The notes: generated from the sequence alone by a model not told the origin. Positions 1 through 62,450 are shown, counted from the first letter of the whole stretch. The stretch is 62,450 nt of DNA, filler included, from an uncultured Methanosarcinales archaeon (GCA_964593285.1; 3 parts of 3 records of this genome joined end to end with filler, not necessarily neighbours in it); one strand, 5' to 3'. A program made the numbers and translations.

Positions 1-158
1 ATCCAATAAAATTTCTATTTTCCTTTCTTTTAAAAAAAGAAACAAAAAGAGGAAATCCAAGTGCTATGCACATATTTTATTTTACTTTGTAAAAATGATT
101 TTATTCTAGAAAGGAACAATTTTATAATATAAGATAATTAAAAAACAAAACATTTAAG

Positions 159-190
159 TAATAATTAGTATTATCTAATAATTAGTATTA
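159..190. promoter_or_regulatory. Tandem Fur/PerR-box-like operator (2 x TAATAATTAGTATTA)
   Basis: Exact 15-bp direct repeat at 159-173 and 176-190. Each copy is a 7-1-7 inverted repeat with one mismatch. Lies upstream of the QueD-like and Fur-family genes. Confidence 0.55.
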
Positions 191-224
191 AATAAGAAAT
201 ATAGTAATTAAGGAGGAAAATAAA

Positions 225-716
225 ATGACAAATAAGAAATATCGTTCAATAGTGAAACTGGATTTTCAGTACGCACACAGATTTATGAATTATCCTGGAG
301 AGGCAAGCTATCTTCATGGACATTCAGGATTGCTTACGATCGAAATTGAAGGGGAGTTAGATGAACACAATTATGCCTATCCAGTAAAAGAGGCACAAAA
401 ATTAGCATGGGCAGTAGCCGATAACTTCCATCATGGAACTATTTTTCAAGAAGGTGATCCTTTGCTTGATTTAGTTTTGCAAGGATATGAGAAAACAGGC
501 ATGAAAGGTACAACAAATAGATTTGGCAAGCCTGCAAAAGCTCTCAACCATGAGCTTGTAAAATCATTTCCTGAAAGCAGGGTGTCTGTGAGTAAAGGTC
601 CCTCAACTTGTGAATGGTTCTGTACAGTATTTTACGAATTGTTGAAAGACAAATTGAATATTAAAAAAATAGAATTCCGTTCATCTTCGTTGAATTGTGC
701 ATCAAAAGAATTTTAG
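225..716 (+). CDS. 6-pyruvoyl-tetrahydropterin synthase/QueD-family (T-fold) protein, non-canonical active site
   Basis: AHRF and LHGH metal-binding motifs; lacks the Cys of Cx3HGH; SD AGGAGG at 211-216. Confidence 0.75.
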   Translation: MTNKKYRSIVKLDFQYAHRFMNYPGEASYLHGHSGLLTIEIEGELDEHNYAYPVKEAQKLAWAVADNFHHGTIFQEGDPLLDLVLQGYEKTGMKGTTNRFGKPAKALNHELVKSFPESRVSVSKGPSTCEWFCTVFYELLKDKLNIKKIEFRSSSLNCASKEF

Positions 717-752
717 GAAAAAACCCAATTTGTCTGAATAGATCATGCACTA

Positions 753-767
753 TTTTTTTTTTTTTTT
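753..767 (+). terminator. T15 tract, likely archaeal terminator
   Basis: Run of 15 T just downstream of the QueD-like stop codon. Confidence 0.4.
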
Positions 768-805
768 AGTAAACATTAAATATTAGATAATTATAAGTAT
801 TGCCA

Positions 806-1198
806 ATGGAAAAAATAACATACACCAATCAACGAATAGAAATATTGAATTTTCTTAAAGACAATTATAATCATCCAACTGCTGATGAAGTTTTTAACGC
901 AGTTAGAAAAAAACTTTCAAGAATCAGCAAAGCAACCATATACCAAAATCTAAAGTTTCTTTGTAAGAAACGAATAATACTGGAACTAAATATAAAAGGA
1001 GTATCAAGATTTGAACCAAATCTTAAGCCACATCATCATATTATTTGCAAAAATTGTAGTAAAATAATTGATTTTAAATCAACTGAACTCACCGAATATT
1101 CATTAAAGATAGCAAAAAAAATTAAAGAAATGAAAATAGAAACAGTTAATACTAATTTTTATGGCATATGTGAAGATTGTAACAAACATACGAAATAA
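806..1198 (+). CDS. Fur/PerR-family transcriptional regulator
   Basis: TNQR..IL, HPTADEV, ISKATIYQNL, HHHIICKNC and FYGICEDC motifs. Confidence 0.92.
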   Translation: MEKITYTNQRIEILNFLKDNYNHPTADEVFNAVRKKLSRISKATIYQNLKFLCKKRIILELNIKGVSRFEPNLKPHHHIICKNCSKIIDFKSTELTEYSLKIAKKIKEMKIETVNTNFYGICEDCNKHTK

Positions 1199-1252
1199 AC
1201 AATTAATAAAATAGATTTTTTTTATTTTAATATTCATATTTAATGTATAAAA

Positions 1253-1475
1253 TTATTTGATTAATTTTTTTTCAAGATCTAACTTAATCTCAAATTCACG
1301 CATTTTTTATATGTTTTCAAAGTACATCAATATTATTAAATTTAATTCTTTTTTGTTTTTTAATCTTGTTTAGTTTTTGGACATTTTCTGATTTAAGTTT
1401 TGGTTCTAATAATTCTTCAAATTTATTGATTAAAAAATTAATAGCATCTGATTTATTTTTTAAATCATAATAACT
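1253..1475 (-). pseudogene. Decayed toxin-antitoxin pair: DUF2683-like antitoxin remnant (1296-1475) plus N-terminal stub of a RelE-like toxin (1253-1303)
   Basis: Manual translation gives YDLKNKSDAINFLINKFEELLEPKLKSENVQKLNKIKKQKRIKFNNIDVL*KHIKNA*, overlapping (ATGCGTGA) MREFEIKLDLEKKLIK*. Confidence 0.55.
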
Positions 1476-1682
1476 TTATTTTTGATGTAATTTACTTTTT
1501 TACTATTTATCTTTATATATTAAAAACTTGGCTTAATTTTTAATTTATGATAAAATTAATAATTATTAAACTTTCAGAAAATTTATTTATAATTATAAAA
1601 AATTCATTATTATAAATCTTTTAAACTTTAATGTTAAAAATAGTTAATTTTATATATTTTAATTTTATATTTTTTATCTAAT

Positions 1683-2684
1683 TTGGTTTTTTTTGATAAA
1701 TTATTAGATAAAGTAAATAGTTTAAATCAAACTAATGTTGAAAATAATGAAAATAGTCCATGGGATCCTGTTAATGGATATTATGCTGTAGTTGTTAAAC
1801 AAAATTGTGATAAATTAGAAAAAAAGTATGAAAAATTAAAAAATAATCCAAATAAACCAAGATATGTATTAGGATTATTTTTAGTATTAATTATACTTTC
1901 AATTTTATTGTGTATTTTTATATGTTTTACATTTATTTTTTTGTTATTTATTCTATCAATAATATTTTTTATTATATACTTAAATTATAAAACAATAATT
2001 AAAGATTTAATAAAAAATAAAATTGCAAAAGATTATGGTTGGTTTTATGATCCATATAATTCTTCATTTAAATGGAATATTTTAAGAAGAGATATTCCTG
2101 AAATATTTAATAAAGGAAATGAGAGACAATATGTTGAAGATCAATTTTGGGGAAAATTTAAACATAATGGTCTTGATTATGATTTTTATCAAGGGGTTTT
2201 TAGTTATACACATTCTTCAGGTCATGGAAAAAATAAAAGTAGTAAAACTTACAATACTCATTTTTTTATATTAAAAAATCATAAACAATTAAATAATGAA
2301 TTTTTATTATATCCAAATGGTTTTTTTTCAAAATTTATTAATTTTTTTTCAAAAAAAAATATTAAAACTTCATCAATTGAGTTTAATAAATCATTTGCAT
2401 TTACCTATAATGGTAAAAAAATTGAAAACCAAAATGATATTTTAAATTATATAAATCCAAAAGTTCAAACATTACTTATAGATATTAAAAAGAAAAAAGG
2501 AAGTTTTAGTGTATTATTTAAAAAAGACTATACTGTTTTTTTATTTAATGGTTTTTTAATAAAAAAACTAAAAACAAATTTTATTAAATCTATTGAAATA
2601 AAACAAGAAGATTATGATTTTGTTAATAATGAATTAAAATTTTTAATTGAAAACACAAGAGAAATATTACATCATTTACATTAG
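1683..2684 (+). CDS. Membrane protein, DUF3137-like
   Basis: Two N-terminal TM helices, EDQFWG, SSGHGKNKSSKTY and EFNKSF segments; TTG start is uncertain. Confidence 0.5.
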   Translation: MVFFDKLLDKVNSLNQTNVENNENSPWDPVNGYYAVVVKQNCDKLEKKYEKLKNNPNKPRYVLGLFLVLIILSILLCIFICFTFIFLLFILSIIFFIIYLNYKTIIKDLIKNKIAKDYGWFYDPYNSSFKWNILRRDIPEIFNKGNERQYVEDQFWGKFKHNGLDYDFYQGVFSYTHSSGHGKNKSSKTYNTHFFILKNHKQLNNEFLLYPNGFFSKFINFFSKKNIKTSSIEFNKSFAFTYNGKKIENQNDILNYINPKVQTLLIDIKKKKGSFSVLFKKDYTVFLFNGFLIKKLKTNFIKSIEIKQEDYDFVNNELKFLIENTREILHHLH

Positions 2685-2720
2685 ATAAATTAATAAATAA
2701 ATTTATTTTGTTAAATTAAA

Positions 2721-3197
2721 ATGGATCAAGAAAAATTATTAAAAAAATTTGAAATAGAATTTGAAAAAACAAAAAAAGAATTAAACTTTAATTCAACATT
2801 AGATGAATTAGATAAAATATTTTTTTTAAAGGATTATATTTTACAAACTAAATTTGTAAGTTTAAGTTTATCAAGGTTTATTTGTCATAGAATTCGTGAT
2901 ACTTTTTATTCATGGATTAGTCAATTTCATGAATGGGTTATGCCAAATCCATCTTCAATGATTAGTAATAGTGAATGCTCTGTTTTTAATGAAGAAGAAA
3001 AACAAAATTTGTTAAAATTAATAAAAAAATTTATGGCATACTGTAGCCAAAATGTTATAATTGGTTTGAGTAAGGATAAAATAAAAGAAAAAGAATTTAT
3101 TGATAATTCAATTATTTTATGGAATGAAAATATAAATGATATTATTAATTATACAAAGAAAATAAATAATTATTGGGATATTGAATCAAAAAAATAA
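2721..3197 (+). CDS. Hypothetical protein
   Basis: 158-aa ORF with ATG start and coding-like composition. Confidence 0.6.
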   Translation: MDQEKLLKKFEIEFEKTKKELNFNSTLDELDKIFFLKDYILQTKFVSLSLSRFICHRIRDTFYSWISQFHEWVMPNPSSMISNSECSVFNEEEKQNLLKLIKKFMAYCSQNVIIGLSKDKIKEKEFIDNSIILWNENINDIINYTKKINNYWDIESKK

Positions 3198-5729
3198 TTA
3201 ATTATTTTTTTTATATTCTTCTATATCATTTAAAAACCTTTTTAGTGTTTTTTCGATATGTTCTGGCTGTGTTTTTAATATTTTAGAAGTTTCATTTAAA
3301 ATATCACAATTAGAAATTTCATTAGATTTTAATTCTAATTCTTCTTTTGTTAATACTTTATTTTTTGATTTTGCTTTTTTACATTTTTTCCATAATGTAA
3401 ATATCTCTTCTGATCTTTTTGGTATTAGTTCTTTTTTAACATTTAATAATTTTGATATTTTTGTTATCAATTCTTCTTGATAATTGCATGTTAAATTGCA
3501 TGCATCTCCTGCTGTAAAAATTAATCTAATTATTCCATCTTGAATTTTTGTTGTCTTTTCTATTTTAATTAAGCCAACTTCTTTTGTAGAATTTAAATGG
3601 GTTCCACCACATGCTTCAACATCAATTCCTGGAATTTCAACAATTCTTAATTCTTTTCCAGGAACAGCACCACCTTGATAAATATCCATTCCAAATTTAT
3701 CTTCAGCTTCGCGTCTTTCATAAAATCCTTTTTTAATAATAATATCTTTTGATACAATTTCATTTGCTTTATCTTCTATTTTTTTAATTTCATCATCACT
3801 AATAGATTTATAATGTGTTAAATCAAGATGTGCTTTTTTTATTGTTTTTTTAGCTCCTGCTTGATTTACATGTTTTCCTAAAATAAACCTTGCAGCTGCA
3901 TTTATTATGTGTGCAGCAGTATGATGCTGTGATAATTGTTTTCTTCTGCATTCATCAATTTTTCCAAAAACAATATCATTTACTTTAAAATTAGGAGTTG
4001 TTTTTAATTCATGTATTATATATGCACCTTGTTTTATTACATTTATTACATCAATTTCATTTATTTTTCCAAAATCATTTATTTGTCCACCAGAAGTTGG
4101 ATAAAATAAAGTTTTATCTAATATAACAAAATTATCTTTAATCCATAAAACTTTAGCTTCAAATTCACTAATTCTATAATCATCAAAATAATTTGCTTTT
4201 GTTTCTTTAATATTTTGAATATCAAATGTTTTTGTATTTTTTGTTGAATGAATTTGTTCTTTTTTTTCATGAAGTTCTGAGACTTTTCCAAAAAAGTTAG
4301 TTGGCATTTTTATATCAATATTATATTTTTTTGCTTCATTTATTATTAATTCAGGTGATATTCCATTTGAGTCATATAACTCTAATAATGTTTTTTCTGT
4401 TATATCTTTTTTTATAATTGAAGATACAATTTGTTTAGTTTTTTCTTTCGTTGCATTATATTTTTCTTTTTCAACATCAATTATTTTTTTTATATTTTCT
4501 AAATTATTTTCAAGTTCAGGAAATATTTCATTTAGTGTTTGTGCATGTATTTTAATTACATCAATTAAATTAATATCATAATTATATTTATCAATAAATG
4601 AAAAACATCTCCTTAGGAGTATTCTTAAATTATATCCACCACCAACATTAGATGGTAGTGCTCCATCATTTAATGTAAATAAAAGAGTTCTTGTATGGTC
4701 TGCTATTGAAAAAATTGCAGATAATGGTAATATTTTATTTTTTAATTCACTAACTTTAATCTCTAAAATATTTGAAACATCTTGCCATGCTTTATCAATA
4801 TCATCAATCTCATCTAAATTTAATTTACCAGAATGTGGAACAAATTTTTTCATAAAATCTTCATCTATTTTTTGATTTGTTTTTTTTAATAAATATTCAA
4901 TAGCTTCTGGATATATTGCTTGATGCTGTGTTGATGTACTTTGACTAAACCAAGCATTTCTCTCCATTCCCATACCCATATCTAAAACTTTTAGTTTTAA
5001 GTCAATTAATTCATCATTTGGTGTTTGTTCATATAACATATAAACTTGATTTCCAAGTTCAAGACCGCGAGAAAAATATTCCATGCAAGGTCCAGCATTT
5101 CCACCGCCAGCCCATGCATCTTCATGAAATGTTAATTCTTCATCACAAATACCAAGTCCCTTATTTAACCATTTTTTAATATCACTAAAAGCTTTTTCTT
5201 GTGACCATTCTTGTTTTAAAACAAACATGTGCTGGCCAATCATTACAAAACCAGTATTATGGCCTGCAGTTATTCCAATATTTTCAATATCTGAAAATCT
5301 AACGCAAAATTGAGGTATAACTAACTTTTTAGCAGGAGCTTTCACTTCTCCAGAAATAACATATGGCTGAAATGCAGCAATTGATGCAATAGTAAATTCC
5401 ATTGTTGGATTCCATCTTGCAACAGTTGGATATCTTTTAATTTTTGTATATCCAAAATCTTCAAACATTTTAGAAAATTTTTGCCAAACCTTAACATAAC
5501 TTAATTTTTCTTTTGCAGGATTATTTTCAAAAAAGTTAAATCCACCATTACAAATAGAATCTCCACATACATCTTGATTTTTATTAACACTCCAAAAATA
5601 AATATTACAATTTTTACATTGTTTTCTAATAAATCCATCTCTTTTTAAAATAGATGTTGCATAAAATTTGTCAGGATTTTTTGAAGCTTTATCTTTAATA
5701 TATTTTTTTAATTCTTTTGTAGTTCTCAT
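3198..5729 (-). CDS. alaS: Alanine--tRNA ligase (archaeal type)
   Basis: N-terminal Cys cluster, ARW..FTIASIAAFQP, WAGGGNAGP, HHTAAH and EACGGTH editing motifs. Confidence 0.97.
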   Translation of the reverse strand: MRTTKELKKYIKDKASKNPDKFYATSILKRDGFIRKQCKNCNIYFWSVNKNQDVCGDSICNGGFNFFENNPAKEKLSYVKVWQKFSKMFEDFGYTKIKRYPTVARWNPTMEFTIASIAAFQPYVISGEVKAPAKKLVIPQFCVRFSDIENIGITAGHNTGFVMIGQHMFVLKQEWSQEKAFSDIKKWLNKGLGICDEELTFHEDAWAGGGNAGPCMEYFSRGLELGNQVYMLYEQTPNDELIDLKLKVLDMGMGMERNAWFSQSTSTQHQAIYPEAIEYLLKKTNQKIDEDFMKKFVPHSGKLNLDEIDDIDKAWQDVSNILEIKVSELKNKILPLSAIFSIADHTRTLLFTLNDGALPSNVGGGYNLRILLRRCFSFIDKYNYDINLIDVIKIHAQTLNEIFPELENNLENIKKIIDVEKEKYNATKEKTKQIVSSIIKKDITEKTLLELYDSNGISPELIINEAKKYNIDIKMPTNFFGKVSELHEKKEQIHSTKNTKTFDIQNIKETKANYFDDYRISEFEAKVLWIKDNFVILDKTLFYPTSGGQINDFGKINEIDVINVIKQGAYIIHELKTTPNFKVNDIVFGKIDECRRKQLSQHHTAAHIINAAARFILGKHVNQAGAKKTIKKAHLDLTHYKSISDDEIKKIEDKANEIVSKDIIIKKGFYERREAEDKFGMDIYQGGAVPGKELRIVEIPGIDVEACGGTHLNSTKEVGLIKIEKTTKIQDGIIRLIFTAGDACNLTCNYQEELITKISKLLNVKKELIPKRSEEIFTLWKKCKKAKSKNKVLTKEELELKSNEISNCDILNETSKILKTQPEHIEKTLKRFLNDIEEYKKNN

Positions 5730-5801
5730 AAATAACTGGAAAATTAATTAATATATAAATTTTAATTTTTTATATAAAATATAAAGAAAAAAAGAAAAAA
5801 A

Positions 5802-7202
5802 TTATTCAAATACAAATTCAGGTGGTGCATCTACTTCAATTATTATTGTTACATCACTAGATACTTGTGTTAGTTCATCTGAAGCTGTAATAGTTACTGT
5901 GTGGCTTCCTTCATCATTTTCATCAATTGTTGTGGTATTTGTTGTCATAAATCCTGAATATGTAACAGTTACTTCATCTCCATCAGGGTCTGTAACTTCA
6001 GGATTTAGTGTAATTGTTTTTGTTTCACCTTTAATTACAGTAAATTCTAATTCGTCTGGATGTGTTATAACTGGAGCTCTATTAACATTTTCAACTACAA
6101 CTGAAAATGTCTTTGTAGTTTCAAGTTCACCATCAGATGCAGTAACAGTAATACTATAAGTTCCAGCATCTCCAATTTGTGTTTGCCATTCTCCATTATT
6201 ATCTAGTGGTGCTGAAAAAGTTAATGCTACATCTCTATCATCATCATCACTATAAGCTTCAACATCAGCAACAACTTTTTCTCCTTCAGTTACTTGAATT
6301 GAGGAAATATCTTCAATAACTGGAGGATTTCTTGGTTCTAAAACTGTTATTTGAATGGTTTGTGATGTTTCAAGTTCACCATCAGATGCAGTAACAGTAA
6401 CATTATGTACTCCAACATCATTATTAGTGGTTGTTTTGGTAGATTCATTCATAAATCCAGAGTATGTAACGATTACATCATCTCCATCAGGGTCTGTGAC
6501 ATCAAAATTTAATGTAATTATTTCTCCTGCATGAATTGTTTGTGATTCAAGGTTTGAAATAACTGGAGGCATATTACCTTTTAATACGACAAGTTTTAAT
6601 TGTTTTGTAACACTTCCAACAGCATTTGTTGCAGTTATATTAACAATATATTCGCCAACATCATCATCAGTAGTTTGCCATTCTCCATTATCATCTAAAG
6701 GATATGAGAATGTAAATACAACATCTTTTGCACCTTCTGTTACAACTGGTTTAACATTTATTAATTCTCCTGCAGTAAATGTTTTTGTTTCGATTGTATC
6801 TTCTAATTCTTCCTTATCTTCATCATCAATAATTGTTTCAGGACAATCAGTTTCCCAAGGTCTAATACATTCACCTAAAGATTCACACCAAACATATCCC
6901 GCTGAAGGAATACATCCATGTTCGTCTACATCATCACCAACAAGTGTTTCATTTGTTGGTTCTTCATCATCAATAATAGTTTCATTAACTATTGTTTCAT
7001 TTTCAATAATTGTTTCATTTATTTCTTGTAGTTCTTTTAATGCTTTTTCAATTAATTCATCTATTGTTAAATTAACTTCATCTAATTTATCTTTAGGGAT
7101 GCAAATTTCATCATTTTTATTATCAGTAAAAATTGTGCAACCACTTAAAATAAATAAAGATAGAACAAATAAAGCAACTAATGTTTTAAAATTTTTAATC
7201 AT
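5802..7202 (-). CDS. Putative surface lipoprotein with four Ig/PKD/cadherin-like repeats
   Basis: Signal peptide ending in LSGC (lipobox), DEHGCIPSAGYVWC..CIRPWE motif, repeated NxxPVI, DPDGD and VTASDG. Confidence 0.75.
   Translation of the reverse strand: MIKNFKTLVALFVLSLFILSGCTIFTDNKNDEICIPKDKLDEVNLTIDELIEKALKELQEINETIIENETIVNETIIDDEEPTNETLVGDDVDEHGCIPSAGYVWCESLGECIRPWETDCPETIIDDEDKEELEDTIETKTFTAGELINVKPVVTEGAKDVVFTFSYPLDDNGEWQTTDDDVGEYIVNITATNAVGSVTKQLKLVVLKGNMPPVISNLESQTIHAGEIITLNFDVTDPDGDDVIVTYSGFMNESTKTTTNNDVGVHNVTVTASDGELETSQTIQITVLEPRNPPVIEDISSIQVTEGEKVVADVEAYSDDDDRDVALTFSAPLDNNGEWQTQIGDAGTYSITVTASDGELETTKTFSVVVENVNRAPVITHPDELEFTVIKGETKTITLNPEVTDPDGDEVTVTYSGFMTTNTTTIDENDEGSHTVTITASDELTQVSSDVTIIIEVDAPPEFVFE
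6118..6400. repeat. Intragenic 34-bp exact direct repeat (6118-6151, 6367-6400)
   Basis: gtttcaagttcaccatcagatgcagtaacagtaa occurs twice and encodes TVTASDGELET in duplicated domains. Confidence 0.85.
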
Positions 7203-7347
7203 TTAACCACACCTCATACTTCTATTTAAGATTTTCAATTTTATTATTTTTTAATAGTCAACTTCTATATAAACTTTTTGGTAGTTACTAAGTACTTTTA
7301 TGTAACTAAATAGTTAAAAAATATTAATTTTAGAATCTTTTAAAATG

Positions 7348-7488
7348 TTACTTCATATTTTTAAAAGGATCTTTTCCAGGCCCAACCCATATATATTCAA
7401 TTTTTTCTTTTTTTTTTAAAAATTTAAAATAACTAAAAATTGATATACTAATTATTGTAATTAATAATAAAATATAAAAAAAAACCAT
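7348..7488 (-). CDS. Small single-pass membrane protein (46 aa), not in ORF track
   Basis: MVFFYILLLITIISISIFSYFKFLKKKEKIEYIWVGPGKDPFKNMK*; ATG lies 2 nt after the alba stop. Confidence 0.6.
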   Translation of the reverse strand: MVFFYILLLITIISISIFSYFKFLKKKEKIEYIWVGPGKDPFKNMK

Positions 7489-7490
7489 TT

Positions 7491-7772
7491 TTAAAGTTTA
7501 GCAAGTGTAATTTCAATTGTACTTACTCTAACTTGTTTCCCTTCTTTGTTTTCAAATTCTTCTGAATCTATTTTGATGTTGTCAATTTTGATTTGATCTT
7601 TTAGAAATCTTTTTAATGCAACTTCACTGATATCTACTGCACGTGAGATGAATTTTCCTCGTGCCTTAATTATAACTGATTCAGCGTTTTTTGTTGTAAA
7701 TTGCATAACTACGCTTGTTACATAGTTCATAAAAGGTTTATTTCCAACATAAATCATGTTATCTTTTGTCAT
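7491..7772 (-). CDS. albA: DNA/RNA-binding protein Alba
   Basis: YVGNKPFMNYV, KARGKFISRAVD, VSTIEITL. Confidence 0.97.
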   Translation of the reverse strand: MTKDNMIYVGNKPFMNYVTSVVMQFTTKNAESVIIKARGKFISRAVDISEVALKRFLKDQIKIDNIKIDSEEFENKEGKQVRVSTIEITLAKL

Positions 7773-7815
7773 TTTTTACATTCCTCCATTATTCTAAAAA
7801 TTTTTACAAAAAATA

Positions 7816-8010
7816 TCAAATTGCCTTTCTTTCCTTCATTAATCTTGTTAAATACCCACAAACAACATTAAGTATTTTTTTTGAAGGAATTATAGTTAAG
7901 TCTTTAATAATATTTTTATTTTCATAAAAGTCTTTAGTTAACTTTTCGTTGTGTTTATCATATATTTGAAAAGTTACTCTTTTTATCAGTTGTGTTTTAA
8001 TTCTTCCCAT
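7816..8010 (-). CDS. rps17e: 30S ribosomal protein S17e
   Basis: MGRIKT..IKR, DFYENK, SKK..N..GYLTR. Confidence 0.93.
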   Translation of the reverse strand: MGRIKTQLIKRVTFQIYDKHNEKLTKDFYENKNIIKDLTIIPSKKILNVVCGYLTRLMKERKAI

Positions 8011-8112
8011 TTTAATTCTTATTTAATTTTTTTACTTTTTTTGTGTTAATTATTCAGTGGAATTGTATTTCTTTTTTAAAATTTATGTTTTTATTTATAA
8101 ATAAATTAAATT

Positions 8113-9807
8113 TCAATGTGTAAACCAAAAAAATCGTTTATTATTTTCAATTTCATCTAATCTACAAAAACCAAATCTTTCAAACTGAATTATTGAATCT
8201 TTTGGTAAATCAATTAAATTATTTTCACAAATTCCAATAACTTTTCGTTTATCTGGCATTAAAATTTCACATTCGATAACTTTATCATTAAAACTCAGCC
8301 AATGAATAATTTTTTTATTTAAATTTGAATTTTTAAAAGATTCAAAATCATCTGAATGAAAATAATACTTTCCATTTTTTTTAACAAAATTAATACAATC
8401 CATCAATCTATATATACTATTTTCATCCATCTTAGCAATGTCTTTTTTTGAAACATAAAAATTTGAATCAATATTAAAAATTCTATCATGAACTTCTAAT
8501 TCAGGATGGGTTTTTAATTTAACTTCTTTGCTTTTAGTATTTATAATTTCAATTTTGATATAATCTTCAATAAAAAAATATCTTTTAGCACTTTTATCTA
8601 AAATTCTTTTATTGTGCATAATTAAATCATCCCATGTTAGTGTTGATTCAGATTTAGTAATACCAGTACTTATAACAAAATTTTTAATAGCATCTTTTGT
8701 AAATCCTCGTCTTCGCAGAGCAACAATTGTTGTAAGCGATGGATCGTCCCATCCAATTAATTCTTTCTTTAAAACTTTCTCTCTAATAATTCTGCCACTA
8801 GATAAAACACCTTTCATGTTAAATCTTGCAAATTCATAAGTTTTTGTAATTTTTAATCCAAGAATTTTTTGGATATAATTTTGTAATTCACCTCTCATTT
8901 CAAATTCTTTACTTCTAAGTCTAATGGTAACATTACTAATACTATCCATAATAGCATTTTGAAAATCATAATTTGGCCAAACTCTATATTTTTTATCAAT
9001 TCTTGGATGTTTTTTATCAATTACCCTAAAAATTGTAGGATCGCGCATTGTAGAATTTTTATGCAATAAATCAATTTTTAATCTTAAAACATATTCATTT
9101 TCTGGCATGCTATGAAATTTATTCCACAAATTTAAATTTGTATTAAAATCATTAGTTCTACATTTACAAGAAATTCCAGACATTCTATTATTTCTAATTG
9201 TTTCTAAATTACAATTACACATGTAAGCATTATTTGATTTAATTAAATTAATTGCATATTCATAAAATTTATCCATGTAATCAGATGCATATAGTAATTC
9301 ATCAAAATTAACATCAAGCCATTTAAAATTTTCAATCATAATATCATAAAACTTTTCTAAAACTAAATTAGGATTAGTGTCTTCAAACCTTAAAATAAAT
9401 TTACCATTATATTTTTTAGCTAGCAAATAATTTAATAATAATGCTTTTGCATGACCAATATGTGGATATTTTTCAGGTCCTGGTGGAAATGCGGTAATTA
9501 CTTCTTTTTCATTATCTAAATTTAAAAATGCAAAAATATCTCTATCTTTATCATTTTTTTTATCATTGATGATTTTAGTATCTAAATTTTCAAATTCTTT
9601 TTTTTGTTCATCTAGTGATTTAGAATTAATTTTTGTAATTATTTCATTAATTTCTTTTTTAACTAAGGCCATATCTTTTTTTATTTTTGGGTTTTGTGAA
9701 ATAATCTTACCAATTAATGCATTAGGATTTGCTTTGCCATTGAATTTTATAGCATTTTCTAAACCAAATAAATAAATTTCTTTTCTAACTTTTTCTAAAT
9801 TATCCAT
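8113..9807 (-). CDS. gltX: Glutamate--tRNA ligase (archaeal type)
   Basis: LENAIKFNGKAN N-domain, HIGH, LRFEDTNP, RDP..FR, GWDDP. Confidence 0.96.
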   Translation of the reverse strand: MDNLEKVRKEIYLFGLENAIKFNGKANPNALIGKIISQNPKIKKDMALVKKEINEIITKINSKSLDEQKKEFENLDTKIINDKKNDKDRDIFAFLNLDNEKEVITAFPPGPEKYPHIGHAKALLLNYLLAKKYNGKFILRFEDTNPNLVLEKFYDIMIENFKWLDVNFDELLYASDYMDKFYEYAINLIKSNNAYMCNCNLETIRNNRMSGISCKCRTNDFNTNLNLWNKFHSMPENEYVLRLKIDLLHKNSTMRDPTIFRVIDKKHPRIDKKYRVWPNYDFQNAIMDSISNVTIRLRSKEFEMRGELQNYIQKILGLKITKTYEFARFNMKGVLSSGRIIREKVLKKELIGWDDPSLTTIVALRRRGFTKDAIKNFVISTGITKSESTLTWDDLIMHNKRILDKSAKRYFFIEDYIKIEIINTKSKEVKLKTHPELEVHDRIFNIDSNFYVSKKDIAKMDENSIYRLMDCINFVKKNGKYYFHSDDFESFKNSNLNKKIIHWLSFNDKVIECEILMPDKRKVIGICENNLIDLPKDSIIQFERFGFCRLDEIENNKRFFWFTH

Positions 9808-9930
9808 AAATTTAAAAGAAATAAAGTTTATATTTAATGTTTATTGTTTTTTATAAATTTTTTTTATTTCAATTAATATAAAAAAATAATCAAAACATTT
9901 AATAATTAATTATAAAAACCTTTGTTATAC

Positions 9931-10275
9931 ATGAGTAAAAAAAAAGAAGAATTAGAAAAACAAAAAAAAGTTGAAGAAGAAATAAGTAGAGTAAAATTAC
10001 CAAGAGATGATGAATCATTTGGTATATTAGTTCAAAGATTAGGTGGTTCTAGAAATTCAATTAGATGTTCTGATGGAAAAACAAGAATTTGTAGAATCCC
10101 AGGTAGGCTTAGAAGACGTTTATGGGTTAGAGAAGGAGATTTAGTATTAGTAAAACCATGGGAATTTGGTGGCGATGAAAAAGGAGATCTTGTTTTTAAA
10201 TATCGACCAACTCAAGTTCAATGGCTTAGAAAAAAAGGCTATTTGAAAAAAATAGATGATTTTGAAGATTTTTAA
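9931..10275 (+). CDS. eif1a: Translation initiation factor aIF-1A
   Basis: CSDGKTRICRIPGRLRRRLWVREGDLVLVKPW. Confidence 0.96.
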   Translation: MSKKKEELEKQKKVEEEISRVKLPRDDESFGILVQRLGGSRNSIRCSDGKTRICRIPGRLRRRLWVREGDLVLVKPWEFGGDEKGDLVFKYRPTQVQWLRKKGYLKKIDDFEDF

Positions 10276-10360
10276 TCTTACTTATTTTTTTATAATTTTA
10301 AAATATACTACTTAATAATAGAAATATTTATATATTTAAAATAAATACTATCACTTTAAA

Positions 10361-10936
10361 ATGAAAAATCATAATTATTTTAAATTATTATTATTGGTAG
10401 TGATAAGCTTTTTGGGAACTATTTTAATGCTTCCCAAAAATAATATAACATTATTTGTTAATGAATTCTATTTATTAATGTTGATGTTAATATTTGCAGG
10501 AATAGGTTTTTATTCTATAAAAAATGAAATGAAAATAGGTTATTTGTTATTTTCAGTTTTATTTTCAATAATTGTATTAAACGGGGTTTATTTATATTTA
10601 TTTCAAGAGCAAAACTTTTTAATTTTCATTTTTTTAGTTTTATTTGGTTTAATTGGTCTATTTAAATCTATAAATAGTATAAGTTGCAGTGAATGTAGAG
10701 ATTGTAAACCAATAGAAAATAAAGAATATACTAAACCAAAAACTATAATTGTTGATTCAGTAGATATAAAAAAACCAGTAGCTACAAAAAAAACAAAAAA
10801 GAAAAAAACATCAAAAGCTAAAAAAGCAGTAGCTACGAAAAAAGCTAAAAAAACATCAAAAGCTAAAAAAGTGGTAGCTAAGAAAAAAACATCAAAAGCT
10901 AAAAAAGTAGTAGCTAAGAAAAAAGCTAAAAAATAA
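10361..10936 (+). CDS. Four-TM membrane protein with CxxCxxC and a histone-H1-like Lys/Ala-rich tail
   Basis: Hydrophobic N-half, CSECRDC, and a C-tail of KKTSKAKKxVAxKK repeats. Confidence 0.7.
   Translation: MKNHNYFKLLLLVVISFLGTILMLPKNNITLFVNEFYLLMLMLIFAGIGFYSIKNEMKIGYLLFSVLFSIIVLNGVYLYLFQEQNFLIFIFLVLFGLIGLFKSINSISCSECRDCKPIENKEYTKPKTIIVDSVDIKKPVATKKTKKKKTSKAKKAVATKKAKKTSKAKKVVAKKKTSKAKKVVAKKKAKK
10771..10933 (+). repeat. Coding tandem repeats in the basic tail
   Basis: aaaaaaacatcaaaagctaaaaaag..gtagcta repeated three times, plus partial copies. Confidence 0.75.
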
Positions 10937-10939
10937 TTT

Positions 10940-11425
10940 TTATTTCTTTTTAAATTCTTCTTTAAGTATAATATAACTCATTATAATTATGCCTATTGTT
11001 ATAAAACTATCAGCAAAATTAAAAATAGGCCAAAAATTAAAATTTATAAAATCAACTACACCATTAAAAATAAATCTATCAATTAAATTTGACAATGCTC
11101 CTCCAAAAATTAATGATAAGGCTATTAAATATTTTTTTTCTATATTTTTAACATAATAAATCATAAAAAAAATAATTATTAATCCAAAAACTAATAATAA
11201 ATTATTATTTTCTGAAAATAAACTAAAAGCAGCTCCAGTATTGTAGACGTGTGTTAATGAAAAAAAATTATCTATTAAATATATGTGTTCATTTTCAACA
11301 ATTAATTTTCTAATGAAAAACTTAGATAATTGATCAATTATTAAAATAATAAAACCAATAATAAAAAAAGATAAATATTTTTTAAATATTTCATTATTAA
11401 TTATTTTAAATTTACATCTTTTCAT
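10940..11425 (-). CDS. lspA: Lipoprotein signal peptidase II
   Basis: DQLSK, NTGAAFS, GGALSNLIDR, VVDF and FNFAD; both catalytic Asp are present. Confidence 0.93.
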   Translation of the reverse strand: MKRCKFKIINNEIFKKYLSFFIIGFIILIIDQLSKFFIRKLIVENEHIYLIDNFFSLTHVYNTGAAFSLFSENNNLLLVFGLIIIFFMIYYVKNIEKKYLIALSLIFGGALSNLIDRFIFNGVVDFINFNFWPIFNFADSFITIGIIIMSYIILKEEFKKK

Positions 11426-11437
11426 TTTATTATAAAA

Positions 11438-11845
11438 TTATTTATACCAATAAGGTCTAGAATTATCTTTTTGTCTTAAATTATTTGAATTTTCTAAATT
11501 TTTTAATCTATTATCCATATTTTCAACCATTGCTTTTAAGGCATCAATTTTACTTGAAATAATATCAAGATTTTTTTCAATTTTTAAATCCCTTAAACTT
11601 TGTTCATTATTTTGATAATTCATTGCATTATTATTTGTTACATCCCTTATCTTAAAGTCATTATTTGGGTAATTTAATTCTTCATTATTTGGATTAGGTG
11701 GATTGTTCATATATTGATTATTATAATTTGGATTTTCATCATAGTTTGAATAATTATCATAATTTTCATTTAAATAAGGATTTTGAATATTTTCTTCATT
11801 CAAAGAATTTTCTTTATTTTTTGTTAACCAATTAAATATACCCAT
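11438..11845 (-). CDS. Hypothetical protein, Asn-rich linker and C-terminal coiled coil
   Basis: LDIISSKIDALKAMVENMDNRLKNLE heptads. Confidence 0.6.
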   Translation of the reverse strand: MGIFNWLTKNKENSLNEENIQNPYLNENYDNYSNYDENPNYNNQYMNNPPNPNNEELNYPNNDFKIRDVTNNNAMNYQNNEQSLRDLKIEKNLDIISSKIDALKAMVENMDNRLKNLENSNNLRQKDNSRPYWYK

Positions 11846-11920
11846 AAAACATAAAAAGAAAAACTATTTTATAAATATAAGTATTAACTAATTAATAATA
11901 AAAAATACTATTTAATTAAG

Positions 11921-12646
11921 ATGGATAAAAAAAATTTAATAAAAAAAATTTATTATTTGTTGCTAAATAATTATGGTTTTCAAGGGTGGTGGCCTTTGTT
12001 AAATTTAAAAAATTCAGAAAATGGCTATCATCTAAATGATTATAATTATCCAAAAAATAAAAAACAAATTTTTGAAATTTGTCTTGGAGCATTATTAACA
12101 CAAAATACTACTTGGAAAAATGCAAATAAAGCAATTATAAATTTACATGAAATTAATGCAATAAACCCAAAAAAATTAATTGAACTAAATGATATTAAAA
12201 CTGTTAAATTATTAGATGCAATAAAACCTGCAGGTTATTATAATCAAAAATTAAAAAAAATAATTATTTTTTCAAAATATTTTATTAATTTAAATGAAAA
12301 AATTCCAACAAAAATACAATTATTAAATTTATGGGGAATTGGTGATGAAACTGCAGATTCTATTTTGTTATATGCTTTTAAAAAGCCATCATTTGTAATC
12401 GATACATATACTAAGAGAATATTTTCAAGGATTGGTATATGTAATGATTCAATTGAATATATAAATTTACAAAATATTTTTCAAAATTCATTTATTAATG
12501 AATCTTATGATAATAAAATTCAAATTTATAATGAATATCATGCTTTAATTGTTTTGCATGCAAAAAATTTTTGTACTAAAAAACCAAAATGTAATGATTG
12601 TATTTTAAAAAAAGAATGTTTATATGCAAAAACTTGTAAATTTTAG
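11921..12646 (+). CDS. HhH-GPD endonuclease III-related DNA glycosylase
   Basis: QGWWP, GALLTQNTTW, LWGIGDETADSILLYA, VIDTY, C-terminal 4-Cys Fe-S motif. Confidence 0.9.
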   Translation: MDKKNLIKKIYYLLLNNYGFQGWWPLLNLKNSENGYHLNDYNYPKNKKQIFEICLGALLTQNTTWKNANKAIINLHEINAINPKKLIELNDIKTVKLLDAIKPAGYYNQKLKKIIIFSKYFINLNEKIPTKIQLLNLWGIGDETADSILLYAFKKPSFVIDTYTKRIFSRIGICNDSIEYINLQNIFQNSFINESYDNKIQIYNEYHALIVLHAKNFCTKKPKCNDCILKKECLYAKTCKF

Positions 12647-12658
12647 ATAAATTATTTT

Positions 12659-12758
12659 NNNNNNNNNNNNNNNNNNNNNNNNNNNNNNNNNNNNNNNNNN
12701 NNNNNNNNNNNNNNNNNNNNNNNNNNNNNNNNNNNNNNNNNNNNNNNNNNNNNNNNNN
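12659..12758. other. Scaffold gap (100 N)
   Basis: Run of N. Confidence 1.
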
Positions 12759-12760
12759 TT

Positions 12761-14341
12761 TTATAATTTCCATATTTCTTTAAAAGAATGCTCATAATCG
12801 CAATACTTACAAGCAAAAGTATTGTTTTTGCTTTTAATAAATTCAAGTTGTACTTTTTCAAATTCATCTGAAGTTATACATTTTTCATTTTTGCAACAAG
12901 TATGTTCAAATCCATAAATAACAGGTGGCATTGATAATCTGTATTTTTCAATAACTTTATTATTTTTTACAATATTTAAAGTACATCCAGGGGATACTGC
13001 AGATAATCTTTTAATATCTTTTTCATTAAATTTAGAATAATTTGGAATTGCCATTAATCCCTTATATATTCCACTATTTTGATTTGACTCACCAACTCCC
13101 ATAAATCCAGGGTCATATATTTTTAATATATTATGCATTAATGATAAATGTTTCCATATATCTTTTGTATTTTCTCCTCTGCAAATATGGTCAATTACAA
13201 TTCCATTTGATATTGGTGTTATTCCTTCTTTTATTTCTTTTTTTATATAATTTTTAGGCTTAATTGGTAAAATAAAATCTTCAATATAATTTTTTTCTTT
13301 AATACTTTCACCTATAAAATCATTTCCAATTTTTCCTGCAATTGAACTAAGAAGAGCAATTCTCCAAAAGTATCCATTTTGTGATTGCACATCCCATCCA
13401 TTAAGTTTTGTTTCTTCAATAAAATCAGGAATGCTTGGGTTTTCCTTATTCATAGGTAAGGGGTGGTAAAATTTAGTATTTTTTGGAATTAAATTTAAAA
13501 ATTCTTTTTTAAATGTAACAGCTTCTTCAAATTCATTTTTTCTCTGTAAAATTGTATCTCCCATTCTTTCTAACTGTAGTCTTGTAAAATAATGTATTGG
13601 TGCAATATTTTTTTGATTATAATATTCTTTTAAATTTTCAAAAACATTAACTTCAAAGCCATTTTGTTTCATAATATTAACATAAGTTTTTGGCATTTGA
13701 ATAATTTTTGGTGCAATTAAATCAACCTTTACTTCATTAAATCTTTTAAGACCATTAGCTTTAGAGTGAACTGTTCTTCCATGTAGTAAATCACCAATTA
13801 ATGCAACATGAATATAATCTCTTTTTCCGTTCATATGTTCCATAAATGTAAATTCATCTAGTTCTTCTTGTGTTGGATGTTCATGTTCTCCATCTCCACC
13901 ATTTATGAATGCAGGTTTTAATATATTGTTTCTTTTTGAAAATTTTTTTAATTTATCTTCAAGATAAGTGCATAAACCTTCAGTTTTAGAACGGATGATA
14001 AAAATATTATTATCATAATTTACAAGTGTTTTTATAGTATCATAATAGCTTTCTTTTTTTTTTAATGAAGAACTTGCAATATCTAAATTATTAACTTTAC
14101 ATCTATGAAACTCTGATGCATTCCAAAAAGATTCTTTAGTTCTAGTGCTAGGTTCTAAAAAAAAATGATATATTCCAAAATCTAAATCATTTATTCTAAA
14201 TTTATCTAATGTTTTTTTATCTTTTGGATTTTTTAGATATGCTTCTTTTAATTCTTTAGTTTTTTTATATAAATATAATTGTTCATCAATTGATAAATCA
14301 CTTGTTTTAGAAATTGTTCTTGAAATAAATGGATTATTCAT
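12761..14341 (-). CDS. pyrBI: Fused aspartate carbamoyltransferase catalytic/regulatory chain
   Basis: FLEPSTRT, HPTQ, GDLLHGRTVHS, HPLP, then PyrI GIVIDHI and CKNEKC..CKYC zinc site. Confidence 0.93.
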   Translation of the reverse strand: MNNPFISRTISKTSDLSIDEQLYLYKKTKELKEAYLKNPKDKKTLDKFRINDLDFGIYHFFLEPSTRTKESFWNASEFHRCKVNNLDIASSSLKKKESYYDTIKTLVNYDNNIFIIRSKTEGLCTYLEDKLKKFSKRNNILKPAFINGGDGEHEHPTQEELDEFTFMEHMNGKRDYIHVALIGDLLHGRTVHSKANGLKRFNEVKVDLIAPKIIQMPKTYVNIMKQNGFEVNVFENLKEYYNQKNIAPIHYFTRLQLERMGDTILQRKNEFEEAVTFKKEFLNLIPKNTKFYHPLPMNKENPSIPDFIEETKLNGWDVQSQNGYFWRIALLSSIAGKIGNDFIGESIKEKNYIEDFILPIKPKNYIKKEIKEGITPISNGIVIDHICRGENTKDIWKHLSLMHNILKIYDPGFMGVGESNQNSGIYKGLMAIPNYSKFNEKDIKRLSAVSPGCTLNIVKNNKVIEKYRLSMPPVIYGFEHTCCKNEKCITSDEFEKVQLEFIKSKNNTFACKYCDYEHSFKEIWKL

Positions 14342-14499
14342 TATTTATCACCTATATTAAATTATTATAATTCTTATTATAACTTTTAAATAGTAATTTT
14401 ATAATTTAGTTATTTCTTTTTATATTTAAATTATTTGAAAATATTTTGTTTTTTTCTTAGAAATATTTAAATATAATAATTAAGACTTGAATTATTAAG

Positions 14500-15975
14500 A
14501 TGGAAGAAAATGTTTTAATTAAAGAAATGAGAAGAAAGCATGATGAATTAGTAAAGCTTGGAATAAATCCTTATGCTTATAGCTATGATGTTAATAGTTC
14601 AACAAAAAAAATTAAAGAAAAATATAATCATTTAGAAAATGAAGAAAAAATAAATGATGAAGTAAAAATTGCAGGTAGAATTATTTCTAGCCGGAAAATG
14701 GGAAAAGCTGCATTTTTAAATTTACAAGATCAAGAAGGTAACATTCAAATTTATGTAAGAAAAGATGACTTAAAAGACATAGAATGGAAGGTTTTCAAAT
14801 TATTAGATATTGGTGATTTTATAGGTGTTAATGGAACTATTTTTAGAACAAAAAAAGGCGAAATAACAATTTATGTTAAATCTTTAACTATACTTTCTAA
14901 ATCATTAAGACCTTTGCCGGAAAAATATCATGGTATAAAAGATGCAGAAATTAAGTATAGAAAACGTTATCTTGATTTAATAATGAATCCAAAAGAAAAG
15001 GAACGTTTTATATTAAGAACTAAAATAATTAATTGTGTAAGAGAATTTTTAAATTCAAAAAATTTTTTAGAAGTTGAAACACCAGTACTACAAGTATTGT
15101 ATGGTGGAACAAATGCAAAACCATTTAAAACGCATATAAATGTATATAATATGCCAATGTATTTACGTGTTGCACCAGAATTATATTTAAAACGTTTAAT
15201 GGTTGCAGGTTTTGAAAGAGTTTATGAAATTGCTAGAAATTTTAGAAATGAAGGAGTTGATCAAACACACAATCCAGAATTTACAATGATTGAATGGTAT
15301 GAAGCATATGCTGATTATAATACTATGATGGATAGAGCAGAAGAGATGTATAAATTTATTGCAAAAAAATTGTTTGATAAAGAAATAATTTTTTATAATG
15401 ATTTAGAAATTGATATTAGTAAAAAATGGCCAAGAATTAAAATGATTGATGCAATCAAAAAATATTTAGATTTAGATGTTGAAAATTTAAATGAAAAAGA
15501 ATTAAATGATTTTGTTATTCAAAATAATTTACAAATTAAAGGTAATGAAAATTTTGGAAGTTTGGTTTTTGCAATTTTTGATAAATTAGTTTGTCATAAA
15601 TTAATTGAGCCAACATGGATTATTGATTATCCAAAAGAAGTATCGCCTTTGGCAAAAATACATAAAAGTGATGATAGATTTGTTGAAAGATTTGAGTGTT
15701 ATATAGGTGGAAAAGAAATTGGTGATGGTTGGTCTGAATTAATAAGTCCAATTGAACAAAAAAATCGTTTTAAAAATGAACAATCAGCAATGCGAAAAGG
15801 AAATGATGAAGCTCATCCAATGGACGACGATTTTATTGAATCATTAGAATATGCAATGCCACCAGCTGGTGGAATTGGTGTTGGTATTGATCGTCTTGTA
15901 ATGTTATTTACAAATTATTGGAGCATTAGAGATGTTATTTTTTTTCCAATTATGAAACCTGAAAAAGCACAATAA
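14500..15975 (+). CDS. lysS: Lysine--tRNA ligase, class II
   Basis: AGRI..R.MGK OB fold, YRKRYLDL, LRVAPELYLKRL, FRNEG..HNPEF, GIDRL. Confidence 0.97.
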   Translation: MEENVLIKEMRRKHDELVKLGINPYAYSYDVNSSTKKIKEKYNHLENEEKINDEVKIAGRIISSRKMGKAAFLNLQDQEGNIQIYVRKDDLKDIEWKVFKLLDIGDFIGVNGTIFRTKKGEITIYVKSLTILSKSLRPLPEKYHGIKDAEIKYRKRYLDLIMNPKEKERFILRTKIINCVREFLNSKNFLEVETPVLQVLYGGTNAKPFKTHINVYNMPMYLRVAPELYLKRLMVAGFERVYEIARNFRNEGVDQTHNPEFTMIEWYEAYADYNTMMDRAEEMYKFIAKKLFDKEIIFYNDLEIDISKKWPRIKMIDAIKKYLDLDVENLNEKELNDFVIQNNLQIKGNENFGSLVFAIFDKLVCHKLIEPTWIIDYPKEVSPLAKIHKSDDRFVERFECYIGGKEIGDGWSELISPIEQKNRFKNEQSAMRKGNDEAHPMDDDFIESLEYAMPPAGGIGVGIDRLVMLFTNYWSIRDVIFFPIMKPEKAQ

Positions 15976-16071
15976 ATATTTTGTATAAAAATAACTAAAA
16001 AATTTTAATAATATAAAATTATTATTTCACAAAAAGTAATCTTTATAAATTAGAATTTAAATCAGTTAATT

Positions 16072-16440
16072 ATGACATCAAAAATTGATGAAAAAAATAC
16101 AATCGGTTTAATAGAAGAAGTTATATTAAAAAATAAAGTTACAAATGAAGCTGTTAAAATTAAAGCAAGAATTGATACCGGTGCTCATTCAAATTCAATA
16201 GATTCAAATCTTGCAAAAGAATTATCACTTGGCCCATCAATTAAAACAACAGTTGTTAAATCTGCAAATGGTTATTCATTACGACAAGTATTTAATGTAG
16301 ATGTAATTATTAAAGATAAAAAAATTGAGGGAAAATTTACTATTGCGGATAGATCAAAAATGAAATATAAAATTTTAATTGGAAGAGATATTTTATCAAG
16401 AATTAATTTATTGATAGATCCACAAAAAAATAATATATAG
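16072..16440 (+). CDS. RimK-associated retropepsin-like protease (RimB / 'ATP-dependent Zn protease' family)
   Basis: KARIDTGA and DRSKMKYKILIGR; directly upstream of rimK. Confidence 0.85.
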   Translation: MTSKIDEKNTIGLIEEVILKNKVTNEAVKIKARIDTGAHSNSIDSNLAKELSLGPSIKTTVVKSANGYSLRQVFNVDVIIKDKKIEGKFTIADRSKMKYKILIGRDILSRINLLIDPQKNNI

Positions 16441-16450
16441 GGTGTTAATT

Positions 16451-17533
16451 ATGTCTTATAAAGCTGCAATTATTAGTCTTGGAAGTGTTAGTTCAAAATG
16501 GACTTTTGAGAGGATGCAAAACTATTTTAGCGAAGTTGATGAATTAGATTTAAAAAAAATTAAAATTAAACTTGGTAGTGAAAATGGTGTTTTTTATGAA
16601 AATGAACCATTAAAGGATTATGATTGTATTTATGCAAAAGGTTCATATAAATTTGGAATAGTTCTTCGGGCTTTAACTTCAATGCTTGCAGGTAAATGTT
16701 TTATGCCAATAAAAGCGAGTTCTTTTACAGTTGGTCATAATAAAATTTTAACACAATTAAAATTGCAATCTGCAAAAATTCCAACACCCATAACTTACAT
16801 GGCACCATCAATCTTTGCAGCAAAATCTGTTTTAGATGAAATTAATTTTCCAATAATTATGAAATTTCCAGAAGGAACGCAAGGTAAAGGTGTAATGTTT
16901 GCGGAATCTTATGCAGCTGCATCTTCAATGCTTGATGCTTTTGCTTCATTAAATCAGCCAGTTTTAATTCAAGAATATATAGAAACTGGTTCTACTGATA
17001 CAAGAGTTATTGTTGTTGGTGAAAAAGTTGTTTCTGCAATGCAAAGAAAAGCAGTAATGGGTGAAAAACGAGCAAATATTCATACTGGTGCAACAGGCGA
17101 TAGTGTAACTTTAGATAGTTTAACTAGGAAAATAGCTATAAAAACTGCAAAAACTATGAATTGTGAAGTATGTGCAGTAGATATTTTAGAAGGTGTTAAA
17201 GGACCAAGGGTTATTGAAATTAATTTATCACCTGGCCTTCAAGGAATTACTAAAGTTACAAAAGTTGATATTGCAGACAAAATTGCAAAATATTTATTTG
17301 AAAAAACAAAGGAATTCAAAGAGCAAAACAAATCTAATGATACAAGTGATATATTTAAAGATCTAGGAATCAATGTTAAAGATAAACAATGTCAAGAGAT
17401 AATTACTTCAGCAGATTTTAGAGCAGATAGATTACTACTACCAAACGTTATTAAAAATTTATCACAAATAGGTGATGATGATGAAATAATTATTAAAGTT
17501 GAGAAAGGTAATATTAATATTACTAAAGCTTAA
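16451..17533 (+). CDS. RimK-family ATP-grasp ligase with a C-terminal AbrB/SpoVT-like extension
   Basis: KFPEGTQGKGV, LIQEYI, DTRVIVVG, RANIHTGA, EINLSPG, plus an extra C-terminal domain. Confidence 0.9.
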   Translation: MSYKAAIISLGSVSSKWTFERMQNYFSEVDELDLKKIKIKLGSENGVFYENEPLKDYDCIYAKGSYKFGIVLRALTSMLAGKCFMPIKASSFTVGHNKILTQLKLQSAKIPTPITYMAPSIFAAKSVLDEINFPIIMKFPEGTQGKGVMFAESYAAASSMLDAFASLNQPVLIQEYIETGSTDTRVIVVGEKVVSAMQRKAVMGEKRANIHTGATGDSVTLDSLTRKIAIKTAKTMNCEVCAVDILEGVKGPRVIEINLSPGLQGITKVTKVDIADKIAKYLFEKTKEFKEQNKSNDTSDIFKDLGINVKDKQCQEIITSADFRADRLLLPNVIKNLSQIGDDDEIIIKVEKGNINITKA

Positions 17534-17583
17534 ATTTTTTTATATTAATAACATTTAAAATAACAAACAAATTCTTTTTTTAT

Positions 17584-18708
17584 ATGTTTAAATTAATCAA
17601 TACAGATAAATTTGCAAGAGTTGGTGAATTAAAGGTAAATAATAAAAAAATTAAAACTCCTTTTTTTATGCCTGTTGCAACAAAAGGTAGTGTTAAATAT
17701 ATTAATACAAATACCCTAAAAAATACAAAAACAAAAAGTATTATTTCTAATTCTTTATTAATGTATTGGACGTATGGATTAAATAATATAAAAAAAGCAA
17801 AAGGCATTCATAAATTTATTAATTGGGATAATTTTATTTTTACAGATTCTGGTGGTTTTCAAAGTTTAAATTCAAATTTATTAAAATACACTACAAGTAA
17901 ATATGCTTTATTTAAATCTCCATTTGATGGATTACTACATAAAATAACTCCAAAAAAAGCAATGCAAATTCAATACGATATTGCATCTGATGTTTCTATG
18001 TGTTTAGATGAAGTTCCTTTATATAATGATGATTTGAGAACAATTAGATCAAAAACCCTAAGAACACATTCATGGGCAAGAGAATGTAAAAAACATCATG
18101 ATGAAATTGATAAAAAAAATAAGCAATTATTATTTGGTATAGTTCAGGGTGGAAATTATGTAGATATTAGAAAAAAAAGTATTGATTTTATTTCAAAATT
18201 AAATTTTGATGGAATTGCTCAAGGTGGTCTTGCAATTGGTGAACCTATAGAAAATATGTATAAAACATTAAAAATAACATCTAAATTAATGCCAAAAGAA
18301 AAACCAAGATATTTAATGGGTGTTGGTAACCCAGTAGATATACTAGAGAGTATTTCAAATGGTATAGATTGCTTTGATAGTACTTTTCCAACACAAAATG
18401 CAAGACATGGAAATTTATTTACAATGAATGGATATTTAAAATTATTACAAAAAAAATATGTGGTTGATTTTTCTCCAATTGAAAAAGATTGTGATTGTTT
18501 TGCATGTAAAAATTATACAAGGGCTTTTATTAGACATTTATTAAAATACAAAGAAGGTGCAGGCTATGAACTTGCAACGATTCATAATTTAAGATTCATG
18601 CAAAGGTTAATGGAACAAATTCATATAAAAATTAGTGAAGAGAAATTTTATCCTTTTAAAGAAAAAATAATTAAAAAATATAAAAAAACAAAAAAATTAG
18701 CAATTTAA
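17584..18708 (+). CDS. tgt: tRNA-guanine transglycosylase, bacterial/queuine type
   Basis: TPFFMPVAT, TDSGGFQ, GIVQGG, GGLAIGE, PRYLMGVG, FDS, CDCFAC..H; 374 aa with no PUA domain. Confidence 0.92.
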   Translation: MFKLINTDKFARVGELKVNNKKIKTPFFMPVATKGSVKYINTNTLKNTKTKSIISNSLLMYWTYGLNNIKKAKGIHKFINWDNFIFTDSGGFQSLNSNLLKYTTSKYALFKSPFDGLLHKITPKKAMQIQYDIASDVSMCLDEVPLYNDDLRTIRSKTLRTHSWARECKKHHDEIDKKNKQLLFGIVQGGNYVDIRKKSIDFISKLNFDGIAQGGLAIGEPIENMYKTLKITSKLMPKEKPRYLMGVGNPVDILESISNGIDCFDSTFPTQNARHGNLFTMNGYLKLLQKKYVVDFSPIEKDCDCFACKNYTRAFIRHLLKYKEGAGYELATIHNLRFMQRLMEQIHIKISEEKFYPFKEKIIKKYKKTKKLAI

Positions 18709-18759
18709 TCGAAAAGTTTATTAACAAATATTTGTTATCTATTTAAAGAGGGGATTTAA

Positions 18760-19575
18760 ATGCAGTCAAAAATTATTTTTCTTGGAACGGGCGGTGATGA
18801 TATTGTTGTTAGTAAACAATTACGATCTAGTGGTGGAATTATTATAAATGTATCAGATACTCAGCTACATATAGATCCAGGCCCTGGTGCATTAATTAGA
18901 GCATATGATTATGGGGTTAATTTACGAAATAATGTTGCAGTTTTACTTAGTAACAATTTTTTAAATTCAGCAGGTGAAGTTAATTCAATCATTTCTGCAA
19001 TGAGTCTTGGGGGTTTAGATAAAAAAGGTGTTTTAATCACTAATAAAAGTGCTTATAATGGTTTTATGAATATGAATTCAATGATTAATGATTATTATAA
19101 AAATTTTCTTGAGCGAGATATTATTTTAGAGGCTCAAAAAAGGGTTGGGATAAATGAAGTTGAAATAATTGCAACTAGAACAAATAGTGTAGATGAAGAG
19201 GCTATTGGTTTTAAAATAATAACACCTAATTTTTCATTAGGTTATACTTCAGATACTGGTTATATTAAAACTTTAGTTGATGATTTTAAAGGAGTTGATT
19301 TAATGATTTTTAAATGTTTAAATAGCCAAGATCAAAAAACACATGGCCATTTAAATGTTGATGATATTATTAAATTATTACCACAAATTAAACCAAAACT
19401 TGCAATAATTACAGGATTTGGTATAAAAATGCATGAAAAAGATGTATTAAGTGAAGCAAGAACTATTCAAAAAAACACAAATATTCAAACAATTACAGCT
19501 TCAGATGGAATGGTGTTAAATCCTTTATCATATTCTGTGAATTTAAGACAGAGAAGATTAAATTTTTTTAAATAA
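18760..19575 (+). CDS. Metallo-beta-lactamase-fold protein
   Basis: IIFLGTGG, IDPGPG, YTSDT; the HxHxDH motif is degenerate (SNNFLNS). Confidence 0.8.
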   Translation: MQSKIIFLGTGGDDIVVSKQLRSSGGIIINVSDTQLHIDPGPGALIRAYDYGVNLRNNVAVLLSNNFLNSAGEVNSIISAMSLGGLDKKGVLITNKSAYNGFMNMNSMINDYYKNFLERDIILEAQKRVGINEVEIIATRTNSVDEEAIGFKIITPNFSLGYTSDTGYIKTLVDDFKGVDLMIFKCLNSQDQKTHGHLNVDDIIKLLPQIKPKLAIITGFGIKMHEKDVLSEARTIQKNTNIQTITASDGMVLNPLSYSVNLRQRRLNFFK

Positions 19576-19679
19576 AACAAAAAACTAGTAAAAATTTTAG
19601 TAAATTATTTAAATGTAAAATAAAATAATAATTCTATATTAAATATTTTATTATAAAATATAAAAAAGAGGTTGTTTAG

Positions 19680-22022
19680 ATGTATTTATATAAAAAAAGT
19701 GTGTTTTTATTTTTTTTACTAATTTTTTCATTTTTATTAATTTCAAATGGTGTATTTGCAAAAAAAATATTTGATGATTATGTTGTAAATAATCAAGAAA
19801 TAAAAATTGAAAATTATACTTTTAGAGCACTTAGTGATGAAGATTTATTAATTTTAAATGATGTTAATTCTACTAAAAGAATTATTTTACCAATAGATGA
19901 TTCAGTAGTTTTTGATACATTTTTATTTCAAAATGAAGATTCTAAAACAATTTTTGATGATGATTTAAAAAAATATAATTTAAGTGGTATTAGAACAAAT
20001 CAAGATGATATTCATTTAAATAAATTACTAGTAACAAAAATTACAAATGCTTTAGAAATTTCTAGATCACTAAAACCAAAAGAGCCAGATTTTTTTAGTA
20101 AATTAAATGTAATTACAAAAATAAAAAATGTTGGAAATGAAGATTTAGTTGGAATAAAATTTATTGATGAAATACCAATTTTTTTAAAATTAAATAATTA
20201 TACTGATGTAAATTTAGATAGGCAATTATCAAATATTGCACAAAATAAAATAAATCATAAATTTAATTTAAAAGTTGATGAAGAAAAAACTTTAATTGCA
20301 AATTATAATATAATTGGGTATTCTACAAATAATTTAACATTACCTAGTTCAAAATTAATATATAATGCATTTGATTCAGATGTTGAGTTATTATCATCAG
20401 AAGAAAATTTAGTTTTAAAATATCCATTAGATATATCAATAAAAGAAAATATAAATAAGGTAAATTATAAAAAAAAATTTAATTTAACATTAGTTTTAGA
20501 AAATAAACATCTTAATAATAAAATTGATTTAGAAAATTTTCAAATAGTCTTACCAAAAGGTCTAAATTTAATTACTAATAATGATAATATAATAAAAATT
20601 TCAGAAAACATTTATCAAATAGAAGGCGTTATTGATAAACAAGAAAAAAAAGAAATTAAACTTTTATTTATCCCAAATTTAATAGGTTTAGAAAGTATTA
20701 AATTTATGGCATCTTATAAATTTAGAAATATTGATTTTAATGATGAATTAATTCAAGAATTTAAAGTACAATTTAATGACTTAACTTTTGATTTTGATTT
20801 AAAAAATCCAAAAACTTCAATTATTAGAGGAGGTGATTTAGTAAATTTAGATTTTTCAATTGAAAATAATGAAGATGTTGTAATTGAAAATTTATCAGTA
20901 GAAATTTTTTCTGATTTATTTAATAAAATTAATTATAAATTTTTAAAATTAAATTCAAAAACAAGTGTAAATAATAAAATAAATAAAGAAATACCAATTT
21001 TTATACCATCATTAGATAACGATGAGTTTTTCAATGTTACTTTTAAATTAAGTTTTGATATTGGTTCAAATGAATTTAAAGTTTATGAAAAAACAAAATC
21101 TTATGAAATATTAAAAGGTTTATCTGATGAAATGTTTAATGTACAATTAAATTTTATTAACACTTCTAATGATTTAGTGTTTGTAAATTTAACATTAATT
21201 AAATTAAATAATGATTTATTTGATGATTTATCAATATTTATTAATTCAACAAATAAAAATGAAAAAATTAATTTAAATGAAAATCAAAAAACAAATTTGT
21301 TTAATCCAAGTATGAAAGAATTTTTTATATATAGTTTTAAAAAAAATAATTTATCAAATATTGAGCCAATTAGTATTTTTTTAAATATTTCAAAAAATAA
21401 TGAAGAAATAAAAAAAGAATTTAAATTTTATTTAGATTTGTTGTCTTTTAATATTTTGGATAATAAAGATGAAATTATTTTAAGTCAAGAATTATTGTCA
21501 AATATAACAAACACAACAAATACTAGCGTTAATGAAACTTCAATTGATGCAAGTGAAAATTCAAGTAGTACTAATAGAAGTAAAGATATTTTTAAAGATG
21601 GACAAGAAATTGAAGATAAGAAAAAATTTGAACCAAAAATAAAATTATTTCATTTCATTTTATTTGCTATTATAATTTCTTTTATTATTGTTGGTGTTAG
21701 TTTAATAAAATTATTTAAAAAAGAAAATAGAGAAGAAGCTACAAATAAAAAGAAAAAATTTTCATTTAATTTTAAAAATTTGTTTTCTAAAAAAAAGAAA
21801 GGAAAAAAATATGAAGATCCAATAGATCTTGGGTTATATAATCAAGAAAATGTTTCTTCTACAAAAAGAGTTAGTTTAATTCCAGCACCAGGTTCAGGTA
21901 TAGAAAAACTTGAAAACTATATAAATGTTAATAAAAATTTTGGTAAAAGTAATGATGAAATTAGAAAAAATTTAAAATCTGAAGGTTGGCTTGATGAAGT
22001 TATTGATGTATTTTTAAAATGA
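19680..22022 (+). CDS. Large secreted, membrane-anchored surface protein (Ig-like/S-layer-like domains)
   Basis: Signal peptide, IKNVG..IDEIP (DUF11-like) segment, Ser/Thr linker, C-terminal TM and cytoplasmic tail. Confidence 0.65.
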   Translation: MYLYKKSVFLFFLLIFSFLLISNGVFAKKIFDDYVVNNQEIKIENYTFRALSDEDLLILNDVNSTKRIILPIDDSVVFDTFLFQNEDSKTIFDDDLKKYNLSGIRTNQDDIHLNKLLVTKITNALEISRSLKPKEPDFFSKLNVITKIKNVGNEDLVGIKFIDEIPIFLKLNNYTDVNLDRQLSNIAQNKINHKFNLKVDEEKTLIANYNIIGYSTNNLTLPSSKLIYNAFDSDVELLSSEENLVLKYPLDISIKENINKVNYKKKFNLTLVLENKHLNNKIDLENFQIVLPKGLNLITNNDNIIKISENIYQIEGVIDKQEKKEIKLLFIPNLIGLESIKFMASYKFRNIDFNDELIQEFKVQFNDLTFDFDLKNPKTSIIRGGDLVNLDFSIENNEDVVIENLSVEIFSDLFNKINYKFLKLNSKTSVNNKINKEIPIFIPSLDNDEFFNVTFKLSFDIGSNEFKVYEKTKSYEILKGLSDEMFNVQLNFINTSNDLVFVNLTLIKLNNDLFDDLSIFINSTNKNEKINLNENQKTNLFNPSMKEFFIYSFKKNNLSNIEPISIFLNISKNNEEIKKEFKFYLDLLSFNILDNKDEIILSQELLSNITNTTNTSVNETSIDASENSSSTNRSKDIFKDGQEIEDKKKFEPKIKLFHFILFAIIISFIIVGVSLIKLFKKENREEATNKKKKFSFNFKNLFSKKKKGKKYEDPIDLGLYNQENVSSTKRVSLIPAPGSGIEKLENYINVNKNFGKSNDEIRKNLKSEGWLDEVIDVFLK

Positions 22023-22459
22023 TTAAAAAAAAATCTCAAAGTTCAGTTGAATTAGTTATGGTAATTGGAATTACTCTTGGAGTTTTTTCTGTTACATTAT
22101 TAATAATTCAATCATATGCAGGTATTACAACAAATAATGCACTAATAAATCAAGCTAATAATATAGGTATGAATATGGTAGAAAATGCTGAACTAGTTAG
22201 AGCTTATGGATATCCTGCACGAATTGAAGTTGAATATAATTTTCCAGATAATATAAATGGAATGTTTGCTGTTAATAATTCATTATTTTTTAATACTTCA
22301 TTAAGTGGTTATAATTCATTAATGGAATTTTATTCAAATGCAAAAATGAATGTTTTATTAACTGAAGATGATTTTATAAAAGGTAAAAAATATATATTAT
22401 TTGAAGCAAACGAAACGCATAGAGATTATGTTAATATTAAAAGAATTTTTAAAAAATGA
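22019..22459 (+). CDS. Class III signal peptide (pilin-like) protein
   Basis: KKSQSSVEL followed by a hydrophobic helix. Confidence 0.75.
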   Translation: MIKKKSQSSVELVMVIGITLGVFSVTLLIIQSYAGITTNNALINQANNIGMNMVENAELVRAYGYPARIEVEYNFPDNINGMFAVNNSLFFNTSLSGYNSLMEFYSNAKMNVLLTEDDFIKGKKYILFEANETHRDYVNIKRIFKK

Positions 22460-22950
22460 TAAAAAATAAAGCACAAATTAGTTTAGAATATGTTACTATA
22501 ATTGCTTTTGTTTTTTTTATTAGTAGTACTTTTCTTTATATTTTTGGTGATAGGATTGTTTTTTCAAATAAAGATAATGTTATTACTACTGCTGATAATA
22601 TTGCAAATATGTTTGAAATTCAAGTTGAAATTGCAAACAGAGCATATAATGGTTATGAATCTGTATTTAAAATGCCTATTAGAACATCTCTTTATGAATA
22701 TAATTTTAATATTTTTGAAAATAATACTTTATTAATAACAATTAATGAATATGATCATGTAATTGGTCTTAGAAATAATACTATAAGTCATTTATCGCTA
22801 AATGATTCATTGGGTTATTATCCAATTGTGATTAGAAAAAATGATGGTTTAATCGAAATTAGTTCATGTATTAGTTGTACTGAATCATTGAAAAATTGTT
22901 TTAATGATGATACTTTAGAAGGTTGTAGTGGTTATGAATTAAATGATTAA
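22456..22950 (+). CDS. Class III signal peptide (pilin-like) protein
   Basis: KAQISLEY followed by a hydrophobic helix; Cys-rich C-terminus. Confidence 0.78.
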   Translation: MIKNKAQISLEYVTIIAFVFFISSTFLYIFGDRIVFSNKDNVITTADNIANMFEIQVEIANRAYNGYESVFKMPIRTSLYEYNFNIFENNTLLITINEYDHVIGLRNNTISHLSLNDSLGYYPIVIRKNDGLIEISSCISCTESLKNCFNDDTLEGCSGYELND

Positions 22951-23186
22951 AAAAAACAATAATAAAAACATGTTATTAATTTATTTAATTTCATTTTGTA
23001 TTTTAGTTGTAATTAGCTTAATTTTTATAATTTTAAATAATTATAATGAAAAAGATGAATTAACTATTGAATTAAAAAAAACAGCATGTTATTCTGCAAG
23101 TTCATTAAATAATTGTGATGAGTTAATAAATTCACCAATTTCAAGTGAGGAATGTTGTGAACTATTTGATAAATGTTGTTTAGAAT
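22943..23186 (+). CDS. Small membrane-anchored Cys-rich protein, cut by the contig end
   Basis: TM helix, then AC..C..ECCELFDKCC; the ORF-track stop lies inside the artificial linker. Confidence 0.55.
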
Positions 23187-23286
23187 NNNNNNNNNNNNNN
23201 NNNNNNNNNNNNNNNNNNNNNNNNNNNNNNTTAATTAATTAANNNNNNNNNNNNNNNNNNNNNNNNNNNNNNNNNNNNNNNNNNNN
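23187..23286. other. Artificial contig linker (44N-TTAATTAATTAA-44N)
   Basis: Six-frame stop linker, with an identical copy at 46014-46113. Confidence 0.97.
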
Positions 23287-23287
23287 A

Positions 23288-23350
23288 AAAATTCAAAATC
23301 AAGTTAACAAAGACTGGGAAAATTTAAAAAAAAGATGTTCTAATAGCTAA
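23288..23350 (+). CDS. 3' end of a gene cut by the contig start, possibly a 2-oxoacid:ferredoxin oxidoreductase beta subunit
   Basis: KIQNQVNKDWENLKKRCSNS* resembles the PorB C-terminus; very short. Confidence 0.3.
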   Translation, partial: KIQNQVNKDWENLKKRCSNS

Positions 23351-23394
23351 ATTTTCGTTAAATTTTTAAACAATTAAATCTAAGACAAATAGTA

Positions 23395-23937
23395 ATGAGA
23401 CTTTTTATTGCATTTGATGTTAATAATAACATGAAAAAGTATTTGTTTGAAATTCAAAATAAATTAAATGTTAATAATGATATTTTAAAAATTTCAAGTG
23501 GGTTTCATTTAACTTTAAAATATTTGGGAGAACAATCTAAATCAAAGACTGAATTGATAATTAAGGAACTTTCTAGTATAAAATTTCAAAAATTTAATGT
23601 ACATACTAAAGGAATTGGTTTTTTTAAAAAAAATAATCAAATTAAAATTGTTTGGTGTGGGATTGAACCAAAAGATGAAATATTAAATTTGAAAAAATTA
23701 ATTGATGAAAAATTAAAAAAAATAGGATTTGTCAATTTTGACAAGAAAGAATTTTTTCCACATATAACGCTTATTCGAGTTAAAAAAATAAATGATGTTT
23801 CTTTGTTTAAAGAAAATATAAAAAATCTTAAAAAAAAAGAAATAGAAAGTGTTGTTGATTCTTTCACATTATATAAAAGTACACTAACAGAACATGGACC
23901 TATATATAATGTTATTGAACGATTTAAATTAGTATGA
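23395..23937 (+). CDS. thpR: RNA 2',3'-cyclic phosphodiesterase (2H family)
   Basis: MRLFIA, HLTLKYLG, PHITL, STLT..GPIY. Confidence 0.93.
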   Translation: MRLFIAFDVNNNMKKYLFEIQNKLNVNNDILKISSGFHLTLKYLGEQSKSKTELIIKELSSIKFQKFNVHTKGIGFFKKNNQIKIVWCGIEPKDEILNLKKLIDEKLKKIGFVNFDKKEFFPHITLIRVKKINDVSLFKENIKNLKKKEIESVVDSFTLYKSTLTEHGPIYNVIERFKLV

Positions 23938-24106
23938 TTATGATGCAACATTTTCAAATATTTATATGATAATTTAATAATATGTTCTAATAAGGAGCAA
24001 TCTATATACGGCCACAATAATATACATATAAATTTTGACCTTTAAAATTATGTATGTACATGATAACAATAATTTTTTAAAAACAAATTATTTCTTTTTT
24101 TAAAAA

Positions 24107-25021
24107 ATGAAAAATTATGGAATAATTATCTCAAAAAAAGATCCTGCTGGGATTAATATATTTAATAATCTTATTAGTAATTTTAATTTTAAAAAAACAA
24201 TTATGGATTTAAAAATAAAAAATATAAATAAAATTAAAAAATATGAAAATATTGATATTAATTATAATGATTTATTAATTGATGAAATTTATGTTTATAA
24301 TAATTTAACATTAATTTTAACAAATAAAGAAAGCATTTTTTGTGATTATTTAGATTATTTTTTTGGTTTTGATGTTTTTATTTTTGCAACAAAACATAAA
24401 GCAATTAAGAATAATTCTTGTTTTTGTGTTCATACTCCTGGTAATTTTAATAAGGCTAATTATGGTGGAATTGACTATTTTATAGGTTATAGTGCGATTG
24501 ATGAAATTGCTTTTGCATTTAAGTATTTAGAAAAGATTAATAATTTACCAGAATTTAATCAAACACTTGAATGTACGCATCATGGTCCAATTATTTATAA
24601 ATCATCGATGTTTATTGAAGTTGGAAGCACAGAGCTTGAGTGGGAAAATAAAAAAGCCGGTTTAATTATTGCAAAAACAATTATTAAAATGACATCAATT
24701 ACTTATAATAATTTTGAAAAACAAATTTTATTTGGTATTGGAGGACCTCATTATTGTAATAATTTTAATAAATTATTAGATTTTGATAAATATTTAATTG
24801 GGCATGTTTGTCCAAAATATAATTTAGAATTTTTAAATGAAGAATTAATACTTCAAGGGATACAAAAATCAAATTATTTTGAAAATAATCAAAAAAACAA
24901 ACAAATTTTAGTCGCTGTTGACTTTAAAGGTCTTGGTAAATTTAAAGAAAAAATAATAAATATGTTAGAAAAATTAAATTTAAATTATGAAAAAATTGAA
25001 AAATTAAAAAAAAAATATTAA
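24107..25021 (+). CDS. dtdA: D-aminoacyl-tRNA deacylase (archaeal DTD2)
   Basis: SKKDPAG, VHTPGN, ECTHHGP, FIEVGS, GIGGPHY. Confidence 0.92.
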   Translation: MKNYGIIISKKDPAGINIFNNLISNFNFKKTIMDLKIKNINKIKKYENIDINYNDLLIDEIYVYNNLTLILTNKESIFCDYLDYFFGFDVFIFATKHKAIKNNSCFCVHTPGNFNKANYGGIDYFIGYSAIDEIAFAFKYLEKINNLPEFNQTLECTHHGPIIYKSSMFIEVGSTELEWENKKAGLIIAKTIIKMTSITYNNFEKQILFGIGGPHYCNNFNKLLDFDKYLIGHVCPKYNLEFLNEELILQGIQKSNYFENNQKNKQILVAVDFKGLGKFKEKIINMLEKLNLNYEKIEKLKKKY

Positions 25022-25500
25022 TTTAATTTATCGCTATATTCTCCTTTATTTACTGCTTCAATTATTTTTTGTGCAGGTAAATTATCTACTGTAACGCCCA
25101 TTGATCTACAAGTTCCTAAAATTTCTTTACACATTGCAGCTTTGTTTTTTCCAAGAAGAGAATCTTGCTTCATTTTTGCAACTTTTGCTAGTTGTTCAAA
25201 AGTAATATTACCTGCAACTTCAGTTAATTGACTTTTTGAACCTTTTTGTATTCCTGCTTCTTTTTTGATTAATTGTGTTGCAGGAGGTGTTCCAATTTTA
25301 ATTTTATATTCTTTTGTATCTTTATCAATAATAACTTTAACTGGAACTTTCATGCCTTTAAAATCTCCAGTTTTATTATTTATATCAGCGACAACTTGTC
25401 CGATATTTACACCCATTGGACCTAGTGCTGGACCTAGTGGTGGTGCTGCTGTTGCTTTTCCACCTTCAATTAAAATTTCAACTGTTTCTTTTTTTCCCAT
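25018..25500 (-). CDS. rpl11: 50S ribosomal protein L11
   Basis: GGKATAAPPLGPALGPMG, GTCRSMGV. Confidence 0.97.
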   Translation of the reverse strand: MGKKETVEILIEGGKATAAPPLGPALGPMGVNIGQVVADINNKTGDFKGMKVPVKVIIDKDTKEYKIKIGTPPATQLIKKEAGIQKGSKSQLTEVAGNITFEQLAKVAKMKQDSLLGKNKAAMCKEILGTCRSMGVTVDNLPAQKIIEAVNKGEYSDKLN

Positions 25501-25600
25501 TTTTATAAACTCCAACCTTTTCTTAATTTATAAGTAAAGGTTTTGGATACCTATCGTTCATTAAAACTGAATTTGTTTTAATCTACTAAATAAGCCACCA
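25501..25600 (-). promoter_or_regulatory. Candidate structured 5' leader of rpl11
   Basis: Two stem-loops; the second pairs over the SD-like GGUUGGAG. Confidence 0.45.
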
Positions 25601-25662
25601 AATATTTTAAAAAAAGAAATTATATTTAAATATTACCATGGTTTTTTGTTATTTTAAAAAAA

Positions 25663-25872
25663 TTATAATTTATTTAACAAAACGTATGTTTTTTTTTGGT
25701 TAAATTCTGGATTTAAACAGTGAAACATAGGTTCTTGATAGTTTTTTTGATAAATGCATTGTTTTGTGCCAATATATGCACCTTTTGTACAATACATTTT
25801 TCCAAGAATTTCAATACTGTATGTTTTTTGATTTTGACATATATTTTCAAGTTTTTTATTTTTATCAATCAT
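25663..25872 (-). CDS. Small Cys-containing hypothetical protein
   Basis: 69 aa with four spaced Cys; co-oriented with the two upstream genes. Confidence 0.5.
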   Translation of the reverse strand: MIDKNKKLENICQNQKTYSIEILGKMYCTKGAYIGTKQCIYQKNYQEPMFHCLNPEFNQKKTYVLLNKL

Positions 25873-25932
25873 TTTTTAATTATTTATAAAAATTATTTTT
25901 AACAATACAGATAGTAAAATAGATGAACTATA

Positions 25933-26616
25933 TTAATTTTTGTATTTTAATTGATTTTTTTTTCTATTTTTATAGAAAAGTGGAGTATAGAGGCAGATTA
26001 ATGTTGCAATTGAACTAAAAATTGTTTTTTTTCTTGAATTATTCATTGAATTTTCTCGCATGGAAATTTCTTTTTCAATTAATTCATTATTATAATCTAT
26101 TTTTTGAGTGTATTGATCAATTTTTGCTGAAATTTCTGATTTTGTCTCATCTAATAAATTTAATGCTTTTTTGTTTCCTAAATAATTTTTTAATTCTGTT
26201 AGATTATTAGAAATATTTTCATATTTTGTTTTTTCTTCTAAATTATTAGCTATATTTGTTTCATAATGACTTATATTTTCTTGGGCTATTTTTGTTTCTT
26301 TATTTAAGTTATATGCATTAAATGCACCATATGATAGAAAAACTGCACCTGCTAAAAAGAAGTAATTAATTTTATTGATTTTTTTTTTATTTTCATTATT
26401 TTTAACATAACTTATTTTAGCATTATTTTTTTTATTTTTTTTTATTTTTAATAATTCACCTGCTTTATTTGTAGCATCTGTAACTATTTTTTCAATTTCT
26501 TCATCATCATAAGCTGTTTCAATTTTTTTTTTTGTTTCAATTGCTAAATCTGAATCTATTGCATCAATATAAAGCAAATCATCTAGATTTATTTTTTCTT
26601 CTTTGTCTTTAGCCAT
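25933..26616 (-). CDS. Hypothetical membrane protein (TM-coiled coil-TM)
   Basis: Two hydrophobic segments flank a helical region. Confidence 0.6.
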   Translation of the reverse strand: MAKDKEEKINLDDLLYIDAIDSDLAIETKKKIETAYDDEEIEKIVTDATNKAGELLKIKKNKKNNAKISYVKNNENKKKINKINYFFLAGAVFLSYGAFNAYNLNKETKIAQENISHYETNIANNLEEKTKYENISNNLTELKNYLGNKKALNLLDETKSEISAKIDQYTQKIDYNNELIEKEISMRENSMNNSRKKTIFSSIATLICLYTPLFYKNRKKNQLKYKN

Positions 26617-26650
26617 TTTTACAAGTTATTAAAAATGATAAAATTAGCAC

Positions 26651-28351
26651 TTAAATTTTTACTAATTCAAGTTCATAAGTTTTTTGCTTATCATCATCGC
26701 AAGCTTTAAGCATTAATGGTTTTTCATCATCAATTTGTGCTGCTATTACTTTTAATTGGGCTTTATGAATTCTATTTTGCTTTTCAAGTTTTATTTTTTC
26801 TTCATTTGCTTTTTTTGCTTCTATTTCTTTTAATTCTGTTTTGTGTAATTGTTTTTGATATTGATTTTTAAATCTTAAAACATCATCATCTTTTTGTTCT
26901 AACATTTTTTGTGCATTATTTAAATTAGCTAATGCACTGTTGTATTCTAATTGTAATTTTTTTACATCACTTTTCATGGTTTCAAGTTCACCTGCAGTTT
27001 TTACTGCACGCTCAAAAGGACCAACCATTCTTTGAATTTTTAAATCTTTTAAATTATTTTCTTCATTTAATAGATATGTTTTTTTTTCTAAATTTTCTCT
27101 TTTTGTTACTAATCTTTTTATTGAATTAATTGCTCGTTTATATAATGTAAATACTTTATTGCCTTTATTTTCTGCTTGTTCATATAAATTTTCTAAATGA
27201 TTAACTTTAAATTGTAAAGCTTTTGCATTTTCTCTACTTTGAGTTTTTGCTTTATGTGAAATTACAATTTTATTTTCTAAAGTTTCAATATATATTTGAT
27301 TTTGTTTATCTTTTTCTTCGATATCTTGTAATCTATTCATTTCTAATTTATAATTTTTATTAATTCTTTTTTCTTCTTTTAGTTCTTCATCTTTTGTTTT
27401 TAGAATATTTTCTAATTCATTTATTTTGTATGTTTTTTCTTCTGATACTAATTTTTCTTTAAATATCGCTTCATTTACATGATTTTTTGCAGATTCATTT
27501 AAATCACTTATGTAATCTAAAATTAGTGTAGGATTTGAACTTCTAATTGCTTCATCAATAAAACTTTTTGTATCTTCATCTATATAATTGAGAGAATCTT
27601 GTGCTCTAAGTTGTGCATTTGAAATATTTTTATCTTGATTGCTATATAGCATTTCCTCTAATTCTTGACGCTTGTTGATTTCATTATCTAATGATTTTTC
27701 GTGTTCTGATTTAATATCTTCTATTAGATTATAAAATCCATTTATTTCATTATTAATTAAATCAATTGATTTTTTTATATTTTGATTATTTCCTGTATAT
27801 TCAATTGAAATTAATTTATTAGAACTTGAATCTTGTTTTATTTTTATTGAATCTTCATTTAATAAATTTTCTAAATCACTTTTTGTTTCATCTAGTTTTG
27901 AACTTAATTCATCTTTTTCTATGTTAGCTTCTTCTAATTCATTATACAAAGTATCAAATTCATTTTTTATCCTATTGTGTGAAATTTTTAAATTTTCATA
28001 TTTATTTAGTTGTTCATTAACTTTATCTACTAATTCTAAATTTTGTTGTGTTTCATTATCTGTTAAAATAATTTTTTTATTACCTTCATCATATTTTAAA
28101 TCACTAATTTTTGGTTGTTTTAAATAATCAATATGTTCTCTTAATTGCTTAATATATTCTGGATTTGAATTATTATTTTTTCCATTTTTAAAGGAATTTC
28201 TTATAATATTGTCGACTGATCTATACATAATATCTGGAATTCCTGTAAAATCTTCAAATTCAGAAATTTTACTTTTTAAATTGTTAATAGACTTTTCGAT
28301 ATTTTTATTATGTACTTCAAATAGTTTATAAACATGTTCTTTAGTTGTCAT
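26651..28351 (-). CDS. Long coiled-coil hypothetical protein
   Basis: 566 aa of E/K/L/N-rich heptads; no Walker A seen. Confidence 0.7.
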   Translation of the reverse strand: MTTKEHVYKLFEVHNKNIEKSINNLKSKISEFEDFTGIPDIMYRSVDNIIRNSFKNGKNNNSNPEYIKQLREHIDYLKQPKISDLKYDEGNKKIILTDNETQQNLELVDKVNEQLNKYENLKISHNRIKNEFDTLYNELEEANIEKDELSSKLDETKSDLENLLNEDSIKIKQDSSSNKLISIEYTGNNQNIKKSIDLINNEINGFYNLIEDIKSEHEKSLDNEINKRQELEEMLYSNQDKNISNAQLRAQDSLNYIDEDTKSFIDEAIRSSNPTLILDYISDLNESAKNHVNEAIFKEKLVSEEKTYKINELENILKTKDEELKEEKRINKNYKLEMNRLQDIEEKDKQNQIYIETLENKIVISHKAKTQSRENAKALQFKVNHLENLYEQAENKGNKVFTLYKRAINSIKRLVTKRENLEKKTYLLNEENNLKDLKIQRMVGPFERAVKTAGELETMKSDVKKLQLEYNSALANLNNAQKMLEQKDDDVLRFKNQYQKQLHKTELKEIEAKKANEEKIKLEKQNRIHKAQLKVIAAQIDDEKPLMLKACDDDKQKTYELELVKI

Positions 28352-28476
28352 TTTATACCACCCATAAAAATTTTAATTATTAATAAAAAAATATACTAGT
28401 AAAAATTAAAGAAACAAAAACTTACTTTTAAATGTTTTTATTTTAAAGTAACAACAACCATCTAAATAATTATTAA

Positions 28477-29967
28477 TTAGTAACTTTTTGCTATAAAAAC
28501 ATATTTTTTTGCAGGTTTTTTACATATTGGGCAAATTGAATTTTCTGGAGTTTCTTTTGCAGTAGGCCATTCTTCTCCGCAAACATATGCCCCATTAGTT
28601 TCTGATTTTATTGTATTTGCACATTCTTCTCCATCTATGATAGAGCAGAAAGGAATTTTAACAAAACCTCTAAAACTTTTTATTATTTTTTTAATTTCAT
28701 CAAGAGTATTTGCATTTCTGGTGTTATCTTTAAAATAATTTGTCGCTTTATTTTCAATTTCTTTTTGAAAAAGTTCTGCAGAATTTTTTATATTTGTTTC
28801 TAATTCATCAAACTTAATTTGTATTTTTTCATTACTAGTTCGTCTAGAAACAGTTACTTGATTATTTTCTAAATCTTTTGGACCAATTTCTAATCTAATT
28901 GGAACACCTTTCATTTCCCATTCATTAAATTTAAATCCAGGACTTTTATCACTTCTTAAATCAACATAAACTCTATATGTTTTTTTAAGTATTTTTTTAA
29001 TTTCTTTTGTTTTTTCTAAAATTTCTTGTGTTAGTTTTGGTTTTTTAGAAAATGTTATTGGAACAATTACTATTTGATATGGTGCTAGGCTAAATGGTAA
29101 AATTAAACCTTGATCATCACCATGTATTGCAATAATACTTGCAATTAATCTCCAAATACCAGGTCCCCAGCAACTTTGATGTGCAAATTTTTCTTCTTGA
29201 TTTTCATCTATAAATTTAATGTTAAAGGCTTTTGCAAAATTAATTCCAAGGTCATGAGTTGATGACATCTGATTTCTTTTTCCATCAGGCATTAATGTAT
29301 CTGTTACATAGGTATTATCTGCACCTAAAAATTTATCCCATTTTGGCCTTATAAAAAATTTAAATGGAATTTTCCATTCATCCCAAAAAACTTCTTTCAT
29401 CATTTCAAGATCTTTTTTAATTTGAACAATTGTATCTTCATGGTTTTTATACATATTATGGGTTTCAAAAAATAAAAATTCTCGTCCTCTAAGAAATGGC
29501 CTAGTGGTCATTTCATTTCTAAAAACTGTGTGTCTTGATTGATATCTTTTAAATGGTAATTGATTATGATTTCTAAGCCATAATGAATACATTGGATAAA
29601 TTTGTGTCTCACCAGTTGGTCTTAGTGCTAATGGTTCTTCTAATTTTGCATCTCCAGCTTTAGTAATCCAAAAGACTTCAGGAGTAAATCCTGCATGTTC
29701 TTTCTCTTTTAATAAATTTTCTTGTTTAATTAAGGTTGGAAATAAATAAGGTTCATGTTCGTCATCTTCAACTTTTTCTTCTAATTTATCATACATCTTT
29801 TTTATGATTCTAATAGCCCAAGGCATATGAACAATACATCCCTGCACACCATATCTAATATCTGAAAGTTCTGCTTTACTTACAACTTGAGAAAACCATT
29901 CTGAAAAATTTTCATTTTTTTTAACAGTTATACCAATATCTTTTTCTTTTTGATTATTTTTTGCCAT
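28477..29967 (-). CDS. proS: Proline--tRNA ligase (archaeal/eukaryal type)
   Basis: FSEWFSQV, LRPTGET, TRPFLRGREF, WEMKGVPIRLEIGP, C-terminal AKSY. Confidence 0.97.
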   Translation of the reverse strand: MAKNNQKEKDIGITVKKNENFSEWFSQVVSKAELSDIRYGVQGCIVHMPWAIRIIKKMYDKLEEKVEDDEHEPYLFPTLIKQENLLKEKEHAGFTPEVFWITKAGDAKLEEPLALRPTGETQIYPMYSLWLRNHNQLPFKRYQSRHTVFRNEMTTRPFLRGREFLFFETHNMYKNHEDTIVQIKKDLEMMKEVFWDEWKIPFKFFIRPKWDKFLGADNTYVTDTLMPDGKRNQMSSTHDLGINFAKAFNIKFIDENQEEKFAHQSCWGPGIWRLIASIIAIHGDDQGLILPFSLAPYQIVIVPITFSKKPKLTQEILEKTKEIKKILKKTYRVYVDLRSDKSPGFKFNEWEMKGVPIRLEIGPKDLENNQVTVSRRTSNEKIQIKFDELETNIKNSAELFQKEIENKATNYFKDNTRNANTLDEIKKIIKSFRGFVKIPFCSIIDGEECANTIKSETNGAYVCGEEWPTAKETPENSICPICKKPAKKYVFIAKSY

Positions 29968-30018
29968 TTTTTAAATTTAGTTTTCAAATTAAATATATAA
30001 AATTTTAGAATTTTTAGT

Positions 30019-30513
30019 TCATTTTTTAAATTTTTTATAAATTAAAGAAACAAAATAGGGCATAATAAAACAAATTGTAAAAAATGTTATAATTAAATTT
30101 ATATCATAATTTGGAGAAAAATTAAAATGCGTGGATAAAAAGTTAAATAAATTTGTTACTAAAAAATAATTTACAATACACAAAATAGGTGCAATTGATA
30201 AATTTACCATATGGTGTTTTATATCATAATTATCAGCAATAAATGCAAGATAATTTACCATAAATCCTATTAATAATGAAAATAAACCAACATATAAGTA
30301 AATAGAATTATTTTCAACTATCAGTAAAAATGGAAGTATGACAATTAATGAAAGAAAATTTAAAATAATGATAATTGAAATCATGGTCCAATAAAAAAAG
30401 TGATGAAAACTTTTTTTCATTAGTAAATCGCGTTTTTTTTCTTGTTTTAATATATATTCTAATTTATCTAATTCCTCTTTTGTCCAAGATTTTTTTTTCA
30501 TTCGCTCTTTCAT
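30019..30513 (-). CDS. Four-TM hypothetical membrane protein
   Basis: Hydropathy pattern. Confidence 0.65.
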   Translation of the reverse strand: MKERMKKKSWTKEELDKLEYILKQEKKRDLLMKKSFHHFFYWTMISIIIILNFLSLIVILPFLLIVENNSIYLYVGLFSLLIGFMVNYLAFIADNYDIKHHMVNLSIAPILCIVNYFLVTNLFNFLSTHFNFSPNYDINLIITFFTICFIMPYFVSLIYKKFKK

Positions 30514-30630
30514 TTTAAAAAAATTTAAATAATATAAATATTATAAAAAAGAATGAAATAATTTAAAATACTTTATTATTACTTTAAAGTAGCAAAATAT
30601 TTAAATATAAGTTTTATATATATTTTTTTC

Positions 30631-31182
30631 ATGATTGATAAATTGAATTCACACTTCAATAAAAAATTAGAAAAATTAATTTTTAATTATGAACAAAATT
30701 TGAGTTCAAAACTAAATACTAAAATAAATTTAAAAGTTTATGATAAAATACAAGAAGATGTAATTGAAAAAATAGTAAGAATTCAAAACTTTAATTTAAA
30801 AAATGATTTTAGAATGGATTTTAAATCTTACTATCTAAATTTTTTTACTAATGACCCTAATCTTTCAATAATTTTAGTTGAAAACAAAAAACCGTTGGGT
30901 TTTATAATTAATTCTTCGCAAAGATTAAAAGATGATTATTATACTGAAAGAATTGAATTATTAGAAAATTATCAAAAAAAAGCCATCGGACCAAAGCTTT
31001 TAAATATCTCAAGTGCAATAGCAAAAGGTTTAAAATATAAATACCATGGTTTAATATGTTCTGATTATTATAAAAAAATGAATTTGGCAAATTTTTATCA
31101 AAAAAATGGTTTTTTAAATATAGATAATAAAAAGCTTTCAAATTATATGAGACGAAAAGTAAATAAATATTCGCCTATTTGA
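30631..31182 (+). CDS. GNAT-family N-acetyltransferase
   Basis: YQKKAIGPKLL and NFYQKNGF. Confidence 0.75.
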   Translation: MIDKLNSHFNKKLEKLIFNYEQNLSSKLNTKINLKVYDKIQEDVIEKIVRIQNFNLKNDFRMDFKSYYLNFFTNDPNLSIILVENKKPLGFIINSSQRLKDDYYTERIELLENYQKKAIGPKLLNISSAIAKGLKYKYHGLICSDYYKKMNLANFYQKNGFLNIDNKKLSNYMRRKVNKYSPI

Positions 31183-31748
31183 TTAAAATGTATAAAATAA
31201 ATTATGATAATATAAATAATTTGGATAATTTATTAAATAAAATAAATGAATCTAAAAATTATCTTAATTCTTATATAAAAAATTTAAATTTAGAATTAAT
31301 TAAAAAAGTTGATACAAATGTTTTGGGTGATTTATTTTTTTTAAATTCGTTTTTGCCAGATGAAATTAAACCTGATAATTGCTATTATCATAAATTTTTT
31401 TCAAATAGGTTGAATAAAAAGGATATTTCATTAATTTATGCTTATAGTGATGTTCCAATTGGTTTTGTTTTAAATTCTAAATATAATAATTTAGAAAAAA
31501 ATAATTATAAAAATAAAACATATATTATAGATGCTTTAGTTATTAATGAAAATTATCAAAGACTTGGTGTTGGATCTGAATTAGTAAATTTATCAACCTT
31601 TATCTCTAAAGAATTTAATTGCAATGAGCTTAAGGTTACTTGCATTAATGATTTAACTTCATTTTATAAACATTTAGGGTTTAGACAAATACCTACAAGT
31701 AAAAAAGAAGATTTTGTAAATTTTTATGAAATGAAAAAAAAATATTAA
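31179..31748 (+). CDS. GNAT-family N-acetyltransferase
   Basis: LVINENYQRLGVGSELV and FYKHLGF. Confidence 0.85.
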   Translation: MIKMYKINYDNINNLDNLLNKINESKNYLNSYIKNLNLELIKKVDTNVLGDLFFLNSFLPDEIKPDNCYYHKFFSNRLNKKDISLIYAYSDVPIGFVLNSKYNNLEKNNYKNKTYIIDALVINENYQRLGVGSELVNLSTFISKEFNCNELKVTCINDLTSFYKHLGFRQIPTSKKEDFVNFYEMKKKY

Positions 31749-31753
31749 AAAAT

Positions 31754-32065
31754 TTATTTTAAAAATGGAATTGCTAAAGGATAATCCCATAATTCGTTAT
31801 TACTTGCTTTAACAGCAGCCATTATACAAAATACAATGTTCATGATTGCTAGCGCAAAAAGTAGCAGAAAACCGATTAAAACAAAAACTAAAATAAAGCT
31901 TATTATAGTATATATTATTAAACTAATTTGCCAGTTTAATGCTTTTTTTGCATGTTCTTTTACATCTTTTTCTTTTGTTACTAAAAGAATTATTAATGGA
32001 CCAATCCAATTTGTAAAATATCCTAAAATGTGTGTTATTATACTTAATGTATTATCTTTTGCCAT
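31754..32065 (-). CDS. DUF4870-family membrane protein (copy 1)
   Basis: GPLII..VKEHAKKALNWQIS..YPLAIPF. Confidence 0.85.
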   Translation of the reverse strand: MAKDNTLSIITHILGYFTNWIGPLIILLVTKEKDVKEHAKKALNWQISLIIYTIISFILVFVLIGFLLLFALAIMNIVFCIMAAVKASNNELWDYPLAIPFLK

Positions 32066-32220
32066 TTTCTAAACAAATACCTCACATTTATAATTTTTAC
32101 AAATATTATTTTTTTATATTTATTTAAATATATTTTTTCTTTAAATAATTTTTTATTTGTTGTTTTAATAATAAATTTTTAAGAAAATAAATTATTTAAT
32201 AAGATAAAAAATAAAAAAAT

Positions 32221-32532
32221 TTATTTTAAAAATGGAATTGCTAAAGGATAATCCCATAATTCGTTATTACTTGCTTTAACAGCAGCCATTATACAAAATA
32301 CAATGTTCATGATTGCTAGCGCAAAAAGTAGCAGAAAACCGATTAAAACAAAAACTAAAATAAAGCTTATTATAGTATATATTATTAAACTAATTTGCCA
32401 GTTTAATGCTTTTTTTGCATGTTCTTTTACATCTTTTTCTTTTGTTACTAAAAGAATTATTAATGGACCAATCCAATTTGTAAAATATCCTAAAATGTGT
32501 GTTATTATACTTAATGTATTATCTTTTGCCAT
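32221..32532 (-). CDS. DUF4870-family membrane protein (copy 2)
   Basis: Identical to copy 1. Confidence 0.85.
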   Translation of the reverse strand: MAKDNTLSIITHILGYFTNWIGPLIILLVTKEKDVKEHAKKALNWQISLIIYTIISFILVFVLIGFLLLFALAIMNIVFCIMAAVKASNNELWDYPLAIPFLK

Positions 32533-32541
32533 TTTAATACC

Positions 32542-33573
32542 TCATAATTTAATTAATTTATATTCTTTATTTCCAAGATTAATTTCTTGTGAATATTTTA
32601 TTGTGTGTAGTCCTTTAAATAATTTTTTATTTTCACGATTTTTTAGCATTTCAATACAAGCATTATCGATTGCAACAGGATCAGTTGATACAAAAATTCC
32701 TAAATCTTTAACAAACGGCTTCATTTCTCGACCGACACAGTCGCATTGTTTTGTAATATTTAATGCATAATTTATGTAAATATTATTTTTATTTTTTTGT
32801 GCAGCAAATGCATATTCTGCGATTTTTTCATAAAAATTTTGGCTAATTGATGAAGTCCAATTTATTTTAACAGCACCATATGGGCATACTGCAATACATG
32901 AAGCACAGCCTACACATTTATTTTTAACAATTCGTGGAAAAATTCTATTTATTTTAATTGCATCATATTTACAATTTTTTACACAAATTTTGCATTTATT
33001 ACATTTTAATGGATTTATGAAAGGTATTGAACTTGAATGTTGGTTTAATTTTCCACCACGAGATGCAAAGCCCATTGCAAGTTGTTTTATTGCACCACCA
33101 AAACCTGCTAGAATATGTCCTTTAAAGTGGCTTATTACTATAAATTGGCTATATCTTTCAAATTCTTTTCCAATTTTACAAGTTTTAAAATGTTTTTTAT
33201 CAATTTTTATATCAACATAATCTTCGCCATGTTCTCCATCTGCAATAATTATTGAAAGATTATTAAATCCATGTTTTTTTGCAAGTTTTATATGATCTTT
33301 TTTTCTAGTTCTCTCTCCTCTATATAATACATTTGTTTCAATATAAGAAGATTTAATTTTTTTTTCATTTAATAATTCAATTATTCCATTAAAACATGTT
33401 GGTTTAATAAAAGTTTTATTGCCTTTTTCTCCAAAATGAACCTTTAGTGGAATTTCTTTTTCTAATTTTATCTTTTCTTTTTTAATTAATGTTTCAATTA
33501 ATTCTTTAGAATATTTGCTTATTAATTCTTCATCATTAATTGAATTAATTTCTTTAAAATATATATTTGCCAT
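32542..33573 (-). CDS. DUF362-family Fe-S protein with an inserted 2x[4Fe-4S] ferredoxin domain
   Basis: KVHFGE, SHFKGH..AGFGGAIK, two CxxCxxCxxxC motifs, CDC, STDPVAID. Confidence 0.9.
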   Translation of the reverse strand: MANIYFKEINSINDEELISKYSKELIETLIKKEKIKLEKEIPLKVHFGEKGNKTFIKPTCFNGIIELLNEKKIKSSYIETNVLYRGERTRKKDHIKLAKKHGFNNLSIIIADGEHGEDYVDIKIDKKHFKTCKIGKEFERYSQFIVISHFKGHILAGFGGAIKQLAMGFASRGGKLNQHSSSIPFINPLKCNKCKICVKNCKYDAIKINRIFPRIVKNKCVGCASCIAVCPYGAVKINWTSSISQNFYEKIAEYAFAAQKNKNNIYINYALNITKQCDCVGREMKPFVKDLGIFVSTDPVAIDNACIEMLKNRENKKLFKGLHTIKYSQEINLGNKEYKLIKL

Positions 33574-33574
33574 T

Positions 33575-34729
33575 TTAACAATTTTTTACAAATAAAGGAA
33601 CATACATCTCTTCTTTGCTAATTCCTCCATGGTTTCCAATTTCAAATCCTTTTTTTTCATCTAATAATTTATCTTTTAAAATATAATTTTCTTTCATAAT
33701 TAAGGTATAATCCCCAATTCTATCAATTAGTTTTTCATTTTCTATAAATAATCCAAAATAATTTTTTTTAATTAAATCACTGCTTTTATAGATATTACAA
33801 AATTTATTTAATTTGTTTTTTACTAATTTTTCAAATTCTTTTGTTTTATTTGATTTAACATAACAATATATAACTCTAGGTTCACCACATAATGGCATAG
33901 TTAAACATTCTTTTATTTTAGGGTAATCTTCAAGCCAAATTACTTTATTTTTATTTGTATCAATAAAACCATGATCTGCAGTAATTATTAGTGTTGTGTT
34001 TGTATTTTTGATTGAATTTGTAAATGATTTTATTTTTTTATCTAAAGCTAAAAAATGTTTTTTTACATCTTTTGAATTACTGCCAAAATGGTGACTTAAT
34101 GAATCAAACAAACTCCAATATGCATATATATATTTTTTATTTTTATCTTTATTAATTGTTTTTTTAATTTGCATAAACATTCCATTTAATGTATTGTAAT
34201 TTACAAGTTTTGCATTATTTTTAAAATAATTATTATATGCAGAATTATTAATATTTGTTTCACTAATTATGTATTTATTACAGTTAATTTTTGAAAAAAA
34301 AGATTTGGTATCTATTATATTTTTTATATTGTAATTAAATAAATCTATTGGAATAAAACCAAATCGTGGAGTGAAAGGTAGGATTGCACATACACTTCCA
34401 AGCTCTTTTAAATTCATAAACCAACCAGTTATTGCTGTTTGGTTTGGTGGAAGTGCTGTTTTAAAAGTTGTTATTGCAGATGCTGTTGTTGATGGAAATA
34501 CACTTGTTATTTTTGATATTGTATTTTTGTTTAGAAAACTTTCTTTAAAATTGTTTTTTAAAAATTCATATCCAAGTCCATCAATTACTAGTAAAATTAT
34601 ATTTTTTGATTTTTTTAATTGATAATTATCTAATATTTTTAATTTTTTATATGGATGTTTTTTATTATAAGCATTTGAAATACTACTCATTAAATTTACG
34701 ATACTGTTTTCATAATCTGGCAAAATCAT
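33575..34729 (-). CDS. Alkaline phosphatase / nucleotide pyrophosphatase family protein
   Basis: IDGLG, SVFPSTT, DSLSH, TADHG, GNHGG. Confidence 0.9.
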   Translation of the reverse strand: MILPDYENSIVNLMSSISNAYNKKHPYKKLKILDNYQLKKSKNIILLVIDGLGYEFLKNNFKESFLNKNTISKITSVFPSTTASAITTFKTALPPNQTAITGWFMNLKELGSVCAILPFTPRFGFIPIDLFNYNIKNIIDTKSFFSKINCNKYIISETNINNSAYNNYFKNNAKLVNYNTLNGMFMQIKKTINKDKNKKYIYAYWSLFDSLSHHFGSNSKDVKKHFLALDKKIKSFTNSIKNTNTTLIITADHGFIDTNKNKVIWLEDYPKIKECLTMPLCGEPRVIYCYVKSNKTKEFEKLVKNKLNKFCNIYKSSDLIKKNYFGLFIENEKLIDRIGDYTLIMKENYILKDKLLDEKKGFEIGNHGGISKEEMYVPLFVKNC

Positions 34730-34830
34730 ATATTTAGATTTGTTTTATTTTTTTTAAATATATTGCTAATGTTGTTACTACTTATGAAAAACAAAAACTT
34801 TATATATGTTTTATGTTCTTTTTAAAAAAT

Positions 34831-35415
34831 ATGGCATTTAATATAGAATATGATTTTTTTTCATTAGATAATGTTTTAGCAAAACAGCGAATGGATGGTA
34901 ATATTATTATATCTAAATTAGAGCCAAAAATAAAAATCCCAAGTTATTTTAATAAAATAGATGTTAAATTGGATAATTTTAATTATGCACAAGACATAAG
35001 AAAAATAATTGAGCCAATTTCAAGAAAAGTTGAAAAATTTGGTTTTTCACATAATATTTTTACTGGTTTATATGAGGCATTATTAAATGCCTATCAGCAT
35101 GGTAATAAATTTGATGATGATAAAAAATTAATTTTAGGTTCTAATTATAATGAAGATAAATTGGAATTTATTGTGGGTGATAGTGGGAAAATTTTGCATA
35201 AGAATTTTTTTCGATTTATATTAAAACATAGAGAGCGAACGGATAATGGTTCTAGTTTTATAAATTGGTACAAATTTAGTGGTGAACTTAGATCTAATAT
35301 AAATAATGGAACAGGTACGTCATTTATGCATGCATATTTTGATAATATTAAATATTTTAATTCTTTAGATACTAAAGGACTTGGCGTTTATTTAGCCAAA
35401 CAAAATAAATCATAA
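34831..35415 (+). CDS. GHKL/HATPase_c protein, RsbW anti-sigma-kinase-like
   Basis: N-box LYEALLNAYQHGN, GDSG, GTGT G2-like box; start chosen from TATA spacing. Confidence 0.7.
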   Translation: MAFNIEYDFFSLDNVLAKQRMDGNIIISKLEPKIKIPSYFNKIDVKLDNFNYAQDIRKIIEPISRKVEKFGFSHNIFTGLYEALLNAYQHGNKFDDDKKLILGSNYNEDKLEFIVGDSGKILHKNFFRFILKHRERTDNGSSFINWYKFSGELRSNINNGTGTSFMHAYFDNIKYFNSLDTKGLGVYLAKQNKS

Positions 35416-35453
35416 AAACAAAACATTTTTAAATTAATTCTTTTTACTTCTTT

Positions 35454-35879
35454 ATGGTGATTAAAATAGATAAAAATTCAATTTATTTAAAAAAAATTTA
35501 TGAAATTTTTGAACAACATAAAACTAAATTAGATCAAAATCATGTAGATACAATTTTAAAAGCTGAAAAAATTGATGATTATATAGAACATGTTTCAACA
35601 AATAAAAAAAAATATAATGGTGAAAATGTATTTATTAAAAATTATAGAAATAAATTGACCAAAGAAACATATATTTTAGATGATAAACATGACAATTATG
35701 ATGTTAATATAAAAGAAAAATTCAATGAATTAAAAACATTTCTTGGAATGTATGAAAGTAAATTAAGTAATCGTGGTTTATTTAATGTATTACCATTTCA
35801 AAAAACACTCACTGGCAGAAAATATTTTAAAAATTTAAAAAAAACATTAGAAGAGCTTTCTAGTTATGATAAATTATAA
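35454..35879 (+). CDS. Hypothetical protein
   Basis: 141-aa ORF with an upstream TATA-like box. Confidence 0.55.
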   Translation: MVIKIDKNSIYLKKIYEIFEQHKTKLDQNHVDTILKAEKIDDYIEHVSTNKKKYNGENVFIKNYRNKLTKETYILDDKHDNYDVNIKEKFNELKTFLGMYESKLSNRGLFNVLPFQKTLTGRKYFKNLKKTLEELSSYDKL

Positions 35880-36152
35880 TTGTGATCTAACTTTTTCAAT
35901 CGCTAAAGCAACTTCTCTTCCTTTTTTTGTAAGTTTTAATAGTTTTAATCGTCCGGTTTTATTAAAAATGACTAAATCTTCATTTTCCATTTCTTGCAAT
36001 ATTTTTACAACATGTGAATATGTACAATCTATACTTTTTGCAAGTGAGGAAGCATATACTTCACTGGTAGAATTATTAAGTCCTAAAAGAATCATTGTTG
36101 GTTTTTCTCTAAAAAATACACTGAATATTTTTTTATTTTTCATAATTGTCAC
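35874..36152 (-). CDS. Winged-helix transcriptional regulator (archaeal MarR-like)
   Basis: YASSLAKSIDCTYSHVVKIL, GRLK..KLTKKG. Confidence 0.88.
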   Translation of the reverse strand: MTIMKNKKIFSVFFREKPTMILLGLNNSTSEVYASSLAKSIDCTYSHVVKILQEMENEDLVIFNKTGRLKLLKLTKKGREVALAIEKVRSQL

Positions 36153-36265
36153 CTTTATTTTTTGTCTTTATATAATTTTTATTAAAAAATATATATTTTA
36201 TAATATCTATTTTTTTAATAACAGAATAACAAACTATTTAAATTTTTTTTGATTTTGAAGAAAAT

Positions 36266-38134
36266 ATGGCTAAAGAATTAGATTTATTTCCGTTTGATAC
36301 AATTCGAAAAGGACAAAAAGATTTTATTGAAAATTATACAACATGTTTAAATGAAAAAAATAATTTTTTAGCACATGCACCAACAGGTATTGGAAAAACA
36401 GCAGCATCCATTTCACCTGCATTATTATTTGCATTAAAAAATGATAAAACAGTTATTTTTTTAACATCTAGGCATACTCAGCACGATATTGTTTTAGCAA
36501 CACTAAAGCAAATAAATGAAAAACATAATATTAAAATAAAGATTGCAGATTTAGTTGGACGAAAATGGATGTGCCTTCAAGATAATGTTGATAAATTAAA
36601 TTCAGGTGAATTTACTGAATTTTGTAAAAATGCTAGAGAAAATAATAAATGTAAATTTTACAATAATACAAAAGAAAAACATAAATTTACTCAGCAGGCA
36701 AAATTAGCAGTAGATGAATTAAAAAAATTGATTTCTAGTAATTGTGAATTAATTAATATTTGCAAGGCGCGTGAAGTTTGCGCTTATGAAATTGCTATGA
36801 ATCTTGCATCACAAGCAAATATAATTATTGCAGACTATTATTTTGTTTTTCATCCAACAATTAGTGAATTATTTTTTAATAAAACCAATAAAAAATTAAA
36901 AGACTGTATAATTATAGTTGATGAGGGCCATAATTTAATAGATAGAATAATGCAAACGAATACTTCTAAATTGACATCAACAATTTTAAGACGAGCAATT
37001 CTTGAAGCTGAAAAGAATAATTTAACAGAAACTTTACAGATTATAAATATTATTGAAGATGTTATTAAAAGATTATCAAAAGAATTAAATGTAAATTCTG
37101 AAAAAATTATAACAAAAAATTTGTTTGTTTCACTGATAAATGAACAAATTGATTTTAGTGATGCAATTTTAGAGTTAAAAAATAGTTCTGATTTAATTCG
37201 CGAGAAACAAAAATATAGTTATATTGGTTCAATTGCTAATTTTTTAGAATCATGGAATGATAATCCAACTAAAGGATTTGCACGAATTATTGCTATTGAG
37301 CAATTTAATAATATACGAAATGTTGTATTAACATGTAATTGTCTTGATCCATCAATTAAATCAACTGATATAATAAAAGAAGCTTATAGTGTTTTATTAA
37401 TGTCTGGAACACTTAATCCAACACAAATGTATGCAGATATTTTAGGCTTTAACAGTCCTTTACAAAAAATTTACAAAAGTCCATTTCCAGAAACTAATCG
37501 TCTTAATTTAATAGTTCCAAAAACAACAACAAAATATGCAAGTAGAAATGAAGACCAATTTAAAAATATTGCAAATGAATGTGCAAATATTACAAATAGT
37601 GTTCCTGGAAATTCTATTTTATTTTTTCCAAGTTATTTTTTGCAAAAAAAAGTTTCAAATTATTTTAATACTTTATCAAAAAAAACTATTTTTTCTGAAA
37701 ATTCACTTTTAAGTAAAGAGGAAAAAGCAACTATTTTAAATAAATTTAAATCATATTGTGGAGTTGGAAGTGTTTTACTTGCAGTTGTTGGTGGAAGTTT
37801 TTATGAAGGAATAGACTTACCTGGAGATTTATTAAAATGCGTTGTAATTGTTGGTCTTCCATTAAGTCAGCCAACTTTAAAAACAAAGGAATTGATAAAT
37901 TATTATGACTTAAAGTTTAAGAAAGGATGGGATTATGGTTATTTATATCCTGCATTTAACAAAACTATGCAGTCTGCTGGACGATGTATTAGAAATGAGA
38001 AAGATAAAGGAATTATTGTATTTTTAGACGAAAGATATAAATGGAGCAATTATTTTAAATGTTTTCCTAGCGATTTAAAAATTAAAACAACACTTACTCC
38101 AAAAATTGAAATAGAAAATTTTTTTAAAAAATAA
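36266..38134 (+). CDS. XPD/Rad3/DinG-family Fe-S DNA helicase
   Basis: APTGIGKT, four Cys, DEGHN, SGTL, QSAGRCIR. Confidence 0.95.
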   Translation: MAKELDLFPFDTIRKGQKDFIENYTTCLNEKNNFLAHAPTGIGKTAASISPALLFALKNDKTVIFLTSRHTQHDIVLATLKQINEKHNIKIKIADLVGRKWMCLQDNVDKLNSGEFTEFCKNARENNKCKFYNNTKEKHKFTQQAKLAVDELKKLISSNCELINICKAREVCAYEIAMNLASQANIIIADYYFVFHPTISELFFNKTNKKLKDCIIIVDEGHNLIDRIMQTNTSKLTSTILRRAILEAEKNNLTETLQIINIIEDVIKRLSKELNVNSEKIITKNLFVSLINEQIDFSDAILELKNSSDLIREKQKYSYIGSIANFLESWNDNPTKGFARIIAIEQFNNIRNVVLTCNCLDPSIKSTDIIKEAYSVLLMSGTLNPTQMYADILGFNSPLQKIYKSPFPETNRLNLIVPKTTTKYASRNEDQFKNIANECANITNSVPGNSILFFPSYFLQKKVSNYFNTLSKKTIFSENSLLSKEEKATILNKFKSYCGVGSVLLAVVGGSFYEGIDLPGDLLKCVVIVGLPLSQPTLKTKELINYYDLKFKKGWDYGYLYPAFNKTMQSAGRCIRNEKDKGIIVFLDERYKWSNYFKCFPSDLKIKTTLTPKIEIENFFKK

Positions 38135-38141
38135 AAAAAAA

Positions 38142-38711
38142 TTAATATTTATTTGCAGTTCTACTTGGTCTAACTTTTTCTGCACCAATTCCTTTACTTC
38201 TAAGTCCTCTAGATTTTTTAGCACTACTAGTTAATCCTCGTAAAACTCTATTTTTATTTGCAGGGTTATTTAACCATTTTAAATTTTTATCAGAAATTAT
38301 AGCTGGATGTAATTTATCAACTAAAATTATTTCATACCACAAATATTTACCATCATCTGCAACATAATAAGAATTTAAAACTTCACAGTTTTTATATTTT
38401 TTAAAAGCTCTCTGTTCTGCAATTAATTTATAAGACATTGATAAATTTTTTCTAATTCCAGAATTTCTAGGTCGTCTCCCACCTTTAATTTTAGGTCTTT
38501 TATGAGAGCCCCGCATAACTCTTTGCCTTACAACAATTATTCCTTGTTTTGCTTTATAGCCAAGCGATCTTGCTCTATCAAGTCTTGTTGGTTTATCAAT
38601 TCTTACAGTTACTGGCTCTTTACGCCATTTAATTAACCTATCTTTGTAAACTTCTTTTAAATTTTCTTTTGGTTTTTTCCAAATTTGTCTTATATGTTTG
38701 TATAAACTCAT
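38142..38711 (-). CDS. rpl15e: 50S ribosomal protein L15e
   Basis: MSLYKHI, KPTRLDRARSLGYKAKQG, EVLNSYYV; ATG at 38711 with SD GGAGG. Confidence 0.97.
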   Translation of the reverse strand: MSLYKHIRQIWKKPKENLKEVYKDRLIKWRKEPVTVRIDKPTRLDRARSLGYKAKQGIIVVRQRVMRGSHKRPKIKGGRRPRNSGIRKNLSMSYKLIAEQRAFKKYKNCEVLNSYYVADDGKYLWYEIILVDKLHPAIISDKNLKWLNNPANKNRVLRGLTSSAKKSRGLRSKGIGAEKVRPSRTANKY

Positions 38712-38742
38712 TTTTTTGCCTCCAGTTTTATTTTGTATTATT

Positions 38743-38770
38743 GGTTCAGGTAAGCAACTACCCACATTCC
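38743..38770 (-). promoter_or_regulatory. Candidate eL15 ribosomal leader RNA
   Basis: GGAAUGU-GGGUAG-UUGC-UUACCU-GAACC, a GC-rich hairpin in an AT-rich 5' UTR near the inferred TSS. Confidence 0.5.
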
Positions 38771-38879
38771 AATTTAAATTCTATAAAAAAATAGGATATT
38801 TATAAATTTTATTGAAAAACAAAAATAAAAACATTTATAAATAAATTCTAAAAACAAACTAATAAAATAATTAATTTAT

Positions 38880-38954
38880 GCCCCGATGGTGTAGTCCGGC
38901 CAATCATTTCGCCCTTTCGAGGCGAAGACACGGGTTCGAATCCCGTTCGGGGCA
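38880..38954 (+). tRNA. tRNA-Glu(TTC)
   Basis: GCCCCGA/TCGGGGC acceptor stem, TCGCC-CT TTC GA-GGCGA anticodon arm, TTCGAAT T-loop; no encoded CCA. Confidence 0.97.
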
Positions 38955-39062
38955 TTTTATTTTTATAATTCTAAGTATTATTTTTCACTTAGTATAATTT
39001 TTTAAAATTTTTATAGGTATATATTTTATTAAAATATTTTTATAAAAAAATTAAAAGAAATA

Positions 39063-39482
39063 TTATTTTTCTAATAATGACAATATTTTATCAAGCTTTT
39101 TATTTATTTCACTTAAATTATCATTTGAATTTTTAGAGCCATTTGATCTATTGGAATCACTTTTGCTTGGTTTTCCTCTAAAGCATTCGCTACAATAAAC
39201 TGGTTTACCTGCTGTTGGTTTAAATGGAACCTCGCATTGTTTTCCACAACCATCACATGTAACTTTAAATTTATCTTTAAATTCTTTATCTCTACTTTTA
39301 AAATTACTTTTACCACTGCTTTTTCCTCTACGATCTCGACTTTCATTAAAATCTTTTCCTCTAAAACTACTTTTAGATGAATCTCTATTACCTGTCCTAG
39401 GTCTACTTGATGATTCTCTACTTCTTTGAAAGCCACCAGTGCCTTTTGAACTAGTAAATTTTTTTCTTCTGTCAATTCCCAT
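39063..39482 (-). CDS. CxxC-x17-CxxC zinc-finger protein with Arg/Ser/Gly-rich regions
   Basis: CDGCGKQCEVPFKPTAGKPVYCSECF; C-terminal INKKLDKIL. Confidence 0.9.
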   Translation of the reverse strand: MGIDRRKKFTSSKGTGGFQRSRESSSRPRTGNRDSSKSSFRGKDFNESRDRRGKSSGKSNFKSRDKEFKDKFKVTCDGCGKQCEVPFKPTAGKPVYCSECFRGKPSKSDSNRSNGSKNSNDNLSEINKKLDKILSLLEK

Positions 39483-39580
39483 ATTGTTGGATAATTTAGA
39501 GTAGTATATAAAACTATTGTATTGGATTTTTTCTTTAGATTAAAAAAAATTTATAAATGATAAAAATTTAAAACAAAAAT

Positions 39581-39742
39581 ATGCAAAAAAATAATGAAGA
39601 ATTTATTTCAAAAAAAGAATTTAAAGAAGAAATTAATAAATTAAGGCGTAAAATAATTAAACATAATTGGTTTAATTCTTTTTTATCGGTTCTAGGTCAC
39701 ATTATTTTAATTTATTTAATACATCTAATAATTACAGGATAA
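39581..39742 (+). CDS. Small putative membrane protein (53 aa), not in ORF track
   Basis: MQKNNEEFISKKEFKEEINKLRRKIIKHNWFNSFLSVLGHIILIYLIHLIITG*; TTTATAAA box about 25 nt upstream. Confidence 0.5.
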   Translation: MQKNNEEFISKKEFKEEINKLRRKIIKHNWFNSFLSVLGHIILIYLIHLIITG

Positions 39743-39793
39743 TTTCTTTAAAAATAGAATAAATTTATAACACACCTAAACTATCTAAATAAA

Positions 39794-40912
39794 ATGAGCA
39801 ATAATTTATTTAATAATCTTGGAATAACTGATAAATTAACTAAAATATTGTCTAGTTTAAATTATAAAACACCAACAGATATTCAAAAAGAAATAATTCC
39901 AATAGCTTTAAAGAGTAAAAATATAGTATTTACATCTCAAACAGGAAGTGGAAAAACTCTTGCATATACTATTCCTTTTTTAAATAAAATTAATACAAAA
40001 GAGAAAATACAAATGCTAATAATTGCTCCAACAAGAGAATTATCAATTCAAATATATAAAGAATTAACAAAAATTTGTGAATCTTTAAAAATTAATGTTG
40101 GTGCATTGTATGGTGGCAGAGATAAAAATTTAGATTATAAAACAATTAGTAAAAAAATCCATATACTTATTGGAACTCCTGGTAGAATTGTTGAGCATAT
40201 TAATGAAAAAAATATTAAGGTTGGAGATGTTAAATATTTAGTTTTTGATGAAAGTGATCAAATGTTTGACAATGGTTTTTTTAATGAATGTGCATATATA
40301 ATTAAAAGAGTTAGTCGTATTTCAAAAATAATTTTATCTTCTGCAACAATTACTGATAAAGTAAAAAATTTTATTGAAAATAAAATTCAAGATTATGAAT
40401 TTAAGGAAATTGGCATTAAAATTCCAAAACGAATTAATCAAGAAATAGTATTTTGTGAAATTTTAGAAAAAAATGATTTATTAGTAAAATATTTTAAAAA
40501 TAAAAAAATAAAAAAAGCATTAGTTTTTTGTAATACTAAAAATAAATGTTATACTATAACTAATCATTTAATGCAAAATAAAATTCATGCAAAAGAGATG
40601 AATTCTAACCTTGAGCAAAAAGAACGAGAAAATCATTTAAATTTATTTAAAAGTGGAAAAATAAATGTTTTAGTTACAACTGATGTTTGTGCTCGAGGAA
40701 TTCATATTGAAAATGTTGATTGTATAATAAATTATGATGTTCCAACAAAACAAGAATTTTATGTTCATCGAATTGGAAGGACTGCTAGAAGTGGCAAGAG
40801 CGGATATAGTTTAACTTTTATTTGCAAGGAAGATTTAGAAAGATTTGAAAACATTAAAGAAGAATATAATTTAGATTTAAATGAAGTAGATAAGGATTTT
40901 AAAATTATTTAG
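39794..40912 (+). CDS. DEAD-box RNA helicase (DESD variant)
   Basis: PTDIQ, SQTGSGKT, PTREL, TPGR, DESD, SAT, ARGIH, HRIGRTAR. Confidence 0.95.
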   Translation: MSNNLFNNLGITDKLTKILSSLNYKTPTDIQKEIIPIALKSKNIVFTSQTGSGKTLAYTIPFLNKINTKEKIQMLIIAPTRELSIQIYKELTKICESLKINVGALYGGRDKNLDYKTISKKIHILIGTPGRIVEHINEKNIKVGDVKYLVFDESDQMFDNGFFNECAYIIKRVSRISKIILSSATITDKVKNFIENKIQDYEFKEIGIKIPKRINQEIVFCEILEKNDLLVKYFKNKKIKKALVFCNTKNKCYTITNHLMQNKIHAKEMNSNLEQKERENHLNLFKSGKINVLVTTDVCARGIHIENVDCIINYDVPTKQEFYVHRIGRTARSGKSGYSLTFICKEDLERFENIKEEYNLDLNEVDKDFKII

Positions 40913-41243
40913 GTAAATTAATTTTTCCTTTATTTTCAATTAATTCTTCTTTTTCTATTAATTCATCTAATAAACCAAGGCTAAATTTTTTTAAAAAATC
41001 ATTTATATCAACTTCAAAATTTTGTGCAACAAATTCTTTTGCTTTAGAAAAATCATCTTTAGAATCGTTGTATAATAAACTTTTTACAGATATTATATGC
41101 TTGCAACTTTCATTAGTTTTTTTTAATCTAATTTTATAATGTGGGCAAGTGCATTCATTATTTTTTAAATCAACTTGATAATACTTTTTTTTATTTTTAC
41201 TACTTTGTACAATGTAGTAATTATCTTTTTTTATTATATTCAT
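40905..41243 (-). CDS. SWIM zinc-finger protein
   Basis: YQVDL..CTC..CKH. Confidence 0.85.
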   Translation of the reverse strand: MNIIKKDNYYIVQSSKNKKKYYQVDLKNNECTCPHYKIRLKKTNESCKHIISVKSLLYNDSKDDFSKAKEFVAQNFEVDINDFLKKFSLGLLDELIEKEELIENKGKINLPK

Positions 41244-41758
41244 TTTATTTTTTTAATAAATTTTGCAGGAATTCCGCCCCACATTTCATTATCTGGAATG
41301 TCTTTATTTACAAAACTATTCATTGCAACAATTGAATTTTTTCCAATTCTAACACCACATCTAATATTTGTAAATGCTCCAATTAACGCATTTTCTTCTA
41401 TAATTGTTTTTGCAAATTTAATTTTTTTATGAGTAAATTCATGGGTTAATATATTAACATTTAATCCAATAATTACATTGTCTTTAATTGTAATTAATTG
41501 TGGATAAAAATAATCAAACAAACAAAAAGGTGCAATACCAACATTTTTTTTAATTTTCATTTTTAGAAAAAATCGCAAAAAATGAATTTTAAATTTCATC
41601 GGTAAATATTTTGAGATAAAAATAATAAAAAAATTGTAAAATAATTTTAATGGAAAAATTATTTTTGTCCAGTTATAAAATATATTTGTTTTAAAATTAT
41701 TTGAAAAATATAATGTTTTTTTATCATTTTTGATAAACTGTTTGATTTTTTCTCTCAT
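41240..41758 (-). CDS. Hexapeptide-repeat (left-handed beta-helix) acyltransferase
   Basis: ILTHEF, IGKNSIVAMNSFVNKDIP, WGGIPAK. Confidence 0.9.
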   Translation of the reverse strand: MREKIKQFIKNDKKTLYFSNNFKTNIFYNWTKIIFPLKLFYNFFIIFISKYLPMKFKIHFLRFFLKMKIKKNVGIAPFCLFDYFYPQLITIKDNVIIGLNVNILTHEFTHKKIKFAKTIIEENALIGAFTNIRCGVRIGKNSIVAMNSFVNKDIPDNEMWGGIPAKFIKKIK

Positions 41759-41815
41759 TTTTTTATGATAAATAAAATATTATTTAAATTTGTTTTGGAA
41801 AAAATAGAAAGTAAA

Positions 41816-42178
41816 TTAATTATTTTTAATAATACCAATAATTCCGCCTATCAAAATAAGAATTCCACCAATACCCATTCCAAGAATAATACCAAAACCA
41901 CCTAAAAACGTTATTATAATATAATCTGTTTTTGTAGGATTTTTTTTTAATTTTATAACATAAAATATTAAAATAAAACAAATAATTATTCCAATAATTG
42001 AAGTTATTAAATTAAATTTTAATAAAAGTTCAAAATTAAATCCAAAAGAACTAAAAAAATTATCAAATTCTTGATTTATTGTCTTAAAAAGGAGATAGTG
42101 AATTATTCCAAAAATTGATCCAAAAAAACCTAATATTATGCCAATTAATGTTAAAATAAACGGAATTTTTGATTTCAT
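41816..42178 (-). CDS. Small multi-pass membrane protein
   Basis: Gly-rich TM helices (IGGILILIGGIIG). Confidence 0.65.
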   Translation of the reverse strand: MKSKIPFILTLIGIILGFFGSIFGIIHYLLFKTINQEFDNFFSSFGFNFELLLKFNLITSIIGIIICFILIFYVIKLKKNPTKTDYIIITFLGGFGIILGMGIGGILILIGGIIGIIKNN

Positions 42179-42281
42179 TTTTTTTTGTAAAATGGATTTT
42201 TATTTAAAAATTTCTATTTGTAATTTTTTGTTACTACTTAAGGGAAACATTTTTAAATTGACCTTGTTTTCAAAAATTATT

Positions 42282-42903
42282 ATGGAACAAATAAAAAATG
42301 CATTTAAAAAAGTTAAAAAAGATATAAATTATATTAATGAACGTATTGATTTACTTGAATCTAATTTAGATGTTAAAAATATTTGCAGTAAAATTGTAAA
42401 AGAAGAATTAGCAAAAGAAAAGGAAAAATTTGGATTAAATGCTGATATAGTTAAATTAAAAGAAGAAAATGAATTACTTAAAAATGAGTTTGAAGTTAGA
42501 CTTTCTGATTTTGAAATTCGAATGAATGAAAATTTAAAGAATGATAAATCTAATGATTTGATAAAAGAAATAGATGAATTGAAGCAACAAATAACTGAAT
42601 TAAAACAAGATACTTTTGAAAATAATAATTTAAAAAAATCTATTAAAGAAATAAAAAGCGAAAATAAAAAAAATATTTTAAAAATTAAAAAGCTTGAAGA
42701 AAATATTAATGATATTAAAAAAGACAATCGGCAAATAATTAAAGATATAAAAAATAGTCACTTAAAAATTATTAAAAATTTAAATGATAAAAAAATAAAA
42801 AAAGATGTTGTAAAAAATACAAAAAAAATAATAAAACAAAAGAAAAAAAAATACCCAAGGTTTTTTTGATAAGATTGCTGAAAGTTTATCTGATGAAAAA
42901 TGA
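42282..42903 (+). CDS. Coiled-coil protein with a probable homopolymer frameshift near the 3' end
   Basis: MEQIKNAFKKVKKDI start. The frame stops at 42869, but a shifted frame gives TQGFFDKIAESLSDEK* ending in an ATGA overlap with the next gene. Confidence 0.6.
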
Positions 42904-43901
42904 TTACTAAAAGGTTTGTTAAGATATTATTTATTATTACTTTAATTTTACTGGTTTTAAATATTGTAATGATTCCAATATATTATCATTATTCTTTTTT
43001 TATTATGCTCTTATTTTTTATTTTAATAATTTTATTTTTATATTTTAGAAAAAGTTATTATAAAAAAACTAAAAATAAATCGTTTTGGTTTAAATTAAGT
43101 TATATATTAACAATTTTTATTCCATTATTTATATTATTATTTTTTATTTATCTAAATTTTAATCCATTTTATGAAGTTATTAATGTTGGATTTATTGGTG
43201 ATACTAGTGGTGTTGTTTTTTTAGAAGAAAATGAAAATTTAAATGATAGAGAAAAAACTTTATTTAGTTCTTATAGAATGCTAGATGGTCTTGTTTATGC
43301 GGTATATAATTCATCTTTTGATAATTTAAAGGTATCTATTAAGGGTGATGATGTTTATTTAATTAAAAAACCAAAAATGATTGATTATATAAAATTAGAT
43401 TATGAAAATTTAGATGCATTTGATAATTTTAATAATTCGCGTGATTTAATAATGTTGATAGATGATTGTTTGTATTTTGATAAAACTATTTATTTTAGAT
43501 ATTTTGCTGATTCGTTTAGTTTGTCATTTGAATTTTTAATTGAAGATTTTAATGATTTACAAACATTAATTAGTAATGATGATTTTGAAGTTATTTTAGA
43601 TAATGGCTTTATTTATCTTGATGATTTTAGTTATAATGTTACTAAATCTTATAATGAATTAATGATTATTTATGATGAGGATGTTGAATTATTTATTAAT
43701 GATGAATTTGTTGGTATTAGTAGTTTAAATAATAAAAGTGAAGAAATTTTTATAGGAAAAGATTTTATTGGAAGTGTTTGTAACATTAAATTTACAGATG
43801 AAATTTTAAATTCTAAAGTTTTAAAAGCAGAATATAATACTTCAAAAATACCAATTATTGGATTTAATGGTAAATTTGAGAAATTGAAAATAAAAAAATA
43901 A
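42900..43901 (+). CDS. Membrane protein with an extracellular beta-rich (LamG-like) region
   Basis: Three N-terminal TMs; VELFIND..IFIG..FIGSV pattern. Confidence 0.5.
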   Translation: MITKRFVKILFIITLILLVLNIVMIPIYYHYSFFIMLLFFILIILFLYFRKSYYKKTKNKSFWFKLSYILTIFIPLFILLFFIYLNFNPFYEVINVGFIGDTSGVVFLEENENLNDREKTLFSSYRMLDGLVYAVYNSSFDNLKVSIKGDDVYLIKKPKMIDYIKLDYENLDAFDNFNNSRDLIMLIDDCLYFDKTIYFRYFADSFSLSFEFLIEDFNDLQTLISNDDFEVILDNGFIYLDDFSYNVTKSYNELMIIYDEDVELFINDEFVGISSLNNKSEEIFIGKDFIGSVCNIKFTDEILNSKVLKAEYNTSKIPIIGFNGKFEKLKIKK

Positions 43902-44090
43902 GAATTTATTGTCTTTGTTTTTCTGTTAAGTTAATGTTAATAATATTTTTTAAAGAATATATGCAAAATGTTTATTTTAAATTATTACAGATTTTGATAA
44001 AATTTATTTAATATCATTAAAAAACAGAAAGCATTTCAAAAAAAATATTAAAACAAAATATTTATAAATATATAATTCAATAAAATAAAT

Positions 44091-44490
44091 ATGAATGAAA
44101 TAAAATATCCAAGCTGTGAAAAAATTATTAAATTGAACCATTTTATTTTAACATTTATCAAAGTTAAAAAAGCTGATAAATCAGAAGTATTAAGTTATGC
44201 AAAATTAAAAAATTCTTTGAATTATTCTAAGGATTATAATGGAGATTTAATATGATAAAGCTGCTGTCTTAATGAAAGAATTAATAAAATCTCATGCATT
44301 TTCAAGTGGAAATAGAAGAACTGCATTTATTGCAACAAAATATTTTATATTAGAAAATAAGGCTAAATTTAAAATAAAAAATGTTGAATCTAATGCAAGA
44401 ATTATGCAAGGAATAAGGGAAAATTATTATTCTTTGAATGAAATTAAGGAGTGGATTAAAAATGGTGAAATCAAACCTTTCAAAAGATGA
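44091..44490 (+). pseudogene. Fic/Doc-family protein, frameshifted near 44250
   Basis: MNEIKYPS..YNGDL in one frame continues as YDKAAVLMKELIKSHAFSSGNRRTA in the next frame. Confidence 0.8.
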
Positions 44491-44578
44491 ACTAAAAATA
44501 ATAATTAATGAATTAGAAGAATTTAAACATTTAATAAAAGGACATGAAAAATTATTAATTGCAATAGGAAAATTATAA
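44462..44578 (+). CDS. 38-aa protein overlapping the Doc stop, candidate antitoxin/partner
   Basis: MVKSNLSKDELKIIINELEEFKHLIKGHEKLLIAIGKL*. Confidence 0.5.
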   Translation: MVKSNLSKDELKIIINELEEFKHLIKGHEKLLIAIGKL

Positions 44579-44650
44579 AATAATTTAAAATATAAGTATC
44601 CCATGGAAAATTAAAACAAATCTTTTTTAACTAAAATTTTATTAAAAGAT

Positions 44651-45973
44651 TTATTCTCGTTTATATTCATCTTCAATTCTAAAAATATCATCTTCACCTA
44701 AATAATCACCAGATTGTGTTTCAATTATTTCTAAAATTTTGTTTGTTTTGTTTCCAATTCTATGTAATGTGTTTTTTTCAATGTATGTTCCTTCATTTTC
44801 TTTTAACTCTAATTCCTTATCACCATTGACAACATAGGCATTACCTTTAATTACAACCCAATGTTCACTTCTCTTAAAGTGTTTTTGTAAACTTAATATT
44901 TTTCCGGGAAGTATAGTTAATCGTTTTACTTTATAATTGTCTCCTTCTTCTAAAATTGTAAATGAACCCCATGGTCTATAAATAGTTTTATGAAAATTTT
45001 TTAATTCATCAGGAATTTTTTTTATAATTTTTTTAATGTCTTGACTTTTATTTTTTTTACATACAAGCAGTGCATCTTTTGTATCGACTAAAATTATATC
45101 TGAAATTCCAATTAAACCAATAACTTTGTCTGTATCTGATTTTATTAAATTATTTTCTGAATCAATTGCAATAATTTTAGTGTTTGATAAATTATTATTA
45201 TCATCTTTTTTAAATGCTTCAAAAATACTATCAAATGAGCCTAAGTCAATCCATGAAATATCTAAAGGGATTACTTCTAAATTTTTTGCATTCTCTAAAA
45301 TTCCATAATCAACAGAAATTGAAGGTAAATTATTATAATCAATTTCACTTCCAAGAGTAAAATCATATAAAACTTTTGAACTTTTTTTTAATTCATCTAA
45401 AAAAGATTTTTTTGGAAAATAGAAAAATCCACTATTCCATAAATATCCTTGTTTTAGATATTTTTTAGCTGTTTTTTCATCTGGTTTTTCTTTAAATTCA
45501 ATTACTTTTCCGTTTTCATGTTTAATATAACCATATCCTGTATGTGCACTTGTTGGTTTAATTCCATAGGTTACTAAATTTTGACTTTTAGTACATTTTA
45601 ATGTTTTAACAAATTTATCTTCATCAATAATCATATGATCAGCTGGAAGAATAACTGCATCTTCTGTTACATATTTCATTGCATAACAAATTGCTGGAAG
45701 AGTATTTTTAGCACATTTTTCAATTAGTATATTGCTTTCAGGATAATTTATATTTAATTCTTCAATTTGACCCATACATAAAAATTTATGTTTTTCATTT
45801 GTTACAATTATTATGTCTTTTAAATCTGAAATTTTAATTGCCCTAAGAAAAGTTTTTTGAAATAAACTTTTTCCTTTTAGAAATGATAATTTTAAAAATT
45901 GTTTTGGAAAATATTCTCTTGATAAAGGCCAAAGTCTTGTGCCAGAACCACCTGCTAAAATAATTGTTTTCAT
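44651..45973 (-). CDS. manC: Mannose-1-phosphate guanylyltransferase / mannose-6-phosphate isomerase
   Basis: LAGGSGTRLWPLSR..PKQF, PADH, FKEKP, WNSG, RPWG, SLQKH..RSEHW. Confidence 0.95.
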   Translation of the reverse strand: MKTIILAGGSGTRLWPLSREYFPKQFLKLSFLKGKSLFQKTFLRAIKISDLKDIIIVTNEKHKFLCMGQIEELNINYPESNILIEKCAKNTLPAICYAMKYVTEDAVILPADHMIIDEDKFVKTLKCTKSQNLVTYGIKPTSAHTGYGYIKHENGKVIEFKEKPDEKTAKKYLKQGYLWNSGFFYFPKKSFLDELKKSSKVLYDFTLGSEIDYNNLPSISVDYGILENAKNLEVIPLDISWIDLGSFDSIFEAFKKDDNNNLSNTKIIAIDSENNLIKSDTDKVIGLIGISDIILVDTKDALLVCKKNKSQDIKKIIKKIPDELKNFHKTIYRPWGSFTILEEGDNYKVKRLTILPGKILSLQKHFKRSEHWVVIKGNAYVVNGDKELELKENEGTYIEKNTLHRIGNKTNKILEIIETQSGDYLGEDDIFRIEDEYKRE

Positions 45974-46013
45974 AAAGAAAAAGTATAGATAAAACATTTA
46001 TAAATGTAATTGC

Positions 46014-46113
46014 NNNNNNNNNNNNNNNNNNNNNNNNNNNNNNNNNNNNNNNNNNNNTTAATTAATTAANNNNNNNNNNNNNNNNNNNNNNNNNNNNNNN
46101 NNNNNNNNNNNNN
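46014..46113. other. Artificial contig linker (44N-TTAATTAATTAA-44N)
   Basis: Same structure as 23187-23286. Confidence 0.97.
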
Positions 46114-46199
46114 TTAAAATTAAAAAATTACTCATTTAAATTACATATTGTAAAAACTAACAAATAATATTTATAAATAATCAAAAAAAACAACTAATA

Positions 46200-47180
46200 A
46201 TGACATTAAAAATTGGTATTCCAAGAACATTATTATTTTTTTATTATTATCCTTTTTGTAAAACTTTTTTTGAATATTTAGAACTTGAAGTTGTTTTAAG
46301 TGATAAAACCAATAAAAAAATAGTAAATGATGGACTAAATAAAAGTGTTAATGATTTATGTCTTCCAATAAAAGTATTATATGGCCATATTGAAAATTTA
46401 AAAGAAAAAAAAGTTGATTATATTTTAATGCCATATATTTTAACAACTGATGGAAAATCATATTTATGTCCAAAATTAATAGGTTCGCCCGATATAATTA
46501 AAGCTACATTTGATGATATTAGTTTAATAACTCCAGATATTGATATGGGAAATCCTTATAGTTCTCTTTATTATTCATCAAAAGAATTAATAAAAATACT
46601 TGGATTAAAATCAATAAAATTATATCATGCATATAAAGAAGCAATAAAAACACAAACAAAATTTGATAAATTAATAGCTAAAGGATATTTATTTGAAGAA
46701 GCAATAAAAATATTATTTTTTAACAAAAAAATAAAACAAACAAAACATAAAAAAACAATAGCAATTGTTGCACATCCTTATATTTTACACGATGAATTTA
46801 TTAATGGAAAAATAATTGAAGAATTAAAAAATAACAAAATAAATATTGTAAATTCTGATATGCTAAGAGAAGAAGATATTGAAAAAAATTTAAAAATTAT
46901 TCCAAAAATTCCACATTGGAAACTAGGTAATAGAGTACTTGGATCGAGCATTTATTTTTCAAAAAAAAAAAATATAGATGGAATAATTTACTTAATGCCG
47001 TTTGGATGCTCTTCTGATTCAATAATAAAAGAATATATGCAAAATTTAATTAAAAAAAATAAACCATTTATGACAATTACATTAGATGAACATTCAGGTC
47101 ATAGCGGTGTAATTACTAGAATTGAAGCTTTTTTAGATATAATAAAAAATGAAAACAGCATGTTATCAAATTGGGAATAG
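46200..47180 (+). CDS. DUF2229 / acyl-CoA dehydratase activase-related Fe-S subunit
   Basis: KIGIPR.L..YYPF, CLPIK..GH, CPK, HPY, FGC, LDEHSG..G..TRIEAF. Confidence 0.88.
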   Translation: MTLKIGIPRTLLFFYYYPFCKTFFEYLELEVVLSDKTNKKIVNDGLNKSVNDLCLPIKVLYGHIENLKEKKVDYILMPYILTTDGKSYLCPKLIGSPDIIKATFDDISLITPDIDMGNPYSSLYYSSKELIKILGLKSIKLYHAYKEAIKTQTKFDKLIAKGYLFEEAIKILFFNKKIKQTKHKKTIAIVAHPYILHDEFINGKIIEELKNNKINIVNSDMLREEDIEKNLKIIPKIPHWKLGNRVLGSSIYFSKKKNIDGIIYLMPFGCSSDSIIKEYMQNLIKKNKPFMTITLDEHSGHSGVITRIEAFLDIIKNENSMLSNWE

Positions 47181-48213
47181 TAGTATTGCATCAAATGCAT
47201 TTATTAGAAGTTTAAATTTAAAACCAATTATAACACCAAAATTAAATAATGAAATGGTAAAACAAGGTTTAATATTATCTCCAGAATTTGCATGTTTTCC
47301 GTTTAAAACACTTCTTGGAAAATTAATTGAAGCATTAAAAAAAGGTGCAAAATTAATATTTATTCCAACGCCACAAAAAATATCTGCATGTCAATCTGCA
47401 GACTTTGGTTCAGCACAACAATTTATTTTAAAAAAATATGGGCACAAATTTAATATAATACCGATTAATAATTTAAATCCAAGAAATTTATTTAATGAAA
47501 TTAAAAAATACAATAAAAGTATAACATTCAAACAACTTACAAATGCCATTATTTTATTTACACAAAAATTATATTTACTAGAAGACATACAAGAAAAATA
47601 CAAACTAATATATTTATCTTACAATAAAAAAAAAGCAGAAAGTTTTCAGAAAAAATGGTTTTTAAAAATTGAAAAAACTGATAACTTCTTAAATTTAAGA
47701 AAAATAAAAATTAATTTTAACGATGAATTTAATAAATTAAAAATAAAAGAAATAAATAATTTTATAAAAATAGGCATAATTGGTGATGTATACTGTATTA
47801 ATGAAAAATATTTAAACAATAATTTATTTGAAAGATTATATAATAACAAAATTTATGCTGATAATGGTTGTAAATTAAGTATGTTTATAATACCAAATAA
47901 AATTAATAAATTAGATTATTTTTTAAATAAAAAAACTGAAAAATATCTAAACCATCCAATAGGTGGTTTTTCAAAGCATAGTATAAAACAAGCAATTTTA
48001 TATTCAGAAAAAAATTATGATGGAATAATTCATATATATCCTTTTGGTTGTATGCCAGAAACCGTTGTTAGAACAATACTGCCAAAATTAAGTAAAGATT
48101 ATAAAATACCCTTGCTTCATCTTCCAATAGATGAACAAACTGGAGATGCTGGTTTTAACACAAGAATTGAAGCATTTATTGATTTAATTGCATTAAAAAA
48201 AGGTGATTATTAA
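47149..48213 (+). CDS. 2-hydroxyacyl-CoA dehydratase/reductase-like Fe-S subunit
   Basis: PEFACFPFK..LG, IGIIGDVY, PFGCMPE, DEQTGDAGFNTRIEAF. Confidence 0.85.
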   Translation: MKTACYQIGNSSIASNAFIRSLNLKPIITPKLNNEMVKQGLILSPEFACFPFKTLLGKLIEALKKGAKLIFIPTPQKISACQSADFGSAQQFILKKYGHKFNIIPINNLNPRNLFNEIKKYNKSITFKQLTNAIILFTQKLYLLEDIQEKYKLIYLSYNKKKAESFQKKWFLKIEKTDNFLNLRKIKINFNDEFNKLKIKEINNFIKIGIIGDVYCINEKYLNNNLFERLYNNKIYADNGCKLSMFIIPNKINKLDYFLNKKTEKYLNHPIGGFSKHSIKQAILYSEKNYDGIIHIYPFGCMPETVVRTILPKLSKDYKIPLLHLPIDEQTGDAGFNTRIEAFIDLIALKKGDY

Positions 48214-49173
48214 ATGGATTATTTTTTAGGAATTGATGTAGGTTCAGTTAGTACAAATATTGTTGTTATAAATAATAAACTAAAAATTGAAAATGCATTA
48301 TATATTAGAACACATGGAGATCCTTTAACATCTGTTAAAAATGGATTAAAACAATTACAAGTAATTTTAAAAAAAGATTCAAAAATTAAAGGAGCAAGCG
48401 TTACTGGAAGTGCTAGATATTTAATTGGTGCAATGGTTAATGCAGATGTTATAAAAAATGAAATAACCTCCCATGCAATTGCTGCAATAACATATTATCC
48501 AAATACTAAAACAATAATTGAAATAGGTGGACAAGATTCAAAAATAATTTTAATTAAAAATAACATTGTATATGATTTTGCAATGAACAATGTTTGTGCT
48601 GCTGGAACTGGAAGTTTTTTAGATCAGCAAGCATCAAGACTTGGAATACCAATTGAAGAATTTGGAACAAAAGCTTTAAATTCAAAAGTTGATGTAAGTA
48701 TTGCTGGAAGATGTACTGTATTTGCAGAATCAGACATGATACATAAACAACAACTAGGCTACTCTATTAATGATATAATAAACGGACTTTGTAATGCTTT
48801 AATTAGAAATTATTTTAATACTGTTGGTAAAGGAAAAGAAATAAAACAAGATATTTTATTTCAAGGTGGGGTTGCTGCAAATATTGGAATTAAAAAAGCC
48901 TTTGAGAATTATTTAAAAAAAGAAATAATAATACCAAAACATTATAATGTTATGGGAGCTTTGGGTGCTTCTATTTTAGCTTTAAAAAATTATAAAAAAA
49001 CAAATAAAAAAACAAAATTTAAGGGTTTTAAAATAACTAATAAAAATTATAAAACAACTAGTTTTTTATGTAAATCATGTCCTAATTATTGTGAAGTTAT
49101 TCAATTTTTAGAAGACAATAAAAGAATAGCATATTTTGGAGATAGATGTCAAAAATATTCCAACTTAAAATAA
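48214..49173 (+). CDS. ASKHA-family CoA-substrate-specific enzyme activase (HgdC/BadF-like) with a C-terminal Cys cluster
   Basis: GIDVGSVST, EIGGQDSK, CAAGTGSFL, RCTVFAESD, GGVAAN, CxxCxxxC..GDRC. Confidence 0.95.
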   Translation: MDYFLGIDVGSVSTNIVVINNKLKIENALYIRTHGDPLTSVKNGLKQLQVILKKDSKIKGASVTGSARYLIGAMVNADVIKNEITSHAIAAITYYPNTKTIIEIGGQDSKIILIKNNIVYDFAMNNVCAAGTGSFLDQQASRLGIPIEEFGTKALNSKVDVSIAGRCTVFAESDMIHKQQLGYSINDIINGLCNALIRNYFNTVGKGKEIKQDILFQGGVAANIGIKKAFENYLKKEIIIPKHYNVMGALGASILALKNYKKTNKKTKFKGFKITNKNYKTTSFLCKSCPNYCEVIQFLEDNKRIAYFGDRCQKYSNLK

Positions 49174-49188
49174 AAAAGAGGATTTTAT

Positions 49189-50349
49189 ATGAATTTTTTT
49201 AAATATATATTAACAAAATTTTCAAAAATACAAAATAAATATGGTAATTACTTGTTAATTATTTTTTTTATTTTTACTTTATTTATGATTTTTGGATTAA
49301 CTAAGATAGAATTTGAAGGCGACTTTCAAAAAGAAATGCCACAAGATTTACCTATTTTTAAATTAAATGATAAAATAACTAATATTTTTAGTGGACAAGA
49401 TACAACATTTATTCTTATAATGTTAGATGATAATGTTCAAATTAAAAATACACCAAAAGATATAAGAGAACCTAAAATTATGAATTATGTAATTGATTTA
49501 GAAGAATCGTTATTGACTGAAAATAATATTAATGAAATAATTTCTATTTCACAAATGATAAAACCATTCAAAGAAAATAACCCCAATTATAATTTAGAAG
49601 AGATTTCAAATTATTTAAAAGAGATTCCACAAAGTTTCCAATTTATAAGCAAAGATTTTACAAAAACAATATTAATAATTAATACTAATGTTGGAAGTTC
49701 ACAAGAAAAGATTGCTGAATTAACAAATATTATTGAAAAACATATAACTGATTTATCAACACCTTCTGGAACAAAAATAAAAATTACAGGTAGTCCTTCA
49801 ATTTTAGCAATTATTTTAGATTTATTGAGAGCAGATTCAATTAAAACATTACTAATTGCATCAGTTATAATCATTTTTTTATTAGTACTAATACAGCGTT
49901 CATTTACACAATCTTTAGTAATATTCACACCAATATTACTTGGAATTATTTGGACACTTGGAACTTTAGGCTTACTTAATATAACAATATCTGTTGCAAC
50001 GGCAGGAATTGGTGCTATGATTTTAGGCCTTGGAGTTGAATATGGAATATTTATGATAACTAGATTTCAAGAAGAAAGAAAAAAAAATAAAACAATAGAT
50101 AACTCATTAAATGTTGCAGTTTCAACTGTTGGTTCTGCAATAATGGGATCTGGGTTAACTACAATGATTGGATTTTTAGCTTTAACTTTTTCATTGCTTC
50201 CATTATTACAAAAATTAGGTTTTAGTCTTGCTTTAGGTATATTTTATTGTATATTATCAACAATATTTATTTTACCTGTTTTGATAAAATCAGAGGAAAA
50301 ATATGTCCCTTTAATTATTAAAAAATTACATGATAGACGAATAAAATGA
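49189..50349 (+). CDS. Half-size RND/MMPL-family transporter subunit A
   Basis: One TM, large loop, five TMs; ITGSP, GLGVEYG..RFQEE, SGLTTMIGF. Confidence 0.88.
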   Translation: MNFFKYILTKFSKIQNKYGNYLLIIFFIFTLFMIFGLTKIEFEGDFQKEMPQDLPIFKLNDKITNIFSGQDTTFILIMLDDNVQIKNTPKDIREPKIMNYVIDLEESLLTENNINEIISISQMIKPFKENNPNYNLEEISNYLKEIPQSFQFISKDFTKTILIINTNVGSSQEKIAELTNIIEKHITDLSTPSGTKIKITGSPSILAIILDLLRADSIKTLLIASVIIIFLLVLIQRSFTQSLVIFTPILLGIIWTLGTLGLLNITISVATAGIGAMILGLGVEYGIFMITRFQEERKKNKTIDNSLNVAVSTVGSAIMGSGLTTMIGFLALTFSLLPLLQKLGFSLALGIFYCILSTIFILPVLIKSEEKYVPLIIKKLHDRRIK

Positions 50350-51509
50350 ATTTAATAAAAAAATTAATAAAATTATATGCAAAGTTTGCATCTAATAGAC
50401 CTTTTATTCTATTAATAATAGTTATTATAATTTCGATTCTTACATTTTTTTCATCAACTAATGTTGGAACAAAAACTATGGATAATGAAGATACACTCCC
50501 TGATGGTTTAGATGTAATAGAATCATTTAAGATAATTGAAGATTCATTTGGAAGAGGTGATTCGATATTAATTGCAATACAATTAGATCCAATAAATTTT
50601 AACTATACAAAAAATAGAGATATTAAACATATAAAAATTGTTGAATATACTTATACTTTAGCAAAATTAGTTGAAAATACAAATGATGTAATTTCAACTG
50701 AAAGTCTTGGAACATTATTAAAAAAATATAATAACAACGTTTTACCAAAATCACAAAAAGAAATAAATGATTTGATAAATAAACATGATTTTAGTTCTTA
50801 TCTAAATGATGATTTTAGTTTTACTTTAATTAGAATTCAAATTACGGATTCATATAATGCAGAAGAATTAGTTAAAGAAGTAGAAAACACTATTGATTAT
50901 CTAAATAGACCTGTTGATTTAAAAGTTGAAGTTGCAGGTGAAATTGCTTCATCTCCAATAATTGAAAAACAAATTGGACCTGACATGGGAAAAACATCAA
51001 GAATTGCAATATTTGGAATTTTAACAATACTTATTTTATTATTTTTTTCAATTAGATATGCACTAACACCAATATTTGTTATTGGTATTGGAGTTTTGTG
51101 GACTTTTGGCTTTTTTGGATTAATTCGTCTAAATATTAGTCCACAAACATCTGGTGCAATTTCAATGATAATTGGAATTGGAATAGATTTTGGAATACAA
51201 ACAATTTCAAGATTTAGAGAAGAATTAAAAAATAAAACTCCAAAAAAAGCAATGCAGATAACCCTTGAAAATGTATTTATGCCAATGACTACAACAACAA
51301 TTGCTGCATTAATTGGATTTAAGGCAATGTCGATGGGAGAATTAACATTTTTAGCTGAACTTGCAACAGTTATGTCATATGGAGTATTATTTTGCTTTTT
51401 TGCAGCTTTGAGTGTAATTCCACCAATTGCTGTAATTGGAGAAGAAATAAATATAAATATCAAAAAATATTTTAGTAATAAAAAATTAAAAAAAACGGTG
51501 AGAAAATGA
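50346..51509 (+). CDS. Half-size RND/MMPL-family transporter subunit B
   Basis: Same topology; GIGIDFG..RFREE, TTIAALIGF; ATGA overlaps on both sides. Confidence 0.88.
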   Translation: MNLIKKLIKLYAKFASNRPFILLIIVIIISILTFFSSTNVGTKTMDNEDTLPDGLDVIESFKIIEDSFGRGDSILIAIQLDPINFNYTKNRDIKHIKIVEYTYTLAKLVENTNDVISTESLGTLLKKYNNNVLPKSQKEINDLINKHDFSSYLNDDFSFTLIRIQITDSYNAEELVKEVENTIDYLNRPVDLKVEVAGEIASSPIIEKQIGPDMGKTSRIAIFGILTILILLFFSIRYALTPIFVIGIGVLWTFGFFGLIRLNISPQTSGAISMIIGIGIDFGIQTISRFREELKNKTPKKAMQITLENVFMPMTTTTIAALIGFKAMSMGELTFLAELATVMSYGVLFCFFAALSVIPPIAVIGEEININIKKYFSNKKLKKTVRK

Positions 51510-52741
51510 AAAAGATAATATTTTTAACAATAATTTTTTTATTAACAATTAACTTAGCACTTGCAGATTTTGATTTTACATCAATTAAATCAACATTATT
51601 AAATCAAGATCCAGACCCTGCAGAACCAGGAGAATATGTTGAATTAAGATGGAAAATTGAAAAAAGAGGCAATTTAGAAGTTGAAAATTTAACATTTGAA
51701 TTAGATATAAATTATCCTTTCTTTTTTGATAAAATTGATACATCTACCAAAAAACTTGGAGATTGGAAAGGATTTAGTGAAGATAAAGAATATTATACTT
51801 TATTTTATAAAATTAGAGTTGATGATAATGCAATTAAAGGAACATACCCTGTTAAATTAAAATATTCCTACAATGATAAAAAAGTTATTCATAAAGAAGA
51901 ATATGATATTAGAGTTAGTGACAGAGAATCATCAAAATTTGTCATTGGAAAAACTACTACTTCACCTAGAAAAATTTTAAATGATTTAGATGAAGTTGAA
52001 TTTGAAGTTGAATTAATAAATATTGGTGATGGTAGTGCAAATAATGTAAAAGCAGTTCTTAATTTAATTGATGGATTTACCCCATCGTATAATTATGCTA
52101 ATGAATTTATTGTTGGAAAATTAGAAAGTAATGAAAGAAAATCTGCATTATATTATTTAGATATAGATGAAAATGTAAAAAGTGATAACTATAAAACAAA
52201 TATTACCATTTTTTATAGTGAAGAAAATAATGAAAATAAAATAGAATATAAAAATACAACAATCCCATTTGAAATAATGATAATGAATAAACCCGAATTT
52301 GAAATAACTTCAATTGAAACTATACCAACACAAATAATTTCTGGAAAACAAACAACATTAAATCTAAATGTTAAAAATACAGGAAAAGATGCAGAATCTG
52401 TTTCTGTTAGAATATTTAAGGACTCATCACAACCTTTTGAATTTGATGAACGAACAGATTTTATTGGAAAATTAAACACAAATGAAGAAGGACAAGCGGT
52501 TTTACGATTTAATGTTGATGAAAATGCAGTTTCAAAAAAACATATTTTAACAATTGAAATTAGAAGCGTTGTTGGAAATGAAGTTTTTATTGAACAAAAA
52601 AGAATTCCAATTACATTAAATGAATTTAAAAGTGATAATAATTTAACAATGATAATTTTTGTAATAGTTTTATTAATAATATTTTTGTCACTTTCAGCAT
52701 TTGCAGGATATAATTCTGCAATTAAAAAAAATAAAAAATAG
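51506..52741 (+). CDS. COG1361-like S-layer/Ig-domain membrane-anchored protein
   Basis: Signal peptide, QDPDPAEPGEYVEL, three beta-sandwich repeats, C-terminal TM. Confidence 0.8.
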   Translation: MKKIIFLTIIFLLTINLALADFDFTSIKSTLLNQDPDPAEPGEYVELRWKIEKRGNLEVENLTFELDINYPFFFDKIDTSTKKLGDWKGFSEDKEYYTLFYKIRVDDNAIKGTYPVKLKYSYNDKKVIHKEEYDIRVSDRESSKFVIGKTTTSPRKILNDLDEVEFEVELINIGDGSANNVKAVLNLIDGFTPSYNYANEFIVGKLESNERKSALYYLDIDENVKSDNYKTNITIFYSEENNENKIEYKNTTIPFEIMIMNKPEFEITSIETIPTQIISGKQTTLNLNVKNTGKDAESVSVRIFKDSSQPFEFDERTDFIGKLNTNEEGQAVLRFNVDENAVSKKHILTIEIRSVVGNEVFIEQKRIPITLNEFKSDNNLTMIIFVIVLLIIFLSLSAFAGYNSAIKKNKK

Positions 52742-52892
52742 TTATTTTAAAAAAATTATATAATTTTTTTTCTTTTTTTTATAAAACTACAAATAAGATA
52801 ATTAAAATTAGATATAACCTAAAATTTGAATGTTTAAAGATATTTAAAAACAAATTTGATAGAATAATATTTATAAAAAATAATTAAAAAAT

Positions 52893-53168
52893 TTAACCAT
52901 ATATAGTAACTCCATACATAAATAATGAACCTAATAATAATATTATAAAAAATAAAATTTTAGGAATTAATAATGCAATTTTTATTTCTTTTTTTTGAGT
53001 TGAGTTAAATAAAGATATTATATTTATCATGAGTAAACTTAATCCAAATACATTCACTAAAAATCCAATTAATAAATTGAAAATAATTGTAAAAATACCA
53101 ATTGAAGTTGTAATTAATCCAAAAAAATAAACTAAACTTTGTTTCCATGCAAGTTTTTCATCATCCAT
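52893..53168 (-). CDS. Small three-TM membrane protein
   Basis: Hydropathy pattern. Confidence 0.55.
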   Translation of the reverse strand: MDDEKLAWKQSLVYFFGLITTSIGIFTIIFNLLIGFLVNVFGLSLLMINIISLFNSTQKKEIKIALLIPKILFFIILLLGSLFMYGVTIYG

Positions 53169-53231
53169 ATTTTGTATTATTAAAACTAGTATATAAAAAA
53201 TTTTTTGGAAAATACTATTGAAAACTTCTAA

Positions 53232-53825
53232 TTATTTTAAAATTAATAATAATTCATCCATTTTAGAAATAATTTTATATGGGTTTCCTTTTTTTAATGT
53301 TTCACGACCATGATAACCAAAATCAACTGCAACTGTTTTTAAATTTACTTCATTTGCTTCAATAATATCACCTAATGTGTCTGTAACAAATAAACAATTA
53401 TCTGGTGTTAAATTATATTTATCAAATAAATATTTAAATTTATTAACTTTAGATTTATCAAATTCAAGTCCTAAAACTTCTCTAAAAATTGTTATAATAC
53501 CATTATTTCCTAAATAATCATTAATATTTTTAGTACCACCACTACTAACAATAAATAAATTATATCTTTCATTTAATTTAAATAAAACATCCCTAATATC
53601 GTTTTGAACATTTAAGTTAGAAATTTCATCATAAATAAAATTAGGGTATTTAGTCCAATCAATATTTTTTATACTACCATTTTTATTTTTAAAAAAATTA
53701 CACTCATGTATTTTTTCAAAATCTTGTTTAGATAAATCAATTCCAAAAAAATCTTTTATTTTTTTTCTATGAAAATCAAAAGTATTGTGTATTACTCCAT
53801 CAAAATCAAAAATAACTGCTTTCAT
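53232..53825 (-). CDS. HAD-superfamily hydrolase
   Basis: IFDFDGVI, IVSS, K, FVTDTLGD. Confidence 0.9.
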   Translation of the reverse strand: MKAVIFDFDGVIHNTFDFHRKKIKDFFGIDLSKQDFEKIHECNFFKNKNGSIKNIDWTKYPNFIYDEISNLNVQNDIRDVLFKLNERYNLFIVSSGGTKNINDYLGNNGIITIFREVLGLEFDKSKVNKFKYLFDKYNLTPDNCLFVTDTLGDIIEANEVNLKTVAVDFGYHGRETLKKGNPYKIISKMDELLLILK

Positions 53826-54043
53826 ATGATGCTAATTTGATTAATTATTTTTAAATATTTGTATATTATTAAGAATATTTTTTTTGATATGTTTTTCTAA
53901 TTTATTTTTTAACTTATTATTTTTTTCATAAAATTCTCTTAATTCATAAATAATACCCATTATATTGATATATAACTATTATATCAATACGTCTAGTAAA
54001 AAATTTAATTAATTATTTAAAGAATTAAACAATTTATAATTAA

Positions 54044-54985
54044 ATGTTAAATAATAATGAATACAAAGAATTATTAAATTATTATAATATAAATTTTAAT
54101 AAAATTTTACCAGATATTAAATTAAATGGAAGTCCTGAGAGATGTTTATTTAGAATTTGTATAAAAGATATTAATAATAAAAAATATATTTTAGAAAAAA
54201 TACCTTCTCAAAAAATAAAAAGAAAACAAGAAATAATTGATTTAATTATAAATTTAAATAAATATAATATAAAAGAAACACCAAATTTTTTAAAATCAAA
54301 AAATAATGAATATATAATTAATTTTAATAATTCTTTTTTCCAATTACAAGAATTTATAGAAGGTAAAACACTAATACAACCAGATTATTTAAATGATTCA
54401 ATTAAAGGCGAAAATCTTGCAAAATTATTAATTAAAATAAATAAAAAAAATATAAAAGTTCAAAACAATTTTTCAATAAAAGAATATATTTATAATATCA
54501 TAAAAATAATTAAATTATATGATTATAATTATTATTTAGAACTATTTAAAATAATAAAATATCTTGAATCAAATTTGTTTATTAACTATGATAAAATTCC
54601 AGAATCCTTTTCTCATGGCGACTTACATCCATTAAATGTTATTTGGGATGATGAGAAAATAAAATCATTAATTGATTTTGAATTTTTTTCAAAAAATTTA
54701 GAGATGTATGATGCTGCAAATTTGTTAGGATGCTTGGGGATTGAAAATCCATATCAATTAACTAAAGAAGGCTTTAGTGAAAGTTTTATTAAAACAATTA
54801 AAAAAGAAAATATTTATTCACAAATTAGCTATAAAAATTTTATTGATTTAATAATTGCAATAAGATTTGGATGGATTAGTGAATGGTTTAGAAAAAATGA
54901 TATTGAAATGAAAAAATTAGAATTAGATTATATTAAATTTTTAATTAAAAATAAACAAAAAATTGAAAAATATTATAATTTATAA
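54044..54985 (+). CDS. APH / type II homoserine kinase-like phosphotransferase
   Basis: HGDLHPLN and IDFEF. Confidence 0.85.
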   Translation: MLNNNEYKELLNYYNINFNKILPDIKLNGSPERCLFRICIKDINNKKYILEKIPSQKIKRKQEIIDLIINLNKYNIKETPNFLKSKNNEYIINFNNSFFQLQEFIEGKTLIQPDYLNDSIKGENLAKLLIKINKKNIKVQNNFSIKEYIYNIIKIIKLYDYNYYLELFKIIKYLESNLFINYDKIPESFSHGDLHPLNVIWDDEKIKSLIDFEFFSKNLEMYDAANLLGCLGIENPYQLTKEGFSESFIKTIKKENIYSQISYKNFIDLIIAIRFGWISEWFRKNDIEMKKLELDYIKFLIKNKQKIEKYYNL

Positions 54986-55149
54986 GATAATATCTTTTAA
55001 AACTCCTTTTTTTACTAATTCAATATTTATTAAATAATCATTATGTAAAAATGTTTCAAATAAAGATTTTTTTGTAGTTTTCCAACCTAATCCGTCAGTA
55101 ATCCAAATTAAATCAATTCCTTGAATTTTTAAGAAATCAAATAAATCAT
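54980..55149 (-). pseudogene. 3' remnant of a DpnII-family (GATC) restriction endonuclease
   Basis: DLFDFLKIQGIDLIWITDGLGWKTTKKSLFETFLHNDYLINIELVKKGVLKDIIL*, with the WITDGxGW signature; no start codon. Confidence 0.75.
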
Positions 55150-55356
55150 TTATATTACTTGCTTTACAATTAAAAGATGAAATACTTTATTTTTATGCAA
55201 TGGAGAATTAATAACTTTTTCATAAGCTTCTTCTTTAGAATTTGCTTCAACTTCTTCTACTAAAATAGCATCTTGTGTTTCTTCAAATTCACCATTTTTC
55301 ATTTTAAATTCTGTATAAGCAGATTTTCCTATTTCTAAAACTAAATATTCATTCAT
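55150..55356 (-). CDS. DpnD/PcfM-like small protein
   Basis: VEEVEANSKEEAYEKV motif; ATGA-coupled to dpnI. Confidence 0.55.
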   Translation of the reverse strand: MNEYLVLEIGKSAYTEFKMKNGEFEETQDAILVEEVEANSKEEAYEKVINSPLHKNKVFHLLIVKQVI

Positions 55357-56123
55357 TCTAACACCTCATATAATCCTCTTTCTTTAAATTTAATTATTTT
55401 ATTATCTCTTAAAATTTGTAATTGTTGTCTTATTTTTGCTTGGATATTCTTGTTTTCTGGATGAAGTTTTCTAAAATAATTTTCATATTTATAAATCTCA
55501 TTTAATTTAAATAATTTATTTTGCTCTTGCACTATTTTTAAAACATCAGAAGTCCATCCTCGAAAGTGGGGTTTTTTATTAGCGAGGAAAAACATTTTTT
55601 TCCAAATTTTATTTACTTTATCTTTATCTTCTATTTTTTCTTTATTAATTATTGAGATTTTTCCTTCATTTGGTAATTTATCTAATAAAAAATTACATCC
55701 TGTCCAACCTGCTCTCCTAGCATCTTGAGATAAAGGCTTTCGTTTCTCTAACATTGAAAAAGTAATAAAAAATTTAGGAATCATTATTAATGATTTTACA
55801 ATCCATTCATCAGAAGAATATTCTAATATAAAAAAATTAGGAGAATCATCTTTTTCAATAACTGAAACCATTGTGTTAAATTCTCCATCTACAATTTTTT
55901 TGCCAAAAGGTTTTTTAGAACTTTTTAACTGAAAATTATTATTACAATTTTTACAAAAAAAATCACTTGCTTTTTTATTATTAGGATAATTAATAATTTT
56001 TTTATTTAAGCAACAAGGACAATACATTTTTGAAGAAAACCAATTTTCTGTCATTACTCTTGCCCTTTGAGAATTACTTTTATAATTTTGAAAAATTTCT
56101 TTTCTATATAATAAAAGATTCAT
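55353..56123 (-). CDS. DpnI-family (Dam-replacing protein) methyl-directed endonuclease
   Basis: SQRARVMTE.W, CPCC, DFFCKNC, QLKS, RKPLS..ARRAGWTGC, winged helix HPEN..KIRQQLQILRD. Confidence 0.92.
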   Translation of the reverse strand: MNLLLYRKEIFQNYKSNSQRARVMTENWFSSKMYCPCCLNKKIINYPNNKKASDFFCKNCNNNFQLKSSKKPFGKKIVDGEFNTMVSVIEKDDSPNFFILEYSSDEWIVKSLIMIPKFFITFSMLEKRKPLSQDARRAGWTGCNFLLDKLPNEGKISIINKEKIEDKDKVNKIWKKMFFLANKKPHFRGWTSDVLKIVQEQNKLFKLNEIYKYENYFRKLHPENKNIQAKIRQQLQILRDNKIIKFKERGLYEVLE

Positions 56124-56198
56124 AAAAAATTAGATAATCATATTAGAATATAAATTTTATTAAGAATTTTTGAAAGTTTTTCGATTTTATTAAAATAA

Positions 56199-56459
56199 TT
56201 ATTTATAACTATATTTTACAATAAAAAATAAAATAATAATCCCAAAGCTAAATGATAATAAATTTGCAAAAATAATAGGAATTTCTTTACTTAAAATACC
56301 ATAAACTAACCATAAAAAAAACCCAATAGATAAAATAATATACATTTTTAAAGATAAATCATCAGTAGTTTTTGTTTTTATTATTTTTATAATTTGAGGC
56401 AAAAATGAAAAAGTAGTAAGACATGCTGCAACTAAACCAATTAATAATATGTAATCCAT
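56199..56459 (-). CDS. SemiSWEET / PQ-loop transporter
   Basis: LTTFSFLPQ, DLS, WLVYG, PIIFAN. Confidence 0.92.
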   Translation of the reverse strand: MDYILLIGLVAACLTTFSFLPQIIKIIKTKTTDDLSLKMYIILSIGFFLWLVYGILSKEIPIIFANLLSFSFGIIILFFIVKYSYK

Positions 56460-56550
56460 GAAAAAATAAAAAATAATTACATTAATAAATATTTGTATTT
56501 TTAGATATATTAAGAAATATTTTTAAATAAACAAAAATTATTAATAAATA

Positions 56551-56844
56551 ATGGAACAATTAACAAAAGAAAGACTAGAAAAATATATTAACTTAACAAA
56601 TAAAGCCTTAAATAAAGTAAAAATACAAAAAAACGGAAGAATTAATTTTGAAGAAGCTGCAAAAGATTTTTTAGATATGGCAAATAGATATTATAAAGAT
56701 GCATTATATTTTAAAAAAAATAATCAAGAAATAAATGCTTTTGCTGCAATCAATTATGCTCATGGTTGGCTTGATGCTGGAGCTAGAATTGGATTATTTG
56801 ATGTAGATAATGATAATGTATTATTTACAGTAGACCCAAAATAA
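56551..56844 (+). CDS. DUF357-family protein
   Basis: Y.KDA.YF, AFAAINYAHGWLDAG. Confidence 0.88.
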   Translation: MEQLTKERLEKYINLTNKALNKVKIQKNGRINFEEAAKDFLDMANRYYKDALYFKKNNQEINAFAAINYAHGWLDAGARIGLFDVDNDNVLFTVDPK

Positions 56845-56852
56845 ATTTAAAA

Positions 56853-57419
56853 ATGGACTTATTAAATGTAACGCAAAGTACAAATAAAATAAATCAATTT
56901 TTAGAACCTTTTTACTCTAAAATAATTATAACACTATTAATTTTATTAATAGGTTTAATTGCTGGAAAAATAATTGGCAAATTACTTGAAAAATTATTAA
57001 ATGAAATTGAAATAAACCATATTATTAAAAAAGCAACTGGTTTTAATGTTAAACTCGATAAAATTGTTAGTTTAACAGTTTCTTATTTTATTTATTTTGT
57101 TGCAATTATGTGGGCTCTTGAAAATATTGGTCTTAGTTCAATAATTATAAATGTACTTGCAGGTGGAGTTATTATTTTATTTGTTGTTGCTATAATTCTT
57201 GGAATAAAAGATTTTATACCAAACATTATTGCAGGAATTTTCATTCATTTTAAAAAAATTATAAAAGAAAATGACAATATAGAAATTGATAATTTAAAAG
57301 GAAGAGTTGAACAAATAAGTTTAATTGAAACAAAATTAATTACTAAATCAAAAGATATAATTTATGTTCCAAATTCAATATTTATAAAATCTCAAAAAAT
57401 AAAAATATTAAAAAAATAA
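56853..57419 (+). CDS. MscS-family mechanosensitive channel protein
   Basis: Three TMs, KDFIPNIIAG, GRVEQI, YVPNS. Confidence 0.88.
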   Translation: MDLLNVTQSTNKINQFLEPFYSKIIITLLILLIGLIAGKIIGKLLEKLLNEIEINHIIKKATGFNVKLDKIVSLTVSYFIYFVAIMWALENIGLSSIIINVLAGGVIILFVVAIILGIKDFIPNIIAGIFIHFKKIIKENDNIEIDNLKGRVEQISLIETKLITKSKDIIYVPNSIFIKSQKIKILKK

Positions 57420-57436
57420 TAATTTAGAATTATAAA

Positions 57437-57694
57437 TTAACACTCTAGCATTTCAAGCATAGATACAATATTCCAAATTTGAGTTCTAATATATGAATGA
57501 ATATTATTTTCATTTGAAATTTGATCTAATTCATCCAATGCTTTATTGATTTTAATAGATAAATCATCTTTATTTAAATCTGATAACATCTCAATTATTC
57601 CAGAAATTCTATTTTTTATATTTTTTTGAACGCTTATATCTTCTTTTAATTCAATTAAAGCTTCAATAATATTATCAATTTCTTGATTTTCCAT
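57437..57694 (-). CDS. UPF0147-family protein
   Basis: D.SV.KNI, RTQIWNIVSMLE. Confidence 0.88.
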   Translation of the reverse strand: MENQEIDNIIEALIELKEDISVQKNIKNRISGIIEMLSDLNKDDLSIKINKALDELDQISNENNIHSYIRTQIWNIVSMLEMLEC

Positions 57695-58040
57695 CACCAG
57701 CACCTTCTTTATTATTCATAGAAACTAAAATTTCTTGTTGTAAATCTTTTGCTTGTTTTCTTAATTTCTCTTCATGTTTTTCAAAACTTTCTATTCGAAG
57801 CTTAAGCATTTCCTGTTTTGATAACAACTCTTTTTTTAAATCTTCTTGATTAGAACTAACCATTATGTTTCCAATAATTTTAAATGTCTCTTTTTTACTA
57901 TTTGAAATTTCAGATAAAGCTGATTCAACTTCTACTAATTGCATTTGAAATTGTTGTTTTTGAGTTGAATATTGCTGAATATTTTGCTCTAAAATTTGCA
58001 AAGATTCGATTTTTTTATTTGGTTGATTTTCAGATTGCAT
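57675..58040 (-). CDS. pfdB: Prefoldin beta subunit
   Basis: Coiled coils around FKIIGNIMV; sits in the conserved rpl37ae-rpoP-pcc1 operon. Confidence 0.9.
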   Translation of the reverse strand: MQSENQPNKKIESLQILEQNIQQYSTQKQQFQMQLVEVESALSEISNSKKETFKIIGNIMVSSNQEDLKKELLSKQEMLKLRIESFEKHEEKLRKQAKDLQQEILVSMNNKEGAGDGKSRN

Positions 58041-58281
58041 CTTGATTACAAATTTTTTTTGTTTTGTTATAAATTTCTAAAATTTTTATAATTGAATTAA
58101 AAGAAGTTTTTAATGCAATAACATCCATTGATGTAATTTTTATTAATAAATCATTTTTATTTTTTATTAAATCAATTGAACTTCTTTTATATTTTAAATC
58201 TATATCTGCTAAAATAATATTTAATAAATCCTGTATTTTTTCATCAGCAATATTTAGTTTTAATTCTAAATTTAAATTCAT
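58030..58281 (-). CDS. pcc1: KEOPS complex subunit Pcc1
   Basis: RSS..LLIKI.S.D..ALKTSFNS; operon context. Confidence 0.8.
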   Translation of the reverse strand: MNLNLELKLNIADEKIQDLLNIILADIDLKYKRSSIDLIKNKNDLLIKITSMDVIALKTSFNSIIKILEIYNKTKKICNQDAI

Positions 58282-58415
58282 CTTGCTTTAATTATAGTAT
58301 TATTACTTCTTGGTTTATAAATTATTTTACTTCCACAATACGGACATCTTATTCTTTTTCTTAAATATTCAGAACCTACAATTTTTGCACAACTAAAACA
58401 TTTGTATTCTGCCAT
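58278..58415 (-). CDS. rpoP: DNA-directed RNA polymerase subunit P (Rpo12), not in ORF track
   Basis: MAEYKCFSCAKIVGSEYLRKRIRCPYCGSKIIYKPRSNNTIIKAR*. Confidence 0.95.
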   Translation of the reverse strand: MAEYKCFSCAKIVGSEYLRKRIRCPYCGSKIIYKPRSNNTIIKAR

Positions 58416-58419
58416 TTTA

Positions 58420-58788
58420 TTATTTATTAACCTCTTCATCAATAATAGTATCTGTATTAGATTCTATATTTTCATCATAATTTTCTTCTTTTTTCATCTT
58501 TGGTTTTTTTGAAAATAATTCATCTTCAAAAACAATTTTTTCCTTTGAAACTTTTTTACTTATTTTTTGTTTCATTGGCATGTATGCTTTACCTGAAAAT
58601 TTTGAGGAACATTTTTTACATTCAAAAATGCCATTAGAAACTCTTTTAACGTTATTATAATGACAATATGGACATTTATGTTTTGTTTTTATAATTGCTT
58701 CTATTTTTGAAAGTCTATCTCTTACTTTCTTACCATAACGAGCTCCAAATCTTTTTATTCCTTTAACATGTTTTTTATCTATTGCCAT
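58420..58788 (-). CDS. rpl37ae: 50S ribosomal protein L37ae with a C-terminal extension
   Basis: RFGARYG, CPYC, KRVSNGIFECKKC, GKAY.P. Confidence 0.93.
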   Translation of the reverse strand: MAIDKKHVKGIKRFGARYGKKVRDRLSKIEAIIKTKHKCPYCHYNNVKRVSNGIFECKKCSSKFSGKAYMPMKQKISKKVSKEKIVFEDELFSKKPKMKKEENYDENIESNTDTIIDEEVNK

Positions 58789-58834
58789 TTTTAAATTTAA
58801 AACCTCTCAATAATGATTATTTATAATCTTTAAA

Positions 58835-58908
58835 TGGGGCTACCCGGATTCGAACCGGGGTCATCCGGCCCCAAACCGGAAAGGATAGCCAAACTACCCC
58901 ATAGCCCC
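58835..58908 (-). tRNA. tRNA-Pro(TGG)
   Basis: GGGGCTA/TAGCCCC acceptor stem, TCCGG-TT TGG GG-CCGGA anticodon arm, TTCGAAT. Confidence 0.97.
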
Positions 58909-59094
58909 TTATAAATTAAATAAATTATTGGGTTTATAAATTATTTATAAATGTTTCGGGATTTAAAAAATATAGAATAAATATTATTAAAAAAAATTAT
59001 TACAAAATTAAAATCGAAGCTACCAAGAAATACCACATAAATGATATTTCTTTGGTGCCAAAATTTAGAAAGCTTTAAATAAATTAAAACTTTA

Positions 59095-59110
59095 TGTTAT
59101 TATAATAACA
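59095..59110. promoter_or_regulatory. Perfect 16-bp palindrome TGTTATTATAATAACA, candidate operator
   Basis: Lies 21 nt upstream of the ATG of the ACT-domain gene. Confidence 0.5.
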
Positions 59111-59131
59111 AAATTTTTAATAAATGTTGAT

Positions 59132-59806
59132 ATGGTAACTGTAAAAAATTTAATAGAAAATGAAATTAAAAAAAAACCTTTGCTAGAAGAAGCAATAATA
59201 CAGGGGATTATAAGTTATCAAGCATTAGCTGAAAATTTATATCCTAAAATTTCAAAAGAGATTGATAAAAAAATAACTCTTTCAGCCATAATAATGGCTC
59301 TTAGGAGATATTCTGAAAATTTTGAAAAGAAGCTACATATTGATAAATTCAATTTTGATTCAGAAGTTATAATGAAAAATAAATTATTAGATTTTTGTTT
59401 TTTAAAATCAAATAGTTTATTTATAAAAATAAATGAATTATCTAAAAAATTAGATTACAATAAAGGCGACACTTTTAATATAATTGATGGAAATTATGAA
59501 ACTACAATTATTGCAAGTTCTAAATATAAAAATTTAATTAAACAGATATTAAAAAATGAAAAAATAATTTTTTTTGAAGATGATTTATCTTCAATTACAT
59601 TAAGATTTTCTAAAGAATTTATAACAACAAGAGGAATATTATATCAAATAACACGAAAATTTTCATGGAATAATGTTAATATTTTAGAAATTGTATCAAC
59701 CATGACTGAATTAACTATTATTATTCAAAAAAAAGATTCAATTAAAGCATATGAAGCAATTCTTGAATTAATTGAAGAAAATAAAGCAAAAAATTCTAAA
59801 ATTTGA
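59132..59806 (+). CDS. ACT-domain protein with a putative N-terminal DNA-binding region
   Basis: GIISYQALA, AIIMALRR, NVNILEIVSTMTEL. Confidence 0.8.
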   Translation: MVTVKNLIENEIKKKPLLEEAIIQGIISYQALAENLYPKISKEIDKKITLSAIIMALRRYSENFEKKLHIDKFNFDSEVIMKNKLLDFCFLKSNSLFIKINELSKKLDYNKGDTFNIIDGNYETTIIASSKYKNLIKQILKNEKIIFFEDDLSSITLRFSKEFITTRGILYQITRKFSWNNVNILEIVSTMTELTIIIQKKDSIKAYEAILELIEENKAKNSKI

Positions 59807-59810
59807 AAAA

Positions 59811-60191
59811 TTATTTTTGTTCATAATTTTTTATTGCATCTTTTAGTGCATCTAATGCAAGTAATGAACAATGTATTTTTGGTTTTGGAAGACCGCCTAA
59901 TTCATTTACAATATCTTCTTTTGTAATTTTTTTAGCATCATCAAGTGTTTTTCCAATAATCATTTCAGTTAATATTGAAGATGTTGCAACTGCTGCAACG
60001 CACCCAAAAGTTTTAACTTTAGCATCTTTAATAATTTTATTATTACCATTAATATCTTCAAATTTCAAATAAAGCCACATTAAATCCCCACATGTTGGAT
60101 TACCTACTTTCCCAATTGCATCAGCGTCTTTAATTTCACCAATATTTTTTGGATTTTGAAAAATTTCTAAAACTTTGTTTGTATATTCCAT
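59811..60191 (-). CDS. iscU: Fe-S cluster scaffold IscU/NifU
   Basis: NPKNIG, GNPTCGD, TFGC, KIHCS. Confidence 0.95.
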   Translation of the reverse strand: MEYTNKVLEIFQNPKNIGEIKDADAIGKVGNPTCGDLMWLYLKFEDINGNNKIIKDAKVKTFGCVAAVATSSILTEMIIGKTLDDAKKITKEDIVNELGGLPKPKIHCSLLALDALKDAIKNYEQK

Positions 60192-60217
60192 TTTTAATTC
60201 CTCAATTACATTTTTTT

Positions 60218-61390
60218 TTAATCTAAATCATTATATTCATTAATTGTATTTTCATTTAATGGACTCATTTTTCTTAATTTACAAATAGTTTCTCTAACTT
60301 TTTGAATAGTATATTCAATTTCTTCTTTAGTATTATATTTACTTAAAGTAAATCTAATTGTTCCATGACTATTTTTTCTAGTAATTCCTAAAGCTAATAA
60401 AACATGACTTGGTTTTAATGATTTTGAAGAACATGCAGAACCTGTTGACACAAATATTTTATTAAAATTAAGATTAATTAAAATTGATTCACCTTCAACA
60501 AATTCAAAAGATACATTCACATTATTACATAACCTATTTTTTAATGAACCATTAATTTTACATTTTGGTATTGTTAATAAACCATCTATTAACATATTTC
60601 GTAATTCTTTAATTTTATCAATATTTTTCAAATGATTATTTTTTGCAGCAATGCAAAAACCATAAATTCCGGGGATATTTTCAGTTCCAGGTCTTAATTT
60701 TTTTTCCTGTCCGCCACCATAAAAAAAAGGTTTTATTTTAATCCCTTTTTTTACATATAATGCACCAACACCTTTTGGTCCATGTATTTTATGAGCAGAT
60801 AACGATAATAAATCAACATTAAATTTTTTTACATCAATTAAAACTTTTGTAAAACTCTGAACTGCATCTGTGTGAAATGCAATTTTTTTATCTTTACAAA
60901 TTTTGCCTATTTTCTCGATTGGCTGAATTGTTCCAATTTCATTATTTGCATGCATTATTGAAACTAAAATTGTTTTATCATTAATTTCTCTTTTTAATTG
61001 ATCTAATTTAATAATACCATCTTTATCTACACCAATATAACTAACTCTAAAACCATTTTTTTCTAATTCCTCACAGATGGCTAAAACTGCCGGATGCTCA
61101 ACTTTTGAAGTAATGATATGATTACCTTTATCTTTATTAGCTAAAGCATAACCTTTAATTGCTAAATTGTCAGATTCAGTACCTCCTGATATAAAAAATA
61201 ATTCATTTACATCACAATTTATTAAATCAGATATAATTTTTCTTGATTCATCTAATTTTTTTTTTGTATTTTTTCCAGCATCATGAAGAGAACTTGCATT
61301 TCCATAATTTTCAACAAATAAATTCTTCATTTCATCTAAAACTTCTAAATCAACTTTAGTGGTTGCACCATTATCTAAATATACTTCCAT
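60218..61390 (-). CDS. iscS: Cysteine desulfurase IscS/NifS
   Basis: YLDNGATT, GNASS.H, HTDAVQ, SAHKIHGPKG, STGSACSS. Confidence 0.96.
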   Translation of the reverse strand: MEVYLDNGATTKVDLEVLDEMKNLFVENYGNASSLHDAGKNTKKKLDESRKIISDLINCDVNELFFISGGTESDNLAIKGYALANKDKGNHIITSKVEHPAVLAICEELEKNGFRVSYIGVDKDGIIKLDQLKREINDKTILVSIMHANNEIGTIQPIEKIGKICKDKKIAFHTDAVQSFTKVLIDVKKFNVDLLSLSAHKIHGPKGVGALYVKKGIKIKPFFYGGGQEKKLRPGTENIPGIYGFCIAAKNNHLKNIDKIKELRNMLIDGLLTIPKCKINGSLKNRLCNNVNVSFEFVEGESILINLNFNKIFVSTGSACSSKSLKPSHVLLALGITRKNSHGTIRFTLSKYNTKEEIEYTIQKVRETICKLRKMSPLNENTINEYNDLD

Positions 61391-61401
61391 TTTAATTACC
61401 T

Positions 61402-61761
61402 TTAATTTTTCATGCATATATTACAATTATCATTAACAACATGATAATTTTTAGCAATATTACATAAATACCCTTTTTTTCTAATTAATCTACAAATTCT
61501 TTGTAATTCAAAAGCAAAATTTGCTTTATTTTTTATAATTTTAATTGTCGCTTTTTTTATTTCAATTGTAATTTCTTTTGGAAAAATAATATCTCGTCCA
61601 CGTTTTCCAGTAATATACTGTGATACTGCAGGAACAGTTATCCCTAATAATTTTGAAATTTCAAGTTGTTTTAAGCCTTCATCTTTCATAATTTTTGCAA
61701 AATCGCGTCTAAGTGCAGGTATTACAAACCAAACTTCTATTTCTTGAGGTAAATAATTCAT
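61402..61761 (-). CDS. HTH transcriptional regulator heading the iscSU operon
   Basis: PQEIEVW..IPALRR, Q.EI..LLGITVPAVSQY..GKRG, C-terminal Cys/His. Confidence 0.88.
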   Translation of the reverse strand: MNYLPQEIEVWFVIPALRRDFAKIMKDEGLKQLEISKLLGITVPAVSQYITGKRGRDIIFPKEITIEIKKATIKIIKNKANFAFELQRICRLIRKKGYLCNIAKNYHVVNDNCNICMKN

Positions 61762-61762
61762 A

Positions 61763-61790
61763 TTAACAATAGTGAATTAACAATTGTTTA
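61763..61790. promoter_or_regulatory. Tandem 14-bp imperfect palindromes, candidate autoregulatory operator
   Basis: TTAACAATAGTGAA followed by TTAACAATTGTTTA, between the TATA-like box and the regulator ATG. Confidence 0.5.
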
Positions 61791-61989
61791 TATAATTTTT
61801 GGTTTTATATAAAAAATATGTATTGTAAAAAGCAATTTTAAAAAATATATTTTATAGTTCTAAATTTATTTTTAAATACGGAAAATATATCTGTTTATTT
61901 TTATAAAATTACCAATTAATAAATAAAATTATTTTTTAGCCTGTAGTAAAATTTATAAATAGAAAAATGTTCCTTTAAATAGATAAATT

Positions 61990-62450
61990 ATGGTTAAAAA
62001 AAAACAAAATCAAAATGAAACAGAAATTAAATTAAATCCTCTATTTTATCCTTTAGAGGTTGTTTATAATTCTTCATATGCATTAATAGAAAAAGCATAT
62101 TTTTCTTTTAAAGGAGATCCAAAAAAAGAAATAATTGTAAATATTGTTGCAAAAGATGAAAATGATATAAAAACCATTTCAGAAAAATTCAATGAACAAT
62201 TAATTAATAATTTAGAGTACAAAACAAATTATGAAAGAAATAAAGACATCAGAAATATTATTTTACATAAAATATTAGAAGTTGGAAATAATGAAGAGAA
62301 TATTAATAATCAAAGTACAATAAAAAACCATTTAAATTCAAATAAAGAAAATGAAATAGATGAAGAATTTACACATGAAGTTAATCCAGATTTTTTAGAT
62401 GATGATTTGTTTGATTTATCTGATGAAGAACTAGATGAAATTGAAGATCC
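61990..62450 (+). CDS. HxsD-like protein (His-Xaa-Ser radical SAM system), runs off the window
   Basis: MVKKK..LNPLFYPLEVVYNSSYALIEKAYFSFKGDPKKEIIV..FNEQLIN..NKDIRNIIL, then an acidic tail ending ..IEDP. Confidence 0.65.
   Translation, partial: MVKKKQNQNETEIKLNPLFYPLEVVYNSSYALIEKAYFSFKGDPKKEIIVNIVAKDENDIKTISEKFNEQLINNLEYKTNYERNKDIRNIILHKILEVGNNEENINNQSTIKNHLNSNKENEIDEEFTHEVNPDFLDDDLFDLSDEELDEIED

Follow-up and report, generated by a model that had tools for sequence, protein, structure and literature searches.

A split DUF2229 enzyme trio and a half-size RND transporter cassette in lineage-specific juxtaposition in a small archaeon

Introduction

Six co-oriented genes at one end of a contig from a small, DPANN-type archaeon raise the question of whether a radical enzyme and a membrane transporter have been joined there into one lipid-handling system. 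A sequence-only reading of this DNA had proposed such a system, in which RND/MMPL proteins import acyl-ester lipids and a split relative of the ether-lipid enzymes PlsA and Ger converts them to ether forms. Passages of PMC13159169, PMC12838417 and PMC9702350 describe Ger as a glycerol ester reductase (T. maritima Tmari_0479, D. alkenivorans), PlsA/PlsR as the plasmalogen synthase of C. perfringens (CPE1194/1195), and a single-gene PlsA in Enterococcus, Lactococcus and Bifidobacterium. Passages of the first of these papers further report a 'BBD' core conserved across all alkyl-ether producers, and Ger homologues from Woesearchaeota and Pacearchaeota (PMC13159169). The window, by which we mean the whole stretch of 62,450 nucleotides, consists of three contigs with N/TTAATTAATTAA spacers between them, and the genome from which it comes is a 38-contig draft.

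Gene layout and expression signals

The six genes, A to F, were found as + strand ORFs where the earlier reading had placed them, with overlapping or abutting junctions and a largest gap of 15 nt (Table 1), and both the tight junctions and the domain content are real. Given the start of contig C21, just 86 nt of genuine sequence precede gene A. With the operon this close to a contig end, the 'one TATA box' and the 'six genes' of the earlier reading are lower bounds for the true unit.

Table 1. Features of the six-gene locus, in window coordinates
Feature	Position	Strand	Remarks
Contig joint, N spacer with TTAATTAATTAA	46014..46113	.	contig C21 starts at 46114
TATA-like TTTATAAATA	46170-46179	+	20 nt upstream of A's ATG
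Gene A	46200-47180	+	326 aa, DUF2229 subunit
Gene B	47149-48213	+	354 aa, overlaps A by 32 nt
Gene C	48214-49173	+	319 aa, abuts B
Shine-Dalgarno-like GAGGA	49178..49182	+	within C-D gap, 6 nt upstream of D's ATG
Gene D	49189-50349	+	386 aa, 15-nt gap after C
Gene E	50346-51509	+	387 aa, overlaps D by 4 nt
Gene F	51506-52741	+	411 aa, overlaps E by 4 nt
T-rich stretch (T8 C T8)	52764-52780	+	downstream of F, likely archaeal terminator

The TATA-like element is indeed present, at a position that would be consistent with a leaderless first gene A. However, the 16,337-nt contig has 39 copies of TTTAWAWA on its + strand, so that the match alone is weak evidence, and the surrounding DNA is 78% A+T, where the element is weak on its own. 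Shine-Dalgarno-like GGTGA or GAGGA motifs stand upstream of C, D and F, though not of A; the GAGGA inside the C-D gap is what one would expect if D is translated from a polycistronic message. The short gap, these motifs and the T-tract after F suggest that A to F are likely co-transcribed. Because no more than 15 nt, with a ribosome-binding motif among them, separate C from D, and because D lacks a preceding regulator gene, the halves of the locus are very probably co-expressed. Such co-expression is a pattern that a functional unit would give too.

A split DUF2229 enzyme trio

The earlier reading had described A and B as a DUF2229 iron-sulfur subunit and a dehydratase/reductase-like subunit. 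The first assignment stands, with A matching DUF2229 (PF09989) at 173 bits, but B matches the same family (33.3 bits; Pfam cut-off 29.4) and is 27% identical to A. The two are therefore paralogues, of which B is the divergent one, rather than subunits of different kinds. Each has three invariant cysteines, C54, C90 and C270 in the alignment of A and C49, C81 and C301 in the 97 aligned rows of B. Gene C had been read as an ASKHA activase ending in CxxCxxxC..GDRC, which holds: it matches BcrAD_BadFG (151.8 bits) and the HgdC-type activator model TIGR00241 (178 bits, cut-off 125.4), and its C-terminus reads CKSCPNYC...GDRC. Its C128 and C167, which we take to be equivalent to the cluster ligands of HgdC, are invariant. 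The extra C-terminal tail (C286, C289, C293, C312) is conserved in 74 aligned rows, among them three fused archaeal proteins with the tail in their Act2-Red1 linker. A hydropathy scan found no hydrophobic segment in A, B or C, which are predicted to be soluble.

Trios of this kind are not peculiar to the window. Split 'acyl-CoA dehydratase activase-related protein' trios in Bacillota and others have the same genes, order and cysteines and are 37-41% identical to window A, and all three genes occur in A-B-C order at 75 of 126 fetched loci. The family comprises 387 clusters at 50% identity (E<=1e-30). The gene order, the two three-cysteine paralogues and the activase with a four-cysteine tail thus place A-B-C, at the level of sequence, in the family of split trios, a very common three-gene form of the DUF2229 radical-enzyme family. 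The window trio lies in a DPANN-type archaeal host beside an RND cassette, whereas those of Bacillota have spoVA-lysA neighbours, and the context in the closest clade, which includes a genome of the same order (G268), is S6e/ArgRS/DEAD-helicase. With its order kept in differing contexts and without RND genes, A-B-C is an autonomous module. A passage of PMC13274423 mentions split trios as additional PlsA homologues without an activation domain, and calls their role unclear.

Relation to the fused PlsA/Ger enzymes

The trio had also been equated with the domain set of PlsA/PlsR and Ger. Much is indeed common to both: a DUF2229 reductase module, an HgdC-type activase, a four-cysteine motif after the activase domain, and presumably an oxygen-sensitive, ATP-driven enzyme. 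A aligns end to end (313 residues, 27-29% identity) with the Red1 module of fused Ger-like proteins from related archaea, and C aligns with the second activase module of the fused archaeal proteins, four-cysteine tail included; B barely matches Red2. Fused BBD forms were found in three related genomes (G013, G015, G024). The architecture, however, differs. In PlsA/Ger the reductase is fused to a tandem pair of activase domains (BBD...) in the order Act-Act-Red1-Red2, whereas A-B-C is three genes in the order Red1-Red2-Act, with a single BcrAD_BadFG domain on the separate 319-aa C encoded after the reductase genes. In a tree of 84 rows, which left out the validated Ger and PlsA sequences, window A falls inside a split-type clade of 23 rows (SH-aLRT 100), the fully fused forms, all 28 of them, group in a clade of their own (SH-aLRT 99), and the two clades are sisters only weakly (SH-aLRT 83). 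What survives of the equation is a place for the trio in the HAD/BCR radical-enzyme superfamily, within the DUF2229 branch that contains PlsA/Ger; by alignment and tree the trio is related to the fused enzymes and falls outside their clade.

Two half-size RND permeases and a surface protein

The second half of the locus is much as first described. D and E, said to be half-RND proteins, are half-size HAE3/MMPL permeases: both exceed the cut-off for the MMPL domain (127.4 and 86.1 bits; cut-off 20.5). Against the HAE3 model TIGR00921, whose cut-off of 351.9 applies to the full length, D and E align with one half each (241.9 and 179.1 bits); the lower scores reflect that either protein is only half of a transporter. 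By hydropathy, a loop of ~165 aa separates the N-terminal TM helix of D from a TM bundle at its C-terminus, and D and E together give the 12-TM, two-repeat topology of this class; with 26% identity they are paralogues. F, described as COG1361-like, matches CARDB (25.3 bits), is grouped by Atlas with archaeal 'COG1361 S-layer'/CARDB clusters, and carries a signal-like helix at its N-terminus and a TM anchor at its C-terminus. The closest named homologues are annotated 'MMPL family transporter' in Woesearchaeota and Nanobdellota. The MMPL domain is also common to HAE3-family RND proteins (TIGR00921) and MMPL/HpnN-type lipid exporters; D-E-F differs from such transporters in being split into two half-size genes and in the CARDB/COG1361 surface protein that always follows them, once as a fusion.

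D-E-F is an autonomous cassette within the same archaeal order. Its gene order is kept at 4 of 6 and 18 of 19 loci in two sets, the exceptions being G025 and L171, both cut at an end of the locus, and G018, where E and F are fused into one protein of 819 aa. The gene directly upstream, over 25 loci, encodes a PadR regulator in 11 and a MarR regulator in 2 (and weakly in 1 more), while a divergent TrmB-like gene lies there in 2. At one locus (G308) a cyclopropane-fatty-acyl-phospholipid-synthase-like (CMAS-like) gene adjoins the cassette, a hint that this pump can be lipid-linked. Homologue and literature searches found no characterised close homologue of D-E-F, and a search by titles and abstracts on DPANN MMPL proteins, DPANN lipid/RND transporters and archaeal HAE3 RND proteins gave no description of it.

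Linkage of the two trios

If the six genes formed one system, how often do the trios adjoin elsewhere? A profile search for RND genes found none at the 126 other A-B-C-type loci, of which 78 had at least 3 kb of downstream and 87 at least 3 kb of upstream sequence, and none at 8 further loci from the same order (0/134 in total). Conversely, A, B or C was found at none of 25 other D-E-F loci of the order. In an order-wide sample of 401 genomes, A-type genes occur in 17 (including four unpublished genomes that were only counted: G213, G332, G143, G397) and D orthologues in 23; besides the present genome just two of 400 (G073 and G196) have both, on different contigs. The proposed enzyme-transporter coupling thus finds no support in the loci examined, at which the trios never adjoin, and the proposed lipid machine is likely just two independent neighbouring cassettes.

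The linkage is nearly, rather than strictly, unique. The A and D homologues of the nearest relative are 74% and 77% identical to those of the window, and each occurs on two contigs, the longest of which is 12,014 nt for both. This common length suggests that the juxtaposition has survived some divergence, and that this one close relative probably shares the A-B-C/D-E-F arrangement.

Proposed functions and alternatives

The locus consists of ordinary parts in a lineage-specific juxtaposition. We consider it probable that it represents two self-contained cassettes placed end to end, likely on one transcript, with no conserved functional tie. A-B-C would be a soluble, ATP-driven radical iron-sulfur enzyme, whose chemistry we infer because of what is established for the HAD/BCR family; electron injection is general to that family and would be common to A-B-C. 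According to this model, C would dimerize around a bridging [4Fe-4S] cluster bound by C128 and C167 and spend ATP to pass a low-potential electron into an A/B heterodimer, in which the three invariant cysteines of each subunit would bind a [4Fe-4S] cluster with one open iron. At this iron an ester or thioester carbonyl would be reduced to a ketyl radical. Analogy with PlsA/Ger makes a glycerolipid acyl ester the leading guess for the substrate. For D-E-F we predict a proton-driven HAE3 RND exporter of hydrophobic or amphiphilic compounds, in which the two half-size permeases would form the pump and F, anchored in the membrane, would be the outer partner. The cassette here would likely have lost the winged-helix regulator gene that heads those of its relatives, and may now rely on the promoter before A.

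Several observations count against the reading as two cassettes: the tight C-D gap and the lack of a regulator before D, the arrangement probably kept in the relative, the seemingly incomplete lipid pathway, the CMAS-like neighbour in G308, and the missing upstream sequence. One may therefore consider a new functional export operon, in which A-B-C makes a reduced hydrophobic product, e.g. an ether lipid, and D-E-F moves it outward or to F. The likely co-expression, the position of A-B-C in place of the usual regulator gene, the probable retention in the relative and the CMAS-like neighbour would fit such an operon. We nevertheless hold it to be improbable, since in the comparative data each cassette works alone everywhere else and nothing points to co-evolution or co-occurrence, the two other genomes with both sets of genes having them unlinked. 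No better than an outside chance is given to the broader speculation that A-B-C displaced the regulator of D-E-F and that the six-gene unit chemically remodels membrane lipids, scavenged or self-made (e.g. from ester to ether), which it also transports through or out of the membrane. If true, a host-dependent archaeon would have in this unit a lipid-handling device of its own.

The original proposal, a dedicated system in which D-E-F imports host acyl-ester lipids and A-B-C reduces the ester to an ether or vinyl ether, draws on the tight spacing and likely co-transcription, the kinship with PlsA/Ger, the Ger homologues of Woesearchaeota and Pacearchaeota, and the state of lipid synthesis in this genome. 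The earlier reading had called for an inventory of the latter, and de novo synthesis does look incomplete from the gene content: no match was found in this genome to G1P dehydrogenase, GGGP synthase, HMG-CoA reductase or PlsC, while UbiA, CarS and CDP-alcohol transferases are kept. Lipid scavenging and remodelling are therefore plausible, and a lipid role for A-B-C/D-E-F is possible. However, RND/HAE3/MMPL-type proteins are known as exporters, so that import is without support, and in the relatives the cassette follows a PadR or MarR regulator gene, as is the case for efflux pumps. No membrane segment was found in A, B or C, the retained UbiA and CarS belong to the archaeal ether-lipid pathway, and PlsC was not found. 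Together with the missing linkage at the 134 and 25 other loci, this makes the import system very unlikely.

Equally hard to credit is the idea that A-B-C takes part in amino-acid fermentation, as a classical 2-hydroxyacyl-CoA dehydratase and its activator. It is true that the model of A (pLDDT 89.7) matches HadBC, as well as DCCP, BzdNO and MbdON, in Foldseek (probability 1.0, TM about 0.5), so that A is predicted to have the fold of HAD/BCR/DCCP catalytic subunits, and that C matches the solved activators MbdQ, HadI and HgdC (E 1e-34 to 1e-38). The fold of A and the activator domain of C are thus common to HadBC+HadI, 2-hydroxyglutaryl-CoA dehydratase+HgdC, BzdNO, MbdONPQ and DCCP. Yet the match of C covers residues 1-264 only, and its four-cysteine tail, common to fused Ger-like proteins, is absent from all three activators. 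The sequence similarity of A to HAD, class I benzoyl-CoA reductases and DCCP is confined to its last ~65 residues. HGD-D (PF06050) reaches only 24.2 and 27.4 bits in A and B (cut-off 28.4) and covers 65-115 C-terminal residues rather than the whole subunit, whereas DUF2229 matches over the full length. Pfam scans found no CoA-transferase or 2-hydroxyacid dehydrogenase in the neighbouring ORFs. A DCCP itself is not indicated either: its equivalog profile NF040772 gives no match to A and 16.9 bits for B (cut-off 350), and DCCP has six cysteines where A and B have three each.

Least likely of all is an assembly artefact, a chimeric contig of two unrelated regions as might be suspected of a 38-contig draft with the operon at a contig end, since an identical A occurs on three contigs and an identical D on two (longest 18,430 nt for both), a one-residue-longer D lies also on an 8,998-nt contig, the A/D pair of the relative shares 12,014 nt, and the base composition stays even from one side of the C-D joint to the other.

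Two cassettes set end to end

The genes A to F are best read as two autonomous cassettes that stand end to end in one lineage: an enzyme trio consisting of two DUF2229 paralogues (A and B) and an HgdC-type activase (C), followed by two half-size RND permeases (D and E) and a surface protein (F). The sequence-only reading had proposed a single operon for lipid import and ester-to-ether remodelling. Its six plus-strand ORFs are found exactly at the positions that it gave (see table), with a 32-nt overlap between A and B, abutting B and C, a 15-nt gap between C and D, and 4-nt overlaps at D/E and E/F. To judge from the neighbourhoods compared below, however, the six-gene operon is not a conserved transport-plus-remodelling device.

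Features of the window
Feature	Position	Strand	Type
A	46200-47180	+	ORF
B	47149-48213	+	ORF
C	48214-49173	+	ORF
D	49189-50349	+	ORF
E	50346-51509	+	ORF
F	51506-52741	+	ORF
Joints/gap (window = contigs C17, C18, C21)	12659-12758, 23187-23286, 46014-46113		

The source genome is a draft of 38 contigs (1.18 Mb, 95.9% complete). Contigs C17, C18 and C21 are linked by N spacers around TTAATTAATTAA, and C17 itself has a 100-N gap; since the 62,450-nt window is made of joined contigs, gene neighbourhoods that span the joints are not real. The operon begins 86 nt from the start of contig C21, so that the true upstream context of A is missing, and the mannose-1-phosphate guanylyltransferase gene 'upstream' of A sits on a different contig.

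Signals within the contig point to a single message. The element TTTATAAATA lies at 46170-46179, with the ATG of A 20 nt further on; a ribosome-binding motif is absent before A, GGTGA or GAGGA occurs 4-7 nt ahead of the starts of C, D and F, and a T8-C-T8 stretch is found 3' of F. Such signals are those of one message whose first gene is leaderless and whose other genes are internal, and they make co-transcription of the six genes likely. A scan for Sigma-70 promoters and intrinsic terminators, uninformative for an archaeon, returned fewer promoter-like sites than in shuffled sequences.

The enzyme trio

The domain set previously read from the enzyme block was borne out for DUF2229 and for the activase, while B, taken to be 'dehydratase/reductase-like', is a second DUF2229 paralogue. 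DUF2229 matches A with 173 bits and B with 33.3 bits, the two proteins share 27% identity, and HGD-D matches at both C-termini are sub-threshold. A has three invariant cysteines (C54, C90 and C270), as does B (C49, C81 and C301; 97 aligned rows). An AlphaFold model of A (pLDDT 89.7) was matched by Foldseek to the catalytic subunits of DCCP, HadBC, BzdNO and MbdON with probability 1.0 and a TM of about 0.5; at the sequence level, the A profile aligns to a solved structure over no more than its final ~65 residues (DCCP, E about 1e-3). C (TIGR00241, 178 bits) aligns over residues 1-264 with the solved activators MbdQ, HadI and HgdC, whose sequences stop there. Its further 55-residue tail carries C286, C289, C293 and C312, which are 99-100% conserved in 74 aligned rows that take in the linkers between second activase domain (Act2) and first reductase module (Red1) of three fully fused related-archaeal proteins. 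This four-cysteine tail ties the split forms to the fused forms. Hydrophobic segments are absent from A, B and C.

By analogy with the family, a dimer of C would use ATP to inject electrons into an A/B heterodimer, at [4Fe-4S] sites with three cysteines each, and the carbonyl of an ester or thioester would be reduced via a ketyl radical. A glycerolipid ester is the leading candidate substrate.

Ger consists of two activase domains, DUF2229 and then small D/H domains; its 'BBD' core is conserved among ether-lipid producers, and homologues were found in Woesearchaeota and Pacearchaeota (PMC13159169, in part). Of 27 genomes from the window's family, 3 encode fused Ger-type forms (1421-1489 aa, two BcrAD_BadFG stretches and DUF2229). 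Their first reductase module is matched by A over its full length (59-81 bits), and their second activase domain with the linker by C (142-145 bits); B barely matches the second reductase module. The identity of A is 27-29% to fused forms, 37-41% to Bacillota split A proteins and 42-74% to a clade of metagenome proteins. A quick ML tree was built from 84 first-reductase modules with B paralogues as the root and without the experimentally validated Ger and PlsA; in it the window's A falls within a 23-row split-type clade (SH-aLRT 100), and all 28 fully fused forms make up a separate clade (support 99); the two are weakly sisters (83), with the Bacillota split forms outside. Because this tree has long branches and uneven composition and lacks the validated proteins, we read the trio as a 'split relative of' PlsA/Ger rather than a 'member of' it: of the identity proposed earlier, the relatedness is supported and the membership is not, A lying outside the clade of fused forms.

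Clostridium sp. Cult1 and Thermoanaerobacterium butyriciformans each carry fused and split forms, and Caldanaerobacter has two split sets; the presence of fused and split forms in one genome fits paralogues with distinct roles. The role of extra PlsA homologues that lack the activation domain has been called unclear (PMC13274423, in part). The split family comprises 2,664 clusters (50% identity) at E<=0.001 and 387 at E<=1e-30, and of the best 150 matching clusters nearly all have 300-380 aa, some being A-B fusions. This very common, uncharacterised split DUF2229 trio is now recorded, patchily and in four architectures, in the window's archaeal order. Its parts are of known kinds; the trio in this order appears to be new, though supplementary tables of PMC13159169 and PMC13274423 (S21, S7) may list split homologues.

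The four layouts of the DUF2229 system in this order (loci L160 in genome G244, 3811-8132; L162 in G166; L163 in G150; L157 in G268) are a fully fused protein of 1341-1489 aa, a two-gene form (660-aa double activase and 782-aa double reductase), A-B-C, and a minimal pair. The minimal pair of genome G054 (L144, 1599-4901) comprises a 345-aa cysteine-tailed activase and one 306-aa DUF2229 protein, and adjoins an IS200-type transposase and a LAGLIDADG homing endonuclase, which suggests that mobile DNA can carry the enzyme genes along.

The transporter cassette

D and E, both with an MMPL domain, match one half of the HAE3 model apiece. In each, an N-terminal helix is followed by a ~165-residue loop and a bundle of helices at the C-terminus. 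The N-terminus of F resembles a signal sequence and its C-terminus carries an anchor; CARDB matches it weakly, and in the Atlas it lies next to archaeal 'CARDB' and 'COG1361 S-layer' clusters. The order D-E-F is kept at 4/6 and 18/19 of the D-orthologue loci of the order (25 in total; L135-L140 and L165-L183). Two of the remaining three (in G025, and L171) are cut at an end, and the third, in G018, has E and F fused in a single 819-aa frame. This fusion and the constant adjacency, the sole basis for an E-F partnership, suggest that F works with the pump.

The cassette is headed by a PadR gene in 11 of the 25 loci and by MarR in 2, with one further weak MarR case; 2 others begin with a TrmB-like gene in divergent orientation. 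Winged-helix regulators ahead of a cassette are typical of stress-induced efflux pumps, and D-E-F is predicted to export hydrophobic compounds. When four PadR proteins of relatives were searched by tblastn against the window's genome, none was matched at E<=0.01; PadR may have been lost, or may be located in unassembled sequence upstream of A. Because the usual regulator gene is gone, D-E-F probably shares the promoter of A. The regulator-RND-RND-CARDB cassette, with E and F fused once, constitutes a conserved, predicted surface export unit of Woesearchaeota-like archaea; among the papers found, judged by title or abstract, none describes it or DPANN RND transporters. In genome G308 a CMAS-like (cyclopropane-fatty-acyl-phospholipid-synthase-like) methyltransferase gene is divergent from the cassette (L173, 1754-2713, minus strand), the only lipid-related neighbour seen.

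Linkage of the two cassettes in other genomes

The proposed coupling of enzyme and transporter found no support in the other loci examined. We compared 126 loci that carry an A homologue, 80 of them from species genomes (every title bacterial) and 46 from metagenome contigs; at least 3 kb of flank was available downstream at 78 and upstream at 87. A, B and C occur in the same order at 75 of the 126, and no locus was matched by phmmer searches with D, E and F or by a profile made from 66 RND halves. Eight more DUF2229 loci of the order, whose layouts are three-gene, two-gene or fully fused, likewise lack an RND gene, and all 25 D-E-F loci lack A, B and C.

The neighbours of A-B-C are housekeeping or sporulation genes only, namely spoVA, lysA and those for HAD hydrolase, UvrB, AsnB, ArgRS, a DEAD helicase and ribosomal protein S6e, the last three in the closest clade, which includes G268 of the window's order (49% identity); no lipid gene recurs among them. 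In Bacillota, the genes that recur ahead of A are sigF, those of spoVA and one of the GerA family, and after C those for a PALP enzyme and lysA. Some 14-22 Bacillota loci (within L010-L088) place the split trio between the spoVA operon, after the GerA-family gene, and PALP enzyme/lysA, downstream of spoIIAA-spoIIAB-sigF.

Across 401 genomes sampled evenly from the order, A-type genes occur in 17 (four of them unpublished and counted only) and D orthologues in 23. Besides the window's genome, only G073 and G196 have both, on different contigs. In the nearest relative the A homologue P0002 (74%) and the D homologue P0123 (77%) are each on 2 contigs, the longest being 12,014 nt in both cases, and from this identical count and length alone the juxtaposition is probably kept there. 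No D homologue among the 120 listed sits on a 23,754-nt contig like that of P0003 (a 62% A relative), a weak hint against linkage in that organism. The juxtaposition is lineage-specific.

Lipid genes and a possible functional tie

No match to PcrB/GGGP synthase, Fe-ADH_2 (G1P dehydrogenase type), HMG-CoA reductase or a PlsC-type acyltransferase was found in the window's 95.9% complete genome, which has one UbiA prenyltransferase, one polyprenyl synthase, one CarS-like gene adjoining a CDP-alcohol transferase, and a second CDP-alcohol transferase. At such completeness, this suggests that the genome lacks the early lipid steps and retains the late archaeal head-group ones. As far as gene content can tell, the incomplete pathway agrees with scavenging; it offers a Ger-like enzyme no ester-lipid pathway as a source of substrate.

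In favour of a true functional tie between A-B-C and D-E-F, mostly in the export rather than the import direction, are their close spacing, the incompleteness of the lipid pathway, the CMAS-like neighbour in G308 and the probable persistence of the arrangement in the nearest relative. Set against the survey of loci, we consider such a tie unlikely, and two autonomous cassettes remain the preferred reading. A dedicated transport-plus-remodelling operon would have allowed a direct test of how DPANN archaea acquire and modify their membrane lipids. The one genome in which both cassettes meet is still a convenient natural construct for asking whether the split enzyme acts on lipids.

Host and other features of the window

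The host is, by its coding content, a DPANN-type archaeon. With a G+C content of 18-27%, the window codes for prefoldin, synthetases of archaeal type and the archaeal ribosomal proteins L15e and L37ae, and the closest named D homologues, among the matches listed, are from Woesearchaeota and Nanobdellota. Two regions have large ORFs without a Pfam match: a 780-aa ORF and, after it, a pair of small overlapping ORFs of 146 and 164 aa (19680-22950, plus strand), and a 566-aa ORF (26651-28351, minus strand). Three further minus-strand genes were noted. Signal peptidase II (Peptidase_A8, 124.7 bits; 10940-11425) is a bacterial lipoprotein-processing enzyme in an archaeal genome; a DpnI-type methyl-directed restriction endonuclease (218 bits; 55353-56123) has a C-terminal HTH domain; and a 526-aa ORF directly after the assembly gap (12761-14341) joins aspartate carbamoyltransferase catalytic and PyrI regulatory chain domains in a PyrB-PyrI fusion.
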